A stretch of DNA of 63,373 bases, the filler included, from an uncultured Clostridia bacterium (GTDB lineage Bacteria; CAYTYR01; UBA6262): the NCBI GenBank assembly GCA_964441745.1. It is 3 parts of 3 records of this genome, joined end to end, with 100 filler letters (N's around TTAATTAATTAA, not from the genome) between each part and the next. Parts side by side here need not be neighbours in the genome. Positions count along the whole stretch, not along the records: positions 27,522 to 54,436 come from CAYTYR010000022.1; 2 more parts are not named here. The stretch is one strand, 5' to 3'. The position numbers were made by a program, and so were the translations under genes. Every line of letters begins with the position of its first letter. Position 1 is the stretch's first letter. Under the pieces are notes generated by a model. It searched no databases and was not told the DNA's origin. It saw nothing but the letters and a program-made list of their open reading frames with translations. Below are positions 1 to 63,373 of this stretch, piece after piece.

Positions 1-722
1 CCCAGACTATACCAAAACCAATGGTCGAAATTGGCGGCAAACCTGTCTTATGGCACATTATGAAAACTTATTCTCATTACGGTTTTAACGAATTTGTAAT
101 TTGCTTGGGTTATCGGGGATATATTGTCAAAGAATATTTTTCCCATTATTTCCTGCACATGAGTGATGTAACCATGGATCTGGCCAAAAACAGCATGAGT
201 ATTCATACTACTGCTTCTGAGCCATGGAAAGTAACCATGGTTGATACCGGGCCGGAAACTATGACTGGCGGCCGTTTAAAAAGAATAGAGAAATATATCG
301 GCAATAATCCCTTTATGATGACCTATGGTGATGGTGTAAGCAATATCGACATTCCGGCTTTGGTAAAATTTCACCAGGAGCATAAGACCCTGGCCACAGT
401 TACTGCGGTCCAGCCATTGGGCCGGTTTGGCAGTCTGGATATAGGCGGGGAAGATAAAGTCTCTTCATTCCTGGAAAAACCAAAGGGCGATAATACCTGG
501 ATCAATGCCGGATATTTTGTCTTGCAGCCGGAGGTGTTCAAGTATATTAATGGTGACGATGTATTATGGGAGAAGGAACCAGTGGAAAAACTGGCGCAGG
601 AAGGACAGTTATCAGCTTATCGGCACAATGGTTTCTGGCGTCCGATGGATACCCTCAGGGATAAAAATGAACTGGAACGGCTCTGGCAGTCAGGCCAGGC
701 CCCCTGGAAAGTCTGGAAGTAA
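1..722 (+). CDS. rfbF: Glucose-1-phosphate cytidylyltransferase (5' end lies outside the window)
   Basis: The frame is open upstream of 21 and reads QTIPKPMVEIGGKP. Motifs DTGPETMTGGRL, TYGDG, WINAGYF and GFWRPMDTLRD are typical of RfbF/DdhA. Confidence 0.93.
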   Translation, partial: QTIPKPMVEIGGKPVLWHIMKTYSHYGFNEFVICLGYRGYIVKEYFSHYFLHMSDVTMDLAKNSMSIHTTASEPWKVTMVDTGPETMTGGRLKRIEKYIGNNPFMMTYGDGVSNIDIPALVKFHQEHKTLATVTAVQPLGRFGSLDIGGEDKVSSFLEKPKGDNTWINAGYFVLQPEVFKYINGDDVLWEKEPVEKLAQEGQLSAYRHNGFWRPMDTLRDKNELERLWQSGQAPWKVWK

Positions 723-731
723 GGAGAAGAA

Positions 732-1709
732 ATGACAAAGGAATTCTGGAAAGGCAAAAAAGTATTAATCACCGGGCATGAAGGATTTTTAGGATCTAAC
801 TTAACCAGGCAGCTCTTAGAAAAGGGAGCCAAGATCGTTGGCTTGGATATTTTGGTAAACCGCAAAGAAACTATTTTTACCAAAGAAGAGTACAGGCAGA
901 TCATCACCATCAAAGGGAGTGTAGTAGATTTCCCTTTAGTCAAAAAGATTATTGCTAAACATAAAATCGAAATAATATTTCATGTGGCAGCCGAAGCTAT
1001 TGTCGGGCGTTCTTTAAAAGACCCAATGAATACGTTTCACGCTAATATTGAAGGGACCTGGAATATATTGGAAGCTTGCCGCCAACTGGGAACAGTAGAA
1101 GCGATCGTTGTCGCTTCCAGCGATAAAGCTTATGGCAGCCATAAAATATTACCTTATAAAGAAAATGCTCCTTTGATCGGTAATCATCCGTACGATGTTT
1201 CCAAGAGCTGCGCTGACCTTATTGCTTATACTTATTATCACACCTATAATGTTCCGGTAGCCGTGACCCGGTGCGGCAATATTTATGGCCCAGGAGATTT
1301 TAACTTCAGCCGGATAATCCCGGAGGCCATGAGATGCATGTATTACGGCAGGACGCTGCTCATTCGCAGCGATGGCAAGTTTACCCGGGATTATGTGTAT
1401 GTTGAAGATATTGTCAATGGTTATATCCTCCTGGCCGAGAAACTGAAAAAGCTGAAATTGGCCGGAGAAGCTTTTAATATCAGCGATGAGAATCCGATCT
1501 CGGTGCTTAAACTGTTAGGGCAGTTAAGCAAATTTTCAGGTAGAAAGCTTAATTATAAGATATTGAACCAGGCCCGGTATGAGATCAAGGACCAGTACCT
1601 GGCCTCTGGCAAAGCCCGGAAGATATTAGGCTGGAAACCTAAGTATACCTTGGAACAAGGATTGGAACGCACTGTCGACTGGTATATCCAATACTATAAA
1701 AATAAATGA
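732..1709 (+). CDS. rfbG: CDP-glucose 4,6-dehydratase-like extended SDR
   Basis: ITGHEGFLGS Rossmann motif, SSDKAY (S/T-D-K dehydratase residues), YDVSK, RCGNIYGPGD. Directly follows rfbF, with an AAGGAG SD. Confidence 0.75.
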   Translation: MTKEFWKGKKVLITGHEGFLGSNLTRQLLEKGAKIVGLDILVNRKETIFTKEEYRQIITIKGSVVDFPLVKKIIAKHKIEIIFHVAAEAIVGRSLKDPMNTFHANIEGTWNILEACRQLGTVEAIVVASSDKAYGSHKILPYKENAPLIGNHPYDVSKSCADLIAYTYYHTYNVPVAVTRCGNIYGPGDFNFSRIIPEAMRCMYYGRTLLIRSDGKFTRDYVYVEDIVNGYILLAEKLKKLKLAGEAFNISDENPISVLKLLGQLSKFSGRKLNYKILNQARYEIKDQYLASGKARKILGWKPKYTLEQGLERTVDWYIQYYKNK

Positions 1710-2449
1710 AAATAACTTTCTTGGGCACAAACGGCTGGTATGATACCAGTACCGGCAATACTATCAGTATCCTGGCAGAAACCGCCAAAGCTTATATCGT
1801 CTTTGATGCCGGTAACGGGATATATAAGCTGGGCAGTTTTATTAAAAAACAAAAGCCGGTATATCTTTTCCTGAGCCATCTTCATTTGGACCACATTATC
1901 GGCTTGCATACGCTGGCGAAACTGGCTCTGCCGCCGGGATTGAACGTGGTAGTACCAAACCAGCTCAAGAAGGATTTACAGCGGTTTATGCACTGGCCCT
2001 GGACGATTCCCTTTAATAAGTTGCCTCACTGCCGGGTAAAGCTGCAGGGATTTCATAAATCTATTAAGGCACCGTTTAACATAGAACCTTACCAGCTCAA
2101 TCATCCGTCTCCCTGTTGGGGTTACCGGTTATCCGCTGAGGGTAAGATACTGGCTTACGGGACAGATACGGGACTATGTCCTAATCTTTATAAATTGGCA
2201 GAACAGGCAGATTTATATATCTCTGAATCTTCCTGGTTGCCTGGCGAAACCTACCGGGGCTGGACACATTTGAACCCTGAACAGGCTGCCAGTGTGGCTA
2301 AAAAGGCGCAGGTGAAAAAACTGGTCTTGGCCCATTTTGATGCCAGCCGTTATACGACCATGGCCCAGCGTAAAAAAGCAGAGTTCGCAGCGAGAAAGAT
2401 ATTTAAAAATACTGTCGCGGCAGTAGATGACCAGGTAATAAACTTATAA
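1706..2449 (+). CDS. Metallo-beta-lactamase-fold hydrolase (RNase Z/BN-like phosphodiesterase)
   Basis: FLGT start, DAG, HLHLDH (HxHxDH) metal motif, TDT, and later His residues. ATGA overlap with the upstream gene. Confidence 0.8.
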   Translation: MKITFLGTNGWYDTSTGNTISILAETAKAYIVFDAGNGIYKLGSFIKKQKPVYLFLSHLHLDHIIGLHTLAKLALPPGLNVVVPNQLKKDLQRFMHWPWTIPFNKLPHCRVKLQGFHKSIKAPFNIEPYQLNHPSPCWGYRLSAEGKILAYGTDTGLCPNLYKLAEQADLYISESSWLPGETYRGWTHLNPEQAASVAKKAQVKKLVLAHFDASRYTTMAQRKKAEFAARKIFKNTVAAVDDQVINL

Positions 2450-2456
2450 TTTAAAT

Positions 2457-2491
2457 AATCTGTGTAATCTTCTTTTTAAATCTGTGTAATC
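2457..2491 (+). repeat. AATCTGTGTAATC doublet (dispersed repeat family A)
   Basis: Two identical 13-mers at 2457-2469 and 2479-2491, 22 bp apart. Confidence 0.85.
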
Positions 2492-2516
2492 AATAGGTTT
2501 TCGAAAGGTTTGGCTT

Positions 2517-3401
2517 GTGAGAAAAACTATACTAATAACCGGCGGTTCAGGTTTTATCGGTAAAAACCTGATAGAGCAATTACAGCCTAATTATAATATC
2601 CTGGCTCCCCATCACCAAGAGCTGGAATTGCTGGACCAGGACTCTGTACAGGCGTATTTTAAGAATAATAAGATCGATGTAGTCATTCATTCAGCTACGG
2701 TCCCGGCACACCGTAAAATAAAGGAACCAAAAGATATTGCCTATAAAAATCTCAGGATATTCTTCAATATCGCCAGAAACAGCAGGCAGTTCGCAAAAAT
2801 GATCTTCCTTGGTTCAGGTGCTGAGTATGGCACGCAGGCAGAAGTCAGTAACGCCCGGGAATGTGATTTTGACCGTATAGTGCCCGAAGATGAACACGGT
2901 TTTTCCAAGTATATTTGCTCTAAATACATAGAACAGGCTGATAATATTATTAATTTGCGTTTATTCGGCATTTTCGGCAAATATGAAGATTACCAGATAC
3001 GTTTTATCTCTAATGCAATTTGTAAGGCGCTATTTGACCTGCCTATTACCCTAAATCAAAATCGCAAGTTTTCATATTTATTTATTGATGACTTGGGCCC
3101 AATAGTAGAATATTTTATTGAAAATAAAGCAAAACATAAAATCTATAACATTGTACCTTCGGAAAAAACAGAATTATTAGCCCTGGCAGAACAGGTGAAA
3201 AAGATATCCGGTAAAAAACTGGAAATTAAGGTAAAAAACCCTGGCCTGGGTAAAGAATATACCGGCAACAACAACCTGCTCATGGCAGAAATGAAAAATC
3301 TCAAGTTTACCCCGCTGGAACAAGCGCTAAAACAATTATATGCCTGGTATGAAGGGCATAAAGACACTATTAACAAAGAATTATTAATGGTGGACCCATG
3401 A
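2517..3401 (+). CDS. NAD-dependent epimerase/reductase (extended SDR), NDP-sugar modifying
   Basis: TGGSGFIG, LGSGAEYG; HGFSK where YxxxK is expected. GTG start. Confidence 0.8.
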   Translation: MRKTILITGGSGFIGKNLIEQLQPNYNILAPHHQELELLDQDSVQAYFKNNKIDVVIHSATVPAHRKIKEPKDIAYKNLRIFFNIARNSRQFAKMIFLGSGAEYGTQAEVSNARECDFDRIVPEDEHGFSKYICSKYIEQADNIINLRLFGIFGKYEDYQIRFISNAICKALFDLPITLNQNRKFSYLFIDDLGPIVEYFIENKAKHKIYNIVPSEKTELLALAEQVKKISGKKLEIKVKNPGLGKEYTGNNNLLMAEMKNLKFTPLEQALKQLYAWYEGHKDTINKELLMVDP

Positions 3402-5212
3402 TCAAACTTAGTGATTATATATTCAAGTATTTAGCCGGGCAGGGAGTGCGGGATATTTTCATGATTTCCGGCGGCGGAGCAATGCACTTAGTTGATTCTG
3501 TCGGCCGGAATAAGGACCTGCACTACTGGTGCCCCCATCATGAGCAGGCAGCGGCTATTGCTGCTGAAGGCTATGCCCGTACCACAGGCCAGATGGGATT
3601 GGTAGTAGTTACGAGCGGCCCTGGTGGTACAAATGCGCTCACCGGAGTCATCGGCCAATGGCTTGATTCAATCCCGGTTTTATATATTTCCGGGCAAGTA
3701 AAATATGAAACTACCATCGAATCCTGCCGGGAGATCGGATTAAGGCAGCTGGGAGACCAGGAAATCAATATAACTGATATCGTGCGACCGGTCACCAAAT
3801 ACGCCGCTATTGTGCTTGATCCCAAAAAGATCCGCTATGAGCTGGAAAAGGCGCTGCATTTGGCTACTCATGGCCGGCCAGGACCGGTTTGGATAGATAT
3901 ACCTCTTAATGTCCAAGCGGCCATGATCGACGAAACAGAACTAGCTGCTTATGATCCTGCTGAGGGTGAGATTAAACCGGAGAAAGCCAGCTTGTCTGCG
4001 CAAGTCCAGCAGGTTGTTGAACTGCTTAGAAGCTCAGAGCGTCCTATATTGTTGGCAGGTCATGGCATTCGCATCTCTAAGGCCCAGAAAATATTCAGGG
4101 AGTTTGCGGAGAAAACAGGGATACCAATATTAACGACATTTAATGGTTTTGATCTGGTTCCTACTGATCATCCTTTGTATGCCGGCCGGCCCGGCACCCT
4201 GGGTACCCGGTTTGGTAACTTTGCCCTCCAGAATGCCGATCTATTGATCTCGATAGGATCACGAAATAATATCAGGCAGGTCAGTTATAATTGGCAGATC
4301 TATGCCCGCGGCGCCAAAAAAGTGATCGTAGATATAGATCCGGCTGAATTACATAAACCTACTGTTAAACCCGACCTCCCGATTCTGGCTGATGCCGGTG
4401 ATTTTATCAGGGGACTGTCGAAACAGGCCTGGGAAACTAAACTTCCGGAATGGAAGAAGTGGTTAGCCTGGTGTATTGAACGCAAGGATAAGTATCCGGT
4501 TGTACAGTCTGAATACTGGCAGAAGCAGGAACGGATCAATCCCTATGTTTTTATTGAGCTTTTAACCAAATCTTTGCCGGAAGCGGCAACTGTTGTAGCT
4601 GGAAATGGTACTGCCTGTGTTACTCTGTTCCAGGCTGGAATTGTCAAGGATAAACAAAGAATATTCTGGAATTCAGGATGCGCTTCCATGGGTTATGACT
4701 TACCGGCGGCGATAGGAGCCTGCATAGGTAACGGCAAAAAACCGGTAGTTTGCCTGGCTGGGGATGGCAGCCTGCAGATGAATATCCAGGAACTGCAAAC
4801 AATCATCACATATAATTTACCAATTAAGCTGTTTGTCCTTAACAATAACGGCTATATTTCGATCAAGCAGACACAGGATAATTTTTTCGCCGGCCATTAT
4901 GTGGCCTGTGACCCGAGTAGCGGTGTATGCTTCCCGAATATTCTCAGTGTGGGGGAAGCCTATGGTTTGCCGACCCAACTACTATCTGACCAGGATACTC
5001 TCAAAGAACAGATCGAAAAGATACTGGCTGCACCCGGTCCAATGCTCAGTGAAGTGTTATTGTCAACAACCCAGAAATTTACTCCCCGGGTGTCTTCAGA
5101 AAAGAAACCTGACGGACGGATGATCTCCAAGCCGCTGGAGGATATGTATCCGTTCCTGCCGCGGGAAGAGTTTAAGCAAAACATGATCATCGAACCGCTA
5201 GAAGAGAATTAA
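3398..5212 (+). CDS. ThDP-dependent acetolactate-synthase-like enzyme, YerE-type (branched-chain sugar synthase candidate)
   Basis: Catalytic Glu in HHEQAA, TSGPG, GRPGPVWID, ThDP motif GDGSLQMN...NNNGY. Lies inside a CDP-sugar cluster with no ilvN/ilvC nearby. Confidence 0.85.
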   Translation: MIKLSDYIFKYLAGQGVRDIFMISGGGAMHLVDSVGRNKDLHYWCPHHEQAAAIAAEGYARTTGQMGLVVVTSGPGGTNALTGVIGQWLDSIPVLYISGQVKYETTIESCREIGLRQLGDQEINITDIVRPVTKYAAIVLDPKKIRYELEKALHLATHGRPGPVWIDIPLNVQAAMIDETELAAYDPAEGEIKPEKASLSAQVQQVVELLRSSERPILLAGHGIRISKAQKIFREFAEKTGIPILTTFNGFDLVPTDHPLYAGRPGTLGTRFGNFALQNADLLISIGSRNNIRQVSYNWQIYARGAKKVIVDIDPAELHKPTVKPDLPILADAGDFIRGLSKQAWETKLPEWKKWLAWCIERKDKYPVVQSEYWQKQERINPYVFIELLTKSLPEAATVVAGNGTACVTLFQAGIVKDKQRIFWNSGCASMGYDLPAAIGACIGNGKKPVVCLAGDGSLQMNIQELQTIITYNLPIKLFVLNNNGYISIKQTQDNFFAGHYVACDPSSGVCFPNILSVGEAYGLPTQLLSDQDTLKEQIEKILAAPGPMLSEVLLSTTQKFTPRVSSEKKPDGRMISKPLEDMYPFLPREEFKQNMIIEPLEEN

Positions 5213-5217
5213 ATACA

Positions 5218-5310
5218 AAGGTTGAGATTAAGGTTGAGGTAGGTGAAAAGAATATTAAGATTATTACCTTTCTTAACCTTTGTATTATTAAACCTTAACC
5301 TAAACCTAAG
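5218..5310. repeat. Imperfect palindrome built from 6-bp units (AGGTTG/AGATTA arm versus AACCTT/AACCTA arm)
   Basis: aaggttgagattaaggttgaggtagg ... aaaccttaacctaaacct in the intergenic gap. Confidence 0.55.
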
Positions 5311-5332
5311 TATTAAAAAAGGGGGAGTTAGC

Positions 5333-6136
5333 ATGAATGATTTAGAACTAAAAATGGTGGATATCCTAAAAGAGTTAAAAGATGGCTACGGCGCGATCGG
5401 CATCAGGGCGGAATTTGAAGCTGAAGGCACGAAGCTGGAAGAACTACTGCGGCTCAAGGAAATCTCCATGAAAGCCGGCGTTGGTTTGATCTTGAAAATA
5501 GGCGGCTGCGAATCAGTCCGTGATATGCTGGAGGCCAGGGTTGTTGGCGTGGATTCCCTGGTGGCGCCGATGGTGGAAACAGCTTATGCCCTGCGCAAAT
5601 ACCTGCAGGCGGTAAAAAAAGTATTTCCGGCGGAAGAATTAAAAGATCTTGAAATAATTACTAATATAGAAACTAAAACAGCTTGTAATAATCTGGAAGC
5701 TATGCTGGCGATACCGGAGATTGATCTGCTCAAAGGTATTGATATTGAACGGGTAGACCTGTGTTTTTCTCTGGGTAAGGATGAAAAAGGAATTAATGAT
5801 GACGATGTCAGTGAAATAGCGACCAAAACCATGAAAACAGCTAAAAAGAAAAATCTGATGTGTACTATCGGTGGTGGCGTTTCAGCCCATTCTATACCAT
5901 ACTTTAAAAGCCTGTCAGCAGGTACCTTGGACCGGTATGAAACCAGGAAAGTATGCTTCGACGCGTCCAAAGCATTGATGAAAGATCCGGGAAAAAGCAT
6001 ACTAAAAGCTTTAGGGCTGGAATTATTATGGCTCAAGAATAAAACTTCGTTCTATTCCGGGATCCGCAGAGCGGACCAAGAACGGATGGATCATATAGAA
6101 GAACGTTATCTCCGTGAAATAGTGGCGCTTATCTAA
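5333..6136 (+). CDS. HpcH/HpaI aldolase / citrate lyase beta-like protein, paralog 1
   Basis: KIGGCE, VAPMVET, NIET and RVD (metal-binding Glu and Asp positions). Start moved to ATG 5333, which follows a GGGGGAG SD and aligns with paralog 2. Confidence 0.7.
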   Translation: MNDLELKMVDILKELKDGYGAIGIRAEFEAEGTKLEELLRLKEISMKAGVGLILKIGGCESVRDMLEARVVGVDSLVAPMVETAYALRKYLQAVKKVFPAEELKDLEIITNIETKTACNNLEAMLAIPEIDLLKGIDIERVDLCFSLGKDEKGINDDDVSEIATKTMKTAKKKNLMCTIGGGVSAHSIPYFKSLSAGTLDRYETRKVCFDASKALMKDPGKSILKALGLELLWLKNKTSFYSGIRRADQERMDHIEERYLREIVALI

Positions 6137-6140
6137 AAAA

Positions 6141-6174
6141 AATTACACAGATGTTAAAGATGATTACACAGATT
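6141..6174 (-). repeat. Family A doublet in reverse orientation
   Basis: aattacacagatg (6141-6153) and gattacacagatt (6162-6174), 21 bp apart. Confidence 0.8.
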
Positions 6175-6195
6175 AAATCAAGAGGAGCAGATTAA

Positions 6196-6981
6196 ATGAA
6201 TTTGACAGAAATGAAGATGGTGAATATCCTGAAAGAATTACAGGAAAAATATTATGTAGTCGGAGTTAAAGCTGAGTTTGAGGCTGAAGGAACCAGGACC
6301 GAAGAATTAATGCGCTTAAAAGAGATTTGCCTGGCCGCTAAAGTACCGCTCACTTTAAAAATAGGCGGCTGTGAGGCTGTGCGGGACATGTATGATGCTC
6401 GTTCGATTGGGGTGGAATACCTGGTCGCTCCGATGGTAGAAACAGCGTTTTCGTTACAAAAATATTTACGCGCGGTAAATCTTGTTTTTCCCAAAGATGA
6501 ACAGGCAAAAGTTGAGTTCCTGATTAATATTGAAACTGAAACCGCTTATCAGAATTTTGCAGAAATGATGAAGATCCCGGAAATCAATATTCTAGATGGC
6601 ATTGTTATGGGACGGGTTGATTTTACCGGTTCAATGGGCCTGGACCGCAAAGCAGTAAATAGTGAAAAAGTATTTAATATGACCAAAGACCTGTTAACCC
6701 AGGCCAAGAAACAAAAATTAACCTGTGTAGTAGGCGGAGCTATAGCGGTTGACTCACTACCATTCTTGCTTGATCTGCCTAAAGGGACCTTAGACCGGTA
6801 TGAAACCAGGAAGATTTGTTTCCAGTGTCCGCAGGCGTTGGGAAAGGAAGCTGATAAGGGGATTTCCAAAGCCGTAGAGTTCGAGCTCGCCTGGCTGCAA
6901 AACAAGCGTAACTATTATAAAGCGATTGCTGAAGAAGATGATAACAGAATCGCGATGCTGGAAGAAAGATTTAAAAAATGA
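6196..6981 (+). CDS. HpcH/HpaI aldolase / citrate lyase beta-like protein, paralog 2
   Basis: Colinear with 5333-6136 (AEFEAEGT, KIGGCE, VAPMVET, INIET, GRVD, GTLDRYETRK). GAGGAG SD. Confidence 0.7.
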   Translation: MNLTEMKMVNILKELQEKYYVVGVKAEFEAEGTRTEELMRLKEICLAAKVPLTLKIGGCEAVRDMYDARSIGVEYLVAPMVETAFSLQKYLRAVNLVFPKDEQAKVEFLINIETETAYQNFAEMMKIPEINILDGIVMGRVDFTGSMGLDRKAVNSEKVFNMTKDLLTQAKKQKLTCVVGGAIAVDSLPFLLDLPKGTLDRYETRKICFQCPQALGKEADKGISKAVEFELAWLQNKRNYYKAIAEEDDNRIAMLEERFKK

Positions 6982-7862
6982 AAGAGACGCTGCTCTTTAC
7001 CGGTGGGACAGGTTTTTTAGGCAGTAATATCTTGCGCCGTATCATTGACCTGGATTACTCTTTAATTATTTTAAAAAGAAGCAGCTCAAATATCAACCGG
7101 ATCAAGGATCTCGCCGGTCGCTTGGAATTTTATGACCTGGACAGGGTGGATCTGGAAAAGGTGATCAAGGAACATGAGATCCATAAAATAATTCACTGCG
7201 CCACTAATTACGGCCGGGCAGAATCCAATCCCCTGGAAATCATGGAAGCTAACTTACTGCTTCCTTTGCGGTTGCTGGAGCTGGGTAAAAAATATAAAAT
7301 AAATTGTTTTATCAATACCGACACGATACTGGACAAAGGCATTAATTATTATACCCTATCCAAGAGCCAATTCCGGCAATGGCTGGAGGTTTATGCCGCG
7401 TATAGTGTCTGTATTAACATTGAGTTGGAACATTTCTATGGACCGCACGATGATGATTCAAAATTCGTCACGAATATCGTGCATAAACTCGTAAACAAGG
7501 TTGACCGGATCGACCTGACGGAAGGGAAACAGAAAAGAAGTTTTATTTACATCGATGACGCGGTAGAAGCTTTTATCAAGATCATTGGGTATAGCAATTC
7601 TTTAACTAAAGGATTTTATAATTACCAGGTCGGATCAGGAGAGAAAGTTACGATCCGGGAATTTGTGGAAATGGCTAAGAAGCTGACCAATAACAGTCAG
7701 ACCAGGCTGAATTTCGGGGCTATCCCATACCGGGAAAATGAAGTCATGGATCCCCGGCTGGACCTGTCTGAATTAGCCGCGCTGGGCTGGCGCCAGGAAA
7801 TCCCCCTATCCGAGGGATTGGCTAGAATGATCGCCATTGAAAAGAAAGGATTGCCTCAATGA
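6978..7862 (+). CDS. CDP-paratose/abequose synthase-like 4-reductase (extended SDR)
   Basis: [34 protein letters not shown], as in the Prt/Abe family. Immediately upstream of rfbE. Confidence 0.75.
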
Positions 7863-8881
7863 AAATATTAATTACCGGCGGATGCGGTTTCCTGGGTTCA
7901 AACCTGGCTGTTGCAATACCCAAAGGCAAAGAATTAATTATCTTTGATAATCTTTCCCGTTATGGTTCTACTGCAAACCTGGCCTGGTTGAGAAAGAAAA
8001 GAAATTGTACCTTCATCCATCAGGATATCAGGAACCAGGCAGAGGTGGAAAAGGTTATCAAGAGAGAAAAACCAGGACTTATTTATCATCTGGCTGGCCA
8101 GGTAGCTATGACTACGTCCATCAGCAATCCTCGAATGGATTTTGAGGTCAATGCCTTAGGATCTTTAAATGTCCTGGAGGCAGTCAGGAAGTATTCCACT
8201 GCCAGTACCATTATCTACTCATCAACCAATAAAGTGTATGGGGATCTGGAATGGACCTGTTATATCGAAAAACCTAAACGTTATGTTGCTCCTGCTTATG
8301 CTAAAGGGTTCCCTGAAACCATTCCGCTGGAATTTCATTCTCCATATGGCACGTCTAAAGGCAGCGCTGACCAGTATATGCTTGACTATCACCGTATTTT
8401 TGGGCTTAAAACAGTTGTTTTCAGGCATTCTTCAATGTATGGTTCGCGGCAATTTGCTACTGCTGACCAAGGCTGGATCGGCTGGTTTTGCCAGCAAGCC
8501 TGGGAGCAAAAAAAAGGAGTTGCCAAGGGTCCTTTTACCATTTCCGGGAACGGTAAGCAGGTGCGGGATGTTCTCTATGTTGATGACCTGGTATCGCTGT
8601 ATCTGAAAGCAGCCAAAGGGATCAAAGCGATCCAGGGCCAGGCGTTTAATATCGGTGGCTGTATGGCTAACAGCCTATCACTCCTCGAATTATTTGATAT
8701 TTTAGAGAACGAACTACATATTAAATTGAGGTACCGGAAACTCCCGCCGCGGATCAGTGACCAAAAAGTGTTTGTAGCTGATATATCCAAGATTAACCGC
8801 CTCCTGGGCTGGCAACCGCGGGTTGATAAGATAACCGGTATCAGGAAAATGCTGGTATGGATTAAAGGGGAGAAATGTTAA
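7859..8881 (+). CDS. rfbE: CDP-paratose 2-epimerase (CDP-tyvelose epimerase)
   Basis: [72 protein letters not shown] closely match Tyv/RfbE. Confidence 0.9.
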
Positions 8882-9576
8882 TGCCGGAATTTGATTTAAG
8901 CGTCATTATACCCGCTTATCTCGAAGAAGAAAACTTGAGGATAATTCTGCCCAGGCTGAAATCCGTGTTGGATACATTGTCCATTAAGTATGAGATCAAT
9001 GTCATTGATACCATGGCATCTAAGGATAACAGTAGGGAAGTGTGCCTGGCCAATAATGTAAATTACCGCTCCCGGGAAAAGAGTGATTTTTATGGGGATG
9101 CGGTACGTACCGGGATCAAATATGCCCAGGGCCAAAAGATCATTTTCATGGATGCCGATGGCTCTCATACCCCGGAGTTTATTCCGCGGCTAATGGAGTA
9201 CAGCAGAGATTTTGATGTCGTGATCGCTTCCAGGTATATAGCCGGGGGCATGACGGATAATAGTTTTGTGCTGATACTAATGAGCAAGATCGTTAATATC
9301 GTCTATTCCAAAGTATTAAATTTGCAATGCCAGGATGTCTCCAACAGCTTTAAGCTTTATCAGGCTGAAAGGCTCAAAAACCTGCATCTGTATTCTAATA
9401 ATTTTGATATCGTTGAAGAGATATTATTTAAATTAAAAAAACAAAAGCCTGACCTGACCATAAAGGAAATACCATACACTTTTAAAGAACGCATGTTCGG
9501 GCATACTAAACGAAATCTCATTGTTTTTGCTTTTTCTTATATCTATAGCTTAATTAAGCTGAAATATGGGAAATAA
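8875..9576 (+). CDS. GT2 polyprenyl-phosphate glycosyltransferase (DPM1-like)
   Basis: [41 protein letters not shown]. Start may be ATG 8881. Confidence 0.85.
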
Positions 9577-9594
9577 TCATGTTAGGGGCTGACC

Positions 9595-10263
9595 ATGAAA
9601 AATAAGATAGCTTTTGTAACAGGCGCTTCCCAGGGAATTGGGCAGGCCATTGCTCAAAGATTGCGTCAGGAAGATATAGAAGTCATAGCGCCTCCCATGG
9701 AAGAAATGGACCTGCTTGATGACAAATCTGTAGATAAGTATTTAGCTTCATTAAGGAAGCCTATTGATATCCTGATTAATAATGCCGGGATCAATATCCT
9801 GGGTTCAGGTATTGAAGTAAGTGACGAGACAATTAAACAAATGATGCAAATCAACTTGGTGGCTCCTTTGCGCCTGGTAAGGGCTATTGCCCCGGGTATG
9901 GTAGAGCGGAAATATGGCCGGATTGTGAATATCAGCTCTATCTGGGGAACCATTACTAAGCCCAGGAGAGTAACTTATTCCATGACTAAATCTGGTCTTA
10001 ATGGTATGACGCGCACCTTGGCTGTCGAACTAGCTCCGTATAATGTGCTGGTGAACGCTGTTGCTCCCGGTTATGTCAATACCGATCTGACCAAGCAAAA
10101 TAATTCGGCTGCTGAAATTGAAAAGATCAGGAATTCTATCCCGCTGGGACGTCTGGCAGAGCCTGGCGAGATCGCCGAAGTTGTAGCATTTTTAAGCTCA
10201 GCCAGGAATACTTATATTACCGGCCAAGTGATCGTTACCGACGGTGGTTTCATATGCCTGTAA
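9595..10263 (+). CDS. Classical short-chain dehydrogenase/reductase (FabG-like)
   Basis: TGASQGIG, NNAG, NISS, YSMTK, VAPGYVNT. Confidence 0.88.
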   Translation: MKNKIAFVTGASQGIGQAIAQRLRQEDIEVIAPPMEEMDLLDDKSVDKYLASLRKPIDILINNAGINILGSGIEVSDETIKQMMQINLVAPLRLVRAIAPGMVERKYGRIVNISSIWGTITKPRRVTYSMTKSGLNGMTRTLAVELAPYNVLVNAVAPGYVNTDLTKQNNSAAEIEKIRNSIPLGRLAEPGEIAEVVAFLSSARNTYITGQVIVTDGGFICL

Positions 10264-11327
10264 TTAAGATTAAGTCCAATATCCGTAATTACCAGGCTTC
10301 TTTCGGGAAAACACGGGATTATCTAGGTACGGTCCAAAAAGGCAAACAGCCGGTTTGTTTTGTTATCGATGAAAATGTGTGGTCCTTGTACTCTGGTACA
10401 GCTTTGGCTCGGTTGGACCAGGCGCAGGTCATTGTCTTGCCAATAAAGGAAGAAAAGAAAAACCTAAACACGGTCCAGTGGCTATATGATGCTTTAATGG
10501 AGCGTGCGGCTAAACGAAATCTCCTGCTGGTGTCTATTGGGGGAGGCATTACCCAGGACTTGACCGGATTCCTGGCCTCAACCCTGTATCGTGGGATTAC
10601 CTGGTTATTCATACCAACGACGTTGTTGGCCCAGGCTGACAGCTGTATCGGTAGTAAAACGTCGCTTAATTACAAAAATTATAAAAACCTGGTCGGGACA
10701 TTTTTCCCGCCTCACGAAATATTGATTGACACGGATTTTGTGCAGACCCTGGAGGAAGTCGATTTTTATAGCGGGATAGGGGAGATCATCAAACTTCATG
10801 TTATGGGCGGAGTTGCCAGTACCAGGACCATACTGCGGGAATTTAGTAAAATCACGGCCAAGCAACCCGCGGCGATAAATAAAGCGGTTAAAAATTCCCT
10901 GCAGATCAAAAAGAGTTATATAGAAGTTGATGAGTTTGACAGTGGCCGGCGGAATTTGTTGAATTATGGACATTGCGTCGGGCACGCCTTGGAGACTGCC
11001 TCTAAATTCAAGATACCGCATGGTCAGGCTGTCCTGTTGGGAATGGCGGTGGCTAACCTGGTTGCCAGGCAGCGGGGATTGCTGTCACCGGGATTGGAAT
11101 CCTTCCTGCGGGAAAAGTTGTTTTTACCGGCGGTGAAGGTAAAGCTGAAGAAAGCCTATCTGGCTGAGGGAGCGATCGTGCAAGCCATGAAGCAGGATAA
11201 AAAACGGACTGGTACAGGCCTGCCGCTGGTAATGCTGGGTGGCCAGTACAAGATGATGAAGGCCGGTGATGTGACACCGGAAGAGATCAGAACAGCCTTA
11301 CAGCAATTGGAAAACAGCATAATTTGA
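10254..11327 (+). CDS. 3-dehydroquinate-synthase-like sugar phosphate cyclase
   Basis: IGGGITQD, PTTLLAQADSCIGSKT, KNLVGTF, GEIIK, RNLLNYGHCVGHALE, HGQAV (NAD and Zn ligands retained). No other aro genes nearby. Confidence 0.85.
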   Translation: MPVIKIKSNIRNYQASFGKTRDYLGTVQKGKQPVCFVIDENVWSLYSGTALARLDQAQVIVLPIKEEKKNLNTVQWLYDALMERAAKRNLLLVSIGGGITQDLTGFLASTLYRGITWLFIPTTLLAQADSCIGSKTSLNYKNYKNLVGTFFPPHEILIDTDFVQTLEEVDFYSGIGEIIKLHVMGGVASTRTILREFSKITAKQPAAINKAVKNSLQIKKSYIEVDEFDSGRRNLLNYGHCVGHALETASKFKIPHGQAVLLGMAVANLVARQRGLLSPGLESFLREKLFLPAVKVKLKKAYLAEGAIVQAMKQDKKRTGTGLPLVMLGGQYKMMKAGDVTPEEIRTALQQLENSII

Positions 11328-11343
11328 GAAGGAGACAGGAATA

Positions 11344-12657
11344 ATGGGTACAGCAGAGAATAGCAGGAAAGAAGTTTTGAAAGCAGTCAGGAAATATTAC
11401 CAAGAAACTAAGAAAAAGAATCCTTATGTCCCGGGAAAATCTTTGATCAATTATGCCGGCCGGATATATGATGATAAAGAACTGGTTAACCTGGTAGATG
11501 CTTCGCTTGATTTCTGGCTGACTGCGGGAAGGTACGCCCAGGAATTTGAGCAAAAATTGGCTGATTTCCTCAAAGTGAAATATACCCTGTTAACTAATTC
11601 CGGTTCCTCTGCTAATTTATTGGCAATATCCGCTTTAACTTCTCCTTTACTGAAAGAAAGACAGCTCAAGCCGGGAGATGAAGTGATCACTACGGCCTGC
11701 GGTTTCCCGACTACCCTGAATCCGATCCTTCAGAATAACCTGGTCCCGGTATTCATTGATGTCGAACTGGGGACCTATAATATCCAGTCCGAACTTTTAG
11801 CCAAAGCATTGACTAAAAAAACTAAAGCCATTTTTGTGCCGCATACCCTGGGAAATCCCGTCAATATTGAAGCGATCACCCGGTTTGCCAGGAAACATAA
11901 CCTATGGTTCGTGGAAGATAATTGCGATGCCCTAGGCTCAAAATATAAAGGTAAGTTTACCGGTACTTTTGGCCATATCGCGACCTTTAGCTTTTATCCG
12001 GCTCATCATATTACGATGGGAGAAGGCGGGGCTTTGGCTACTAATGATCCCTTATTGCGCCGGTTGATCTTGTCATTCCGGGATTGGGGCCGGGACTGCT
12101 GGTGTGAGCCTGGGCATGACGATACCTGCCAGCGCCGGTTTTCCTGGCAATTAGGTAAACTGCCGTTTGGTTATGACCATAAATACACTTATTCCCATAT
12201 CGGGTACAATCTGAAAGTTACTGATATGCAGGCGGCAATAGGGGTGGCCCAACTGGAAAAACTACCGGCTTTTATTAAAGCCAGGCAGGATAATTTCGCA
12301 TTCCTCAGCAGGCTGTTTAAAAAATATGAGTCTTATTTTATTTTACCGCAAGCCACCAGGCAATCTGAGCCAAGCTGGTTCGGATTTCCGGTCATGGTCA
12401 AAGAGAAAGCGCCTTTCACCAGGGCTGATATTGTTAATCATTTGGAGAAAAATAAGATTGCTACCCGCATGCTTTTTGGCGGGAATTTGACCAAACAGCC
12501 GGCCTATGAAGGGATGAAATACCGGGTAGTGGGGAAACTGGATAATACTGACCTGGTAATGAATAACTTATTCTGGATTGGTGTCTATCCCGGTATTACC
12601 AAAGAAAAACTGGCGTATATAGCCGGTACAGTCACTAAATTCATGGAGCGATTATGA
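11344..12657 (+). CDS. rfbH: CDP-4-keto-6-deoxyglucose 3-dehydrase (E1, DdhC)
   Basis: NSGSSANL, EDNCDALG, FYPAHHITMGEGG (His in place of the Schiff-base Lys), Fe-S motif RDCWC...TC, YDHKY.YSHIGYN. Confidence 0.95.
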   Translation: MGTAENSRKEVLKAVRKYYQETKKKNPYVPGKSLINYAGRIYDDKELVNLVDASLDFWLTAGRYAQEFEQKLADFLKVKYTLLTNSGSSANLLAISALTSPLLKERQLKPGDEVITTACGFPTTLNPILQNNLVPVFIDVELGTYNIQSELLAKALTKKTKAIFVPHTLGNPVNIEAITRFARKHNLWFVEDNCDALGSKYKGKFTGTFGHIATFSFYPAHHITMGEGGALATNDPLLRRLILSFRDWGRDCWCEPGHDDTCQRRFSWQLGKLPFGYDHKYTYSHIGYNLKVTDMQAAIGVAQLEKLPAFIKARQDNFAFLSRLFKKYESYFILPQATRQSEPSWFGFPVMVKEKAPFTRADIVNHLEKNKIATRMLFGGNLTKQPAYEGMKYRVVGKLDNTDLVMNNLFWIGVYPGITKEKLAYIAGTVTKFMERL

Positions 12658-13586
12658 AAAAAATATCGATCATTACCGGGGTTTATAATGAGGAAGCCAC
12701 TGTTAAGGAAGTTTATGAGGTAATTAAAAATGAGTTCGGAAAATTGCAGGGCAGGTATGACTATGAACACATCTTTATGGATAATTGCAGCAGTGATAAT
12801 ACCCTAACAGTATTAAAAGAGATCGCGGCTAAGGACAAACGGGTAAAGATCCTTTCCTATTCTAAAAACTTTGGCCCGATCAAAACCGAATTTGTCGGCT
12901 ATCAGCATGCCATTGGCGATGCTGTCCTTGGTTATGAAGCTAATCTTAAAGATCCTCCAGAGTTAATAGCCGAGTTTGTCAAATACTGGGAAGACGGGTA
13001 TGATGTAGTTTATGGGGTCAGGAACAAAACCCAGGATAATTTTGTGATGTTATTTATGCGCAAGTTGTTTTATAAACTGGCGGATAAATTAAGCGATGAA
13101 CCTTTACCCCAAAATGCCGGGAGTTTCCGCCTGGTCGACCGCAAAGTAGTCAATGAACTGGTTAAAATTGACGATTATAAGCCGTATGTGCGCGGCTTGA
13201 TCAGCACTATCGGTTTTAAACAAATAGGTATTAATTATGAACGACGGGCCAGGCCTCGCGGCAAGTCAAAAAGCAATTTAGGATATCTCTTTGATTTTGC
13301 GATCAATACGTTCATCAGCTATTCGATAGTCCCGATTAGGTTCTGCACCTACACCGGAATAATCCTGGCTTGTTTAAGTTTCCTTTTAGCGGTACTATAT
13401 GTTTTTATGAAAATATTCTTCCCTGGTTTCCAGGCAGCTGGTATTGCAACAGTAGTTGTGTTAATTCTGTTCTTCTCAGGGATACAATTATTCTTCCTCG
13501 GCATCATCGGTGAATATGTCGGCGCTATCCACTCGCAGGTCCGCAAGAAACCCTTTGTAGTGATAAGAGAAAAGATAAATTTGTAA
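12654..13586 (+). CDS. GtrB-like GT2 (undecaprenyl-phosphate glycosyltransferase) with two C-terminal TM helices
   Basis: YNEE, DNCSSD, SKNFG, DPPELI, GYDVVYGVR, GSFRLVDR, LGIIGEY. The DAD motif appears as EAN. Confidence 0.85.
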   Translation: MKKISIITGVYNEEATVKEVYEVIKNEFGKLQGRYDYEHIFMDNCSSDNTLTVLKEIAAKDKRVKILSYSKNFGPIKTEFVGYQHAIGDAVLGYEANLKDPPELIAEFVKYWEDGYDVVYGVRNKTQDNFVMLFMRKLFYKLADKLSDEPLPQNAGSFRLVDRKVVNELVKIDDYKPYVRGLISTIGFKQIGINYERRARPRGKSKSNLGYLFDFAINTFISYSIVPIRFCTYTGIILACLSFLLAVLYVFMKIFFPGFQAAGIATVVVLILFFSGIQLFFLGIIGEYVGAIHSQVRKKPFVVIREKINL

Positions 13587-13602
13587 GAGGAGATATACGA
13601 AT

Positions 13603-15984
13603 TTGATTTTCAAGCGCAAGCTTAGAATTCTAATATATTTTATCCTGCTTTTAGTTGTCTTTAATATCTGGCAGTATTTTATTATAAAAAATAAAGCGAC
13701 TACTAATATTTTAACTCCAGAATTTAATATGTTCAGCCAGGTAGGGGTAATAGACCCGGTTAATCATGTGATAACCGGTAAAGGAGAGCAGGGTTTTCTT
13801 TGTTATGGACCATACCAGACTTTACCTCAGGGAAAATATTGGGTTGAATATACACTGCGCCTGCTTAATCAGGATCAAAAAGATGAACCGGGGAAGCAGC
13901 TAGGGTATGCTGATATAAATGTTATAGATCATCAGGATCATAACAGCAGTTCGGTTTTTACCTTAAAGGATTTCAAACGGCATAATCCGCTTACGGTAAA
14001 AGTAAAAGTCAATATACCTGAGGGATACCCGAAACTGGAATACCGTGTTCAGCAAAATGCCGGCAATAACTTACAACTGGAAGCGATTAAAGTTTACCCG
14101 GCAGACCTTTTACCCGGCAAAAAGAAAAGTAAAGCTATTTTAGTGAACCTGTCCATACTGGCAGTATTTATCCTGCTCTTTAGCATCCCCTGGAAAAAGC
14201 TCTGGTCCATCCCCCGGAAAAGAAAACTATTATTAATTATGGTTGTCTTAATAGTCGCGGAGATAGTGCTCTACAAAGCGACTTCATCAACTAATATGTT
14301 TTCAGGTAGATTCCCTTTTTATTCACAGATATCAAGTTTTGATAAAAAGAACAATATTCATAATGATAATAAGTCCGGATTTCTTTTGTATGGCCCGTAT
14401 TGGACACTAAAACCAGGTAATTATGTGGCCAGATTTAAGATACTTGAAAATACCTGCGCTACTGGAGATTTCGGTTATGTCGATGCCTCCAGTCTGGATG
14501 ATCCCAGGGTGAACAGTTCAGCTACTCTGAACACAAAAGATTTCACTCCAGGAGCAGAAAGAGAGATAATAGTTAAATTCCGGGTGATGGAAGGTCAGCC
14601 GCGAATAGAATTACGGGTATTTTCTTTCGGTAATAATAATTTCACGGTAAAAGGGCTTAAGGTGAAGTCCCTGGGGATTCATGATGCTTTTCTTTTAGCC
14701 AATTTTACCTTGATTTTAGGTGGCCTGCCGCTTTTTATATACTTTAAGAAAATCCGGTTCAAGGACCTAACCACTTCCAGAAAAATGAGGTTTTTTGTTT
14801 ATATTTGCCTGGCTGGCATGATTATCAGCCTGGGCTATCATTTGTTCCAGTCAAAGATCAACAAATACGGACCGCCTCATAATTCTTTCCTTTTCGATTC
14901 CCTGGTAAGATACGGGGATTATGACCAGACTTATAATTACGTGGCTGGCCTGAAGGAGGGGAAGGATCCATTTGCGGGAGAGCTTCCCGCTGTATATTTC
15001 CCATTCACTTTTATTGCGCTTTATCCTTTAACCATGCTTTCCGCCAAGGTAAGTTTGCAGGTATTTATAGCTTTGGTGTCCATCGCTTTTCTGATTTTTC
15101 TTTTCAGCCGCTCCCGAAGTTATTTATTTGCTTTTTTCACAGTTTTACTTTCATATCCCTTGTTTTTCTTATTAGACCGGGGTAATATCGAAGGACTGCT
15201 TTTTCTGATCCTGGCTTTGTTTCTTTATCTTTTCCAAACAAAAAAATATCTTCTTTCAGCCATTGTCCTGGCACTGGCGATAAGCCTGAAACTATATCCA
15301 GCTATTTTACTGGTCTTGTTCCTGAGTGAAAAACGCTATAAAGATTTTTATTGGGGAATGGCGGCGGCGGCTTTTTTTACTTTCGCCGGATTGCTCTTTC
15401 TTAGCTCTAAAACTCAAATACCGGTCAGCGATGTGATTGATCATTTTCTTTTCAGCCTGGATAAATTCAAAACAATGTATTATGGCAGTAGGACCGGTGG
15501 CTTTGATGTACATTTCAATCACACTTTCTGTAATCTCATCAAGAGCTTAAATCTGTTTAATCCTTTATTTAAAGATATCAACCTGTTGATTAGGGTATAT
15601 AATTATGCCATAGCCGGCCTTTCCCTTCTTTTAAGCTGGTATGTGATCAAGATAGAAAAAACACAATGGCGCAAATGGACATTGCTGATCCTGGCCATGA
15701 TCTTTTTCCCTAATGTGTCTTTTGATTATACATTGATCAACCTTTATCTCCCGTTAATGTTGTTCCTGACTGTACCAGGAGAAAAAGATGATCTGGCTTT
15801 TTGTCTCTTATTCGGGCTGCTGCTGATCCCTAAACATTATTTTATTATTGATGGGATGTTCAGCTTGGGTACTTTTCTTACGCCTGTGCTGGCTATAGTT
15901 ATGATGGTTTTAATAATATTATCAGCAAAAAATGAAAGAAAAACAGATCTGCCGGAAAAGCTTATACCGGGCTGCGGGATTTAG
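13603..15984 (+). CDS. Membrane protein with two YGPY beta-sandwich domains and a GT87/DUF2029-like GT-C domain
   Basis: Two internal repeats (GFLCYGPY, GFLLYGPY). Multi-TM C-terminus with VYFPF, LDRGNIE, LKLYP and FDY. TTG start after GAGGAG. Confidence 0.7.
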   Translation: MIFKRKLRILIYFILLLVVFNIWQYFIIKNKATTNILTPEFNMFSQVGVIDPVNHVITGKGEQGFLCYGPYQTLPQGKYWVEYTLRLLNQDQKDEPGKQLGYADINVIDHQDHNSSSVFTLKDFKRHNPLTVKVKVNIPEGYPKLEYRVQQNAGNNLQLEAIKVYPADLLPGKKKSKAILVNLSILAVFILLFSIPWKKLWSIPRKRKLLLIMVVLIVAEIVLYKATSSTNMFSGRFPFYSQISSFDKKNNIHNDNKSGFLLYGPYWTLKPGNYVARFKILENTCATGDFGYVDASSLDDPRVNSSATLNTKDFTPGAEREIIVKFRVMEGQPRIELRVFSFGNNNFTVKGLKVKSLGIHDAFLLANFTLILGGLPLFIYFKKIRFKDLTTSRKMRFFVYICLAGMIISLGYHLFQSKINKYGPPHNSFLFDSLVRYGDYDQTYNYVAGLKEGKDPFAGELPAVYFPFTFIALYPLTMLSAKVSLQVFIALVSIAFLIFLFSRSRSYLFAFFTVLLSYPLFFLLDRGNIEGLLFLILALFLYLFQTKKYLLSAIVLALAISLKLYPAILLVLFLSEKRYKDFYWGMAAAAFFTFAGLLFLSSKTQIPVSDVIDHFLFSLDKFKTMYYGSRTGGFDVHFNHTFCNLIKSLNLFNPLFKDINLLIRVYNYAIAGLSLLLSWYVIKIEKTQWRKWTLLILAMIFFPNVSFDYTLINLYLPLMLFLTVPGEKDDLAFCLLFGLLLIPKHYFIIDGMFSLGTFLTPVLAIVMMVLIILSAKNERKTDLPEKLIPGCGI

Positions 15985-15997
15985 GGGAGAGAAAAGT

Positions 15998-18313
15998 ATG
16001 AAGAAACTGCTATTAATTGTTCTGGCCATCGTACTCATTGCCGGGGAATATTACTGGTTCCGGCAGTCATCCAGGATCGATATCCTGTCGGGAAAATACC
16101 AAATGTTTTCCCAAATCTCGGCTTTTGATGACCAGAATCATGTTGCCGGGGACGGCAGTAAACAAGGATATTTGGCCTTTGGGCCATATCTGCCTTTAAA
16201 TAAAGGTGAGTATACCATAATATATACTTTACGCTTAAAGGATACTGATTTTAAGGATCTGGGGAAAAAGGTTGGCGTTTGTGATGTTAATTTGGCTAAT
16301 TATCCTCAAAAGAATGTGTCCAGGGAGTTTACGGTACATGATTTTAAAAGAAACAATCCTGCTACGATAGCCTTACGCTTCAATGTGCCTGTTAGCATGA
16401 CGGCAACAGAATTCCGGGTTTTACTTTTTGGGGGGAATAATTTAATACTGGAAGGTATGCACCTGCAGTCGCATAGCCTCGGACAAGCTCTTGGCCTCGT
16501 GAAAAATTCCTTTCTTAAATATAATTTTCTAATGGTTATCTTTATCTTTATAATTTATGTGGCAGCTTATGTTTATCGCCGGTACAGGCAAAATAAGATT
16601 AGTGGCGCTATTATTGCTTATCAGGAAGAGGATATCGTGCCAGAAGGCATCCCGATAAGTTTTTTAATCCAATTGGCGGTAGTTGCTTTTTTTGCGTTAA
16701 TGTCGTTAAATGCCAAATATCTGGATGCTTTAAAAATACCTATACTGGTAACTAACCAGATGGTCTGGTTGGGAATAGAAGTTATTTTAGTGCTCTTTCT
16801 AAGTAAGGTATTGAAATGGCCTAAACCGATTATCCAGTTTCAACTTGTTGATACGGTTATGTTCTTAAGCGTTTTTGGCGTGATCTTCTGGCTGCTGCTC
16901 AAGCCATCATTGCCATCGCTGATGCCGATTAATTTCAGTAATGACTGCGTGATCCATTTTGCCGGGACAGATTTTATCTACAACCGGGGATTTTTGAGCG
17001 GATCCAATGTTTCTTCTTACCCGTTTGGATATCATCTGGTGACAGCTATGCTGGCCCAAATGAGTGGAATCCCACCCATCAAGATGCTGCAGTTGTTATT
17101 GATATTTTCAATAGCCCTGACTACGGCTATGGTTTATGCTTTGATTAACCGGCTTTTTCATCTAACCAAGGACGGTAAATTAATGTCCTTCCTGGTCATT
17201 TTGACTCTCTTCTGGGTCCGGGGCTATTATGAATTATCCTTCAACCAGTTCTTCCATGCTCCTATGATCTTTAGTTATCTGTTCCTGATCTCTTTCTTAT
17301 GGGCGATGTTTGAATATGACCATCTCCCTAAGCCATTTGTTTTATTGGCGCTTAATTTTGCGGCCATAGGATTAGCTTATGCTTATACCTCCTATTTGCC
17401 CTTGGTGTTATTGCCCTTAGTGCTATTTTTACTGTTTAAACGGAAGACAGCATTTAAAACCAGGATCAGTGAGATGATCATAGCCATATTGCCGGCGGCC
17501 GTATTGGCCATAGTGCATCTTAAAGCTGGCGGCACGACCACATTAGGCCTAAGGATTATGTACCATGAAGGGTACTGCATTCCTTTTAGGTTCTGGGATT
17601 TCGGTGACTTTGGAGATCACCGGATAGGGGGAGTGTTCCTGGTATGGTCGCTAATCGGTTTGGTGGTGTATTGCTTTAGTCCTTATGCTAATGCGGCGGT
17701 ATTATTTTTTACTTTTATTTTCCTGTTCTATTTCGGTATTTTCTTTGTTCTCAAGCGGTATTTTAATATATTTTCCTATTATCAGGCCTATAAAGTGCTC
17801 TATTTTGTACCCTATTTAGCGGTCTTGTATCTAGCTAGTGTTTTACAAGTGATCAGGAAATATTTTTTACGCATAGTAAAGCCGATCATTGGAGAACCGG
17901 TTCATAAAATATTGGCTGTTTTCTGGCTCTGCCTGATCCTCTGGCAAGGCATTAATGTTTACAAGCTGGAAAACTATAAACCGGTTTATGTAGAAAGAAT
18001 AACAGAGCCGGTATATTTAGCGACTGACTGGGCCAGGAATCACATTAAGGATAAACTATTCTTTATTTATCATCACTCTAATATCGGTAACTGGATGCGT
18101 CAAGGTTTTATGGATGAAAGAATGAGTGACCAGTATTATGGTGAAGTTTTTGGGCCAATACTGCCGACCTTAAAAAATTGGCTGGAAACAGCTAAAAGCG
18201 GTGAAGTAGCGGTAGTGGATGACTTGAATAATCCGCCTTTAGCTGATGCTCTTAGGCAGCAATTAGAAATACTGTATCAGAAAGAAAACAGCGCCGTGAT
18301 CAGGAAGAGGTAA
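15998..18313 (+). CDS. Polytopic membrane protein with one YGPY domain and a GT-C-like region
   Basis: GYLAFGPY domain, then about 12 hydrophobic segments with SNDCVIH and YPFGYH loop motifs. Start moved to ATG 15998 after GGGGAGAG. Confidence 0.6.
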   Translation: MKKLLLIVLAIVLIAGEYYWFRQSSRIDILSGKYQMFSQISAFDDQNHVAGDGSKQGYLAFGPYLPLNKGEYTIIYTLRLKDTDFKDLGKKVGVCDVNLANYPQKNVSREFTVHDFKRNNPATIALRFNVPVSMTATEFRVLLFGGNNLILEGMHLQSHSLGQALGLVKNSFLKYNFLMVIFIFIIYVAAYVYRRYRQNKISGAIIAYQEEDIVPEGIPISFLIQLAVVAFFALMSLNAKYLDALKIPILVTNQMVWLGIEVILVLFLSKVLKWPKPIIQFQLVDTVMFLSVFGVIFWLLLKPSLPSLMPINFSNDCVIHFAGTDFIYNRGFLSGSNVSSYPFGYHLVTAMLAQMSGIPPIKMLQLLLIFSIALTTAMVYALINRLFHLTKDGKLMSFLVILTLFWVRGYYELSFNQFFHAPMIFSYLFLISFLWAMFEYDHLPKPFVLLALNFAAIGLAYAYTSYLPLVLLPLVLFLLFKRKTAFKTRISEMIIAILPAAVLAIVHLKAGGTTTLGLRIMYHEGYCIPFRFWDFGDFGDHRIGGVFLVWSLIGLVVYCFSPYANAAVLFFTFIFLFYFGIFFVLKRYFNIFSYYQAYKVLYFVPYLAVLYLASVLQVIRKYFLRIVKPIIGEPVHKILAVFWLCLILWQGINVYKLENYKPVYVERITEPVYLATDWARNHIKDKLFFIYHHSNIGNWMRQGFMDERMSDQYYGEVFGPILPTLKNWLETAKSGEVAVVDDLNNPPLADALRQQLEILYQKENSAVIRKR

Positions 18314-18319
18314 GACTCA

Positions 18320-19657
18320 ATGATGGAATATTTCCGGCGAAAAAGCCCCAGAACAAAAAAAATGCTGATTGGTTCATCTTCCCTGGCGTTCTCACGGGTT
18401 ATTTGCGCCTTGCTGGGATTCGTCAGCACTGGGATCATCGCCCGCTACTTAGGGGGAGAAGAATTCGGGCTTTGGGCCTTGGTTATGTCCATGCCGGGAT
18501 TATTCGCCGGTTTTGACCTGGGATTCTCTAATTCCCTGAAAAACAAACTTTCTGTGCTTTATGCGCAGAAAAATGAGAAAGAAAGCCAGAGTTATTTCTT
18601 TTCTATTTTTTACGGTTTTTCTATATTAACCCTATTTCTGATGATCACTGTTTTTTTATTTAAGCCGCTAATCCCTTGGCCGTGGCTCTTTAAGACCTCT
18701 CTGGCCAGTATTGATAAGATGGGCTCATTTCTGTTCACTGCCAATATTTTCGTTATACTTGCCACAATCCCATTTTCCCTGGCTTATTCAGCCGGGTTTT
18801 ACAGCTATCAGGAAAGTCACTTAAACTCACTTTTTACCCTGTTGGGCCCGGTAATTACCCTGTTGATGCTGGTGGTGTTGGTCCCGCTGAAGGCATCATT
18901 TGTTACTATTACCATGATGTTTATTTTTACCGGATTACTGATCTATGTAATTTCTTTCCTGGTATTTCTGGTCAAAAGGCACTGGACTTTCATTGCTTTA
19001 AATCCAGCAGCCATGTTCCAAAAGATCAAAGAACTTTTTTCCACGAGTGCCCAGTTTGTACTGATCCAGGTTGCGGCGGGGATTTTCTTCTCCATCGACC
19101 CATTTATCGTCAGCAAGACAACCGGGTTGGCTGTGGCCGGGGATTATTACCTGATTAAAAAGATCTGCACTATCGCGGTAATCACCCATTTGTCTTCATT
19201 AGGCGCGGTCTGGCCGGCCTATACCGAAGCAGCGGAAAACAAAGACCTGGCCTGGATCAAGAAAGTCCTTAAGAGTGTGGCTATTTACACCTTGATCGCT
19301 TTTGCCGTGTTTATTATCTTCCTTTACTACCTGGGCAATCCCTTCATCCATCTTTGGACAGGGAAGATGATTAAAGAACCGTCCTGGTTCGTCCTGTTGG
19401 GGATCTGGGCTCTTTTTTATGCCTGGGGTAATGCTTTCTCTGTTTTTCTCAATGCCATCAATAACCTGAAACTGCAGTTGTTATGGAGCTTCCTGGCTAC
19501 TGTGTTCATTATCCCGCTCTCTTTGTGGCTGGCGAAGCTTTACGGATTACCCGGGGTGATCCTGGCACAGCTTATATTGATGGCTCCGGCCACTATCGGT
19601 AATACCATACAAACAGTTTTATATATTAAAAAAAAGAGTAAGGTTGTTTCTTCCTAA
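18320..19657 (+). CDS. wzx: Wzx-type oligosaccharide flippase (MOP superfamily)
   Basis: ARYLGGEEFGLW, DLG, about 12 TM segments, WPAYTEA. Glycan-cluster context. Confidence 0.8.
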   Translation: MMEYFRRKSPRTKKMLIGSSSLAFSRVICALLGFVSTGIIARYLGGEEFGLWALVMSMPGLFAGFDLGFSNSLKNKLSVLYAQKNEKESQSYFFSIFYGFSILTLFLMITVFLFKPLIPWPWLFKTSLASIDKMGSFLFTANIFVILATIPFSLAYSAGFYSYQESHLNSLFTLLGPVITLLMLVVLVPLKASFVTITMMFIFTGLLIYVISFLVFLVKRHWTFIALNPAAMFQKIKELFSTSAQFVLIQVAAGIFFSIDPFIVSKTTGLAVAGDYYLIKKICTIAVITHLSSLGAVWPAYTEAAENKDLAWIKKVLKSVAIYTLIAFAVFIIFLYYLGNPFIHLWTGKMIKEPSWFVLLGIWALFYAWGNAFSVFLNAINNLKLQLLWSFLATVFIIPLSLWLAKLYGLPGVILAQLILMAPATIGNTIQTVLYIKKKSKVVSS

Positions 19658-19672
19658 AGATACCGAGGTCTA

Positions 19673-20671
19673 ATGTCTATTCCGAAAGTAACCATTGCCA
19701 TACCTACCTATAACCGGGGCAAGTATCTACCGGAAGCGGTCGAAAGCGCTCTTAACCAGGATTATCCTGAGCTTGAAGTGATCGTATCAGATAATGCTTC
19801 AACTGATAATACCTTAGAAATTATTGAGAAATATAAAAAAAATCCACGCTTTTTTTTCTACCGCACAGAAGACAACCAGGGAGCGCGCGGCAACTGGGAA
19901 AAACTGCTATATAAATACTCAACCGGTGACTGGTTCATGGTCCTTGGTAGTGATGATTATCTCCTGGACCCAGCCTATGTCACCAAGTGTATGGCTATTG
20001 CGAGTGAAGACAAAGAGATAATATTGTGTCATGGCAATCTGCGCTTTTTGTATGAACTGGAAAACCGGCAGGAGGACACTGTAAAAAACTGCCCGCGCAT
20101 CACTGCCGGGGGATGGTATTTTTGGGATATAAACAAGGCAGTACAGGTGCATATCGCTAATGCTCTCTTTAAACGTGATGAGGCAATCAAACTAAATGCG
20201 TTGCGCGAAGATTATGTTGGCGGAGATGCGGTCCTGCTTGGTAAGCTGTTGCTGACCGGCAAAGTTGGTTTTACCCCGTCTGTCGGGGTAGCCTATCGTA
20301 TTCACGGAGAAAATGATACCTATAAAGCCAGCCTGGACCGGATCTTTGACCATTTCCAGTGCTATGACCAGGTCTATGATTTTGCCCTGGGGCTTCATCC
20401 GGATAAGAAAAATGAATTGCGGCAGTGGAAAAAGAAATGGCGCCAGACCTTTTTTAAAGGGTACTACTATAACCTGGCCAAAACCAATAAGCTAAAAGCG
20501 CTAAGGTTCCTGTGGCGCGGATTAGTCACACATCCGCTACTGATGCTCGGCATCTATAGCCGCCCGCAAAACTTCGGGGCGCTCTTGTTAAGCTTGGCAG
20601 TAAGTAACAAAACATTTGCCAAACTGCAAGCCAGGCACACAAAGAAAGAGTTGAATAATGGATTATCCTAA
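19673..20671 (+). CDS. GT2 family glycosyltransferase
   Basis: IPTYNR, VSDNASTD, GSDD, YRIH. Confidence 0.88.
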   Translation: MSIPKVTIAIPTYNRGKYLPEAVESALNQDYPELEVIVSDNASTDNTLEIIEKYKKNPRFFFYRTEDNQGARGNWEKLLYKYSTGDWFMVLGSDDYLLDPAYVTKCMAIASEDKEIILCHGNLRFLYELENRQEDTVKNCPRITAGGWYFWDINKAVQVHIANALFKRDEAIKLNALREDYVGGDAVLLGKLLLTGKVGFTPSVGVAYRIHGENDTYKASLDRIFDHFQCYDQVYDFALGLHPDKKNELRQWKKKWRQTFFKGYYYNLAKTNKLKALRFLWRGLVTHPLLMLGIYSRPQNFGALLLSLAVSNKTFAKLQARHTKKELNNGLS

Positions 20672-21665
20672 AATCAGTATCCTGATCCCGACCTATAACC
20701 GCTCAGTCATGCTAAAAGACTGCATAGAATCAGTGCTGAAACAGGACTATCCAGACCTGGAAGTGGTAGTATCTGACAACGCCTCGGTTGATGATACCCC
20801 AGAGATGATGAAACAATATGCCGGGGACAAGAGGGTGAGGTATTACCGCAACGAAAAGAATCTAGGCGTCATCCCTAACTGGAAGAAACTGCTTTATGAC
20901 TATGCCACCGGGGAATACGGGAAACTGCTGTGCGATGACGATTACCTGGAAGACAGGGAGCATTTAAAAAAGGGTGTTGAGCTAATGCTAAGGGAAAAGC
21001 TGGATATCGTAATTTCCGGCAGCACTTTGCAGAAGGATGAAGGGCAGGGGGTCACAAAAGAGCTGGTCTACGATCCGGAAATCCCTGCAATCACTGACAC
21101 TATTTGGTGGTTGGAGCACGGCGGTAAGAAATTTGGCCAGCATCACCTGTTCCTGAATTTCTCCAGCGGCGCTATTTTTAACATTAAGAAAGCCAAAGAA
21201 TTGCAAGTTTTTATTCCTGATACCTACGGTCCGGATTACGAAGCGTTGTTCCGCTTTATTATCTCGGGCCGGGTAGGATATCTTAAAGGGCGCCATTTCA
21301 CCGGCAGATACCATGCGGCTAATGAAGGAACCCGCGAGGATTTCCAGGAAGCCATGAAGGGAATACAGATATTTACACGAATCTATGAGCATGGAGTAGC
21401 TCTCGGCTTGCCAAAAGATAAATTATTGGCATTCAAGAGAAGGAACCTGGTGGTTTTCGTCAATACTTTCCTGGTGCCAAAGTGGTTCAGGGAAAAAGGA
21501 GTCAGCTTCAAGTCCATTAACGGATTTAAACAGGTCCTTAAAGGCATTGACCAGACCATATTTAACAAAGTGATCACCAGTTACCCGACTCTTTGCTGGC
21601 TTCTGCGCCTTAAGAATGAGAAATTATATAACATTTTGCGGGCAATAATCGGAAAATACTTATAG
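20658..21665 (+). CDS. GT2 family glycosyltransferase
   Basis: IPTYNR, VSDNASVD, CDDD. N-terminal half is paralogous to 19673-20671. Confidence 0.88.
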   Translation: MDYPKISILIPTYNRSVMLKDCIESVLKQDYPDLEVVVSDNASVDDTPEMMKQYAGDKRVRYYRNEKNLGVIPNWKKLLYDYATGEYGKLLCDDDYLEDREHLKKGVELMLREKLDIVISGSTLQKDEGQGVTKELVYDPEIPAITDTIWWLEHGGKKFGQHHLFLNFSSGAIFNIKKAKELQVFIPDTYGPDYEALFRFIISGRVGYLKGRHFTGRYHAANEGTREDFQEAMKGIQIFTRIYEHGVALGLPKDKLLAFKRRNLVVFVNTFLVPKWFREKGVSFKSINGFKQVLKGIDQTIFNKVITSYPTLCWLLRLKNEKLYNILRAIIGKYL

Positions 21666-21695
21666 TCCTTTTTATTTCCCCGAAGTATAAAATGC

Positions 21696-21723
21696 TTGAC
21701 TATTTATTATACTATGGTATAAT
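21696..21723 (+). promoter_or_regulatory. Sigma70-type promoter of the ATPase gene
   Basis: TTGACT-16 bp-TATAAT, with an extended -10 TG. Confidence 0.65.
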
Positions 21724-21752
21724 ATGTAGTAGCCTAATATGCAGGGGGCAGT

Positions 21753-22931
21753 ATGCTAAATAGATATCTTGATAAATTTGTAAAGGTCGACTTAAAAGAA
21801 AAAATGGTTTTTATTTCAGGCCCGAGACAGGTAGGGAAAACTACTTTGTCGCAGCAAATAGGGATAAAGTACTATTCGTCCAGGTATTCTTATTTAAACT
21901 GGGATAACAGGCAAGACCGGCAAGCTATTTTAAAAGGCGCTCTGCCTGCAGAAAAAGAATTGTATATTTTTGATGAGATACATAAATATAAAAACTGGAA
22001 AAATTACTTGAAAGGTGAATATGATAAAAATAAAGATAGATTTAGATATCTTATTACAGGGAGCGCCCGGTTAGATATATTCAAAAAAGGTGGAGATTCA
22101 TTATTAGGAAGATATTATTCTTTTCGACTTCATCCTTTTTCATTGTCGGAAGTAATGGGAAAAGAGAAAAAGATAGAATTATTCAAAGAACTTGAGTTCT
22201 TTCCTGATAATAAGGAGAGTATGGAGATTTTTGAGAATCTATATCTTTTTGGAGGATTCCCGGAAGTATTTATCAAGCAGAGTGAAAAAGAACTGCGGCG
22301 CTGGCATAATGGCAGAGTTGATCGGCTGATACGAGAAGATATTCGAGATGTTGAAAACCTGCGAGACCTATCTGCTTTGGAAGTATTAGTAGAGCTATTA
22401 CCTGATAAAGTAGGTTCTTTGTTTTCTTTAAACTCTTTACGAGAAGATTTGAATGTAACCCATAAAACTCTGTCTCATTGGATAGATATTTTGGAGCGTT
22501 TTTATTATCATTACAGAATTTATCCTTTTCAGAGCACTCTAATCAAGTCAATTCGGAAGGAACCTAAGCTCTATTTATGGGATTGGTCAGAAGTTGCTGA
22601 TGAAAATAGCCGACTGGAAAATATTATTGCTTCACACTTGCTTAAATATTGCAATTACCTTCATGATGTTGAGGGGTATAAAGCAAAACTGCATTATCTT
22701 AGGGATAAGGAGCAAAGAGAGGTTGATTTTCTGGTAGCCATAGATAATAAACCATGGTTTTCCGTAGAAGTGAAGAAATCCTATAAAGAGATACCCACAA
22801 CCTTGAAATACTTCAGAGAAAAATTGAAAATTCCCTTTAATTATGTTGTGGTTCAGGAAAAGGGAACGGATTTTCTTAAAGATAATATTAGAATAATTAG
22901 CGCTAATAAGTTTTTAACTGGACTAGTATAG
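21753..22931 (+). CDS. AAA+ ATPase (AAA_14 plus DUF4143-type C-terminal domain)
   Basis: Walker A GPRQVGKT, Walker B YIFDEIH, TGS, GGFPE, PKLYLWD, C-terminal EVDF...VEVK. Confidence 0.85.
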   Translation: MLNRYLDKFVKVDLKEKMVFISGPRQVGKTTLSQQIGIKYYSSRYSYLNWDNRQDRQAILKGALPAEKELYIFDEIHKYKNWKNYLKGEYDKNKDRFRYLITGSARLDIFKKGGDSLLGRYYSFRLHPFSLSEVMGKEKKIELFKELEFFPDNKESMEIFENLYLFGGFPEVFIKQSEKELRRWHNGRVDRLIREDIRDVENLRDLSALEVLVELLPDKVGSLFSLNSLREDLNVTHKTLSHWIDILERFYYHYRIYPFQSTLIKSIRKEPKLYLWDWSEVADENSRLENIIASHLLKYCNYLHDVEGYKAKLHYLRDKEQREVDFLVAIDNKPWFSVEVKKSYKEIPTTLKYFREKLKIPFNYVVVQEKGTDFLKDNIRIISANKFLTGLV

Positions 22932-22955
22932 CAATAATTTATTAAATTTAATTTT

Positions 22956-22994
22956 ATCAGTGTATTTATAATCTCTGTAATCAGTGTAATCTGT
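22956..22994 (+). repeat. Family A variant (9-bp tandem aatctctgt-aatcagtgt-aatctgt)
   Basis: Read directly in the intergenic sequence after the ATPase. Confidence 0.65.
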
Positions 22995-23008
22995 TTTTAG
23001 GAGTTTCT

Positions 23009-24229
23009 ATGAAATTAGCCATAGTCCATCCTGATTTTAAAATAAAAGGCGGAGCGGAAAACGTTATTTATTGGCTTTGCCAGGAATTATCCCCAAAACC
23101 TGGCTGGGAAGTGACTCTTTTCAGTGTTGACTTTGCCGAGTGGAAGGATAAATTCTCATATATTCCCGGATTACAGATCAAGACTATTAATATTCCTGCC
23201 TGGGCCAAAAACAGCCAGCTATGGAAGCTTTTTTTTGCGAGCAGAAGCTTATGTAAGCAGCTTGACGGTTTTGACTTGGTAAATCCACATAACTATCCAG
23301 CTTCTCTGTGGGTGGGGGTGGCTAATATCAAGAGCCGTAAAAAACTTCCCAGGATTATCTGGTCCTGCAATGAACCAGCCCGTTTTCTTTACAATGATAT
23401 CTGCAATACCCATACCCCGGAAAATCTGCAGGTAGAATTCTCAGATCTGAATAAAAAATTAGCAATTAAAATTTCCAGTAAAATAAAGTTTGCCTGGAAA
23501 GAGCTGTACAAACCTCTGTTGCGGAAAATGGATAAAAGAGCGGTCAGTACTTTCCATAGGGTGTTGTCTTTAAGCGATGCCATAACTGACCAAGTCAGGA
23601 AAATTTATCCGGGCAGTCATGTCAGCACCTGTTATTTAGGAGTGAAGGTCAATGACCTGCCTAACACTTCTTTTGTCGCCAATAGTAACCAGATCATCAC
23701 AGTCAGCCGCTTGGAACCCTGCAAGAACATCCAGAATGTAATATTGGCCATAGCCTTGCTCAAGGGGCATAATCGTTTAGACAGTTTGACTTATGCGGTT
23801 ATTGGACACGGGCCCTTGTCCGGCTATTTACATGACTTGATCTTTAAATATAAGCTGGAAAAAGAAGTCAAGTTATGCGGTTATGTCAGCCAACAAGAAC
23901 TGCTCAAATATTACCGGGAGTGCTCTGGTATTGTTTATCTTCCTTTTGATGAGCCATTTGGCCTTCCTTACCTGGAAGCCGCTCTGTTCAGCAAGCCAGC
24001 CATTGCTTCCAATCACGGGGGACCCAGTGAGCTGGTGGTGGATGGGGAAACTGGCTTCCTGGCGGATCCGGGAAATATCAGCCAGATAGCTGACAAAATT
24101 GCCCGGTTCCATGCTGATCCCAAGAAAACAGCCCAGATGGGGGAACAAGCCAAAAAACGGGTAACAGAGCTGTTCCTCTGGGAGAAATACATAGAAAGGT
24201 ATGTTGATGTTGTCAGCGTTAATGCATAA
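23009..24229 (+). CDS. GT4 family glycosyltransferase
   Basis: GGAE, VSRLEPCKN, EPFGLPYLEA, GGPSELVVDGETG. Confidence 0.9.
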   Translation: MKLAIVHPDFKIKGGAENVIYWLCQELSPKPGWEVTLFSVDFAEWKDKFSYIPGLQIKTINIPAWAKNSQLWKLFFASRSLCKQLDGFDLVNPHNYPASLWVGVANIKSRKKLPRIIWSCNEPARFLYNDICNTHTPENLQVEFSDLNKKLAIKISSKIKFAWKELYKPLLRKMDKRAVSTFHRVLSLSDAITDQVRKIYPGSHVSTCYLGVKVNDLPNTSFVANSNQIITVSRLEPCKNIQNVILAIALLKGHNRLDSLTYAVIGHGPLSGYLHDLIFKYKLEKEVKLCGYVSQQELLKYYRECSGIVYLPFDEPFGLPYLEAALFSKPAIASNHGGPSELVVDGETGFLADPGNISQIADKIARFHADPKKTAQMGEQAKKRVTELFLWEKYIERYVDVVSVNA

Positions 24230-27200
24230 GTATACCTGGGCTTTTTTTAAGCCGCTGCTCATAGAAACCTATCTTTACCTGCTGGTTGGGGCAGTAGTTT
24301 TTGCTGTTTTATTCTATGTAGCAAAGAAAGTACTTAAAGTAAAAATAAAATGGAGCATTTCTTTTATCGTACTCCTGCTGTTTACGCAATACTTCTGGTA
24401 TAAGCACAGTTCCACCTTGGATATTCTTGCCGGCAAGCTACCTATGTCCACCCAGATAGGGATGATCGACCAAGCTACGCATACCATAAAAGGAGATGGG
24501 AAGCATGGATTTTTGGCGTATGGTCCTTATCTGCCACTGGCCAAAGGGAACTATAAAGTCACTTATAAATTACAGTCAAATGATTTACCGCAAAGCTCTA
24601 ATCTGCGTAATCAGCCTTCTAATCTGTGTAATCAACTTGCCAATAGGCAAGTGGGTTTTTGTGATGTTAATGTCCTCGATCATCCGGAAAATAATACGCG
24701 GATCGACCTGGTACAGGATACCTTTAAAAAACAAAATCCTCAGGATATTTCACTTGTTTATGCTGTCCCGGAAGATAATACCAAGGTGGAATTCCGCGTC
24801 TTCCAATATGGTGGCAATGCTTTAGCCTTAAATAACCTAACAGTTGCTCCAGCCGGAGTCAGAGAGGTGTTGCTGAAAAATAAGGACCAGATCTTCAAAG
24901 GGACTATATATATTTTCGGAGCTTTGTTGTTTATCGCCATATACTGGAAATCTCTGACCAACGTCCAGGAAAACAGTACGAAGAAAGTCATCAAGATAAC
25001 TTCTGGCGTAGCTGTTATTTCCGGTCTTATTATGGCATTTATTTGGCATTGGAAAGGTTTTTCCAATTATGCTTTCCATTCTTATTACGATATGTGGCGG
25101 GTATTCTATGCCCCAGCCTGGCTGCCATTGATGTTCATATTTTTCAATTTTCTGTACTTAACAAATAATCATTTAGGATTTAATAAAGAAATAGAAAAAT
25201 ACCTGAAATATGACCGATATACACTGCTAGTCCTGCCGGCTTTTATTATTACCGAGTTAATGGTAAAGACTATTAATACCCATATGCTCTTGGGCAACTT
25301 CTATCTCGGCACCTTAGTGGTAAAAAGTATTATCTATTTTATCTTCCTCTGGCAGAATCTCAAGGAACAACAGGATATACAACCCGGCAAAGCCGTGAAA
25401 TGGACAATATTCTTAAGTGTTTTCACGGTGTATCTCCTGATAACCCCCTGGGTCAATGCCGCTTTTTACACTGATGGGGATGAGACTATTTATTTATTAC
25501 AAACACAGAGTATTATTAAAGATAATGATTTAGATATTACCTCAAATATTATAAATATAGATAATTCGTCTTATCATACAGATGTTAGCTGGACATCTTG
25601 GAAAGGGAAATATGTACATGCAGGATTGTCGCTAATATTAATGCCGGGTATGCTGTTAGGAGGTCGTTTCGGTACTACTTTGATAATGAATTTATTGGGA
25701 TCATTATTAGCTCTAAATATATTTATACTTTCTTTTAGAATAACCCAGTCATCTAAAAGTAGTTATTTTAGTATGTTAGCCTGTACATTTCTTTGCCCTT
25801 TGGGTATATATTCAATGCTTCTATATACAGAAATTGCAGGAGCTGTATTGGTAATATATTTAATGAAAAAGTTATTAATTAGCTCAGAAAGTAATTTTAA
25901 GGACCTATTCTGGATATTACTTTCTTCCCTAGTTTTAATTTTCATTAAAGAAAGATATGCCTCTATTGCTGTTCTGGCAATAGTGATAATAATTTATAAA
26001 AATCGCAGAAACTATAAACTTATATTACTAATTTTAGGGTTTATTTTGGCAGGACTAAGTATATTAATATTATATGATAGAATATTTAATAACCTAGCAC
26101 GCACCATCCGTTTAATTGGATTAATGATGTTGTTACCGGTACAGTTTACACAGTCTTTTTATGGACTAGCGGGACAGTTGCTGGATCAAGAAAGCGGTCT
26201 ATTGATTTATGCCCCTGTGTATTTAGTTAGCTTTTTAGGTTTGATTAGTTTACTTAGATATAATAAAAGAGTTTTTATGGTATTAGTTTCAATGTTTGTA
26301 CCTTATTATGTCATAGTATCTTCTTTTGGCCTTTGGTCTAGTTTAGGAGGATCTCCAGCTCCACGATATATTGTAGCCATAATCCCGATATTGAGCATAG
26401 CTACAGGTGTATATTTAACCTATAATAAGAAACTATGGGTTAAGCTAGTTTTACTTGTCGCCTGGTTGTGGTCATTGGGGATGTACTATATATTGCTATT
26501 AATTCCGCAAATACGAGTCCATAGCCCAAACAATATTACTGGCCGCAATGAGATACTTGATCTCCTATATGCGCTTAATATTTTGCCGAACCTAACAGTA
26601 TTGTTCCCCTCATTTCAAAAGCCAACAGATACTACCTATTTTCTCACTATATTATTTGTCATAATATTTGTTATTTTAGCGATATCCTATGTCAAACAGG
26701 AAAAACAACCGCTGGAAATATTTAATTCGAAAAAAGCCATTAAATTGGTTATAGCTGCAATAATAGTAGTAGGATTTGTTTTAGTTTTAGCTAAAAGTAC
26801 ATACTATAATTGGCAAAAGTTTGATACGGTCAATTGCTATTCCGGTGGTGGAATCCAATTGTCTAATGGAACAATGCTTAATGGGGGTGGTTTTTTTGTA
26901 TTAACCAAAGTGGCTTTAAAAAAAGAAGAAAAAACTATTATTAGGGTGAAAGCTAAGGCTGTTTTCAATGATGGCTGGCCGATTTTGAATGTTGCCACCG
27001 GAACTGATAATTTGCACGAAATAATAGGTAAGGTGGAAATTAACAGTAACGATTGGCAGGAATATCAAGTTGAATATATTCCTAAACAAGGTGGCCTTTT
27101 GCCCTTTTGGTTTGAACATGCAAATTTCATTGATCGCAGAGATATATCGCTGGCGCAAATTACCTTCATGGGTAAAAGAAAGAGCCCCTTATTGGGATAT

Positions 27201-27347
27201 CTGAATTATCAAATTGGGAAATTCGATGAAACGATACATTTGACCGAATTTGCCACTCAGAGATATGAGATTGCTGCTGCATTAGGGTATCCCAGTAGTC
27301 TCGATAAGTTAGTTAACTCTAAAATCGGGATTAAAAAACCAGAATAG
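24222..27347 (+). CDS. Large membrane protein: YGPY domain, GT-C-like domain and a C-terminal soluble beta domain
   Basis: GFLAYGPY domain; DGDETIYL...SII.D.DLD acidic first-loop motif; GLLIYAP and PRY motifs. Start is ATG 24222 (overlapping the upstream stop) or 24201. Confidence 0.65.
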   Translation: MHKYTWAFFKPLLIETYLYLLVGAVVFAVLFYVAKKVLKVKIKWSISFIVLLLFTQYFWYKHSSTLDILAGKLPMSTQIGMIDQATHTIKGDGKHGFLAYGPYLPLAKGNYKVTYKLQSNDLPQSSNLRNQPSNLCNQLANRQVGFCDVNVLDHPENNTRIDLVQDTFKKQNPQDISLVYAVPEDNTKVEFRVFQYGGNALALNNLTVAPAGVREVLLKNKDQIFKGTIYIFGALLFIAIYWKSLTNVQENSTKKVIKITSGVAVISGLIMAFIWHWKGFSNYAFHSYYDMWRVFYAPAWLPLMFIFFNFLYLTNNHLGFNKEIEKYLKYDRYTLLVLPAFIITELMVKTINTHMLLGNFYLGTLVVKSIIYFIFLWQNLKEQQDIQPGKAVKWTIFLSVFTVYLLITPWVNAAFYTDGDETIYLLQTQSIIKDNDLDITSNIINIDNSSYHTDVSWTSWKGKYVHAGLSLILMPGMLLGGRFGTTLIMNLLGSLLALNIFILSFRITQSSKSSYFSMLACTFLCPLGIYSMLLYTEIAGAVLVIYLMKKLLISSESNFKDLFWILLSSLVLIFIKERYASIAVLAIVIIIYKNRRNYKLILLILGFILAGLSILILYDRIFNNLARTIRLIGLMMLLPVQFTQSFYGLAGQLLDQESGLLIYAPVYLVSFLGLISLLRYNKRVFMVLVSMFVPYYVIVSSFGLWSSLGGSPAPRYIVAIIPILSIATGVYLTYNKKLWVKLVLLVAWLWSLGMYYILLLIPQIRVHSPNNITGRNEILDLLYALNILPNLTVLFPSFQKPTDTTYFLTILFVIIFVILAISYVKQEKQPLEIFNSKKAIKLVIAAIIVVGFVLVLAKSTYYNWQKFDTVNCYSGGGIQLSNGTMLNGGGFFVLTKVALKKEEKTIIRVKAKAVFNDGWPILNVATGTDNLHEIIGKVEINSNDWQEYQVEYIPKQGGLLPFWFEHANFIDRRDISLAQITFMGKRKSPLLGYLNYQIGKFDETIHLTEFATQRYEIAAALGYPSSLDKLVNSKIGIKKPE
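24600..24633 (+). repeat. Family A doublet inside a CDS
   Basis: aatctgcgtaatc (24600-24612) and aatctgtgtaatc (24621-24633), encoding NLRNQPSNLCNQ. Confidence 0.85.
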
Positions 27348-27421
27348 ACGAGAAAGAAGAAAAGAGACTTCATCAAAATGATGAAAGAGGAAGAAGATCT
27401 GGATAGGGCAAGAAGGGCAGA

Positions 27422-27521
27422 NNNNNNNNNNNNNNNNNNNNNNNNNNNNNNNNNNNNNNNNNNNNTTAATTAATTAANNNNNNNNNNNNNNNNNNNNNNN
27501 NNNNNNNNNNNNNNNNNNNNN
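27422..27521. other. Artificial contig linker
   Basis: N44-TTAATTAATTAA-N44 (stops in all six frames). Confidence 0.97.
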
Positions 27522-27674
27522 GCTGCTCTCGAGTCTAAAGCAGACCTGCAGCACTCGGGCCGATATCAGGAGCCAATTGTTACGGAAATAGCAGCAGCTG
27601 CTGAATTCTGGCCAGCTGAAGATTACCACCAGGAATATTTGCGGAAAAAAGGCGGCGCCAGTTGCCATTATTAA
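27522..27674 (+). CDS. msrA: Peptide-methionine sulfoxide reductase A, C-terminal fragment (cut by the contig edge; absent from the ORF track)
   Basis: Manual translation gives AALESKADLQHSGRYQEPIVTEIAAAAEFWPAEDYHQEYLRKKGGASCHY*, containing the IVTEI and FWPAEDYHQ.Y signatures. Confidence 0.88.
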   Translation, partial: AALESKADLQHSGRYQEPIVTEIAAAAEFWPAEDYHQEYLRKKGGASCHY

Positions 27675-28723
27675 AAGAATATGCTTTGCCGGAACTTAAG
27701 GAAGATTTTAAGCGGTTAGGATTACCGGGCTTTCGCGCTACCCAGGTCTTTCACTGGCTTTATAAAAAAGGGGCTCGGGACTTTGCGGAAATGGATAACC
27801 TGCCTAAAGAAGTCATACTGGCTTTGGCTGAAAATTACGAGCTTAATGCTTTTGCCAGTGTTAAAGAATATATTTCCCAGGATAGTTCACGCAAATACCT
27901 GCTCAAATTGCATGACAGTAATCAGGTAGAAGCTGTTTTTATCCCGGCTGGTGAGCGCCGTACTCTGTGTGTTTCCACCCAGGTGGGGTGTAAATTCTCC
28001 TGCGGCATGTGTGCGAGCGGCCTGAAAAGTTTTGTCCGGCATCTGACAGCGGCAGAGATCGTAGACCAACTCCTGTATGTGCAGCGGCAGGCAAAAACAA
28101 AAATAACCAATATTGTCTTTATGGGCATGGGTGAGCCTCTGGAGAATTATGACCAGGTAATTAAAGCGATCCAGATTATCAATAGCGATGAAGGGCCGGG
28201 AATAGCAGCGCGCCGGATCACTATCTCTACAGCCGGTTACCTGCCCGGGGTCACCAAGCTGGCCACCTTTAACTATCAGGTAAACTTGTCTCTTTCCCTG
28301 CATGCCACAACCAATGAACAACGCACCAAACTAATGCCGATCAATAAAAAATATCCGTTAAAAGAAGTGTTGAAAGCCTGTGCGGATTATTTTCATCAAA
28401 CTGGCCGCATTGTTACTTTAGAATATATTCTTTTAAAGAATTTCAATGATACTTTGCCTGATGCCCAGCGGTTGGCGACTATCGCTCACGAATTAAAAGG
28501 GAAAGTGAATTTATTGCCGTTTAATCCGTTCCCAAAGCTGAAATATCAGCCAGTCAGTCAATCCTCCATGGAACAATTTGAGGCCTGGTTGAAAAGCCGT
28601 AAAATTCCGGTGACGATCAGGGAGTCCCGGGGAGCTGATATTTTTGCGGCCTGCGGGCAGTTAGCGGCAAATACAGACTGCGGATGGCAGATGGCGGATG
28701 GCAGTAAAAACAATGAAATATAA
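27662..28723 (+). CDS. rlmN: 23S rRNA m2A2503 / tRNA methyltransferase (radical SAM)
   Basis: CVSTQVGCKFSCGMC, FMGMGEPL, SLHA, EYIL, DIFAACGQL. Confidence 0.95.
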   Translation: MPLLKEYALPELKEDFKRLGLPGFRATQVFHWLYKKGARDFAEMDNLPKEVILALAENYELNAFASVKEYISQDSSRKYLLKLHDSNQVEAVFIPAGERRTLCVSTQVGCKFSCGMCASGLKSFVRHLTAAEIVDQLLYVQRQAKTKITNIVFMGMGEPLENYDQVIKAIQIINSDEGPGIAARRITISTAGYLPGVTKLATFNYQVNLSLSLHATTNEQRTKLMPINKKYPLKEVLKACADYFHQTGRIVTLEYILLKNFNDTLPDAQRLATIAHELKGKVNLLPFNPFPKLKYQPVSQSSMEQFEAWLKSRKIPVTIRESRGADIFAACGQLAANTDCGWQMADGSKNNEI

Positions 28724-29360
28724 AATAGTGGTATTTGATATGGATGGGACGCTGACGCAACATGTGAGTTCCTGGCAGCTCATCCATGAAAAGCTGGGGA
28801 TGTGGAATGCCGATGCTTGCCGTTACCAGGAGCAGTTTCTTAAAGGCAGGATCAGTTATCGTCGTTTTTGTGAGTTGGATGCCCAGCGCTGGGCAAACCT
28901 GCCGGTGGACCATATTGTCAGGCACTTAGAGGCTATCCCGTATAGTAAGAATGCCAAAAGAGTACTTAATAAACTAAAAGCGCTGGGATTCAAACTGGCT
29001 ATTATTTCCACCGGGCTGGACCTGCTGGCGTTAAGGGTAAAAAAAGACTTGCAAGTGGACTATTGCGTCTGTAATAAGCTCTATGTCAGACAGGGGCGAA
29101 TAACCGGCCGGGTAAAAATAGAGGTGGCTCATGGGGAAAAGGGCAGGGTATTTAAAAGGTTACTAAAAAAAGCCAGGCTGACTCCAGAGCAGGCCATCTT
29201 TGTCGGCGATTCCGCCACTGATGTGCCAGCGGCCAGGGTGGCTGGCTATGCGATCTCCTTTAACGCTTCCCATAGTGGACTGTCAGCTATAGCTGATTAT
29301 AACTGCCTTAGCCAGGATTTCCAGGAGGTTTATACCGCTATTAAAAAGACCATGATTTAG
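28713..29360 (+). CDS. HAD-IB phosphatase (phosphoserine-phosphatase-like)
   Basis: FDMDGTL, ISTG, conserved Lys, VGDSATD. Confidence 0.82.
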   Translation: MKYKIVVFDMDGTLTQHVSSWQLIHEKLGMWNADACRYQEQFLKGRISYRRFCELDAQRWANLPVDHIVRHLEAIPYSKNAKRVLNKLKALGFKLAIISTGLDLLALRVKKDLQVDYCVCNKLYVRQGRITGRVKIEVAHGEKGRVFKRLLKKARLTPEQAIFVGDSATDVPAARVAGYAISFNASHSGLSAIADYNCLSQDFQEVYTAIKKTMI

Positions 29361-29473
29361 GCTGTTTTTGCAGTTTAACCGTCAGGGAAGCAATTTAAGA
29401 GTGGACTTTCAGCTCTTTTTTGATTAGAATAACCATGCCTATAATGTAATTTTAGGGGGGGGGGGTGACAATT

Positions 29474-29974
29474 ATGAAAAAACTCATTAGCTTAGTGTTA
29501 GTTATTTGTTTATTTTCTTTTGTCCTGTCCGGGTGTTATGGTTCCTTCCAGCTCACCAGAAAACTGTGGAAATGGAATGGGGAAGTAGGAGATAAATGGG
29601 TCAATGAAGTAGTATTCCTGGTGATGAATATTGTCCCGGTATACGGGGTTTGTTCCTTTGTTGATGCTATTGTGATCAATTCCATAGAGTTCTGGACCGG
29701 CAAAAATCCAGTCACTGCCGCTACTGGCAAGACTATTAAGGTAGTCTCAGTAGAAGATAAGCAGGCAGTCATGGCTTTTTACGGCCAAAACAGAATGAAA
29801 ATGGACTTGTTTGACAAAACCCAGCCATTAAAGACAGTGCTTTTCGAAAAAAGCGCTGATGGCAGCGCTATCTGCAAAGATGATAGCGGCCAAATATTAA
29901 TGACGGCCAAGACTATGACCAATGGTCAAGTAGTGGTGATGGACAGCAGCAATAAGGAAATAGCCAGATATTAA
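29474..29974 (+). CDS. DUF3332-like lipoprotein
   Basis: Lipobox LSGC followed by YGSF.LT.KL..WN..V.DKWVNE.VF...PVYG...D....NSIEFWTG.NP. Confidence 0.75.
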   Translation: MKKLISLVLVICLFSFVLSGCYGSFQLTRKLWKWNGEVGDKWVNEVVFLVMNIVPVYGVCSFVDAIVINSIEFWTGKNPVTAATGKTIKVVSVEDKQAVMAFYGQNRMKMDLFDKTQPLKTVLFEKSADGSAICKDDSGQILMTAKTMTNGQVVVMDSSNKEIARY

Positions 29975-29994
29975 CCAGTGATTAAGTTGTGAAT

Positions 29995-30030
29995 CAGGGG
30001 GGGCTGCCTATGGCAGCCCCCCTGCTATTT
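29995..30030 (+). terminator. GC-rich hairpin, probable intrinsic terminator
   Basis: ggggggctgcc-tat-ggcagcccccc after the stop codon; the U-tract is weak. Confidence 0.6.
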
Positions 30031-30057
30031 AAAGAAGTTTTAGAGCATTAAATACCA

Positions 30058-30086
30058 TTGCCAGTAAACTATAAAAGCGGTATAAT
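30058..30086 (+). promoter_or_regulatory. Sigma70-type promoter
   Basis: TTGCCA-17 bp-TATAAT. Confidence 0.65.
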
Positions 30087-30096
30087 ATAAGCAGCA

Positions 30097-30984
30097 ATGA
30101 TGATAAGAAGCGATTACCGGAAACTCATCATGGAATTAAGGCGAAGGAGAATGAGTTTGAACCTTAAAAAGAAAAAGTTTCTCCTGATTTTATTGTTATC
30201 TGGCTTGTTGCTCGGAGCCAGTTATAAAGATCCAAAACCAATGGTCGTAAAAGTTAATGCTGCCGATGTGCGGGTGTGGCCAATCGAACATAGTGGTAAG
30301 TATGAGCAAGATCCCTGGCAAAATACCCAAGTGGAAAAAGGGGAAATAGTTTTAGTCTGGGATGTGGATGGGGAATGGGCCAGAGTGCAATGTCCTGACC
30401 AGTTGGTCTATAATTACCGTTCCAAACGCTGGGAAGGATGCCCGGGGTGGATCAGGGCAGACCAACTGAGTGAAGATCTCAGTAAAATAAAAAAAGTGTT
30501 AAAATATGATTTACCAGAAGAACAATTACGCAAGATCGTTCTGGTCAAAGCGGCACAGCACCTGGATTCCCAGTACCTGTGGGGTGGATGTTCCCTCTAT
30601 GATCCAGATTATAAGGATACCCTGACGGGAGTTGATTGTTCGGGATTGGTCAGCTGGGCTTACCGCAAGATTGGTGTTATTACCCCGCGCAACTCCAATG
30701 ACCAGTTTCACAAAGCGCAGGCTATCGGCCGGAGGCAATTATTGCCGGGAGACCTGGTGTTCCTGGCTAATGCCAGCAACAAGAATGAAGTCAAGCATGT
30801 TTTAATCTATGCCGGCGGCGAAGAGCTGATTGAAGCGCCAAAAACAGGTGAACGGGTAAGAAGGATCACTTTTAAGGAAAAAATAGGAATGCCTTTAAGT
30901 AAACTATGTCAAGGCATGCGCGTCCGGTCAAAAGTAGTTTATTTTGGTACGTTTTTTAAGAAAAACAAAAAACAGAGCGGGTAA
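30097..30984 (+). CDS. NlpC/P60 (C40) cell-wall peptidase with an SH3-like N-terminal domain
   Basis: YLWGG, GVDCSGLV, PRNS..Q, PGDLVF, catalytic His in HVLIY. Hydrophobic signal; true start probably near 30151-30157. Confidence 0.85.
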   Translation: MMIRSDYRKLIMELRRRRMSLNLKKKKFLLILLLSGLLLGASYKDPKPMVVKVNAADVRVWPIEHSGKYEQDPWQNTQVEKGEIVLVWDVDGEWARVQCPDQLVYNYRSKRWEGCPGWIRADQLSEDLSKIKKVLKYDLPEEQLRKIVLVKAAQHLDSQYLWGGCSLYDPDYKDTLTGVDCSGLVSWAYRKIGVITPRNSNDQFHKAQAIGRRQLLPGDLVFLANASNKNEVKHVLIYAGGEELIEAPKTGERVRRITFKEKIGMPLSKLCQGMRVRSKVVYFGTFFKKNKKQSG

Positions 30985-30987
30985 ATT

Positions 30988-31551
30988 ATGGATGAAGTAC
31001 TTAATGCCAATGAACATATAAGGGATATACAGGAAATCTCCATTGCTATTGATACCTGGGATGATATCTTTTCTGATTTTGATCCCAGTCCATTAGAACA
31101 ACGGGTATTATCTGAGGACTTCCTGGCTGAATTGCGCAAAAGATACCGTGAGACTCAACGGGGTAATTATGTTATTACTATCTATGCCCCGTTATTATTA
31201 AAAGATGATAATAGTGAGCGGATCGTGCTTAAGCGGTTGAAACAATATTTTAAATTCAGATTTTTGGCCTTAACCAGGGAATTGAGCCGGCATCGCGCTA
31301 AAGGGGGCTTGTTTATCGTTCTGGGAGTGGGGGCCCTGGGGACCATGTCCATGATCACGTTTTATGAAATATTAAGCCGGTTACAGGTAGAATTATTGGG
31401 GATTGTTTTAGTGCCTTTGGGCTGGTTTGGTATTTGGGAAGGATTTTCCAGGATTATTGAACCGGCGCCAAAACTGACCCAGGACCTGGAATTATACAAT
31501 AAGCTAGCCAGAGTTACCATAAAATTTAAGTATGCCGGACAAGCAAAATAA
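30988..31551 (+). CDS. Hypothetical membrane protein (two C-terminal TM helices)
   Basis: Full ORF in the operon, acidic DDIFSDFDP...LSEDF segment, two hydrophobic helices. Confidence 0.65.
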   Translation: MDEVLNANEHIRDIQEISIAIDTWDDIFSDFDPSPLEQRVLSEDFLAELRKRYRETQRGNYVITIYAPLLLKDDNSERIVLKRLKQYFKFRFLALTRELSRHRAKGGLFIVLGVGALGTMSMITFYEILSRLQVELLGIVLVPLGWFGIWEGFSRIIEPAPKLTQDLELYNKLARVTIKFKYAGQAK

Positions 31552-31563
31552 AGGGGAAAGCTA

Positions 31564-32022
31564 ATGAAAAAACTAATTATTGCTGGAATAGCGGCCATTA
31601 TCGGATTAACTATGACCGTGATTTATCTTAACTGCCAATCTCCTCAACCCATAGCGTCGAGCCCGCCGCTGGCAGGCAGCCAGGATGGAAACATTGAAAA
31701 GAGCAAGCTGATCTCTAACGGGGAAAGCGTTGACCTGCAAAAATACCTGGTTAAAGATTATGTCATAGTTTTTGATTTCTATGCTGATTGGTGCGGCCCA
31801 TGCAAGATTTTGGGGCCACAGTTAGAAGAATTGGTCAATCAAGCTGACGATATATTATTGCGTAAAATCAATATTGTTAATTGGAACAGCGCCGTGACCA
31901 AGCAATATGTCATACAGTTTGTTCCTAATATCAGGGTCTATGATAAAAAAGGCCAAATGATTGGCGAGCCAACGCCCTCATACGATAAAATTGCGGACTA
32001 TATAGAAAAAGCCAGAAAATAA
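31564..32022 (+). CDS. Membrane-anchored or exported thioredoxin-family protein
   Basis: DFYADWCGPC and cis-Pro (FVP); N-terminal hydrophobic helix. Confidence 0.85.
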   Translation: MKKLIIAGIAAIIGLTMTVIYLNCQSPQPIASSPPLAGSQDGNIEKSKLISNGESVDLQKYLVKDYVIVFDFYADWCGPCKILGPQLEELVNQADDILLRKINIVNWNSAVTKQYVIQFVPNIRVYDKKGQMIGEPTPSYDKIADYIEKARK

Positions 32023-32044
32023 TTATCAATTCTAAGGAGAAAGC

Positions 32045-32542
32045 ATGAAATATTTAAGTGCAAAAGAGGCCTATGATGTTGCTCTAAACCTGGAAGAAGA
32101 AGGTATCAGGTTTTATGAAGAGTGCGCTGATCAAGCCAAAATTGCCGAGTCCCGGCATATCTTCCAGCAATTAGCCAGTGAGGAACGGGAACATTATGAT
32201 ACGTTTAAAAAACTACAGGACGAATTAGGCACAACAGCTAATAAACCGCTTGGTAATGATACTGAAGTCCGGCAATACCTGGCGAACCTGGTGCGGCCGG
32301 GGATATTTTACGATATTAAAAACATACCCCGCGAAAGCGTTGCTTCGTTAAGCGAATATGAAGTGATTCATATCGGTATCCAAACGGAAAAAGATTCAAT
32401 CCTGTTTTACACTGAGGCGTGGCAGAATAGCGCTCATAGCAAAGGCCGGAAGGCGTTTAAAAAAATAATGCTGGAGGAACGCCGGCATTTGAATATCCTG
32501 ATTGAGCGGCTGATGAATCTGGAGCAACTGAAAAGAAAGTAA
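32045..32542 (+). CDS. Rubrerythrin-like ferritin-fold di-iron protein
   Basis: Duplicated E..G..FY / E..H motifs (EEREH, EERRH). Confidence 0.85.
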   Translation: MKYLSAKEAYDVALNLEEEGIRFYEECADQAKIAESRHIFQQLASEEREHYDTFKKLQDELGTTANKPLGNDTEVRQYLANLVRPGIFYDIKNIPRESVASLSEYEVIHIGIQTEKDSILFYTEAWQNSAHSKGRKAFKKIMLEERRHLNILIERLMNLEQLKRK

Positions 32543-32568
32543 TTAATTTGATTTTTGTCGGAGGATCC

Positions 32569-33840
32569 ATGAAGTTAATAATAATAGGCAATGGTGTGGC
32601 CGGGATAACGGTAGCTAAATTCTTCAGGACCCAGAGCGAAGACGCCGAGGTGACGATATTTACCGAAGAACATGAGCATTATTATCCCAAGCCAATACTG
32701 ATCGAGTTTTTAGCCGGCCGCGTCAAACACGAAGAGGTATATTTTTATAACTGGGCCTGGTATACGGAAAAGAAAATTAAAGTTAAATTTGGGAAGAAAG
32801 TAGTAAAAATAAATGAAAAATTAAAAAATATAGAATTAGAAAACGGGGAACAGTATCCTTACGATTGCCTGGTACTGGCTAACGGAGCCAGGAGCAATGT
32901 TCCCACGATAGAGGGTATTAAGAAAAAAGGTTCTTTTAGCCTGCGCACCATTGATGATGCGCAGCGGATAAAAGACTATCTGGGCACATTAGAATTATAT
33001 AATATCGTGGATACGAATCCGGGCCAAAATAGCGCCAATAAAAGAAAAGCCGTCATTCTCGGCGGCGGGTTCCTGGGTTTGGAAACAGCTTATGCTATGT
33101 TGGGGGCAGGTTTTGAGCCGACGGTTGTCGAACACAATAGCAGCCTCCTGCCGCGGCAGATCGATACCCAGGGCTCGGATATCCTTAAGGCTAAATTGGA
33201 AAGTATGGGCATTAAATTCAAGCTTGAAAGCGAGTGCGTGGCGATTAATGGCAATGACCAGGTGGAAAACATCACTCTTAAAGGCGGTGAAGTGCTCCCG
33301 GCGGATATTGTTATTATGGCCGCGGGTATTTGCCCTAATGTTGAATTGGCCAAAACCGCCGGATTAAAAGTGGGTAGAGGCGTATTGGTAAATAAATTCT
33401 TACAAACTGATGATGAGCATATTTACGCCTGCGGCGATGTCGCCGAATTTGATGGCCAGGTGTATGGGATCATTCCCGTAGCCTTGGCCCAGGCCCAAAC
33501 AGTCGCTTTTAATGCGCTTAATGGCCCTAAGCTGGTATATAAGGGAGTATTACCAAGCAGTACCCTGAAGATTGCCGGGATCGATCTCACCTGTTTGGGT
33601 GATTCCAATCCTCTGGCCAGCGCTTACGATGTTATGCGCCGGACGGATCCAGAGAAAGGCAAGTATATCAAGCTTTTAGTGAAGGCCAATAAAGTTGGGG
33701 GAGTTATCTTGATTAATGACCGGAAAGATATTCTGTCCTGGACCAAGATCATCAACCAGAAAATCGATATCGGCCGGGTCAAAGATACTATTTTGAACGA
33801 AGATTTTAATATGGCGGAACTATTTCAAAACAAGTCCTAA
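32569..33840 (+). CDS. FAD/NAD(P)H oxidoreductase (NADH:rubredoxin reductase / NirB N-terminal-like)
   Basis: IIGNGVAG, LANGA, LGGGFLGLE, TDDEHIYACGD. ATG 32569 follows GGAGGA. Confidence 0.85.
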   Translation: MKLIIIGNGVAGITVAKFFRTQSEDAEVTIFTEEHEHYYPKPILIEFLAGRVKHEEVYFYNWAWYTEKKIKVKFGKKVVKINEKLKNIELENGEQYPYDCLVLANGARSNVPTIEGIKKKGSFSLRTIDDAQRIKDYLGTLELYNIVDTNPGQNSANKRKAVILGGGFLGLETAYAMLGAGFEPTVVEHNSSLLPRQIDTQGSDILKAKLESMGIKFKLESECVAINGNDQVENITLKGGEVLPADIVIMAAGICPNVELAKTAGLKVGRGVLVNKFLQTDDEHIYACGDVAEFDGQVYGIIPVALAQAQTVAFNALNGPKLVYKGVLPSSTLKIAGIDLTCLGDSNPLASAYDVMRRTDPEKGKYIKLLVKANKVGGVILINDRKDILSWTKIINQKIDIGRVKDTILNEDFNMAELFQNKS

Positions 33841-34003
33841 ACACTAAATCCTAAACTCTCCCCTGCTGATCCCGATAAATCGGGATCAAAGACGCGGGGA
33901 CAGGTAAATAATATCAAATAGCTTAAATTCAAATGCAAAAGTTTAGAAATTTGGATTTTGGATTTGTTTAGGATTTCGAAATTAGAAATTAGAATTTGTA
34001 TTT
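33831..34003. repeat. Composite palindromic element, copy 1 (7-bp periodic arms with a nested GC-rich hairpin at 33858-33908)
   Basis: Homologous to 56882-57065. Shared core ctcccctgctgat...atcaaagacgcggggacaggtaaa.aatatcaaat. Confidence 0.85.
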
Positions 34004-34015
34004 AAAAGGTGAGTT

Positions 34016-36376
34016 ATGGCTAAAGATCCGGTATGTGGCATGGAAGTTGAAGAAAAGCCGTCTGCCCTGCAGGCTGACTACAAAGGCCAAAAATATTACT
34101 TTTGTTCCCCCGGCTGCAAGAAGAACTTTGAACAGTCTCCGGAACGCTATTTATCCGGCGCCCCGATTAAGCCAATGAATAATGAAGTTAACAAGGTTGT
34201 CCAGCCTTCTTCAGCCAAACATCTCTCACTTAATAAGATAAATATTGGTATTACCGGAATGACCTGCACCTCCTGTGCGCGGACCATTACTAAATCTTTG
34301 TCCGCTGTGCCGGGAGTAGCCCAGGCTAATGTGAATTTTGCCAGTGAAAAAGCCTTAGTTGAATATGATCCTACCCAAACTGATAAGGAAATCTTGTACC
34401 GGGCCATTGAAGATTCTGGCTACGGGGCAGTCAAGGAAGAGCAGATTGCTAATATCGAAGAGATCTATTTCCGGCAAGCCAAGAGACGTTTGGCGTTAGC
34501 GTGGGGCTTTACTATCCCGGTGCTGCTGCTGATGACCGGAGAAATGGTTTTTAAAGTGCATATACCGCATTTGAATTGGTGGTATCTGGCACTGGCTTTC
34601 CCTCCCGTATTCGTGGCCGGCTGGCGGACGCACCGCGGCGCGTATAATTCAGTGAAATTCCTGAACCTGGGGATGGACAGCTTGATCTCTCTGGGGACGC
34701 TTGTATCGTATGGGACTGGTTTGGCTAGTATAATGTTCCCACAGATGCATTCGTATGCTCCGGTTGCCGCGATGATCATGTCTTTCCACCTGGTAGGTAA
34801 ATATCTGGAAACCCTGACCAAAGGAAAAGCTTCACAGGCGATCAAAAAACTACTGAAATTGGAAGCCAAAACCGCCCGTTTACTGGTTAATGGCCAGGAG
34901 CAAGAGGTCCCTTTAAGCGAGGTGAAAGTCGGGGACATCATGCTGATAAAACCAGGTGAAAAAATTCCAACCGATGGCGAGGTTATAGCTGGAATTTCCA
35001 GCGTGGATGAGTCGATGGCTACCGGTGAATCTATGCCCGTGACCTGCCAGGCTGGGGATAAAGTGATCGGCGCGACCCTTAACCAGGAAGGGGTATTGCA
35101 AGTCAGGACTACCAAGATCGGACAGGACACGTTTCTGGCCCAGGTCATTAAATTAGTGGAAGAGTGCCAGGGATCAAAGATCCCGATCCAGGAACTGGCC
35201 GATAAAATAACCGGGTATTTTGTGCCAACAATTTTTGTGATCGCCTTAGTCACCTTTTTTACCTGGCTGGTTATAGCTAATGTATCCTCGGCCGTGTACA
35301 GTACAGTGGCAGTACTGGTGATTGCCTGTCCCTGCGCTTTAGGATTGGCAACGCCCACTGCTTTAATGATGGCCAGCGGCTTAGGAGCCCAGCATGGTAT
35401 CCTGATCAGGAATGGCGAAGCCATCCAGACCCTGGGCAAGATCCAGACGATAGTTTTTGATAAAACAGGAACGATTACCAAAGGCCGGCCGGAAGTCACA
35501 GACATATTTACAGCTGAAGGGGTCCTGCCAAATTTCCTGCTGGGCATAGCCGCTAGCGTAGAAAATAATTCTGAGCATCCTTTGGGCTGGGCGATAGTAA
35601 CTAAATCCCAGGAACAAAATATAAATTTACTGGCCGCGGAGAAGTTTAGCGCTGTTATTGGTAAAGGGATCAAGGGAGAAATTGAAGGCCAGAAAGTCTT
35701 TGTCGGCAGCCAAAAATTTTTACAGGAAAATAATTTTGACGTTACCGTATTACATAACGATATTGATCGTTTGGAACAACAATCCCGGACTATTGTCTTA
35801 GCCGCTTTTGCCGATAAAGTACTCGGCGGGTTTGGGATCAGTGACCCCCTGAAAGAAAATTCCGCCGCCAGCATAAAAAAGCTAAAATCCTGGGGTATTA
35901 AAACCGTGATGCTGACCGGAGATAATATACGAACCGCCCAGGCTATCGCCAAGCAGGTTGGTATTGATGAAGTTGCGGCTGAATTATTTCCTGATCAGAA
36001 AGTGCAAAAAATAAAGGAACTGCAGCAAGAGAATAAGCTGGTAGCTATGGTTGGCGACGGCATCAATGACGCCCCAGCCTTGAAACAGGCTAATGTTGGG
36101 ATCGCCTTAGGGACAGGGACAGACATTGCTATTTCCGCCAGTGATGTGACTTTGGTTAAAGGTAATCTGCAGTCAGTCGTTGCGGCCGTGATCTTATCCC
36201 GGGAAACATTCAAGAAGATAAAACAAAACCTGTTTTGGGCTTTTTTTTATAATGTATTATTTATCCCCTTGGCCATGATGGGTAAATTACACCCGGTAAT
36301 GGCGGAAATAGCCATGTTTGCCTCATCTTTGTTTGTAGTAGGTAACTCATTACGTTTAAAAAAAATAAAAATATAG
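34016..36376 (+). CDS. copA: Cu(I)-translocating P1B ATPase with YHS and HMA domains
   Basis: DPVCGM...YYFCS..C (YHS), GMTCTSC (HMA), TGES, CPC, DKTGT, SEHP, GDGIND, YN, MFASS. Confidence 0.93.
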
Positions 36377-36405
36377 TCATAGCAGCTGATTAGGAGAAAA
36401 AATAA

Positions 36406-37317
36406 ATGAGTATTTTCGATAAGGTATTTATTTTTTATCATAGCCTGCTGGTTTTTACTCATAATAAAAAATCAGTGCGCGCTCTAGGTAATTACCGGGA
36501 GAATATGTCCTTTAGCGCTCTTTCCCGGGCGGTAAAAAGTGAGGATCCGGAGATCAGGATATTGGCTTTGGAGAGTTTGAGCCGTCTGGGACTAAAAGCC
36601 ACGATCCCGTTATTCGTCACTGCCCTAAAAGATCGCAACCGCCTGGTCAGTATAGCGGCTTCTAATGTGCTGATCAGGACCGGTAAAGAAGCAGTGCCTG
36701 TTTTAATCGAAGACCTCAAGCATGAGGAGTTTGAGCAACGGGCTCAGATCATCGAAATACTGGGCAAGATCGGGGATACGAATGCCATTCCCGCTCTAAC
36801 CCCCCATATTAAGGAAGAGGAAGGGGTGGTCCGCCTGGCGACAGCGTTAGCTTTGGCCAGAATAGGGGATAAAGGAGCGATTTCGCTGATCTTGCAGGGT
36901 ATTAAAGATAATAGAATATATTTCAGTTTTTCCCCCGGCGGATTAGAAGCTGATCTTAAATCCATGGACCTGTTCAAAAAATTATTTTCCGCTTACCCGT
37001 TAGCTATGTCTAACCACCAGGAAGCCAAAAGGATCCTGCTTAAATTACTCGACAAAAATTATGGCTGGACCAGGTGTTTCATTATTAGGATGTTTGCCGA
37101 TATTGGCACGCTGGAAGATATTCCGCGTATTGCCGTTATGATCAAGGATGAAGACATCTGGGTGCGCCGGGCCGCCGTGGAAGTATTAGGCGTGATCGGC
37201 AATGACTCAGCTATCCCGATACTGATCACCGCGGCCAATGATAGTGATAGCTGGGTGCGTTCTTCGGCGCAGGTCAGCTTAGACAAGATCAAGGCCAGGA
37301 AAGTGGAATCCCAGTGA
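36406..37317 (+). CDS. HEAT-repeat (PBS lyase-like) protein
   Basis: Repeated VR..A..ALG.IGD..AIP.L units. Confidence 0.8.
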   Translation: MSIFDKVFIFYHSLLVFTHNKKSVRALGNYRENMSFSALSRAVKSEDPEIRILALESLSRLGLKATIPLFVTALKDRNRLVSIAASNVLIRTGKEAVPVLIEDLKHEEFEQRAQIIEILGKIGDTNAIPALTPHIKEEEGVVRLATALALARIGDKGAISLILQGIKDNRIYFSFSPGGLEADLKSMDLFKKLFSAYPLAMSNHQEAKRILLKLLDKNYGWTRCFIIRMFADIGTLEDIPRIAVMIKDEDIWVRRAAVEVLGVIGNDSAIPILITAANDSDSWVRSSAQVSLDKIKARKVESQ

Positions 37318-37958
37318 AACTGCAAGAAAAAGCAGAAAAGGTAACTGCTTTATTGAAAAAAGAATATCCCTCCGCCAAGATCGCCCTTAACTTTTCCACC
37401 CCTATGGAACTACTGGTAGCGACGATCCTTTCCGCCCAGTCCACGGATTTGACCGTTAATAAAGTTACGCCGCCAATTTTTCATATGTATAAAAATGTTC
37501 AGGCCTACGCCCAGGCTGATCTTAAAGAACTAGAGCAGGAGATATATTCGACTGGTTTTTATCACAATAAGGCTAAGAATATTATTGCCGCGGCCAAGCT
37601 GTTAGTAAGGAAATATCATGGCCAAATACCAGCGACCATGGAGGAAATACTGGAATTGCCGGGAGTGGCGCGTAAAACCGGTAATATAGTCCTGTTTAAT
37701 GCTTATGGTGTGGTTGCCGGTATTCCGGTAGATACGCATGTGCGCCGGCTTTCCCAGCGGTTGGGATTGACCCGGCAGAATGATCCAGAAAAGATTGAAC
37801 AGGACTTGATGAAGCTGGTACCCCGGAAGCTTTGGGGAAAGTTTTCGTATCTCCTGATCGATCATGGCCGGAAGATCTGTGACGCCAAGAAACCAAAATG
37901 CCCGGCGTGCGTCTTGAACAAGCTTTGCCCAAGCTACCGGGTATTCTATCCGATTTAA
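37314..37958 (+). CDS. nth: Endonuclease III
   Basis: LSAQSTD, HhH motif LPGVARKT, VDTHV, [4Fe-4S] motif C-x6-C-x2-C-x5-C. Confidence 0.95.
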   Translation: MKLQEKAEKVTALLKKEYPSAKIALNFSTPMELLVATILSAQSTDLTVNKVTPPIFHMYKNVQAYAQADLKELEQEIYSTGFYHNKAKNIIAAAKLLVRKYHGQIPATMEEILELPGVARKTGNIVLFNAYGVVAGIPVDTHVRRLSQRLGLTRQNDPEKIEQDLMKLVPRKLWGKFSYLLIDHGRKICDAKKPKCPACVLNKLCPSYRVFYPI

Positions 37959-38025
37959 TATCTCAGATCTCAAATTTGAGATTTCTGTCAGGTACGGATC
38001 TGGGCAACCAAAAGAGAATTAAACC

Positions 38026-38499
38026 ATGTCATTAGAAGAATATAAGAAAAAAAGGGATTTTAAGAAGACCAGGGAACCGGAAAGTACAGTCAGCGGTCCG
38101 CAGTCAGCGGTCACAGGGAAAAAACTGATTTATGTTATTCAGAAGCATAAGGCGAGTCATTTGCATTATGACCTGCGGCTGGAAATGGACGGAGTACTGA
38201 AAAGCTGGGCTGTGCCAAAGGAGCCTTCAGCAGACCCGGCAGTCAAACGTCTGGCGGTAGCAGTTGAGGATCATCCGCTGGGGTATGAAAAGTTTACCGG
38301 GACCATACCGGCAGGTGAATATGGCGCTGGCACAGTGGAAATATGGGATCAGGGAACATATCATTTGCTCGAAAAAAGCGATAAAACCTATAGTTTGGAA
38401 ATTAGCGGCAAGAAATTACAGGGAATATTTTACCTGGTTAAATTAAAACCAGGAGAAGATCTAAAAAATTGGCTGTTTTTTAGAAAGAAAGATAAATGA
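38026..38499 (+). CDS. Stand-alone LigD 3'-phosphoesterase (PE) domain protein
   Basis: LEEY..KRDF.KT.EP, QKH.A.HLHYDLRLE, LKSWAVPK, RLAV.VEDH...Y..F.G.IP.G.YGAG.V.IWD.G. Confidence 0.92.
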   Translation: MSLEEYKKKRDFKKTREPESTVSGPQSAVTGKKLIYVIQKHKASHLHYDLRLEMDGVLKSWAVPKEPSADPAVKRLAVAVEDHPLGYEKFTGTIPAGEYGAGTVEIWDQGTYHLLEKSDKTYSLEISGKKLQGIFYLVKLKPGEDLKNWLFFRKKDK

Positions 38500-39614
38500 T
38501 CAAAGCCGCAATGGAAAATATAAAAAGGAAACCACGAGTGGCAGTAGCTATGAGCGGAGGCGTAGATTCTTCCGTCACAGCGGCGCTGTTAATAAAAAAG
38601 GGATATGAAGTTATCGGCTTGACGATGCAGCTTTGGCCGCGGGAAAAAGCGGCAAAAGCTGAAACCAGTTGTTGTGGTATCGGGGCGATAGAAGATGCTA
38701 AGCGAGTGGCCGCAAAATTGGGATTTCCCCATTATGTAATCAATTGCCGTGCTTTGTTTGAACAAAAAGTTATTCGCGACTTTTGCCATAATTATGAATC
38801 TGGGCTGACTCCTAATCCTTGTGTCAAATGCAACGAATTGGTAAAATTTGATTATTTACTGCGGCAGTCACGAAAACTGGGAGCAGCCTACCTGGCTACC
38901 GGGCATTATGCCAAAATAGAATATAACCGCCGAGGGAAAGGCTATAACCTCTCTAAGGCTAAAGATCATAAAAAGGACCAATCTTATTTTCTTTATACTT
39001 TAACCCAGTCACAGCTGAAACAGATTTTGTTCCCCTTGGGCAAATATACCAAAGAACAAGTGCGGGCGATAGCCCATAAAATGGAGCTGCCTACTGCTAA
39101 TCGTCCGGAGAGCCAGGAGATCTGTTTCATCCCTGATAACGATTATCACCGTTTTTTGAAAACACAGATGCAGACGGATTTTAAACCAGGAAAGATAACG
39201 GATCAGAGTGGAAAAGTATTAGGAATACATCAGGGGATACCATTCTACACTATTGGCCAGCGTAAGGGATTAGGAATAGCTGCGCCCCAGCCATTATATG
39301 TTAAAGAGATCAATCGAAGGAAAAATATTTTAGTAGTTGCGCCGGAAGCGGATATTTACCAGACTAAATTAATAGCTAATAAAATAACCTTTACCCAGAT
39401 CAGAAAATTAAACGGTGACATTAAAGCCAAGGCCAAGATCCGTTCGGCGCATAAAGCGGCCAGCTGTATTATTTCTCCATTTAGCCGGGATAAGGTTAAA
39501 GTAATATTTATGTCCAGACAATGGGCGATCACTCCTGGTCAAGCGGTAGTATTTTATCAGGGAAACAAAATTCTTGGCGGAGGAACGATCTTAAGAATAG
39601 TTTCTGGCCGCTAA
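38496..39614 (+). CDS. mnmA: tRNA 2-thiouridine(34) synthase
   Basis: AMSGGVDS, TPNPCVKCN, ATGHY, KDQSYFL, ESQEICF, YTIGQRKGL, ITPGQ. Confidence 0.96.
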   Translation: MIKAAMENIKRKPRVAVAMSGGVDSSVTAALLIKKGYEVIGLTMQLWPREKAAKAETSCCGIGAIEDAKRVAAKLGFPHYVINCRALFEQKVIRDFCHNYESGLTPNPCVKCNELVKFDYLLRQSRKLGAAYLATGHYAKIEYNRRGKGYNLSKAKDHKKDQSYFLYTLTQSQLKQILFPLGKYTKEQVRAIAHKMELPTANRPESQEICFIPDNDYHRFLKTQMQTDFKPGKITDQSGKVLGIHQGIPFYTIGQRKGLGIAAPQPLYVKEINRRKNILVVAPEADIYQTKLIANKITFTQIRKLNGDIKAKAKIRSAHKAASCIISPFSRDKVKVIFMSRQWAITPGQAVVFYQGNKILGGGTILRIVSGR

Positions 39615-39697
39615 TTTATGGTTGCTGGTATAGAAGGTTTTTGTCTATTTCTGACTAGCGACTAGTAGCCAGCGACTAACGACGGATTTGAGGGTCT

Positions 39698-40612
39698 ATG
39701 CCTAATCATGAAGAGACACATCACTTGAATAAGCGCGGCCTGACCGCAGCCTTCATTATTACTTTTGTGATCATGATCGCGGAAGTTATTGGCGGTTTGG
39801 TTTCCAATAGTTTAGCCCTGCTCAGCGATGCCGGGCATATGTTCACTGATACATTTGCTTTAGGCCTAAGCTTGTGGGCTATTAAAATGGCCCAGAAACC
39901 AGCTACCCATCACAAAACTTTCGGTTACCATCGGCTGGAGATCCTAGCCGCACTGGCTAATGGTATATTATTGATCCTGATCAGTATCTGGATATTTTAT
40001 GAAGCCTACCAGCGGTTCTTTAATCCGCCGGAAATCAAAAGCGGCTTAATGCTGGTAGTAGCTATGACGGGTCTTATTGGCAACATTATAGGTATCTCCA
40101 TCTTACAGCGATCCAGCCAGGATAATTTAAATGTCCGTGGCGCTTTTCTCCATATGCTAGGCGATACACTGTCCAGTGTTGGCGTGATCATTGGCGGAGT
40201 CTTTATTGCTTTCACTGGCTGGAAAATGATCGATCCAATTGTTAGTATCCTGATTAATGGCTTTATTATTCACAGCGCTTTCCAGTTGATTTTTGAAAGC
40301 GGCGAGGTGCTCCTGGAAGCAGTGCCGCGTGGCCTAACTTTGCAGGAAGTAGTAACCGAGGTAACAAAAGTGCCGGGAGTCAGGGATTTGCATGATCTGC
40401 ATATCTGGACTATTACCAGCGGATTGCACGCTTTGAGCGGCCATATCCTAATCGATGACCAAAAGATTAGCACTGGTACAACCATACTGCAGGAAGTGAA
40501 GGAAGTGCTGGAACATAAGTTCGGCATAACCCATACTACGTTACAATTGGAATCTGAGAACTGTGGGGAAAGTTTGGTATGCCATCAGGAAAAGACAAAC
40601 AAAAAAGATTAA
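39698..40612 (+). CDS. Cation diffusion facilitator (CzcD/ZitB-like Zn/Co/Cd exporter)
   Basis: SLALLSDAGHMFTD, FGYHRLE, NVRGAFLHMLGD, HDLHIW, HTTLQ.E. Confidence 0.92.
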   Translation: MPNHEETHHLNKRGLTAAFIITFVIMIAEVIGGLVSNSLALLSDAGHMFTDTFALGLSLWAIKMAQKPATHHKTFGYHRLEILAALANGILLILISIWIFYEAYQRFFNPPEIKSGLMLVVAMTGLIGNIIGISILQRSSQDNLNVRGAFLHMLGDTLSSVGVIIGGVFIAFTGWKMIDPIVSILINGFIIHSAFQLIFESGEVLLEAVPRGLTLQEVVTEVTKVPGVRDLHDLHIWTITSGLHALSGHILIDDQKISTGTTILQEVKEVLEHKFGITHTTLQLESENCGESLVCHQEKTNKKD

Positions 40613-41400
40613 CTGCTATTTTGCAGAAAATGGGCCAGGTGCTGATCGCCTTTAGCGGGGGAGTGGACAGCGCCTTTCTTGTTTACCTGGCCAATAAAAT
40701 ATTACCAGGGAAGGTTCTGGCGGTAACGGCAGTTTCTGCTACTTATCCGGTAAAGGAATTAAAGGAAGCCGAAGCTTTGGCTAATAAAATTGGGGTCAAG
40801 CGCCTAGTGATTAAAACTCGCGAACTGGAAAGTGATAAATTCACGGCAAATACGCCAGAGCGTTGTTATTTCTGTAAAAAAGAATTGTTTGCCAAGTTGA
40901 AACAGCTGGCTAAAAAAAATAAAATTGAGGTAGTGGCAGATGCGGCCAATGTTGACGATCTAGATGATTACCGGCCAGGGGCCAGGGCGGGGCGGGAATT
41001 AGGGATCCGGCACCCTTTGCAGGAAGCGGGATTTACCAAACAGGATATTCGAAAACTGTCCCGCAGTTTTGGCCTGCCGACCTGGAATAAACCAGCTTTG
41101 GCTTGTTTAGCCTCACGGATCCCCTACGGTAATAAAATTACAAGTAAAAACCTGGCCAGGATAGGCCTGGCTGAAAAATATTTACAGGCGTTTGGATTAC
41201 GGCAATTAAGAGTAAGGGATTACGGGCTCATGGCCAGGATTGAAGTAGAACCGCCGGATTTTACGAAAATCATGAAATACAGGAAAAAAATAACCGGATA
41301 TTTCCAGAAATTGGGGTATCTATATATTACCTTAGACCTGGCAGGATACAGAATGGGCAGTCTTAATGCAGAGTTGCCAGTCAAAACGAGAAACAGTTAA
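40579..41400 (+). CDS. larE: ATP-dependent sulfur transferase, LarE family
   Basis: PP-loop FSGGVDS, RCYFCK, DDLDDYRPG, KPALACLASRIPYG, GYRMGSLN. Confidence 0.9.
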   Translation: MPSGKDKQKRLTAILQKMGQVLIAFSGGVDSAFLVYLANKILPGKVLAVTAVSATYPVKELKEAEALANKIGVKRLVIKTRELESDKFTANTPERCYFCKKELFAKLKQLAKKNKIEVVADAANVDDLDDYRPGARAGRELGIRHPLQEAGFTKQDIRKLSRSFGLPTWNKPALACLASRIPYGNKITSKNLARIGLAEKYLQAFGLRQLRVRDYGLMARIEVEPPDFTKIMKYRKKITGYFQKLGYLYITLDLAGYRMGSLNAELPVKTRNS

Positions 41401-41526
41401 AAGGTGTAAGTTTTGGAAGTAAGTATGGTCTGAGGTTTATGGATGTTAGGCTCTAAACCAAAGACTCTAGACCTACTTCTATACCTACCTCTACAACCTT
41501 CACCCTATTACTACTGTTATTCGCTT

Positions 41527-42621
41527 TTACTTATTTAGTACTTTTATAAATGTTTCTACGACAGTGGCATCGAATTGGGTGCCGCTGTATTTTTTTAGTT
41601 CCGCGATGGCATTATCTTGGCTTAGGCCTTGGCGATAAGGACGGTCAGTAACCATAGCATCATAAGTGTCAGCCACGCAGAGAATCCTGGCTTCTAAGCT
41701 GATGTCTTGATCATGCAACCCCTCTGGGTAGCCGCGCCCGTCGATACGTTCATGATGTTGTTTAATAGCGGTGATGATCCGCGGAGAAAGGCCGATCGGC
41801 CCCACAATTTGCGCGCTCATGGCTGAATGGCCTTTCATTAAAGTATATTCCTCATCGGTTAATTTGCCTGGCTTATTTAATACTGTTTCCGGGATCCCGA
41901 TCTTGCCTACATCATGCAGCAGAGCTGCTTGTTTGATCACTTCTATGGATTCTTCGTCCAGGTTCATGGCTTGGGCGATAGACAGGGCATATTCTCCCAC
42001 TCGGTCTACATGCCCGGCAGTATAATGGTCCTTCGCATTGATTGCCTCGGTCAGGGCATTGATTGCCCCCATGGAAGCATCCCGTAATTTTTTAAATAAC
42101 TGCGCATTATCTATGGCCACTGCTGCCTGGGAAGCAAAAATCTCAAAGATATACTGGTTATCCATATTAAAATAACCTTGTTTTTTTTGGTTGATAGCTT
42201 CCATTACTCCAATGATCCGGTTTTTCACTTTTAAAGGGACGCAAAGAATACTTTTAGTTTTGAATTGTGTGGAATCGTCGAATTTTGAAGCGAAACGCGG
42301 GTCTTTAGAAACGTCATTGATAATGAGGGGCAGCCCGTATTGGGCTACCTGTCCCGCGATGCCTTCGCCTATTTTTACCCGTATCTGTTTGATCTGTTCC
42401 CTTTTTTCACCCAAAGCCACATTAAAATAAAGTTCCTGTTTAGTCTCATCCAGCAACATTAAAGAGCTGGCTTCTGAGCTCACCACTTGAGCGGCTAAGG
42501 TCATGATCAAGTTCAATAAATTATCCAGATCCAAAGTTGAGATAATGATCTTATTCAACTCCAGCAACATGGATAATTCCTGTACGCGTTGTTCTAGGGC
42601 ATCGAAGTCTTTTTGTTCCAT
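41527..42621 (-). CDS. GAF plus HD-GYP cyclic-dinucleotide phosphodiesterase
   Basis: GAF domain (GEGIAG, DPRF, SILCVPL), then KDHYTAGH, LHDVGKIG, HHERIDGRGYP, ADTYDAM, RPYR. Confidence 0.92.
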   Translation of the reverse strand: MEQKDFDALEQRVQELSMLLELNKIIISTLDLDNLLNLIMTLAAQVVSSEASSLMLLDETKQELYFNVALGEKREQIKQIRVKIGEGIAGQVAQYGLPLIINDVSKDPRFASKFDDSTQFKTKSILCVPLKVKNRIIGVMEAINQKKQGYFNMDNQYIFEIFASQAAVAIDNAQLFKKLRDASMGAINALTEAINAKDHYTAGHVDRVGEYALSIAQAMNLDEESIEVIKQAALLHDVGKIGIPETVLNKPGKLTDEEYTLMKGHSAMSAQIVGPIGLSPRIITAIKQHHERIDGRGYPEGLHDQDISLEARILCVADTYDAMVTDRPYRQGLSQDNAIAELKKYSGTQFDATVVETFIKVLNK

Positions 42622-42656
42622 AGCTCAATCCTGGTTTTTTATGATGATCCAGTCTT

Positions 42657-42721
42657 ATTATATAATACAGTAATGAAAACCTCAAGAATTTCTTGCAAAA
42701 TGTTTATCTTTGAGATATAGT
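42657..42721. promoter_or_regulatory. Back-to-back divergent sigma70 promoters
   Basis: Minus strand TTGAGG (42685-42680)-17-TATAAT (42662-42657); plus strand TTGCAA (42693-42698)-17-TATAGT (42716-42721). Confidence 0.6.
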
Positions 42722-42757
42722 AAAATTCACAACTCTATTTCCACTGAGAGGATTTTT

Positions 42758-44011
42758 GTGGCTAAAGCAATGATCAATATCTGGTTGATGCAAGAGCATG
42801 AGCATTTGTTCAAAAATACTATTGTCCCTGAGTTCGAGAAGCTGCATCCGGATATTGAGCTTATCTTAACCACTACCAGCTGGCATTTTTTGTGGGATAA
42901 AGTTGTGATGTTTTCCAAGCGGAAACAGGGGCCGGATGTCTTGCAGATCGGCAGCACTTGGAACGGAGTACTGGCAGAAATCGGAGCCATCAAAGATATT
43001 ACCGTAAACCTGGCCTCTATTGGCGGCCTAGACATCTTCATTAAAGAAGCGGCTAAAACCTGTGTTTTCCCCGGGACTGGCCATGTGTCTTCAATCCCCT
43101 GGTATTTAGATTCCAGGGCGTTATTTTATCGTCAGGAGATATTGGATATCCATGGCTTTACGGCACATGACCTGGGCACACTGGAGAGCCTGGAAAAAGT
43201 CAGCGCGGCGGTACATAACTTCAAAGCCGGAGATAAAATAGTTTCTGCTTTTAGTCTCTCCGGGCAGAAAGATGCCCAATTGATCCATTCACTGGCTCCC
43301 TGGATCTGGAACAATGGGGGAGATTTTATGACTCCGGATGGTAAAAAGCTCAGCTTTAATAGTCCGGCCGCTTTAGCTGGGATGGCAGCTTATTTCTCTT
43401 TTATTGATAAGTATTGTGACAAAGCTTCGATTATGCAGGGGTATGAAACTTTTCTGGATAGTTTTTTCCGTAAAGGTAATAGCTGCCTGGCTTACACTGG
43501 ACCTTGGGTAAACAGCACTTATCTTAATCCTCAACAGGAGCTTTATAATCGGGTCAGTTCGCATATTGAAGCTACTCTAATGCCTGGCGGCCCGGCTGGC
43601 CGGTTTACCTTTTTAGGAGGCAGTAACCTGGCTGTCTCGGAATTTTCCAAACATCCGGACGAGGCTTGGGAACTGGTTAAATTCCTGACACAATTACCGG
43701 TACAGGAAAGGTTCTGCGCCGCTAATCACCAATTGCCGAGCTTAGCTGCAGCTTATAAGACCAAAGGCGTCATCGATAACACGCCACAAAAAATATTCAG
43801 GGATGCCGTACAGCACGGTCGGACTTTCCCTAATCATGCTAATTGGGCGCAGATCGAGGATATCCTCATCGAATATATTCATCGTCTGCTGGTTAGTATT
43901 GCCGAAGGTATTTATACCGCAGATTTAATGCGGGAAAGTATCCAGGAAGCAGCGGCTAAGGGTAACTTGCTGTTAATCCAGGAAGAACAATGGCGTAAGG
44001 AGAAAAATTGA
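42758..44011 (+). CDS. Sugar-type solute-binding-protein fold (SBP family 1) lacking a signal peptide, paralog 1
   Basis: FEKLHPDI, GPDVLQIGSTW, SIPWYLDSRALFY, GPW, FLGGSNL. GTG 42758 follows GAGAGGA and aligns with the start of paralog 2. Confidence 0.8.
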   Translation: MAKAMINIWLMQEHEHLFKNTIVPEFEKLHPDIELILTTTSWHFLWDKVVMFSKRKQGPDVLQIGSTWNGVLAEIGAIKDITVNLASIGGLDIFIKEAAKTCVFPGTGHVSSIPWYLDSRALFYRQEILDIHGFTAHDLGTLESLEKVSAAVHNFKAGDKIVSAFSLSGQKDAQLIHSLAPWIWNNGGDFMTPDGKKLSFNSPAALAGMAAYFSFIDKYCDKASIMQGYETFLDSFFRKGNSCLAYTGPWVNSTYLNPQQELYNRVSSHIEATLMPGGPAGRFTFLGGSNLAVSEFSKHPDEAWELVKFLTQLPVQERFCAANHQLPSLAAAYKTKGVIDNTPQKIFRDAVQHGRTFPNHANWAQIEDILIEYIHRLLVSIAEGIYTADLMRESIQEAAAKGNLLLIQEEQWRKEKN

Positions 44012-45255
44012 CAAGGACAGTGATCAGTGTCTGGTTAACACATGAACATGAGCAGTTGGTACGGCATACTATTTTGCCGGATTTTAAGAAAAAATATCCC
44101 TCCATTGATGTCGTCTTGACCACGACCGGCTGGCGTTTCTTATGGGAAAAAGTGGCCATGTTCTCCAAAAAGAAACAAGGGCCGGATGTGCTGCAATTTG
44201 GCAGTACCTGGAATGGCGCCCTGGCTCAGCTAGGAGCCTTATATGATATCACCAGTCAGGTCAGCGAGATGGGTGGCCTGAATAATTTTGTGCCGGCCAG
44301 TGGCCGGCTCTGTACTTTTCCTGGCAGTAATAAGATTTCCTCAGTCCCCTGGTATGTGGATGTGCGGGCTTTATATTTTCGCAAAAATGTGCTGGATGAA
44401 CACCTGATCTCCAGTCGTGACCTGGAGACCTTGGATGATTTGATCAGAATTTGCGAAAAAGTGCATAATACCAGGATAGATAATAAGGAAATAGCAGCCT
44501 TGGGGGTGATTGGCAATAAGGATGCTCAAATCGTGCATGGTATTGCCCCCTGGATCTGGAATTACGGCGGCAGTTTTTTGCGCGCAGACGGGAGAGAGTC
44601 CGCTTTTCATGAACCAGCAGCATTAAAAGGTTTGGAAATCTATTTTAACCTGATTAATATCTATAGCAAACTAGACCTGCTGGGTCAGAATTATGAAGCC
44701 TTTACCGATTCTTTTGCGGTTAAAGGAGATTACACCTTTGCTTATTTAGGACCCTGGTTGAATAATACCCACCTTAATCCAAAATCACCAACCTATAATA
44801 AAGTAGGTGCCAGTATTCATCCAGTGGTTATGCCTGGCGGCCCGGCCGGGCGTTTCACCTTTATGGGTGGCAGTAATTTAGGTATTTCTTCTTTTTCCCA
44901 CCATCCTGAAGAAGCCTGGTCTTTTGTTGAGTTCCTCATGCAACGCCAGGTGCAGGAACAATTTTGCGCCGCTAATAACCAGCTGCCAAGTTTGCTGGAA
45001 TGTTATACTCCTTCTTATCTCTTGGATACGACACACAATAAGGTGTTTAAGGAATCAGTACGTTATGGCCGAGGGTTCCCGAACAGTCCTTATTGGGCGC
45101 CGATCGAGGATATTTTAATAGATTATATCTATGAGATGTTTATTGCCATCAGGTCACAAAGTTATTCGAAGCAGTTGTTAACAGAAAAGACCTTCGAGGC
45201 GGCAGTGAAATGCAATCTGATCCTTAAAGGCGATCCTTTTATCTTAAGAAGATAA
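44008..45255 (+). CDS. Sugar-type solute-binding-protein fold lacking a signal peptide, paralog 2
   Basis: Colinear with paralog 1 (EHE, QGPDVLQ.GSTWNG, MPGGPAGRFTF.GGSNL, FCAAN.QLPSL, IEDILI). TTGA overlap with paralog 1. Confidence 0.8.
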   Translation: MTRTVISVWLTHEHEQLVRHTILPDFKKKYPSIDVVLTTTGWRFLWEKVAMFSKKKQGPDVLQFGSTWNGALAQLGALYDITSQVSEMGGLNNFVPASGRLCTFPGSNKISSVPWYVDVRALYFRKNVLDEHLISSRDLETLDDLIRICEKVHNTRIDNKEIAALGVIGNKDAQIVHGIAPWIWNYGGSFLRADGRESAFHEPAALKGLEIYFNLINIYSKLDLLGQNYEAFTDSFAVKGDYTFAYLGPWLNNTHLNPKSPTYNKVGASIHPVVMPGGPAGRFTFMGGSNLGISSFSHHPEEAWSFVEFLMQRQVQEQFCAANNQLPSLLECYTPSYLLDTTHNKVFKESVRYGRGFPNSPYWAPIEDILIDYIYEMFIAIRSQSYSKQLLTEKTFEAAVKCNLILKGDPFILRR

Positions 45256-45298
45256 AAAAAGCGGTTACTAGCCGCTAATCATCTAGTATCCGGCGAAT

Positions 45299-45335
45299 AA
45301 AAAAACAGGCTCAAGTTATGAGCCTGTTTTTATTT
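45299..45335. terminator. Bidirectional intrinsic terminator
   Basis: aaaaacaggctca-agtta-tgagcctgttttt between convergent genes. Confidence 0.85.
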
Positions 45336-45371
45336 ATCGGTCAACGGCTAACGGCGAACGATTAACGGTAT

Positions 45372-46532
45372 TTACTGTATTTCCGCGGTTATACTGCTAT
45401 TGGTGACGGTAATGACTTTTACCTTGATGTTTTCGACTTTTGTTTCCAGCTTTTGGGCGATAGCTGAAATACTTTCTATTTCTGTGCCCACCTTAATATC
45501 TGCTATCCCCTGGTTAAAGTTTTCGGTCTGGGTATATTTAACTTCGATCATGTTCCGCAGTCCTTTCAGCACAGCATCTAACTGATTCAAAGAGGTGATG
45601 TTTCTGATGCTGACAGAAATAAAATTAAAAGATTTCAAACGTTGATCCAGCACCCTGGTCAGGTCTTCAGCTGCGATCGTGGCCGCGCGTTTCAAGGCTT
45701 CCCGGCTGGCGGCTTCGCGGGTAGTGCTTACGCCGCCGCTGGAAAAAGTATTACTATAGATTAAGGCGGCCTGTTTGATCTTTAAAACCTTAAAGCTGAT
45801 CGTAGCGCGGTAAGAGATCATCCCGCCCAATCCCTGGTCAGTATTAAAGGACGAAAGGGCATTTCCGGTGATGAGCACATCAGCTTTAGTTATTTCTCCC
45901 ACTTTTTTTTGCTGGTCCAGGTTGTTAAAAAAGTTATCAGCCTTTAGATTTATGGCCGCAGTAGAAAGTTCATTAATATCTACTACTTTATATTGCAGGG
46001 TTAAGAGTTTTTCGTTAAGAGTTTGTTCGCTGATGCCATCGCTTTCCGGCATTCCGTCCACCCGGTCCATAATCACTACTCCGATGCGCAGATTTGAAGT
46101 CGCTGGCGCCGGAGGAGCCAGAAGTCCCAACAGATTAAGGTCTTTATTCACCGCTTCGATCTTGACCAGGGCTTCTATTTTTGTTTTATAAAAATCGCCT
46201 TCTCGTCCTTCGCTGATGATCTTGTATTTTTTTATATAGCCATTAGTTTTAGAGAGGATCTGTTGATCCACCAGTATGGCTTTTTCTACCCTGGTAGCGG
46301 CATTGACATATACGCCTACGGTCATTTCCACGGCATTCCGCTGCGCTTCAGCCAAAGCTCTTTTTTGGGCATCCAAAAGATCGTTATTGAGAACCGAGGC
46401 CAGGCCTTCAGCCAGGACTACTTCAGTAATTTCTTTTTCTTCCTTGGCTGATCCCTTGATATTAGTTCCGCTGGAAGCGCAGGCGCCTAAGACCAAAACA
46501 CTTAATAGGAGTATCAATAATCTATTTTTCAA
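45372..46532 (-). CDS. Lipoprotein with an FlgT-N/LPP20-like N-terminal domain
   Basis: Lipobox LGAC; AEG.A...A...AL..A.RNAVE...GV.V pattern. TTG start after GGAGGA. Confidence 0.65.
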   Translation of the reverse strand: MKNRLLILLLSVLVLGACASSGTNIKGSAKEEKEITEVVLAEGLASVLNNDLLDAQKRALAEAQRNAVEMTVGVYVNAATRVEKAILVDQQILSKTNGYIKKYKIISEGREGDFYKTKIEALVKIEAVNKDLNLLGLLAPPAPATSNLRIGVVIMDRVDGMPESDGISEQTLNEKLLTLQYKVVDINELSTAAINLKADNFFNNLDQQKKVGEITKADVLITGNALSSFNTDQGLGGMISYRATISFKVLKIKQAALIYSNTFSSGGVSTTREAASREALKRAATIAAEDLTRVLDQRLKSFNFISVSIRNITSLNQLDAVLKGLRNMIEVKYTQTENFNQGIADIKVGTEIESISAIAQKLETKVENIKVKVITVTNSSITAEIQ

Positions 46533-46571
46533 ACTATTCCTCCTGGTATATATTCATTATCCCGGTTTGGG

Positions 46572-46636
46572 GATTAAACAGATTAAGGCATAGATGTTTA
46601 TGCAATCGGTGTAATCGCCTTTTTAAATCTGTAATC
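46572..46636. repeat. Family A units in inverted arrangement
   Basis: gattaaacagatt (46572-46584) facing aatcggtgtaatc (46604-46616) and aatctgtaatc (46626-46636). Confidence 0.7.
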
Positions 46637-46661
46637 AAGACATCCTGGGCTTATAGGATGT

Positions 46662-47108
46662 CTATTTGAAATTCATCTTGGTCATTTGTGCCAGTCTCTT
46701 CTTGGAAAGCCGCAGGGTGACAATACAGCCATCGTCAGCAGTCCATTCGGTCTTCAGGACTTCCGCTCCTTTAACTGAGTCGTTGACCAGGGCGGAGATA
46801 CTGGAATCTTTTTCCATAGCCTGGGAGACGGTAATTCCTCCTTCTATTTGCAGTCCTTTAATGATGCCAACCATTTCATATTGGGCCATGGTAATAGCTG
46901 CGGTCCGGCTGGTGGCCTGCTTTTGAGTCTTATTATCCATCTTTTGGTCAGCGGCTCCGATACCGATAGTCTGGATAAAATCAGTATTCTGTATTTCGCC
47001 ATCCAGGGTTTTCTTTAATTCTCCGCCTTTAGTGTGGGTTTGTACACTACTGCAGGCGTTTAGTAATACCAAACTGAATCCCAGCAATATAACCAGTGCC
47101 TTGTTCAT
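46662..47108 (-). CDS. LPP20-like lipoprotein
   Basis: Lipobox LNAC; GIG.A...A.SR.AA...AQ pattern; strong AAGGAGGT SD. Confidence 0.6.
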   Translation of the reverse strand: MNKALVILLGFSLVLLNACSSVQTHTKGGELKKTLDGEIQNTDFIQTIGIGAADQKMDNKTQKQATSRTAAITMAQYEMVGIIKGLQIEGGITVSQAMEKDSSISALVNDSVKGAEVLKTEWTADDGCIVTLRLSKKRLAQMTKMNFK

Positions 47109-47150
47109 ACTAACCTCCTTAATTAAAACGCAAGTGCTTTTATTGTTTCT

Positions 47151-47179
47151 ATTTTACTCCCGGGGCAGGGTGTTGTCAA
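47151..47179 (-). promoter_or_regulatory. Sigma70 promoter of the lipoprotein pair
   Basis: TTGACA (47179-47174)-17-TAAAAT (47156-47151) on the minus strand. Confidence 0.7.
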
Positions 47180-47191
47180 TATGAAAGCAGA

Positions 47192-48457
47192 TTAGTTCTT
47201 ACTGGAGTCCCTGCCCCCTCCAAAATTCGCTGGCGGGCGCGGCGCCGATGTTCCAGTGGCGGGTGAAGTCAGGAGACTCTGACTGAGCTGCTGCAGCCTT
47301 TCTTTTTTCACCTGTTCAAATTGGGCCAGGGATTGGTTTGGAATAGAAGAGGCTTCAGGCAGCTTCAGGGCTAGAAAATTAATAAATTGCCGTCCTTGCA
47401 TTAAGCGAAAGTCCAGATGTGGCCCGGTAGAAAGTCCGCTGGAGCCAACATAGCCAATAACCTGACCGCGCGATACCCTGGTCCCGCTTCTGATCCCTTT
47501 GGCATATTTGCTCAAATGGCCATAGGTAGAAGTATAGCCGTTGGGATGCCGTACCTTAATGAATCGGCCGAATCCGCCTTCCCAACCGGCAAAAAGGACA
47601 GTGCCATCGCCGATCGTTGCTACTGGCGTGCCATTGGGGGCTGAGTAATCAATACCGAGATGCGGGCGGTAGATTTTCAGGATCGGATGCCAGCGCCGGC
47701 GGGTGAAAAAAGAGGAAATACGGCGATAGTTCAGCGGTGATCTTAAAAAGGCTTTCCGCAGTGACTTGCCATTAACTGAATAATAGTCTTTATGTTTAGA
47801 ATTATCTTCGAAATAAATAGCCAGGTGTTCTTGGCCGCTATTAATGTACTTAGCGGCCAGGATCTGTCCATTCTTGATGAAGCGGCCATTAGCGTAATAC
47901 TTTTCATAGACGACCGCAAAGGTATCGTCTACCCGCGGATCTGTTAAAAAGTCTATTTCATAACTAAAAATATCAGCAAAACTAAGGACTAGTTCCGGGG
48001 ATTCTCCGGAAGAGGTCATAGCTTCATAAAGATTATTTTTGATCGAGCCTTGAAAAATATTGATCTTCTTTTCCAAGGGGATATCTATTTTAGTAATAAG
48101 ATAGTTTTGCTGATCATCCAGGGCGATCTCATACTTGATGACCGGACTGGCATGATAGATGAACTTAACCAAAGAACCGATATCTTTGAGGGTAATTATT
48201 TCATAAGTATCTCCCACTTTGCATTTACGTAAGTCGAAAACAGTATCCATAGCTTTAATAACGGACTTTATCTGGAGTTCGGTTAAAGTCGTCTCAGACA
48301 AGGAACTACTGAGAGTGTCGCCCTCTTCTAAGGTATAGAGCTGAGTTTGCACGGGAGGATGTTGGCGTTGATAATTGAGATGTCTCCGGTACGCAATCCC
48401 TGCCCCGATAATTATAATAACCACAACCAGTAGTAGGCCCAGTAGTTTTTTATGCAT
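47192..48457 (-). CDS. M23 family peptidoglycan DD-endopeptidase (MepM/Csd3-like)
   Basis: N-terminal TM anchor; RHP-type motif, HLGID, YGHLS, STGPHLDF (HxxxD and HxH-type Zn site). Start moved to ATG 48457. Confidence 0.88.
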   Translation of the reverse strand: MHKKLLGLLLVVVIIIIGAGIAYRRHLNYQRQHPPVQTQLYTLEEGDTLSSSLSETTLTELQIKSVIKAMDTVFDLRKCKVGDTYEIITLKDIGSLVKFIYHASPVIKYEIALDDQQNYLITKIDIPLEKKINIFQGSIKNNLYEAMTSSGESPELVLSFADIFSYEIDFLTDPRVDDTFAVVYEKYYANGRFIKNGQILAAKYINSGQEHLAIYFEDNSKHKDYYSVNGKSLRKAFLRSPLNYRRISSFFTRRRWHPILKIYRPHLGIDYSAPNGTPVATIGDGTVLFAGWEGGFGRFIKVRHPNGYTSTYGHLSKYAKGIRSGTRVSRGQVIGYVGSSGLSTGPHLDFRLMQGRQFINFLALKLPEASSIPNQSLAQFEQVKKERLQQLSQSLLTSPATGTSAPRPPANFGGGRDSSKN

Positions 48458-48502
48458 AAATCTATATGTATCTTTTATTGCGCTTTTTGTCAAACAAAAA
48501 GA

Positions 48503-48531
48503 TGGACAAATATTTTTAATGTTGATATAAT
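48503..48531 (+). promoter_or_regulatory. Sigma70 promoter
   Basis: TGGACA-17-TATAAT, with an extended -10 TG. Confidence 0.6.
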
Positions 48532-48610
48532 CCATAATATAAAAACATAAAATAAAATCTTAAATCTGGGTAATCACTATTTATTAATACTTGGGTAATT
48601 GGAGGTTACA

Positions 48611-49783
48611 ATGAGGAAAGTATGGTGGGTGAGTTTACTCATGTTTTTAGCTTTACCAGGATACGTTGCGGCCGCGGATTGGCCAATGTTTCATTATAAT
48701 GCCGGGCATACCGGTTATGTTGAAGAACCGTTAGGAAAGATTTGGAGTTATCCTACCAGCAAGGAAATAGTATCCAGCCCGGCAGTTAAAGACGGGCTGG
48801 TTTTTTTTGGCGGCTATGATAAACGGATTTACGCCCTGGATGCCCGGACCGGAGAAAAAAAATGGGATTTTGTGACCGGGGATAAGATAAAATCTTCTCC
48901 GGCCCTGAGCGATGATTTTATACTTATTGGCAGTATGGACAAAAAATTATATGCGCTAAATGCCAAGACCGGGGAAAAAGTCTGGGAATTTTTAACCGGC
49001 AAAAAGATTGAATCCAGCCCGGTCGCCGGCGAGATCAGTTTCCTGGCAGCGCCTGATCCGGTCGGGGAAGATAAAATTGAACCAACGAAAAAGGCCATAA
49101 AAATTGTTTTAATCGGTTCTACTGACGGTAAGTTATATTGCTTAAAAGCTGAAAACGGCGAAAAGCTATGGGAATTCAAAGCCACTGATGAAATATTTTC
49201 TACCCCGGCGCTCAAGGATAATATCGTTTACTTGGCTACCGGCGGCGGCCGGATCTATGCTCTCGATGGCGCTAACGGCAAAGCCATTTGGGAAAATAGA
49301 AAACTAAGCGGCAATTTTCTGGAATCCTCTCCCGCGGTTACCGGCGATCTGCTCTTTATTGGTTCCACTGGCAGCCGGATGTACGCTTTAAAAAAAGAGA
49401 ACGGCGACAAAGTCTGGGAATTTGTGACTGAGGGCGGCTATGTTTGCTCTTCGCCAGCCGTTGTTAATGGCAAAGTCTATTTTGGAGCCAGCGATGCTAA
49501 AATCTATTGTTTGTCTGCTTCCAGCGGGGAAAAAATTTGGGAGTACAAAACTGATAAATTGATTTACGCTTCTTCGCCTGCTATCGTCAATGGCGTGTTG
49601 TATATTGGCGCGACGGATAACCGTTTATATGCTTTAGACGCTGATACCGGAACGAAATTATGGCAGTTTACCTGCGGTAAACCGGTTAATAGCTCACCCG
49701 CAGTCATAGAGGAGATAGTTTATTTTGGCAGTGAAGACGGACTATTTTATGCCCTGAACGCAAAAGCAGGGATTAAGTACTAA
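48611..49783 (+). CDS. Secreted PQQ-like (BamB-type) eight-bladed beta-propeller
   Basis: Signal peptide ending AAA-DWPMF; repeats of SSPAV....FGS.D..LYAL.A.TGE..W. ATG follows GGAGG. Confidence 0.88.
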   Translation: MRKVWWVSLLMFLALPGYVAAADWPMFHYNAGHTGYVEEPLGKIWSYPTSKEIVSSPAVKDGLVFFGGYDKRIYALDARTGEKKWDFVTGDKIKSSPALSDDFILIGSMDKKLYALNAKTGEKVWEFLTGKKIESSPVAGEISFLAAPDPVGEDKIEPTKKAIKIVLIGSTDGKLYCLKAENGEKLWEFKATDEIFSTPALKDNIVYLATGGGRIYALDGANGKAIWENRKLSGNFLESSPAVTGDLLFIGSTGSRMYALKKENGDKVWEFVTEGGYVCSSPAVVNGKVYFGASDAKIYCLSASSGEKIWEYKTDKLIYASSPAIVNGVLYIGATDNRLYALDADTGTKLWQFTCGKPVNSSPAVIEEIVYFGSEDGLFYALNAKAGIKY

Positions 49784-49809
49784 TAAGTACTATAAAAAAA
49801 GGTCTACCC

Positions 49810-51564
49810 TTGAAAGTAACAGCCATTAAAGCCCTACTACAGTATCTGGAGCAGGAACGAGTGAGGTACATATTCGGTATCCCCGGCGGGCCGTTAATGC
49901 CGCTGTATGATACTTTGTATGATACGCCGAATATCATTCCTATTCTGGCCAAACATGAAGAGGGTGCCGCTTTTATGGCTAATGGTTATGCCCGGGTGAG
50001 CGGCGAATTAGGTGTCTGTTGCGCCACTACTGGCCCGGGGACTACAAACTTATTTACCGGTACGGCAGTATGTTATACTGACTCCGTACCTGTTTTGTTT
50101 ATTACCGCCCAGGTCGCCACGGCTGCTTTTGGCAAAGGAGCCTTCCAGGAAACCACCAGTCACACTATTAATGTTGTAGAAATGATGCGCTATGTTACCA
50201 AGTTCAGCGCGATGCCCACCGATGAGCATAAAATACCTGAGCTGGTCAAAGCGGCTATCCGTAGCGCCTTAACCGGCGCTCCCGGTCCCGTCCATATTAA
50301 TATTCCCGCTAATTTTATGACCAAAGAAATTAGTCATGAACTGGTTCCCGGTGATCATTATCATGTCCGTAATCATTCCTTTGACCGCATAGCGGTAAAA
50401 GAAGCTGCCCGCTATTTATTGCAGGCGCAGCGGCCAGCCATGTTGATCGGTAATGGCGTCAATATTGCCCGCGCCAACCAGGAAGTGCGTGACTTGGCTG
50501 AACGTTTAATAATACCAGTCGCTACGACCCCTAAAGGCAAGAGCGCGTTCCCGGAGAATCATTTACTTTCGCTGGGAGTGTTCGGCTTTGGCGGCACCCC
50601 GCTGGCAGATAAATATTTATTAAGTGAAGATGTTGATGTCCTGCTCTGTATTGGCACCAGCCTGGGGGAAGTATCCACTCATGCCTGGGACCAGCGCTTG
50701 AATCCCCGCTTGGCTCTGATTCAGGTGGATATCGACGCTGAACAGCTGGGTAAAAATTATCCGGTCACGGTTGGTATTACCGGGGATGCTAAGGCGGCCC
50801 TGGCTGAAATCCTCTACCAGATTAACCGCGACTTGAAGTGGCTCACGTATACTCCCCGCATTAGCGCCAAGGATATTTATTTTTTCAAAAAACAGTATCA
50901 AACATTCATCAATGAAGAAAAGATGTATGCTGAAGAGATGCCGCTTAAACCGCAACGGCTGATCAAGGATCTCCGCGATAGTCTGCCGATTGATGCCATT
51001 GTCTTCTGTGATATCGGAAACCATTTAGCCTGGGCCATTCATTATTTTCAAACCTATTTACCGCAGACTTTCTTCCATAATTTTGATTTTGGGGCCATGG
51101 GCTATGCTACTGCCGCGGCTATCGGCGGTAAGCTGGCCGCTCCTAACCGACCGGTGATTTCTATTATCGGCGATGGCTGTTTTGCGATGAACGGAATGGA
51201 AGTAGCGACAGCGGTGAATTACAATATCCCGGTCATTTGGGTTGTCTTTAACGATGCCCGCCTGGGCATGGTTTATCACGGGCAACAGCTCCAGTTTAAG
51301 GAGCGTTATCTGGCTTCTACTTTCCAGAGAATGGATATCGCCAGGATCGCGGAAAGTCTCGGGGCCCAGGGGATTAAGGTAGAACGGCCAGGGGAATTAA
51401 AGCAGATTATGCCGCAAGTGCTGACTGCCAATAAACCGACGGTAATTGATTGTACGATAGATGCCGAGGAAATTCCGCCAATACAATCGCGGATCCAAGC
51501 GCTCAATCGATTCTTTGGGCGTAATCCGACTGGAGAGAGGGTCCATGGCAAAAAAGATTTTTAG
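49810..51564 (+). CDS. Orphan ThDP-dependent acetolactate-synthase-like enzyme
   Basis: FGIPGG, KHEEGAAFMA.GYAR, TTGPG, AFQE, GDGCFAMNG...FND. TTG start; no ilvN/ilvC nearby. Confidence 0.88.
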   Translation: MKVTAIKALLQYLEQERVRYIFGIPGGPLMPLYDTLYDTPNIIPILAKHEEGAAFMANGYARVSGELGVCCATTGPGTTNLFTGTAVCYTDSVPVLFITAQVATAAFGKGAFQETTSHTINVVEMMRYVTKFSAMPTDEHKIPELVKAAIRSALTGAPGPVHINIPANFMTKEISHELVPGDHYHVRNHSFDRIAVKEAARYLLQAQRPAMLIGNGVNIARANQEVRDLAERLIIPVATTPKGKSAFPENHLLSLGVFGFGGTPLADKYLLSEDVDVLLCIGTSLGEVSTHAWDQRLNPRLALIQVDIDAEQLGKNYPVTVGITGDAKAALAEILYQINRDLKWLTYTPRISAKDIYFFKKQYQTFINEEKMYAEEMPLKPQRLIKDLRDSLPIDAIVFCDIGNHLAWAIHYFQTYLPQTFFHNFDFGAMGYATAAAIGGKLAAPNRPVISIIGDGCFAMNGMEVATAVNYNIPVIWVVFNDARLGMVYHGQQLQFKERYLASTFQRMDIARIAESLGAQGIKVERPGELKQIMPQVLTANKPTVIDCTIDAEEIPPIQSRIQALNRFFGRNPTGERVHGKKDF

Positions 51565-53203
51565 GATGAAATCTTTGTTTGACAAGATCGTTTTTGGATT
51601 GAGCCCGGTGTTAGTCTTGGCTTTAGTATTAATGGGTATCCTCAACTATGATATTGCCAAAAATTTTATCTTTTTGTCTATTGGCAATTTATACCCGACC
51701 GTTCCGGTAAAGCTGCTGGTGCTCTCCTCTATCCTGGCTATCTCCAGTGCCGGCGTGATCGGGATGTTTATCGTGACGCGGAGGATCCTGAAGCCCTTGT
51801 ATGACTTGCTCCGGAATATCCAGCTGATCAAACAGGGTATTCCAGAACCGCTGATCGAGATCAGGTCTCATGATGAGATCCGTAAGATTGCCAATACGCT
51901 CAATGAGATGACTGCGGAACTAAAACAAAATCTCGGCAAGCTCCAGCAAAAAATGGATCATATCGCTGCCCTGCATGAGTTGAGCGAGGCCTCTTCGAAG
52001 CGGCTGGACGAAGAAAAAATATTACGTATCGCCTTGTCTACTGGCATTAAAGGGCTTGGTTTTGAACGTGGTGTGCTATATATGGTTAATCCAGAGGAAC
52101 AGGTGATTGAAGGCCGCCTGAGCGTAGGCATGACTGATTTTGTCAGTGAGCGGGAGATTCAAAAACGACGGGTGCCTTTATACGGTCCCGATATTCTCAG
52201 TGATGTAGTAAGGCATAATCGTTCATACAATGTTGTTGACCCGCCTCATGATGTCCGCTGTAACCGGCAGTTCATGAGCGAAACCAAGACCAAGGCTTTT
52301 TGCCTGGTGCCGATCAGGACCAGCGAAAAAGTGATCGGTATGTTCTCGGCCGATAATTATTTCAGTTCTAATCCGATCCGTGATGAGCAGGTGGGAAATT
52401 TGGCTACCTTTGCCAACACTGCCGGCCTGGCGGTGGAAAATGTGCGGCTTTATAATGAACTGCAAAACCGGTATGAAGAGTTAAAAATACTGGACAAATT
52501 AAAGGCTAATTTTGTGGCTAACATCACTCATGAATTACGGACGCCGCTGACCCCGGTCAAAGGATATGTAGATGCTCTGGCTGACGGCACTTTGGGCGCT
52601 TTGCCCGCAGAGCAGCTAAAAGCCCTGAACATCGTCAGGGAAAATGTCAATGCCGTTGTTAGCCGGGTCAACCAATTAGTGGATTTTGCTTTAGTTGAGC
52701 AGAAAGAACTCAAGAGTGAACTACAGCCTTTTGACCTGGTAAAATTGATTCAGCTCTGCGCTGACAAAATAGAAGATGAAGCAGAAGAAAAGGGGTTGAA
52801 GGTTTATCGCTTTCTGCCGGAGAGCCTGCCGGCAGTAAACGGCGACCCGGAACAAATTGAAAAAGTGTTGAACAGTTTATTGCATAATGCGGTCAAGTTC
52901 ACGCTGGAAGGGTATATCGCGCTGAAAGTGCAACTCCAGGACAACCTGGCCAAGATCGAGATCACCGATACAGGCATTGGTATATCCGGAGAGGAAACAG
53001 ATAAAATATTTGAGAAATTCTACCAGGTGGACGGCAGTACTGCCCGCAAGCATGGTGGTATGGGTATTGGGCTGTCCCTGGTGAAAGGTATTTTGGAAGA
53101 ACATAATTCCAGCGTCGAGGTCAGCTCTAAAGTAGGAGAAGGGTCTACCTTTACCTTCACTTTGCCTGTCGCGCCGGATGATCTCAAGCAAAAAGCACAT
53201 TAA
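51545..53203 (+). CDS. Sensor histidine kinase (2 TM, HAMP, GAF, HisKA, HATPase_c)
   Basis: DEI..IA..LNEM (HAMP), THELRTPL, HNAVKFT, DTGIGI, FEKFYQ, GMGIGLS. ATG 51545 follows GGAGAGAGG and overlaps the upstream gene by 20 bp. Confidence 0.92.
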   Translation: MAKKIFRMKSLFDKIVFGLSPVLVLALVLMGILNYDIAKNFIFLSIGNLYPTVPVKLLVLSSILAISSAGVIGMFIVTRRILKPLYDLLRNIQLIKQGIPEPLIEIRSHDEIRKIANTLNEMTAELKQNLGKLQQKMDHIAALHELSEASSKRLDEEKILRIALSTGIKGLGFERGVLYMVNPEEQVIEGRLSVGMTDFVSEREIQKRRVPLYGPDILSDVVRHNRSYNVVDPPHDVRCNRQFMSETKTKAFCLVPIRTSEKVIGMFSADNYFSSNPIRDEQVGNLATFANTAGLAVENVRLYNELQNRYEELKILDKLKANFVANITHELRTPLTPVKGYVDALADGTLGALPAEQLKALNIVRENVNAVVSRVNQLVDFALVEQKELKSELQPFDLVKLIQLCADKIEDEAEEKGLKVYRFLPESLPAVNGDPEQIEKVLNSLLHNAVKFTLEGYIALKVQLQDNLAKIEITDTGIGISGEETDKIFEKFYQVDGSTARKHGGMGIGLSLVKGILEEHNSSVEVSSKVGEGSTFTFTLPVAPDDLKQKAH

Positions 53204-53300
53204 AGATATTGAGTCCTTAAAAAGAGGTCTTAGCAGCAGGCAAAGGACCCTGTTTATCGGGAAGCGTATTGGGGTCAGGGCTAAACTATCAACAAAGTGC

Positions 53301-53329
53301 TTGACCGTTGAAAGTGGAGATGATAAAAT
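53301..53329 (+). promoter_or_regulatory. Sigma70 promoter of the transposase (probably a leaderless transcript)
   Basis: TTGACC-17-TAAAAT with an extended TG; only 6 nt separate the -10 from the ATG, and there is no SD. Confidence 0.6.
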
Positions 53330-53335
53330 CGCCGT

Positions 53336-54331
53336 ATGTCGAGACCACTCAGGATAGAATACGCAGGAGCGATATATCATATTACCAGCCGCGGAATAGA
53401 CCGGCGCGAGATCTTTCGGGATGCTAAGGATTATGAGCATTTTGTACAATTATTGAAAGAGGGAGCTGATTTTTATAAAGTGGAAGTGCTGGCATATTGT
53501 TTAATGCCGAATCACTTCCATTTTTTATTAAGTACCAAGAAGCCGAATCTCAGCCGTTTTATGCAGCGGATGAATACAGCGTATACCCGGTATTTTAACT
53601 ATAAATACAAGCGGGTAGGCCCCTTAATGCAGGGCCGGTATAAAGCGTTGCTGGTAGGGAGTCCTGAATACATAGTGACCCTGAGTAGATATATCTATTT
53701 AAACCCGGTAAAAGTTAAGCTGGTAGCCAAAAAGAGCCAGGTTGACCAGGAATTGCTGTTAAAAGGGTATAAGTGGAGCAGTTATGCCGGGGTACTTAAC
53801 CCAAAGAAGCGGTCGCGATATTTCCAATGTGAACGAGTACTGGAATTTATCGGCGGGGACAATGAAGCTGGCCGGAAAAGATATGAAGCTTATGTGCTGG
53901 CAGGCATAAGCACAACAGAAAACCCCATGAGTGGCGTTAAGAGCCAATTTCTGCTGGGCTCTGAAGAATTCATTAAGCAGATTAAAGAGGTTTACCTTAA
54001 AGGGCAGGATTTAAGACAATTTAATCCAAAAGTTCGGGAGATAAGGCAGGCAGCAATCGCCGAAATAGCCGGGAAAGTAGCGGCAGAATATGGAGTAGAT
54101 CCGGCAGAGCTGCTTAAGGCTCGCTCAAAGCACAAAGAAGCTCGAAAGGTATTAATCGAGCTCAGTTACCGGATATGCCTAGAGCATAAGACCTTAAGAG
54201 AGATAGGAAGAGAACTTGGAGGGATCAGTGGTGCGGGAATAGGACTGGCGCATACAAGACTGAAAGAAGAGATCAAGAAGGATAGAGGATTAGAAGAAAA
54301 GATCGCAAAAATAGCGGCTGTAATATGTTGA
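53336..54331 (+). CDS. REP-associated tyrosine transposase-like protein (Y1/HUH) with a C-terminal DnaA-C-like HTH
   Basis: MSRPLRIEY.GA.YHITSRG, YCLMPNHFH (HUH), QGRYK, RYIYLNP (catalytic Tyr), YKWSSY, C-terminal VAAEYGV...LREIGRELGG. Confidence 0.9.
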   Translation: MSRPLRIEYAGAIYHITSRGIDRREIFRDAKDYEHFVQLLKEGADFYKVEVLAYCLMPNHFHFLLSTKKPNLSRFMQRMNTAYTRYFNYKYKRVGPLMQGRYKALLVGSPEYIVTLSRYIYLNPVKVKLVAKKSQVDQELLLKGYKWSSYAGVLNPKKRSRYFQCERVLEFIGGDNEAGRKRYEAYVLAGISTTENPMSGVKSQFLLGSEEFIKQIKEVYLKGQDLRQFNPKVREIRQAAIAEIAGKVAAEYGVDPAELLKARSKHKEARKVLIELSYRICLEHKTLREIGRELGGISGAGIGLAHTRLKEEIKKDRGLEEKIAKIAAVIC

Positions 54332-54436
54332 TAGTTTAGCCCTGACCCCAATACGTTTGCAGACTGACCCCAATACGTTTGCAGAAGCCATAAGGTAAAA
54401 AGCCGTTGACAGGAGCCAGGAGGCATGCTATTAATA

Positions 54437-54536
54437 NNNNNNNNNNNNNNNNNNNNNNNNNNNNNNNNNNNNNNNNNNNNTTAATTAATTAANNNNNNNN
54501 NNNNNNNNNNNNNNNNNNNNNNNNNNNNNNNNNNNN
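54437..54536. other. Artificial contig linker
   Basis: N44-TTAATTAATTAA-N44. Confidence 0.97.
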
Positions 54537-54565
54537 AATTCCTAGAATATTTGGAGGAATTGGGT

Positions 54566-55063
54566 ATGAAGAAAGTATCTAAAATATCAAAAAAAGAATT
54601 AAGAGACGTTGCAGATGTTATTTATAACATAAGAAGAAAAGAGCCTTACATATCGATAGGGAATAGGCCTGTATTTGAAACATTATCAAGTTACTTCAAA
54701 ATACTTGATGATATTAAAGATAAAAGCAAACAGGATGAATCTTTAAAGAATAAAATTGGAAAAAACTTCCAGTTTAAGCCCTGGGTGAGTTATTATTGGG
54801 GAAAAGAATGGAAAGATGGAGAGCCAAAAGATTTATTTGTTTGCGCTGATATAACGCTTAAGAAACCAGTTAATAATATTGCGTCGATTGGTACTGGAAT
54901 ACGTTTTGATGTCAAAAAGAAAGGTAGATATAATGTCATCACTTATTGTCAAGAAGAAAATAGCGAAGATTTTAAACATTCCGAATATTATAAGGAAATT
55001 AATATAGAATATGTTGACGATACAGTTACTCTTTGGAAGAAATGGCTATGGGAAAAACAATAA
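54566..55063 (+). CDS. Hypothetical AT-rich protein
   Basis: GGAGG SD before ATG 54566; TAATG stop/start coupling to nadC; no recognised motif. Confidence 0.55.
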   Translation: MKKVSKISKKELRDVADVIYNIRRKEPYISIGNRPVFETLSSYFKILDDIKDKSKQDESLKNKIGKNFQFKPWVSYYWGKEWKDGEPKDLFVCADITLKKPVNNIASIGTGIRFDVKKKGRYNVITYCQEENSEDFKHSEYYKEINIEYVDDTVTLWKKWLWEKQ

Positions 55064-55881
55064 TGGACCGAATAATCAGGGAAGCATTAAAAGAGGATAT
55101 CGGCAGAGGGGATATTACCAGTAATTTATTGATCCGTGACCAAACAGTAAAAGCTGTATTGCTGGCCAAAGAAAATGGTATTTTCTGCGGCAATAATATT
55201 GCCCGGCAGATATTCAGCGCGTATAAAATAAAAAATACTTTTATAGCCAGAGATGGGCAGAAAATTCACCGGGGACAAGTCTTGGCCAAATTTAGCGGCC
55301 AGGCCGGAAAGATCCTGAAAATAGAGCGGACTTTGCTTAATTTCCTGCAGCGGTTGTCCGGTATAGCTACTTTGACTAACGAGTTTGCGCAAGCCGTAAA
55401 ACCGCACCGGACCAAGATCCTGGATACGCGAAAAACCACACCTGGTTTGCGGCGGCTGGAAAAACATGCCGTAGCCTGTGGCGGAGGAACTAATCACCGT
55501 ATCGGTTTAGATGATATGATATTGGTGAAGGATAACCATATTAAAATCGCTAATGGCATATGGCCTATAGCTAATGGCTTAAAGAAAAAACCTAAGAATA
55601 TCAAAGTTGAGATTGAAGCAGATACATTGGCGCAGGTGAAAGAAATAATAACAGCGCGGATCGCTGATATTATCCTGTTGGATAATATGAGTATAGCGAC
55701 CCTGAAAAAGGCGATCAAATATATCCGCCAAGCAAGTCCGCGCACCTTGATCGAGATCTCCGGCGGGGTCACGCTTAAAAATGTCAAGCAATATGCCAAG
55801 CTGGGAGTAGACCGCATTTCTATCGGCGCTCTTACTCATTCAGCAAAGGCGTTGGATATCAGTCTGGAAATAGTACAATAA
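55063..55881 (+). CDS. nadC: Nicotinate-nucleotide pyrophosphorylase (quinolinate phosphoribosyltransferase)
   Basis: EDIGRGDIT, ER..LN.LQRLSGIAT, DTRKTTPG, KDNH, LLDNM, SGG, ISIGALTHSA..LDISL. Confidence 0.96.
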   Translation: MDRIIREALKEDIGRGDITSNLLIRDQTVKAVLLAKENGIFCGNNIARQIFSAYKIKNTFIARDGQKIHRGQVLAKFSGQAGKILKIERTLLNFLQRLSGIATLTNEFAQAVKPHRTKILDTRKTTPGLRRLEKHAVACGGGTNHRIGLDDMILVKDNHIKIANGIWPIANGLKKKPKNIKVEIEADTLAQVKEIITARIADIILLDNMSIATLKKAIKYIRQASPRTLIEISGGVTLKNVKQYAKLGVDRISIGALTHSAKALDISLEIVQ

Positions 55882-55900
55882 TAGTCTTGTGGGAGTAGCC

Positions 55901-56890
55901 ATGCAGGATGACATATTAGGATTGCTGAGAAAACAGACTGGCAGTTATATGAGCGGTGAAACAATGGCCAGGAAACTGGGCGTTTCCCGTATTGCTGTTT
56001 GGAAGCAGATACAATCGCTGAAAAGGCACGGGTATGATATCACTGCCCTGAAAAAAAACGGCTATATCCTGCACTCCAGTCCTGATCTGCTGCTGCCAGC
56101 GGAAATAAAGGCTGGTTTAAAGAACAAGATATTTTGCTCCAAAATCTATTATTTTCCCAGTATTGATTCGACCAATAATTTTGCTAAAAAAATGGCCCAG
56201 GCTGGCGTACCCGAAGGGATAGTAGTTTTGGCAGAAACACAAACACAGGGCAAGGGCCGGTTGGGAAGAACCTGGTTTTCCCCGGCTGGGGGCAGTATTT
56301 GTTTTAGCCTGGTCTTGCGGCCGGAAGTGTTGCCGGTATATGCCCAGCGCATTACCTTGCTGGCTGGCGTAGCTGTCGCCGTTGCGATCAAAAAAGTATG
56401 CGGCGCGGAAGTGCGGCTGAAATGGCCCAATGACCTGGTGATAGCCAGTAAAGGGACCTGGCTCAAAGTCGGCGGTATATTGACCGAAATGGGGGCAGAA
56501 AGCGACCGGATTAATTACCTGGTGACCGGGATTGGTTTAAATGTCAATCTAGACAAAAATAGCTTTCCCGCAGAGTTGCGTTCCAAGGTAACTAGTTTAA
56601 AAGCGCAAGATCCTGAAAATCTGCCAGTAGTAAGAGTAAAACTTTTACAGCAGGTATTAATGGAGTTGGAGCAGTATTACCAGCGTTTCCTGAAGGGTGA
56701 ATGGGAAAAAATTATTCATGAGTACAAAAGTCTTGATATGTTGACCGGCAAAACTATCAAGATCAAGCAAGGGAATGAAATTCTTGCCGGGAAAGTCATG
56801 GAAATAGACGCTGACGGCCGTTTGGTGCTAAAAGCAAAAAATAAGGTGATCCGGGTCATTGCCGGAGAAGTAACAATAAACAAATTCTAA
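55901..56890 (+). CDS. birA: Bifunctional biotin ligase / repressor
   Basis: N-terminal HTH (SGE.MA..LGVSR.AVWK), DSTN, QT.GKGRLGR.W, KWPND, KVGGIL.E. Confidence 0.95.
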   Translation: MQDDILGLLRKQTGSYMSGETMARKLGVSRIAVWKQIQSLKRHGYDITALKKNGYILHSSPDLLLPAEIKAGLKNKIFCSKIYYFPSIDSTNNFAKKMAQAGVPEGIVVLAETQTQGKGRLGRTWFSPAGGSICFSLVLRPEVLPVYAQRITLLAGVAVAVAIKKVCGAEVRLKWPNDLVIASKGTWLKVGGILTEMGAESDRINYLVTGIGLNVNLDKNSFPAELRSKVTSLKAQDPENLPVVRVKLLQQVLMELEQYYQRFLKGEWEKIIHEYKSLDMLTGKTIKIKQGNEILAGKVMEIDADGRLVLKAKNKVIRVIAGEVTINKF

Positions 56891-57065
56891 GCACGAAACT
56901 CTAAATACTCCCCTGCTGATTTGTCCTAAGGGACAAATCAAAGACGCGGGGACAGGTAAACAATATCAAATGACCAAAGTATAAATATCCAAAACACAGA
57001 TGTTTAGAATTTTGAATTTAGATATTTGAGCTTGTTTAGAATTTAGATATTAGAATTTAGTATTT
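56882..57065. repeat. Composite palindromic element, copy 2 (nested hairpin at 56908-56960)
   Basis: Homologous to 33831-34003. Left arm aaattctaagcacgaaactctaaa..caatatcaaat pairs with right arm atttgagcttgtttagaatttagatattagaattt. Confidence 0.85.
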
Positions 57066-57075
57066 GGAGTCAGTT

Positions 57076-57888
57076 ATGTTATTAGCAATAGATATCGGCA
57101 ATACTAATGTGGTAGTGGGTATCTTCCGGGCGAAAACACTGGTAGCCAGCTGGAGATTTACCACTGATCACCGGCGGACCGATGATGAATATGGTTTAGA
57201 ACTGACCGGATTAATCAAGGCCACATTGCCGGCCGGGAACAGGGAAATAACCGGCGCGATTATCGCCAGCGTTGTGCCCAGTTTGACCGAGGTCTGGGTT
57301 CAAGTGTGCCGGAAATATGTCCAGAATAAGGCGATAGTGGTTGAGCCCAGAAAAGTACCTATGCCGATCTTATATGACGTCCCGGGAGAAGTAGGAACGG
57401 ACCGGATAGTTAATGCCTTGGCCGCCTGGGAGCTCTATCATAAAAAAGGGGAGCCATTGATCATTGTGGATTTTGGTACAGCGACTACCTTTGATGTGGT
57501 TTCGAAGAACGGGGAATACCTGGGTGGAGCTATTGCTCCGGGTATCGGGATCTCCTGTGAAGCCTTATTTAAGAGAACTGCCAAGTTGCCCAAGGTAGAG
57601 CTGGTTAAACCAGCTCAGTGCCTGGGTAAAAATACAGTGCATAGTATGCAGGCGGGGTTGGTATTTGGTTTCCTGGGCCAGGTAAAAGAGATCCTGAAGC
57701 AACTTAAGAAAGAGATCAAAGGCCGTCCAGTCATTGTCGGCACCGGCGGATTAGTAAATTTGATCCAGAACGCGGAAAAATTATTTGATAAGGTCAATCA
57801 AAACCTGACCTTGATCGGATTAAGGATGATCCATGAAACAATCATTTCACCAAAAAAGAAGCCCATTTTCAGATCTGGTCGGCATTAA
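57076..57888 (+). CDS. coaX: Type III pantothenate kinase
   Basis: IDIGNTN, SVVP, GTDR, VDFGTATTFD, GGAIAPG, TGG; follows birA. Confidence 0.95.
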   Translation: MLLAIDIGNTNVVVGIFRAKTLVASWRFTTDHRRTDDEYGLELTGLIKATLPAGNREITGAIIASVVPSLTEVWVQVCRKYVQNKAIVVEPRKVPMPILYDVPGEVGTDRIVNALAAWELYHKKGEPLIIVDFGTATTFDVVSKNGEYLGGAIAPGIGISCEALFKRTAKLPKVELVKPAQCLGKNTVHSMQAGLVFGFLGQVKEILKQLKKEIKGRPVIVGTGGLVNLIQNAEKLFDKVNQNLTLIGLRMIHETIISPKKKPIFRSGRH

Positions 57889-58210
57889 GACCGCTATTCA
57901 GGGAAAAAGCTACAAATTAAAGATTGGGCCGCGGCACCTGAACTCTAATGGTTCAGCGCACGGCGGAGCGATCTTTACCTTGGCGGACCGGGCTTTTGCC
58001 CAGGCCGTGAATACCAAGGGGCGAGTAGCCGTAGCCATGGAAATGAAGATCAATTACCTGTCGCCGGTATTTGCCGGAGAGGTCATAGAAGCCCGGGCCA
58101 GAAATATCAAAGAGGGCCGGAAAACCACCGTGTCGCTGATCGAGATCTGGCGGAAAAAGGAATTGGTGGCGCTGGTACTGGCCACTGCCTTCAATATAAA
58201 ACACGAGTAA
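57833..58210 (+). CDS. PaaI-family hot-dog thioesterase
   Basis: HLNSNGSAHGGAIFTLAD, INYL.P. Confidence 0.88.
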   Translation: MKQSFHQKRSPFSDLVGIKTAIQGKSYKLKIGPRHLNSNGSAHGGAIFTLADRAFAQAVNTKGRVAVAMEMKINYLSPVFAGEVIEARARNIKEGRKTTVSLIEIWRKKELVALVLATAFNIKHE

Positions 58211-58257
58211 CACGATAAAGTACGAATAACACTAATGCCTGCCTGCCGGTAGGCAGG
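58200..58257. repeat. About 9-bp tandem array followed by a 20-bp REP-like palindrome
   Basis: aacacgagt-aacacgata-aagtacgaat-aacactaat, then cctgcctgccggtaggcagg. Confidence 0.7.
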
Positions 58258-58268
58258 ACAGCGAGAGT

Positions 58269-58874
58269 ATGAATAAAAAGCAAATTCTACAGGAATTAAT
58301 ATTTCCAGCACAACATAAAACCGAACCGGTTTATTTCTATGGCCGGGTGATAGCGTATGTGTTCTTTCTAATCTGGGGTTTCAGATTAATGAAAACCCCC
58401 ATGCAGGACCAGTCGATGTCTTTCATGCACAATATCAACCTGCCGATGCACGAAGCCGGACATATTATTTTTTCCTTTTTAGGTGATTTTATGGGAGTGC
58501 TGGGCGGGACACTGATGCAATTGATCATGCCGGCGATCGTGACCGGGGCGTTCCTGCTGAAGAACCGGGACGCTTTTGGGGCCTCGATCGGACTCTGGTG
58601 GCTGGGACAGAGCTTCATGGATAGCGCCCCCTATATTAATGATGCCCGGGCCGGTGAATTGATGCTCCTGGGCGGCGTGACTGGTAAAGAAGCGCCAGGA
58701 TACCATGACTGGGAAAATATCCTGGGGCGCTTAGGCTGGCTGCAGTATGACCATCTGCTGGCCACAATCAGTTTCGCGCTGGGCATAGTGATAATGTTTT
58801 TGGCTTTGGCGTGGGGTGGGTATATGCTTTATCTGCAATTCCAGGCAAGCCAAAATACCCAAGAGCAAATATGA
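58269..58874 (+). CDS. Membrane protein with an HExxH motif (possible zinc peptidase)
   Basis: HEAGH in a hydrophobic context, YINDA, HDW; 4-5 TM segments. Confidence 0.6.
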   Translation: MNKKQILQELIFPAQHKTEPVYFYGRVIAYVFFLIWGFRLMKTPMQDQSMSFMHNINLPMHEAGHIIFSFLGDFMGVLGGTLMQLIMPAIVTGAFLLKNRDAFGASIGLWWLGQSFMDSAPYINDARAGELMLLGGVTGKEAPGYHDWENILGRLGWLQYDHLLATISFALGIVIMFLALAWGGYMLYLQFQASQNTQEQI

Positions 58875-58885
58875 AGGAGTAGATT

Positions 58886-59866
58886 ATGAAGATAACAAAA
58901 GCGTTAGCGCTGGTTTTGTTTGCGGTCATAGTTCTGTCATTTCCTTGGACACTTCAGGCCGAGTCTGCCCAGAAAGTACTATTAGCGGTTTTTTATGACA
59001 ACCCTGATTATGTTAACTGCCGGAATATTTTTCGGGAAAAACTGGCTAAAGAAGCTAAGCAAGCCGGCCTGAACATTGAATTCCTGATCCTGGATACCCA
59101 GGGTTCAAAAGGATTATTCCTGAACCAGTTAAAAAAGCTGGAACAGGAAATCGACCTGATCTTTACGGCTGGTACGCCCAATTGTCTGGCGATCAAGGAA
59201 TCAGGAATTACCAAACCAGTAATTTTCACCGCGGTAGCTGACCCGGTAGGGGAGAAGCTGGTGGAAAGCTTAGTTCGTCCCAATACTAATTTTACCGGCA
59301 GTCATTGCGCAGTTTCTGCTGACCGTCAATTAAGCGCTCTTCTTTATGTCCTGCCTAAAACCAAGAAGATCGGAATTTTATATAATGCCGATGATCCTGC
59401 ACCAGTAAGCCAGGTCAAAGCCTGGAAAGAAGCAATGGCCAGGATCAGGATGAAAGCGGTAGAATTTTTTATTCCTAAAGAGGCCAATTCTGTTGATTCG
59501 CTCGCTGCTGCCGCCAAGCCGATGGTGCGCAAAGTCGATGTCCTGGTTACCGTGGCTGATGCTAAAATATCAGCTTTTGGTGAAGGGGTCATCGCTGTGG
59601 CTAATGTCCATAAAATACCAACCTATGCTTCTTTAAACAGCTTAGTTAAAAAAGGCGCTCTGTGTTCCCTTGGTTTTGATTTTGTAATGGGCGCAGAGAT
59701 CACCGTCCCGCAAGCTATAGCTGTTTTAAAAGGAGGGGATCCAGCAATCATGCCGGTGATCACTAATTCTGAATATCACCTGCTCCTCAATCAAAATACT
59801 GCCCGGGTCATCGGGTTGGAAATTCCGGCTAATGTTCTTAAAACCGCCGCTGAGATAGTGGAATAG
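58886..59866 (+). CDS. ABC-type substrate-binding protein (ABC_sub_bind/DUF534-like), no adjacent permease
   Basis: Signal peptide; DLIF..GT, PVIF.AV.DPV...LVESL.RP..NFTG, IGILYN, LN..TA..IGLEIP. Confidence 0.85.
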   Translation: MKITKALALVLFAVIVLSFPWTLQAESAQKVLLAVFYDNPDYVNCRNIFREKLAKEAKQAGLNIEFLILDTQGSKGLFLNQLKKLEQEIDLIFTAGTPNCLAIKESGITKPVIFTAVADPVGEKLVESLVRPNTNFTGSHCAVSADRQLSALLYVLPKTKKIGILYNADDPAPVSQVKAWKEAMARIRMKAVEFFIPKEANSVDSLAAAAKPMVRKVDVLVTVADAKISAFGEGVIAVANVHKIPTYASLNSLVKKGALCSLGFDFVMGAEITVPQAIAVLKGGDPAIMPVITNSEYHLLLNQNTARVIGLEIPANVLKTAAEIVE

Positions 59867-59873
59867 AAGCTCT

Positions 59874-59907
59874 AATCTGTGTAATCTCTTTTTGAATCGG
59901 TGTAATC
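59874..59907 (+). repeat. Family A doublet
   Basis: aatctgtgtaatc (59874-59886) and aatcggtgtaatc (59895-59907), 21 bp apart. Confidence 0.85.
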
Positions 59908-59924
59908 GTTTCTAAAAAAAGTTC

Positions 59925-59953
59925 TTGACAAATTTTTTAGTATTTGATATATA
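59925..59953 (+). promoter_or_regulatory. Sigma70 promoter of groESL
   Basis: TTGACA-17-TATATA with an extended TG, immediately before the CIRCE. Confidence 0.7.
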
Positions 59954-59980
59954 TTAGCAGTCACACATTAAGAGTGCTAA
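59954..59980 (+). promoter_or_regulatory. CIRCE element (HrcA operator)
   Basis: TTAGCAGTC-N9-GAGTGCTAA, one mismatch to the consensus TTAGCACTC-N9-GAGTGCTAA, upstream of groES. Confidence 0.93.
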
Positions 59981-60058
59981 CTTACAATTGCACTTACATA
60001 ATTGTAAGTTTATGCTTTTATATGGGTTATACATAATAAATAGAAAGGAGGAGACATT

Positions 60059-60346
60059 ATGAAGTTAAGACCGCTTGGAGACAGAGTGTTAGTGAAGGCC
60101 CTCGAGGCTAAAGAAGTGAAAAAGGGAGGCATCATTATCCCGGATACAGCTAAAGAAAAACCGCAGGAAGGGGAAGTGATCGCGGTTGGCCCAGGGAAAA
60201 CTGATGACAATGGCAAAAAAATTGCCATGGATGTCAAAGTCGGCGATAAGATCTTGTTCGGCAAGTATTCTGGCACAGAAGTAAAAATCAATGACGTCGA
60301 ATATCTCATTATGCACCAAGACGATATCATGGGCATAGCAGAGTAA
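60059..60346 (+). CDS. groES: Co-chaperonin GroES
   Basis: [39 protein letters not shown]. Confidence 0.98.
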
Positions 60347-61981
<1,635 letters not shown>

Positions 61982-62030
61982 GAAAAGAACCGCTTATGGC
62001 ATATAGCTAATGGCTTATGGCACAAGCAAT

Positions 62031-62076
62031 AAAAAAACAGAACCCCTGTGTGGAAACGCACAGGGGTTTTTTTATT
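62031..62076. terminator. Bidirectional intrinsic terminator
   Basis: aacccctgtg-tggaaacg-cacaggggtt with an A-run before and a T-run after, between convergent genes. Confidence 0.88.
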
Positions 62077-62095
62077 GGATAATATTTACCATCAA

Positions 62096-62914
62096 TTATT
62101 TTGCCGGCTGGTAGTATTTCAAGGCTTCAGGCAGCAATTCCTGGATCGAGTTAATACGGTTTTCATCCGCCGGATGCGAGGATAGAATCTGTGGTGGCTT
62201 TGCGCCGCCGATTTGGCTCATGCGCTGCCAAAAGGAAATGGCTTCGCGCGGGTCATAGCCAGCTCTGGCCATCAGGATCAAACCGATATGATCAGCTTCT
62301 GATTCGTGTAAGCGGCTGTAAGGCAGCATGACTCCCAATTCAGTACTTATGCCATAGGCCTGTAAGGCAAGATTCTTGGTCTCTGCCGAATTGTTTTTCA
62401 GGGCAATGGCCAGGGTTTGCCCGCCCAACTGCTGCAACAAGGACTGGCTCAATCTTTCGCCGCCATGATTGGCCAAAGCGTGAGCTACTTCATGGCCGAT
62501 AACCACAGCTAGTCCGGTCTCAGTCTTGGTTACCGGCAAGATACCGGTATAAACCGCTACTTTTCCGCCAGGCATGCAAAAAGCATTCACGGTCGCTGAA
62601 TCAACGATCACATTGAATTCCCATTGATAATTGCTGATCTCACTTTCTAGTCCGTTATCCCGCAGGAATTGTTCGGCTGAAGCAGCAATTCTGGTCCCGA
62701 CTCTGCGGACCATAGTGGTGCTGGCCTGGTCAGTGCTGATTTTGGATTTTTTCATTAGTTCCGTATATTGGGAGAAGCTCATGCTGGTTAATTCACCCAT
62801 GGAAACAAGTGATATCTGCCGGCGCCCGGTGATCGGAACCATGGCGCAGGATACTAATAAAGCTAAAGCCAAAGATAATATAGTTATCCGCAAAAATATT
62901 TTTTGCCTCATCAT
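62096..62914 (-). CDS. M48 family zinc metallopeptidase lipoprotein (Oma1/LoiP-like)
   Basis: Lipobox LVSC, PITGRRQ, NAFCMPGGK, HEVAH, YSR.HE.EAD, LSSHP. Confidence 0.92.
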   Translation of the reverse strand: MMRQKIFLRITILSLALALLVSCAMVPITGRRQISLVSMGELTSMSFSQYTELMKKSKISTDQASTTMVRRVGTRIAASAEQFLRDNGLESEISNYQWEFNVIVDSATVNAFCMPGGKVAVYTGILPVTKTETGLAVVIGHEVAHALANHGGERLSQSLLQQLGGQTLAIALKNNSAETKNLALQAYGISTELGVMLPYSRLHESEADHIGLILMARAGYDPREAISFWQRMSQIGGAKPPQILSSHPADENRINSIQELLPEALKYYQPAK

Positions 62915-63303
62915 TGCACCTCTTTTTAAACTATAATGATTTTAGTTTAGCATAAAGACCGGTTAAAATCAATAATCAAGAGCAACACTTTTTATTTTAA
63001 GTGTTAGCTAAAATTTAAAAGTGAACTAATTAAAGATTAAAAGTGAACTGTTGTAAAAAGGTTTTTGAATATCTCGTTTTTAAGTTTCTGAACATCTAAG
63101 AGAATGCCATTGGACCAGAATCTGACTTCAGAATAAGTTGAATTTAAAGGATAAATACGCAGATTAACGGTTTGGTAAGGATTCAGCTTATTGATCTTTA
63201 AGAAGATATTGTTAATGGAGATTCTGCGATAAGCGTCAGCTTTTCTATCAAGGCGCAGACAAAAGATGTCTTTAGTAGAGAGGAAGGGCGGCTTGACGGC
63301 GAA

Positions 63304-63331
63304 CGTTTTAGGGGACGCGTTTTAGGGGACG
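63304..63331 (+). repeat. 14-bp tandem repeat cgttttaggggacg x2
   Basis: Exact duplication at 63304-63317 and 63318-63331, followed by TTGACA at 63350-63355. Confidence 0.75.
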
Positions 63332-63373
63332 GAGTAAAGAAGTAAAGTATTGACAATGCTATATTATAGAAGT

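Follow-up and report, generated by a model that had tools for sequence, protein, structure and literature searches.

The closest described systems are NspS-MbaA of Vibrio cholerae and ScrB-ScrC of V. parahaemolyticus, in which, according to the part of the source available to us (PMC8050422), homologs of solute-binding proteins (SBPs) control GGDEF-EAL enzymes and are proposed to pass their ligand status to the enzyme by contact. In that account, as in the locus described here, a stand-alone gene for an SBP homolog lies beside the gene of a c-di-GMP enzyme rather than beside a transporter. However, NspS and ScrB work in the periplasm, where their target is the sensor domain of a membrane enzyme, whereas the SBPs and the enzyme of the present locus are soluble and predicted to be cytoplasmic. 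Their ligands are polyamines or an autoinducer-like signal, in contrast to the beta-glucoside type of the SBPs studied here, and their GGDEF-EAL enzymes differ from the candidate partner enzymes encoded beside signal-less SBPs, which combine GAF with HD-GYP or GGDEF.

SBPs are textbook extracytoplasmic proteins, and the periplasmic-binding-protein (PBP) fold is found inside the cytoplasm in the sensor domains of LacI-type and LysR-type regulators. The two SBPs of this locus, SBP1 and SBP2, would share with these regulators the venus-flytrap idea for intracellular small-molecule sensing; however, the regulator domains come from other PBP families and are joined to DNA-binding domains, whereas SBP1 and SBP2 are unfused, full-length proteins of the family-1 transport type. 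Their full-length fold, sequence family and most pocket residues are common to CbpB of Clostridium thermocellum (7x0i), the Thermus thermophilus beta-glycosides-binding protein (7c63 and other entries) and Lin1841 (5ysb). The neighbouring phosphodiesterase has the GAF plus HD-GYP architecture of 4mcw, which we take to be PmGH, a GAF-HD-GYP protein of Persephonella marina with c-di-GMP activity; we know of no SBP partner of PmGH. The enzymes beside signal-less SBPs also follow the domain logic of Lcd1 (GAF-GGDEF, Leptospira) and Tlr0485 (GAF-HD-GYP, Thermosynechococcus), which are activated by cAMP via GAF (PMC8846402, in the part available to us). As far as that part goes, the nucleotide is sensed directly by GAF and without an accessory binding protein, whereas an SBP gene stands alongside in the signal-less SBP loci. 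No description of cytoplasmic SBP-controlled c-di-GMP signalling was found in the literature.

Locus organization

The window is the whole stretch of DNA analysed, 63,373 nucleotides with filler included, from the genome of an uncultured Clostridia bacterium (GCA_964441745.1). The locus comprises the following features:

41527..42621, minus strand: gene for a soluble GAF-HD-GYP phosphodiesterase of 364 aa, predicted from Pfam and homology to 4mcw
42622..42757, no strand: divergent intergenic spacer of 136 nt, with hexamers resembling promoters in both directions
42758..44011, plus strand: SBP1, a family-1 solute-binding protein of 417 aa without signal (GTG start at 42758; alternative TTG at 42710)
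44008..45255, plus strand: SBP2, a signal-less paralog of SBP1 of 415 aa (TTG start; 50% identity to SBP1)
45260..45340, no strand: pair of hairpins in the gap where the SBP2 and lipoprotein genes converge

An ORF check of the window bore out the placement of all three genes in the first-pass annotation. The translational coupling of SBP1 and SBP2 that it proposed agrees with the expected overlap, in which TTG 44008 overlaps the SBP1 TGA at 44009-44011, and its terminator after SBP2 was recovered as hairpins at 45260-45276 and about 45290-45340, the second with a U-run. This 3′ region folds at -32.9 kcal/mol (z-score -6.9), and none of 200 shuffles folded equally well. A terminator-like site is present on the minus strand at 45276..45260, and the second hairpin, with an A-run on one side and a U-run on the other, is a likely two-way terminator. 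The claim of back-to-back promoters fared less well. The spacer does contain -35/-10-like hexamers in both directions, TTGAGG-17-TATAAT on the minus strand (42685..42657) and TTGCAA-17-TATAGT on the plus strand (42693..42721), but such pairs occur across the region about as often as chance predicts (nine found versus 8.7 expected), so that the hexamers serve as leads only and back-to-back promoters in the spacer are plausible. As first reported, no permease accompanies the SBPs, with zero BPD_transp_1 matches on the contig carrying them.

Family and N-termini of the two SBPs

SBP1 and SBP2 each exceed the Pfam cut-offs for SBP_bac_1 and SBP_bac_8. Searched against the PDB, the family profile recovered CbpB (4.3e-88), the Thermus beta-glycosides-binding protein (7c63; 9.7e-84) and the sophoro-oligosaccharide binder Lin1841 (5ysb; 4.9e-44). 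SBP1 itself matched CbpB 7x0i at 1.5e-54, aligned from residue 8, and Foldseek placed its model at TM 0.89-0.92 to beta-glycoside/cellodextrin SBPs. SBP1 and SBP2 are thus family-1 SBPs of the beta-glucoside/cellodextrin subgroup over their full length.

The binding pocket is mostly retained, with W42, W68, D118, R120, H177, W182 and W184 conserved in both the signal-less and the signal-bearing clades. Residue roles were taken from PDB entry titles and from the part of PMC9601137 available to us, which describes a CbpB Trp stacking on glucose; with a deduced numbering offset, W42 of SBP1 probably corresponds to this Trp. W42, W68 and D118 also align with Thermus residues mutated in PDB entries (W41A, W67A and E117A). 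One position departs from this pattern: the equivalent of Thermus W177 is Trp in 34 of 36 signal-bearing rows versus three of 40 signal-less rows, and is Ala in both SBP1 and SBP2. SBP1 and SBP2 may accordingly bind another ligand than the solved relatives do.

In-frame stops upstream of both genes leave no space for a signal peptide, in line with the first-pass reading; missing signals and transmembrane segments were judged by eye and with a hydropathy window. The best SBP1 start, GTG 42758, lies 5 nt 3′ of GAGAGGA, and the only possible extension of the frame, to TTG 42710, would lengthen the protein by 16 non-hydrophobic residues before running into a stop. The SBP2 start, TTG 44008, is preceded by AAGGAG, with an in-frame TAA three codons upstream. 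Alignments of SBP1 with the crystal chains of CbpB and the Thermus protein start at residue 6-8 of SBP1 and residue 5-6 of the chains, and the first strand of the AlphaFold model of SBP1 (pLDDT 91.7) comprises residues 4-11; the proteins therefore open with their first beta strand, as had been claimed. The same N-terminal start was found in 14 of 14 homologs fetched. The genome provides an internal control, since its ordinary sugar SBP, encoded on contig C2, begins with a lipobox sequence, MRQVLTVITLGLLLLTAC, and is followed by two permease genes about 2.5 and 3.6 kb downstream. From their sequences, SBP1 and SBP2 are predicted to be cytoplasmic proteins whose export signal has been lost.

The GAF-HD-GYP phosphodiesterase

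The divergent gene encodes a protein with Pfam GAF (2.1e-18, residues 31-170) and HD_5 (1.9e-40, residues 190-354; 138.8 bits versus a cut-off of 27.2) domains, in which no hydrophobic segment was seen by eye. Its homology to the solved GAF-HD-GYP protein 4mcw extends over the full length (4mcw_A, 8.9e-65, residues 14-362). In the alignment of its orthologs, which are 82-88% identical, the HVDR, LHDVGK, HHERIDGRGYP and DTYDAM stretches are intact, GYP motif included, and among them lie the residues that we take to be metal-binding. The cGAMP-specific HD-GYP 5z7c matches it as well (3.6e-37), and by homology it is a predicted c-di-GMP (or cGAMP) phosphodiesterase. Its GAF domain resembles the cyclic-nucleotide-binding GAFs of CyaB2 (1ykd, 7.3e-31) and PDE5 (6e-28), a likeness that would give the enzyme a sensor of its own. 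In comparisons with the GAFs of the cyclases paired with signal-less SBPs, this GAF was not specifically nearer to them than other GAFs of the genome were (1.3e-11 versus 2.2e-11).

Gene neighbourhoods of the relatives

A survey of genomes yielded 73 loci, 28 signal-less and 45 signal-bearing. Close homologs of SBP1 and SBP2 likewise lack signal peptides, and their neighbours are signalling genes rather than permeases: an adjacent permease was found in none of the 28 signal-less loci, whereas permeases follow the SBP in 38 of the 45 loci whose SBP carries a signal or lipobox. The SBPs of the window have neither signal nor permease. Immediately after the SBP gene, 11 of the 28 signal-less loci carry a gene for a GAF-GGDEF cyclase (L019, L020, L026, L027, L033, L035, L036, L038, L052, L053 and L067); these are all 11 evaluable loci of subclade A, where the adjacency may stem from one ancestral event; the spacing ranges from an 8-nt overlap to 110 nt in the nine pairs with both genes called. 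Six further signal-less loci have an HD-GYP gene within 2.3 kb, adjacent in five (L006, L007, L008, L010 and L017) and 2.2 kb away in L013. A c-di-GMP enzyme gene is thus near the SBP in 17 of the 28, and no GGDEF or HD-GYP match occurred in the 45 signal-bearing genome loci. REC-HD-GYP, a PAS-GAF kinase and a sensor-less kinase were encoded beside other signal-less SBPs. In the neighbouring GAF-GAF-GGDEF cyclases and in the HD-GYP protein of the window, Pfam finds only GAF and catalytic domains and no membrane-region domain.

A single branch (SH-aLRT 99) of a quick 77-row tree separates all signal-less relatives from the others, and the signal-less label requires one change. A metagenome scan gave a similar picture: of its 80 loci, 18 were signal-less, with GGDEF downstream in 10 (L126 and L127 being one sequence), six cut by contig ends and two evaluable without GGDEF; the remaining 62 loci had no GGDEF or HD-GYP match. 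The genes that accompany the signal-less lineage are those of c-di-GMP and two-component signalling and not permease genes, and the family-level tie between signal-less SBPs and c-di-GMP turnover is strong. Several of these pairs are embedded in sugar loci. L020, L026 and L126 contain an exported SBP and two permeases (in varying order), with a glycoside hydrolase before or after the pair, then the signal-less SBP, GAF-GGDEF and a GH94 phosphorylase; L019 shows a locus of the L020/L026 type from the glycoside hydrolase onwards. GH94 genes were present in all 10 other genomes with signal-less SBPs that were checked. One search of longer proteins gave a single SBP-permease fusion and no fusion of an SBP to a signalling domain, which is weak evidence.

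Within the order, the SBPs are present in seven of seven genomes, and the GAF-HD-GYP gene stands divergently beside them in five. The other two (L009 and L011) keep the SBPs without a phosphodiesterase ortholog, their best HD-GYP matches being 38% and 35% identical versus 83-88% for true orthologs; they are incomplete MAGs, yet the syntenic site also lacks the gene. Of the roughly 1,890 ORFs of the present genome, 16 encode HD-GYP proteins, and a single SBP/HD-GYP adjacency would arise by chance in about 2% of cases. Its ortholog of the GAF-GAF-GGDEF partner is encoded on contig C20 (4e-140) and not beside an SBP gene; the cyclase has an MshEN pilus ATPase and a CBM30 protein encoded next to it.

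Proposed role and alternative explanations

Given that the export signal was lost and that the lineage lies beside c-di-GMP enzyme genes, SBP1 and SBP2 are probably internal sugar sensors, and we lean towards the explanation that they are cytoplasmic beta-gluco-oligosaccharide receptors acting on c-di-GMP enzymes. They would descend from ABC-transport SBPs of the beta-glucoside/cellodextrin type, having lost both export signal and permease link, and would now be stand-alone intracellular ligand receptors. The ligand would be a cytoplasmic beta-linked gluco-oligosaccharide, such as cellobiose, a cellodextrin or a sophoro-oligosaccharide, and domain closure on it may alter the contact of the SBPs with soluble signalling enzymes. 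Candidate partners are the divergent GAF-HD-GYP phosphodiesterase and probably also the C20 GAF-GAF-GGDEF cyclase, so that the c-di-GMP level would be set by sugar status. The ligand, the physical contact with the enzymes and the direction of signalling (control versus read-out) are the parts of this mechanism that we infer. The first-pass proposal of repurposed intracellular receptors tied to cyclic-dinucleotide signalling is partly supported: the family-level c-di-GMP link holds, and neither kind of counter-evidence named with that proposal turned up (close homologs with signal peptides and permeases, or no linkage to signalling proteins), but the two genomes without the enzyme make action of SBP1 and SBP2 on this particular phosphodiesterase less certain.

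Those two genomes also fit the main alternative, in which the SBPs have no signalling role but handle, buffer or chaperone beta-1,2-gluco-oligosaccharides from a giant glucan-synthase-like protein, while the GAF-HD-GYP enzyme is separately regulated by a cyclic nucleotide bound to its GAF and the divergent arrangement is non-functional. The genome encodes two GH94-domain proteins that suit this scenario, one of 2,929 aa (PF10091 plus GH94) and one of 919 aa (GH94), together with one class III nucleotide cyclase; the GAF strongly matches cyclic-nucleotide binders, the cAMP-activated Tlr0485 offers a precedent within the limits of the source cited above, and the abundance of HD-GYP proteins points the same way. 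In L009 and L010, moreover, the gene after the SBP is that of a CsgG-like lipoprotein and not a signalling gene. However, the tight, often overlapping GAF-GGDEF pairing recurs across very divergent lineages, the REC-HD-GYP, PAS-GAF kinase and sensor-less kinase pairings would be difficult to account for if the family had no part in signalling, and the HD-GYP gene keeps the same divergent place in five of seven genomes at 82-88% identity. We therefore regard this alternative as rather unlikely.

A second alternative, to which we give little credence, turns the SBPs into outputs that bind c-di-GMP or another nucleotide from the neighbouring enzymes and relay it, for example to sugar uptake or metabolism. 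Gene adjacency gives no direction, the partner cyclases already possess two GAF sensor domains, and the signal-less clade has consistently lost one pocket Trp, which implies some change of ligand. On the other hand, most sugar-pocket residues, several Trp included, are invariant across the exported and signal-less clades, and the SBP/cyclase pairs within sugar uptake and phosphorolysis loci fit sugar as the input. Continued export without an N-terminal signal, in the service of an unlinked ABC importer, is very improbable: ten BPD_transp_1 permease matches lie on other contigs and orphan SBP genes distant from transporters are known (PMC9602780, in the part available to us), but the classical SBP of the genome has a normal lipobox, the signal loss is clade-wide and coincides with the permease counts given above, and L020, L026 and L126 already contain an exported SBP for their permeases.

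Beyond this locus, the receptor explanation admits a wider reading, which is possible rather than probable: signal-less SBPs would be widespread, undescribed trans-acting cytoplasmic sensors whose export was lost a single time and which diversified among Elusimicrobiota and neighbouring uncultured lineages. By docking on soluble signalling enzymes (GAF-GAF-GGDEF cyclases, GAF- or REC-HD-GYP phosphodiesterases and sensor-less histidine kinases), they could convert the level of imported or self-made beta-gluco-oligosaccharide into c-di-GMP; in the present host, pushing cyclase and phosphodiesterase in opposite directions would switch attachment to glucan substrates. If true, c-di-GMP networks would gain a new kind of input, intracellular sugar sensing through an accessory protein, and it would become clear where GAF-only enzymes and sensor-less kinases obtain a specific signal. 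Such a module would also be a ready-made switch from sugar to second messenger, both for uncultured bacteria that degrade glucans and for the design of biosensors. For annotation, 'extracellular solute-binding protein' is a misnomer in the signal-less clade.

Gene organization and absence of export signals

The SBP/HD-GYP finding belongs to contig C22, since window position 44008 equals C22:16487 (window 1-27421 is contig C21), in a genome of 2.07 Mb that is 98% complete. Window 27422-27521 is the gap joining the two contigs, and gene order across it is not real. The three genes were found as the first-pass annotation had described them, one on the minus strand followed by two solute-binding protein (SBP) genes on the plus strand:

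41527-42621, minus strand: GAF-HD-GYP, candidate c-di-GMP phosphodiesterase, 364 aa; Pfam GAF at residues 31-170, HD_5 at residues 190-354
42758-44011, plus strand: SBP1; Pfam SBP_bac_1 and SBP_bac_8
44008-45255, plus strand: SBP2; Pfam SBP_bac_1 and SBP_bac_8

The likeliest start of SBP1 is the GTG at 42758, with GAGAGGA 5 nt before it. SBP2 starts at the TTG at 44008, which is preceded by AAGGAG and overlaps the TGA stop of SBP1. Signal calls were based on in-frame stops, by-eye reading and a hydropathy window, and they uphold the absence of a signal peptide proposed earlier: the SBP1 frame is open upstream only to a TTG at 42710, adding at most 16 non-hydrophobic residues, and an in-frame TAA lies three codons upstream of SBP2. 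Residues 6-8 of SBP1 align with residues 5-6 of the crystallised chains of CbpB and of the Thermus beta-glycosides-binding protein, two solved relatives, and its AlphaFold model (pLDDT 91.7, pTM 0.90) has the first strand at residues 4-11. The ordinary sugar SBP of this genome, on contig C2, serves as an internal control: it starts with MRQVLTVITLGLLLLTAC, a lipobox, and has two permease genes ~2.5 and 3.6 kb downstream. Judged from sequence, SBP1 and SBP2 are thus predicted with high confidence to be cytoplasmic.

The domain scan found no permease domain on C22, in line with the annotated lack of a permease. The terminator claimed after SBP2 is also borne out, with two hairpins before the convergent lipoprotein gene, a U-run on the second, and a folding z-score of -6.9 versus shuffles for the intergenic stretch. 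The back-to-back promoters fared less well: hexamers face both ways in the 136-nt spacer, but such matches occur at chance level in the region (9 found, 8.7 expected). The convergent lipoprotein pair (window 45372-47108, minus strand) encodes a FlgT_N/LipL46-like protein of 386 aa and one of 148 aa without family, and its place is kept in L006-L011 (L numbers denote loci, here ones with SBP relatives). A CsgG/LpoB-like lipoprotein gene follows a single SBP on the same strand at L009:9238-9801 and L010:5959-6522, the spacer being 1 nt in L009.

Gene neighborhoods of signal-less and signal-bearing SBPs

A pattern scan of the genome set, with one genome per species, yielded 73 loci, which were sorted by upstream frame reading and a frame-independent HMM scan. 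The earlier proposal of intracellular receptors tied to cyclic-dinucleotide signalling is partly supported by these neighborhoods, in which many signal-less loci adjoin signalling genes and most signal-bearing loci adjoin permeases.

Table. Neighbors of SBP genes in the 73 genome loci
Signal-bearing, 45 loci: permease directly downstream or adjacent, 38; GGDEF or HD-GYP match, 0
Signal-less, 28 loci: permease directly downstream or adjacent, 0; GGDEF or HD-GYP match, 17

No permease lies downstream in the remaining seven signal-bearing loci, L024, L025, L028, L034, L039, L045 (cut by a contig end) and L051. Ala-rich signals are visible in L055 and L065, and in L054, L061 and L071 the low signal scores are explained by long linkers after the lipoboxes.

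Eleven of the 28 signal-less loci (L019, L020, L026, L027, L033, L035, L036, L038, L052, L053 and L067) carry a GGDEF gene directly 3′ on the same strand, a pairing seen throughout that subclade wherever the locus can be judged (contig ends truncate L030, L037 and L041). Among the nine pairs with both genes called, spacing ranges from an 8-nt overlap (L035, L036) to 110 nt. The ten partner proteins scanned are all GAF-GGDEF by Pfam (481-525 aa) with an intact GGDEF motif, and the records of the paired loci name Elusimicrobiota, Omnitrophota and Spirochaetota. HD-GYP genes are adjacent in five signal-less loci, divergent as in the window in L006, L007, L008 and L010, and as an upstream, same-strand REC-HD-GYP in L017; in L013 an HD-GYP gene lies 2.2 kb from the SBP. 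Two-component genes occur in L032, where genes for a PAS-GAF histidine kinase and a receiver come after three SBPs, and in L014, where a 265-aa kinase without a sensor domain and then a receiver come one gene on.

An independent metagenome scan gave 80 loci out of more than 502 relatives. Eighteen are signal-less, and a GGDEF gene lies downstream in ten of them (L126 and L127 being the same sequence); six others are too short to judge, and the two evaluable loci without GGDEF are both window-like. No GGDEF or HD-GYP match was found in the other 62. One search of longer proteins with SBP1 recovered no fusion to a signalling domain (weak evidence), its sole match being an SBP-permease fusion with 27% identity to SBP1. 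Taken as a family, the signal-less SBPs are likely to be functionally linked to c-di-GMP and two-component signalling.

Distribution of the signal-less lineage

A word index returned 20 near-length homologs, and all 14 that were fetched begin at the first strand; the records of relatives name Elusimicrobia or Elusimicrobiota MAGs. Only seven genomes make up the GTDB order of this one, divided between two genera of a single family, and each of the seven encodes two to four paralogous copies of these SBPs. On a quick maximum-likelihood tree of 77 rows, counting L065 as signal-bearing, the signal label changes once, and the separating branch has an SH-aLRT of 99. One loss of the export signal is the simplest reading of this unrooted tree, short of a demonstration.

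The SBP2 ortholog of sister genome G016 (G016:C1:2642-3868) contains an internal TAG, which may be a sequencing error or mark a pseudogene. Tandem arrays of signal-less paralogs occur in other Elusimicrobiota MAGs (six copies in L012, three each in L013 and L032) and suggest a diversified set of intracellular receptors. The third signal-less paralog of this genome (C32:1514-2731, L003), whose ortholog is in L014, is 47% identical to SBP2 and lies behind an MsrB gene; after one or two more genes, both loci have a soluble histidine kinase without a sensor domain and a receiver.

Sugar pocket and predicted ligand

The family profile matched the solved structures of CbpB from Clostridium thermocellum (4.3e-88), the Thermus protein (9.7e-84) and the sophoro-oligosaccharide binder Lin1841 (4.9e-44), and the top Foldseek entries were the same set (TM 0.89-0.92). 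NCBIfam holds no model for these SBPs and gave only sub-threshold matches (GanS, 24 bits versus a cut-off of 700). When 40 signal-less and 36 signal-bearing relatives are aligned, conservation reaches 90% or more in each group at W9, W42, W46, D60, W115, D118, R120, H177, W182 and W184, and W68 is kept in 38/40 signal-less and 30/36 signal-bearing rows. Two Trp of CbpB stack on glucose, according to PMC9601137, and W42 would be one of them if its numbering is offset by 48 residues. W42, W68 and D118 align with W41, W67 and E117, which were mutated by the Thermus depositors (roles from PDB entry titles). Where the Thermus protein has W177, Trp occurs in 34/36 signal-bearing versus 3/40 signal-less rows, and Ala in SBP1 and SBP2; with this systematic change beside the conserved residues, the sugar pocket appears kept in outline but altered. 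Cys at columns 102 and 149 (SBP1 numbering) is present in at least 85% of signal-less versus at most 15% of signal-bearing rows, with Ser at 149 in SBP1 of the window, and might either be peculiar to the cytoplasmic proteins or form a redox or metal site.

L020, L026 and L126 share a layout of an exported SBP with two permeases (in either order), a glycoside hydrolase, a signal-less SBP followed by GAF-GGDEF, and a GH94 phosphorylase, the hydrolase preceding the SBP/GAF-GGDEF pair in L020 and L026 and following it in L126. L019 shows this layout from the hydrolase onwards only, and in L035 a PF10091/CBM9 protein and a MalK-type ATPase precede the pair. Because the transporter in L020, L026 and L126 has its own exported SBP, the signal-less one is best interpreted as sensing the imported sugar. 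GH94 genes were found in 10/10 other genomes checked that have signal-less SBPs versus 2/14 well-known control genomes, which may not reflect the base rate in these phyla. This genome encodes two GH94-domain proteins, of 2,929 and 919 aa, so beta-linked gluco-oligosaccharides are expected in its cytoplasm. In the 2,929-aa ORF (C8:64282-73071; L086:4283-13072), PF10091 is joined by two stretches of GH94 supersandwich and by a GH94 catalytic domain, a size and layout like those of cyclic beta-1,2-glucan synthases. GH94 matches also occur in three sister genomes, in open frames of 2,120 to 2,935 aa. The predicted ligand class, a beta-gluco-oligosaccharide-like molecule, is put forward at even chances.

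Putative action on c-di-GMP enzymes

The GAF-HD-GYP protein aligns over residues 14-362 with the solved GAF-HD-GYP 4mcw (8.9e-65), its HD_5 domain scores 138.8 bits versus the Pfam cut-off of 27.2, and the motifs HD, HHERIDGRGYP and DTYD are kept; orthologs are 82-88% identical. It stands divergent beside the SBPs in 5/7 genomes of the order (window, L006, L007, L008, L010). The genomes of L009 and L011 have SBPs without it adjacent, and genome-wide searches there gave paralog-level matches only (38% and 35%), compared with 88% and 83% for the true orthologs in the genomes of L006 and L010. This genome has 16 HD-GYP proteins and ~13 GGDEF matches. One adjacency by chance has a probability of ~2%.

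We slightly favor the reading that SBP1 and SBP2 are putative cytoplasmic receptors for beta-gluco-oligosaccharide-like ligands that act by contact on soluble c-di-GMP enzymes. They would bind such a molecule in the cytoplasm and contact the divergent GAF-HD-GYP, possibly also the cyclase on contig C20 (C20:15581-17038), a full-length ortholog of the partner cyclases (4e-140) with no SBP beside it. Direct action on the divergent GAF-HD-GYP is putative and held somewhat more tentatively than the ligand class. A shared docking module was considered and rejected, as the GAF of the enzyme is not clearly closer to the partner-cyclase GAFs (1.3e-11) than another GAF of the genome is (2.2e-11).

The most serious rival, though unlikely, is that the SBPs serve non-signalling sugar handling and the phosphodiesterase is regulated by a cyclic nucleotide. 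Its GAF matches the cyclic-nucleotide-binding GAFs of CyaB2 (7.3e-31) and PDE5 (6e-28), and a single class III nucleotide cyclase is encoded in the genome, so the enzyme may have a sensor of its own; the recurrent signalling neighbors of signal-less SBPs are hard to reconcile with this rival. That the SBPs are nucleotide receptors, a read-out instead of an input, would fit the same neighbors and is improbable beside the retained sugar-pocket residues. Export by an unknown route is very improbable. The GAF of the enzyme is also 56-58% identical to that in 529-540-aa open frames of three sister genomes, probably orthologs of the 523-aa GAF-PAS histidine kinase of this genome.

The nearest described systems to the proposed contact receptors are NspS-MbaA and ScrB-ScrC, in which, as listed in Table 1 of PMC8050422, an SBP homolog in the periplasm controls a GGDEF-EAL enzyme of the membrane; the likeness proposed here is an accessory SBP steering a c-di-GMP enzyme, and the SBP1/SBP2 system is predicted to differ in compartment, partner architecture and ligand class. 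A c-di-GMP sensing census states that PBP-clan domains are periplasmic (PMC8846402), and an SBP repertoire survey sets aside the ~1% of retrieved proteins predicted cytosolic as non-SBPs (PMC9602780). Full-text searches of a library with few subscription journals turned up no account of family-1 SBPs that lack a signal and are paired with GAF-GGDEF or HD-GYP enzymes.

The C20 cyclase lies in a one-strand row (C20:8474-19323, L084) that encodes a CBM30 membrane protein, a 390-aa membrane protein, the GAF-GAF-GGDEF cyclase, a PAS-GAF hybrid kinase with two receivers, two single receivers, an MshEN-T2SSE ATPase, a T2SSF platform protein and a 192-aa protein whose N-terminus resembles that of a pilin (by eye). 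Its make-up suggests a pilus locus under c-di-GMP control that includes a glucan-binding module.

Follow-up and report, generated by a model that had tools for sequence, protein, structure and literature searches.

A BbmA-family ThDP enzyme gene overlapping and co-inherited with an orphan sensor kinase gene: a candidate synthase-receptor operon

The bacterial signal synthases known so far rely on SAM/acyl-ACP, PLP, LuxS-type or peptide chemistry. CqsA and LqsA are PLP enzymes, and their receptors CqsS and LqsS have multi-pass membrane sensor domains. In the BphO/BphP operon, a heme oxygenase supplies the small molecule bound by the GAF domain of a bacteriophytochrome kinase, and in LuxP/LuxQ a transporter-less periplasmic binding protein serves the kinase. 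ALS-like ThDP enzymes, represented by ScyA, NzsH/CqsB3 (carbazoles), XclA and Thzk0150 (sattabacin), make acyloins from aryl- or alkyl-pyruvates, and KAS-III-like genes adjoin the acyloin synthases in the carbazole and xenocyloin clusters. To our knowledge, no signal made by a ThDP enzyme has a kinase dedicated to it, and none of the matches listed in a literature search dealt with a ThDP enzyme together with an autoinducer or a kinase. CqsA/CqsS and LqsA/LqsS are described as systems of alpha-hydroxyketone quorum sensing (PMC3376566).

We analyzed a window of 63,373 nucleotides (the whole stretch of DNA, filler included), in which the genes of a PQQ-type beta-propeller, a ThDP enzyme and a histidine kinase form a tight unit on the + strand (Table 1). 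Gene calls and domain profiles were custom-built, and Pfam was applied to representatives only. The ORF calls agree with those of a first-pass annotation made from the sequence, including the 20-bp overlap of enzyme and kinase genes that it had reported: the enzyme stop codon TAG ends at 51564 and the kinase ATG lies at 51545, so that the two genes share 20 nt, as they also do in five of six relatives. The candidate promoter upstream agrees with the consensus at 11 of 12 positions and is the top site within 48300-53500, although as a consensus match only. The operon neighbours are an M23 peptidase gene on the - strand and a Y1-transposase-like gene (Pfam). The product of the lead gene is indeed a secreted beta-propeller, as the first reading of the apparent operon had it: translation from ATG 48611 gives MRKVWWVSLLMFLALPGYVAAADW, with a Sec-type signal peptide that has no lipobox Cys, and Pfam assigns PQQ_2 and Beta-prop_ACSF4. 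The propeller was not accepted as BamB, since it scored 204.9 bits with TIGR03300 (cut-off 285.2) and has no Cys at the signal-peptide cleavage region. It adjoins the enzyme in six relatives (65-84% identity); the remaining 78 family loci all lack it at this place. It may act as a detached periplasmic co-sensor.

Table 1. Features of the three-gene unit, numbered along the window
Feature	Position	Strand	Details
Candidate operon promoter, sigma-70-like	48503..48531	+	TGGACA, 17 nt spacer, TATAAT, with TG extension
Secreted PQQ-repeat beta-propeller, BamB/AfsK-propeller-like	48599..49783	+	probable start ATG 48611
BbmA-family ThDP-dependent carboligase-type enzyme, 584 aa	49810..51564	+	TPP_enzyme N, M, C domains (Pfam)
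Enzyme/kinase overlap, ThDP stop codon with kinase start codon	51545..51564	+	20 nt
Orphan HisKA-type sensor histidine kinase, 552 aa	51545..53203	+	Pfam, motif boxes
TM1 (about residues 14-35), loop of about 20 residues (36-55), TM2 (about residues 56-78)	51584..51778	+	hydropathy, alignment
HAMP, residues 77-128	51773..51928	+	E 1.7e-4, 22.3 bits, below Pfam cut-off 25
GAF, residues 155-297, candidate ligand sensor	52007..52435	+	Pfam
Transmitter core: HisKA residues 320-385, HATPase_c residues 433-543	52502..53173	+	Pfam

The remainder of the window was searched for possible partners. Neither the entire window nor the flanking regions of five relatives contained an ORF of at least 80 aa that matched a custom REC profile, in line with the first-pass statement that no response regulator adjoins the kinase. 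The ThDP gene had also been described as lacking ilvN and ilvC, and tblastn of the window with queries from one relative indeed found neither; the same search located a second non-canonical ThDP paralogue at 3398-5212. The "signal-less SBPs" (42710-45255), whose co-occurrence with the pair had been put forward as a check, do exist, but they are not part of the operon, from which three genes on the opposite strand separate them. Scans of the window for Rfam families and tRNAs were negative.

The enzyme has the hallmarks of the ALS/POX superfamily, namely the TPP N, M and C domains, the catalytic Glu (HEEGAAFMA) and the ThDP-Mg motif (GDG...ND), and the Glu and the ThDP motif are invariant in A1. 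However, it scored 441.8 bits with the IlvB model TIGR00118, below the cut-off of 538.35, versus 591-866 bits for the true ilvB genes of relatives. Among the best 25 of 55 NCBIfam matches, no model reached its cut-off, and the ScyA-related model NF035927 gave 296.7 bits against a cut-off of 1000, so that the enzyme is not a ScyA-type member. The closest solved relative is BbmA (PDB 8x3x), with 550 bits over residues 3-570, whereas CsmA (8x3z) scored 311 bits and AHAS about 260 or less. In AHAS, a Trp is the specificity residue of the acceptor pocket; the canonical IlvB sequence RQWQQ aligns to YHGQQ, with Gly491 in the window enzyme, which corresponds to the residue substituted in PDB 8xod (BbmA-G484F). 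The acceptor pocket is thus likely enlarged, because the Trp is replaced by Gly491. In the ESM Atlas, the enzyme matched only generic "thiamine pyrophosphate-binding protein" clusters, and three short motifs from the BbmA alignment had no match among the proteins collected here.

The first-pass annotation had called for a check for a separate canonical ilvBN operon and had considered its idea refuted if the enzyme were the only AHAS of its genome. We carried out this check in the six related genomes that have the operon, whose enzymes are 85-96% identical to the window enzyme. A canonical ilvB above the TIGR00118 cut-off was detected in all six, with ilvN beside it in five; in the sixth genome, the contig ends at ilvB. 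In one of these genomes (G001), ilvN and ilvC both adjoin the canonical ilvB. We thus rejected the AHAS identity on the basis of the sub-cut-off TIGR00118 score, BbmA as the best relative, the Trp-to-Gly491 change and the separate ilvB in six of six relatives; the window enzyme is not the AHAS that serves branched-chain amino-acid synthesis. The comparative pattern also shows that "acetolactate synthase large subunit" annotations in uncultured phyla often denote neither AHAS nor housekeeping enzymes.

The kinase is of the HisKA type, with the phospho-acceptor His in HisKA followed by HATPase_c, and its sequence contains the H-box (HELRTPL) as well as the N, G1, F and G2 boxes. Judged from these intact boxes and the intact motifs of the enzyme, both proteins look active. 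The start codon is preceded by GGAGAGAGGG, and the orthologues begin at the same site. Hydropathy and Pfam reproduced the topology first proposed, two TM helices joined by about 20 residues and followed by HAMP and GAF, with the HAMP match remaining below the cut-off; this HAMP aligns with that of the long Elusimicrobia kinases described below. The external loop carries a conserved GNLYPxVP motif, and its tiny size is a derived reduction. The AlphaFold model of the GAF domain (pLDDT 88.5) matched small-molecule-binding GAF domains in Foldseek with TM scores of about 0.76-0.80, and since the scores are similar for many GAF types, no ligand can be inferred from them. A predicted complex of the ThDP enzyme with kinase residues 79-310 (score 0.00, mark 0.32) was uninformative either way. 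Five relatives were also negative for an HTH_17-REC orthologue, and each related genome contains 16-22 REC-domain matches.

Full-length kinase orthologues were detected in 6 of 60 related genomes, and the enzyme (E<=1e-120) in those same six. The synteny of the trio is kept in all six species-level genomes and the 20-nt overlap in five, so the arrangement is not due to chance. The ThDP-kinase adjacency, on whose conservation the original proposal had been staked, is therefore conserved, and a functional coupling of the enzyme and the kinase is well supported.

Comparison with more distant homologues places the operon in a wider context. In a quick tree, the window enzyme and that of locus L001 (support 100) nest within a clade of 28 rows, mostly from Elusimicrobia (support 96), and in most of these 28 rows a HAMP-GAF kinase is encoded 2-5 genes downstream of the enzyme. 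The HAMP-GAF module of the window kinase is 30-36% identical to that of the hybrid kinases accompanying the closest enzyme homologues in other Elusimicrobia, and the alignment revealed GAF motifs common to both. These loci, for example L009, carry a long cassette of an HTH-REC regulator, the ThDP enzyme, an O-methyltransferase, a transporter-less SBP_bac_5, a cupin and a hybrid HAMP-GAF-PAS kinase, and the window operon looks like a reduced version of it. The O-methyltransferase occurs in 14 loci, the cupin in 15 and SBP_bac_5, mostly with a signal peptide, in 26, and the ABC-ATPase motif pair was found in the searched flanks of none of these 26. The O-methyltransferase, the cupin and an SBP_bac_5 without ABC-ATPase argue for a biosynthetic rather than a catabolic role of the long cassette. 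Since the window lineage lacks its regulator, methyltransferase, SBP_bac_5 and cupin, of which no homologues were found in the window, inference from the long cassette to this lineage is indirect.

The family has at least 583 members in GTDB representatives, and BbmA was the best solved match in every clade tested, with the highest score, 578 bits, for a Ktedonobacter locus. A signalling gene is directly adjacent to the enzyme in 50 of 80 family loci and lies within five genes in 67, in four architectures and across several phyla, while 13 loci have none within five genes. As an internal control, a signalling-domain gene occupies offset -1 in 43 of 78 loci, versus 38 of 363 at offsets -8 to -2. 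The sensor modules vary from clade to clade: GAF kinases, HAMP-PAS kinases with PF04392 binding proteins, STAS/SpoIIE/RsbW partner switches, and GGDEF-EAL proteins. In five loci, including those of Ktedonobacter and Streptomyces, the neighbour is instead a KAS-III-like gene. STAS adjoins the enzyme in 13 loci and lies directly upstream of it in 12 of the 13 rows of one clade, which also has a phosphatase with a 5TMR-LYT sensor and a FAD-linked oxidase gene two genes downstream of the enzyme; 5TMR-LYT domains occur in pyruvate-sensing kinases of the LytS/BtsS type. A single sequence, P0096 (687 aa), has STAS and TPP domains in one ORF, which could be a frameshift artefact because in locus L013 the STAS gene is separated from the ThDP gene by 1 nt.

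The co-inheritance and the signalling neighbours suggest that the enzyme makes a small molecule that the kinase reads. To this extent the initial idea of a ThDP-made molecule sensed in the membrane or by the GAF domain stands, although the clade-varied architectures would fit a regulated enzyme equally well. Our tentative proposal, a realistic possibility that falls somewhat short of probable, is that the kinase serves as receptor for a product of the BbmA-family carboligase, within one predicted operon of three genes in an Elusimicrobia-type genome. For the chemistry, we infer that the cytoplasmic carboligase most likely removes CO2 from a 2-oxo acid and ligates what remains to another carbonyl compound, which would give an acyloin-type small molecule (an alpha-hydroxy-ketone or alpha-hydroxy-beta-keto-acid). 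The kinase, putatively coupled to it in translation and with almost no periplasmic part, would probably sense this molecule, or one closely derived from it, either by its cytoplasmic GAF domain or inside the membrane, and would then phosphorylate an unlinked response regulator. With GAF and enzyme in the same cytoplasm, this is a cell-autonomous loop, and cell-to-cell signalling is not obvious. On a broader and rather doubtful reading, BbmA-family carboligases would be unrecognised phylum-spanning ligand or autoinducer synthases, with an acyloin-derived product read by the adjacent sensor: the GAF kinase in the window, a hybrid kinase together with an orphan binding protein elsewhere in Elusimicrobia, sets of PF04392 protein, kinase and TonB in Proteobacteria, and partner switches in Chloroflexi and archaea. 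The window operon would then be the minimal version, consisting of enzyme, receptor and propeller co-sensor. The clade-varied sensors count against the proposal of a ligand read by the kinase, since a single type of sensor would be the simpler expectation if ligand and receptor had been conserved as a pair.

The same variety of architectures around one enzyme family would be expected if the enzyme were a metabolic or secondary-metabolite output, controlled in expression or activity by the signalling proteins of its cluster, with the kinase responding to another input, for instance the substrate, stress or, through the propeller, a cue from the envelope. The STAS genes directly upstream in one clade and the STAS-TPP ORF agree with such control, as do the members beside KAS-III-like genes, whose loci look like ordinary natural-product clusters. 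In the window, however, the enzyme is predicted to be co-transcribed and translationally coupled with a kinase rather than a regulator, and any further pathway gene to be controlled is missing; moreover, the GAF module stayed with the enzyme through the loss of all other cassette parts, and P0096 is a single, possibly artefactual sequence. We thus regard a regulated output as unlikely, if a serious competitor; were it correct, one enzyme would be under two-component, partner-switch or c-di-GMP control in different lineages. Transporters and enzymes also serve as co-sensors for some kinases, and the ThDP protein might itself bind the kinase (in the sister clade, STAS) and thereby report the flux of its 2-oxo-acid substrate. 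The 20-nt overlap suggests translational coupling, which would favour matched amounts of the two proteins, no protein of the locus is as conserved as the enzyme (91-96% identity versus 82-91% for the kinase in five relatives), and the STAS-adjacent loci and the fused ORF also fit. Nevertheless, such a trigger enzyme seems improbable: a search whose blank result is weak evidence found no fusion of the enzyme with a kinase, GAF or REC among the longer proteins, the sole longer form being an intein-bearing ALS-like protein (P0134), and the apparent 650-800-aa "fusions" proved to be out-of-frame N-terminal extensions of ORF calls in high-GC loci.

We likewise give little credence to an overflow or catabolic valve of the AlsS type for pyruvate or other 2-oxo acids, with a kinase sensing 2-oxo acids or pH. 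Its appeal lies in the ALS superfamily membership and in the 5TMR-LYT phosphatase and FAD-linked oxidase of the STAS clade, but AlsS models score far below cut-off (NF006378, 304 versus 510 bits), no acetolactate decarboxylase was found among the Pfam-scanned window genes adjoining the operon, and the Trp-to-Gly change argues for an acceptor larger than pyruvate. That the adjacency is a historical accident of one narrow lineage appears very improbable indeed. The exact order of propeller, enzyme and short kinase is limited to six close species-level genomes, yet the presence or absence of enzyme and kinase is identical across 60 relatives, the overlap has been retained, a GAF kinase homologue occurs with distant enzyme homologues of about 50% identity, and signalling genes are enriched family-wide relative to the internal offset control. 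For the proposal that the kinase reads a product of the enzyme, the comparative pattern offers several small, clonable cassettes in which a signal synthase could be sought directly.

Among the solved enzymes, BbmA (8x3x, 8x3y, 8xod) and CsmA (8x3z) share with the window enzyme the three TPP domains, a similar length and the GMVYHG motif; BbmA matches the window protein over its full length without being identical to it, and if BbmA has a described signalling role, the novelty of a ThDP-made signal shrinks. IlvB/IlvN has the superfamily, the domain order, the catalytic Glu and the ThDP-Mg motif in common with the window enzyme, but possesses the specificity Trp and ilvN/ilvC neighbours, in contrast to Gly491 and the absence of adjacent ilvN or ilvC here. 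As in CqsA/CqsS and LqsA/LqsS, the enzyme gene lies beside a membrane sensor kinase gene, and by analogy the product class may be the same; the window enzyme is, however, ThDP-dependent and its kinase has two TM helices, HAMP and GAF, and since there is no homology to either pair, the window system is not a member of that family. The window kinase lacks the PAS-GAF-PHY photosensory core of BphP and has no sequence relation to BphO/BphP; the SBP_bac_5 of the long cassette may, by analogy, serve its kinase as LuxP serves LuxQ, again with no sequence relation. The natural-product acyloin synthases, likened here by name and description, resemble some family members that are likewise found beside KAS-III-like genes, whereas the window operon has no KAS-III, cyclase or other tailoring gene, and the partner of its enzyme is a sensor kinase.

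The operon consists of three ORFs tightly packed on the + strand, encoding a secreted propeller protein, a ThDP enzyme and a sensor histidine kinase (table), and the gene-level observation of the first-pass annotation was borne out in every particular checked. The kinase start codon overlaps the TAG stop of the enzyme (51562-51564) by 20 nt, and the kinase carries two hydrophobic segments (around residues 14-35 and 56-78), joined by a loop of about 20 residues, as well as HAMP and GAF domains. A receiver-domain profile search matched no ORF in the whole 63-kb window, and tblastn with a relative's ilvN and ilvC gave no match in it. Nine terminator-like matches in the operon region were weak, at about the level of shuffled sequence, and none followed a gene end. 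The operon is flanked by an M23 peptidase gene on the opposite strand and, directly 3' of the kinase, by a gene fusing an IS200-like Y1-transposase domain to a DnaA-C-type HTH (Pfam), which is preceded by a promoter-like site and was absent downstream of the kinase in the regions examined from five relatives. Scans of the 63 kb (1-63373) for tRNA genes and for Rfam families at gathering score found none.

Features of the operon, of its kinase and of other loci in the window
Feature	Position	Strand	Basis or content
Sigma-70-like site, best of region	48503-48531		11/12 matches to consensus
PQQ-type beta-propeller protein, 394 aa	48599-49783; probable ATG 48611	+	Sec-type signal peptide and repeats
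ThDP enzyme, 584 aa	49810-51564	+	three thiamine-diphosphate enzyme domains
Histidine kinase, 552 aa	most plausible start ATG 51545, behind GGAGAGAGGG	+	domain content
Kinase HAMP	residues 77-128		just under Pfam cut-off
Kinase GAF	residues 155-297		Pfam
Kinase HisKA	residues 320-385		Pfam
Kinase HATPase_c	residues 433-543		Pfam
Promoter-like site	53301-53329
Y1_Tnp/DnaA-C-type HTH protein	53336-54331	+
Nucleotide-sugar/polysaccharide cluster	732-9576		four NAD-dependent epimerase/dehydratase, two HpcH/HpaI-aldolase-like, metallo-beta-lactamase-fold, GT2
Second ThDP (ALS-like) paralogue, 604 aa	3398-5212	+	35% identical to a relative's IlvB
GAF and HD_5 (HD-GYP-type) protein	41527-42621	-
Tandem SBP_bac_1/SBP_bac_8 proteins	42710-44011; 44008-45255	+	overlapping; about 47-49% mutual identity
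PF04392 (ABC_sub_bind) protein	58886-59866	+	Cpn60/GroEL-family gene next

Judged by its sequence, the window enzyme is not the acetohydroxyacid synthase (AHAS) of branched-chain amino-acid synthesis. It scored 441.8 bits against TIGR00118, with a cut-off of 538.35, and no NCBIfam model reached its cut-off among the 25 matches listed of 55. The best solved match by far was BbmA (8x3x, 8x3y, 8xod; 550 bits over residues 3-570); CsmA scored 311 bits and true AHAS about 260. Aligned with a canonical IlvB, the protein retains the catalytic Glu and the ThDP motif GDG...N; at the AHAS "RQWQQ", whose Trp is the acceptor-specificity residue, it reads "YHGQQ", and its Gly491 corresponds to the residue mutated in 8xod (BbmA-G484F). 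Furthermore, a separate canonical ilvB above the cut-off was present in all six related species-level genomes carrying the operon, with ilvN adjoining it in five (the sixth ilvB lies at a contig end) and ilvC confirmed in one, G001. The enzyme, annotated at first pass as an orphan carboligase, is thus not the sole AHAS in these relatives. The window also holds a second non-canonical ThDP paralogue, within a nucleotide-sugar/polysaccharide cluster, which may make an acyl-branched sugar; relatives G001, G004 and G005 have a similar third paralogue. The database protein P0134 is an ALS-like protein of 1062 aa with an intein-splicing domain and 37% identity to the window enzyme.

The closest genome locus, L001 in an Elusimicrobia MAG, shares synteny with the window from a FlgT-like gene to the kinase. 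Of 60 relatives of this genome, 6 had a kinase orthologue of full length (71-91% identity), and exactly those six had the enzyme (E<=1e-120, 85-96% identity); absence cannot be read from genomes that are incomplete. The order M23 (- strand), propeller, enzyme and kinase recurred in all five further relatives besides L001, and the 20-nt overlap was kept in five of the six; in G002, where the enzyme has a different C-terminus, about 130 nt lie between the two genes instead. Over five relatives, identity is highest for the enzyme (91-96%), followed by the kinase (82-91%) and the propeller (75-84%). Since the genes downstream are not conserved, the operon ends at the kinase. The enzyme-kinase adjacency is thus conserved, with synteny in all six, and we regard functional coupling of the two as very probable and pure accident as highly improbable. 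The propeller is restricted to this narrow lineage among the family loci compared and, in its PQQ repeats, is similar to the propeller part of the AfsK kinase model (NCBIfam).

The enzyme belongs to a large family, found by database search at 50-58% identity in Elusimicrobia, Deltaproteobacteria, Nitrospirota and others. We sampled the neighbourhoods of 79 loci, which were not a random set but the top scorers among at least 583 relatives, using crudely called and clustered ORFs, Pfam on representatives and home-made domain profiles for the signalling counts; the high-GC loci yielded shadow ORFs and false N-terminal extensions. A signalling-domain gene occupied offset -1 at 43/78 loci, compared with 38/363 at offsets -8 to -2 as an internal control; such a gene was adjacent in 50/80 loci and at most five genes away in 67/80, with a kinase core within that distance in 46/80. 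Four architectures recurred. Architecture A (Elusimicrobia, some Nitrospinota/Rokubacteria) comprises an HTH_17-REC regulator, the ThDP enzyme, often an O-methyltransferase, SBP_bac_5, a cupin and a hybrid kinase of about 1000 aa (weak dCache, HAMP, GAF, PAS, HisKA, HATPase, REC). Architecture B (Chloroflexi, several other phyla, archaeal MAGs) combines STAS, the enzyme, a 5TMR-LYT/SpoIIE phosphatase, an FAD-linked oxidase and an RsbW-like kinase; the 5TMR-LYT domain is associated with pyruvate sensing. STAS lies directly 5' of the enzyme at L010, L011, L013, L018, L023, L033, L036, L038, L039, L041, L045 and L050, two archaeal MAGs among them, and one database ORF (P0096, 687 aa) fuses STAS and TPP domains. 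Architecture C (Proteobacteria, Nitrospirota, Mariprofundus, Geobacter) has a TonB receptor, two citrate-synthase-C-like proteins, which are truncated, the enzyme, a PF04392 binding protein and a hybrid HAMP-PAS kinase, to which gammaproteobacterial members add a REC-REC-PAS-GGDEF-EAL protein. In architecture D (Myxococcota), a kinase lies immediately upstream of the enzyme, which is followed by two citrate-synthase-like proteins (C and D loci: L024, L027, L028, L031, L042, L048, L071, L073-L078). At a few loci (Ktedonobacter, Streptomyces), a KAS-III-like gene is present and signalling genes are absent. The window itself contains an isolated PF04392 protein, of the same family as those that neighbour the ThDP enzyme and the hybrid kinase at proteobacterial loci, separated from the operon by the housekeeping genes nadC, birA and coaX.

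A quick maximum-likelihood tree of 78 rows split the family from its outgroups with support 99, the outgroups being only canonical IlvB and a third paralogue, which treekit flagged as long branches that meet. The window pairs with L001 (support 100) within a 28-row clade of mostly architecture A (support 96), whose hybrid kinases are 30-36% identical to the window kinase over the HAMP-GAF region and share GAF motifs with it, among them GLGFERGxLY, KRRVPL..DIL, DP..D.RCN, AFCLVPI and FANxAGLAxEN. SBP_bac_5 with a downstream kinase also occurs in the sister clade (L032, L037, L040, L047, L079). Because of this placement, the shared motifs and the sister-clade loci, the simplest account is that regulator, methyltransferase, binding protein and cupin disappeared from the window lineage together with the periplasmic domain, PAS and REC, and that the enzyme and a HAMP-GAF-transmitter core remained. 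No homologue of any lost part was found in the window, nor an HTH_17-REC orthologue in five relatives.

The SBP_bac_5 proteins of architecture A mostly have signal peptides, and no ABC-ATPase motif pair was seen in the flanking sequence of any of the 26 loci holding them; they are therefore more likely sensor accessories than uptake components. Since the O-methyltransferase and cupin between regulator and kinase also look like tailoring steps, architecture A favours a small molecule made and sensed rather than a nutrient taken up and degraded, and does so only indirectly for the window, where these genes are absent. Elsewhere in the window, tandem SBP_bac_1/SBP_bac_8 proteins without signal peptides, kept in at least one copy at the same place in relatives L001, L098, L099 and L100, had no permease or ATPase gene among the neighbouring genes scanned. 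The model of the kinase GAF domain, predicted with confidence (pLDDT 88.5), matched many small-molecule-binding GAF domains equally well in a structure search, so no ligand can be named. A GAF-HD_5 protein in the window is likely a cyclic-nucleotide phosphodiesterase that carries a GAF sensor itself.

We tentatively prefer a mechanism in which the enzyme would turn 2-oxo acids into an acyloin-type compound, the kinase would sense it through the GAF domain or in the membrane, and the signal would pass to an unlinked regulator. The main rival, in which the enzyme is the regulated output, is somewhat less probable; it accounts at least as well as ligand synthesis for the range of signalling architectures that surround a single enzyme family and for STAS lying next to, or fused with, the enzyme. 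A trigger-enzyme or co-sensor role is improbable, and an overflow ALS equally so. Of the synthase-receptor pair proposed at first pass, the non-AHAS enzyme and its conserved pairing with a kinase stand, and the ligand-receptor relation stays a proposal. The pairing of an enzyme with a sensor kinase is of a known kind, and what is new here is that a ThDP enzyme takes the place of the synthase.
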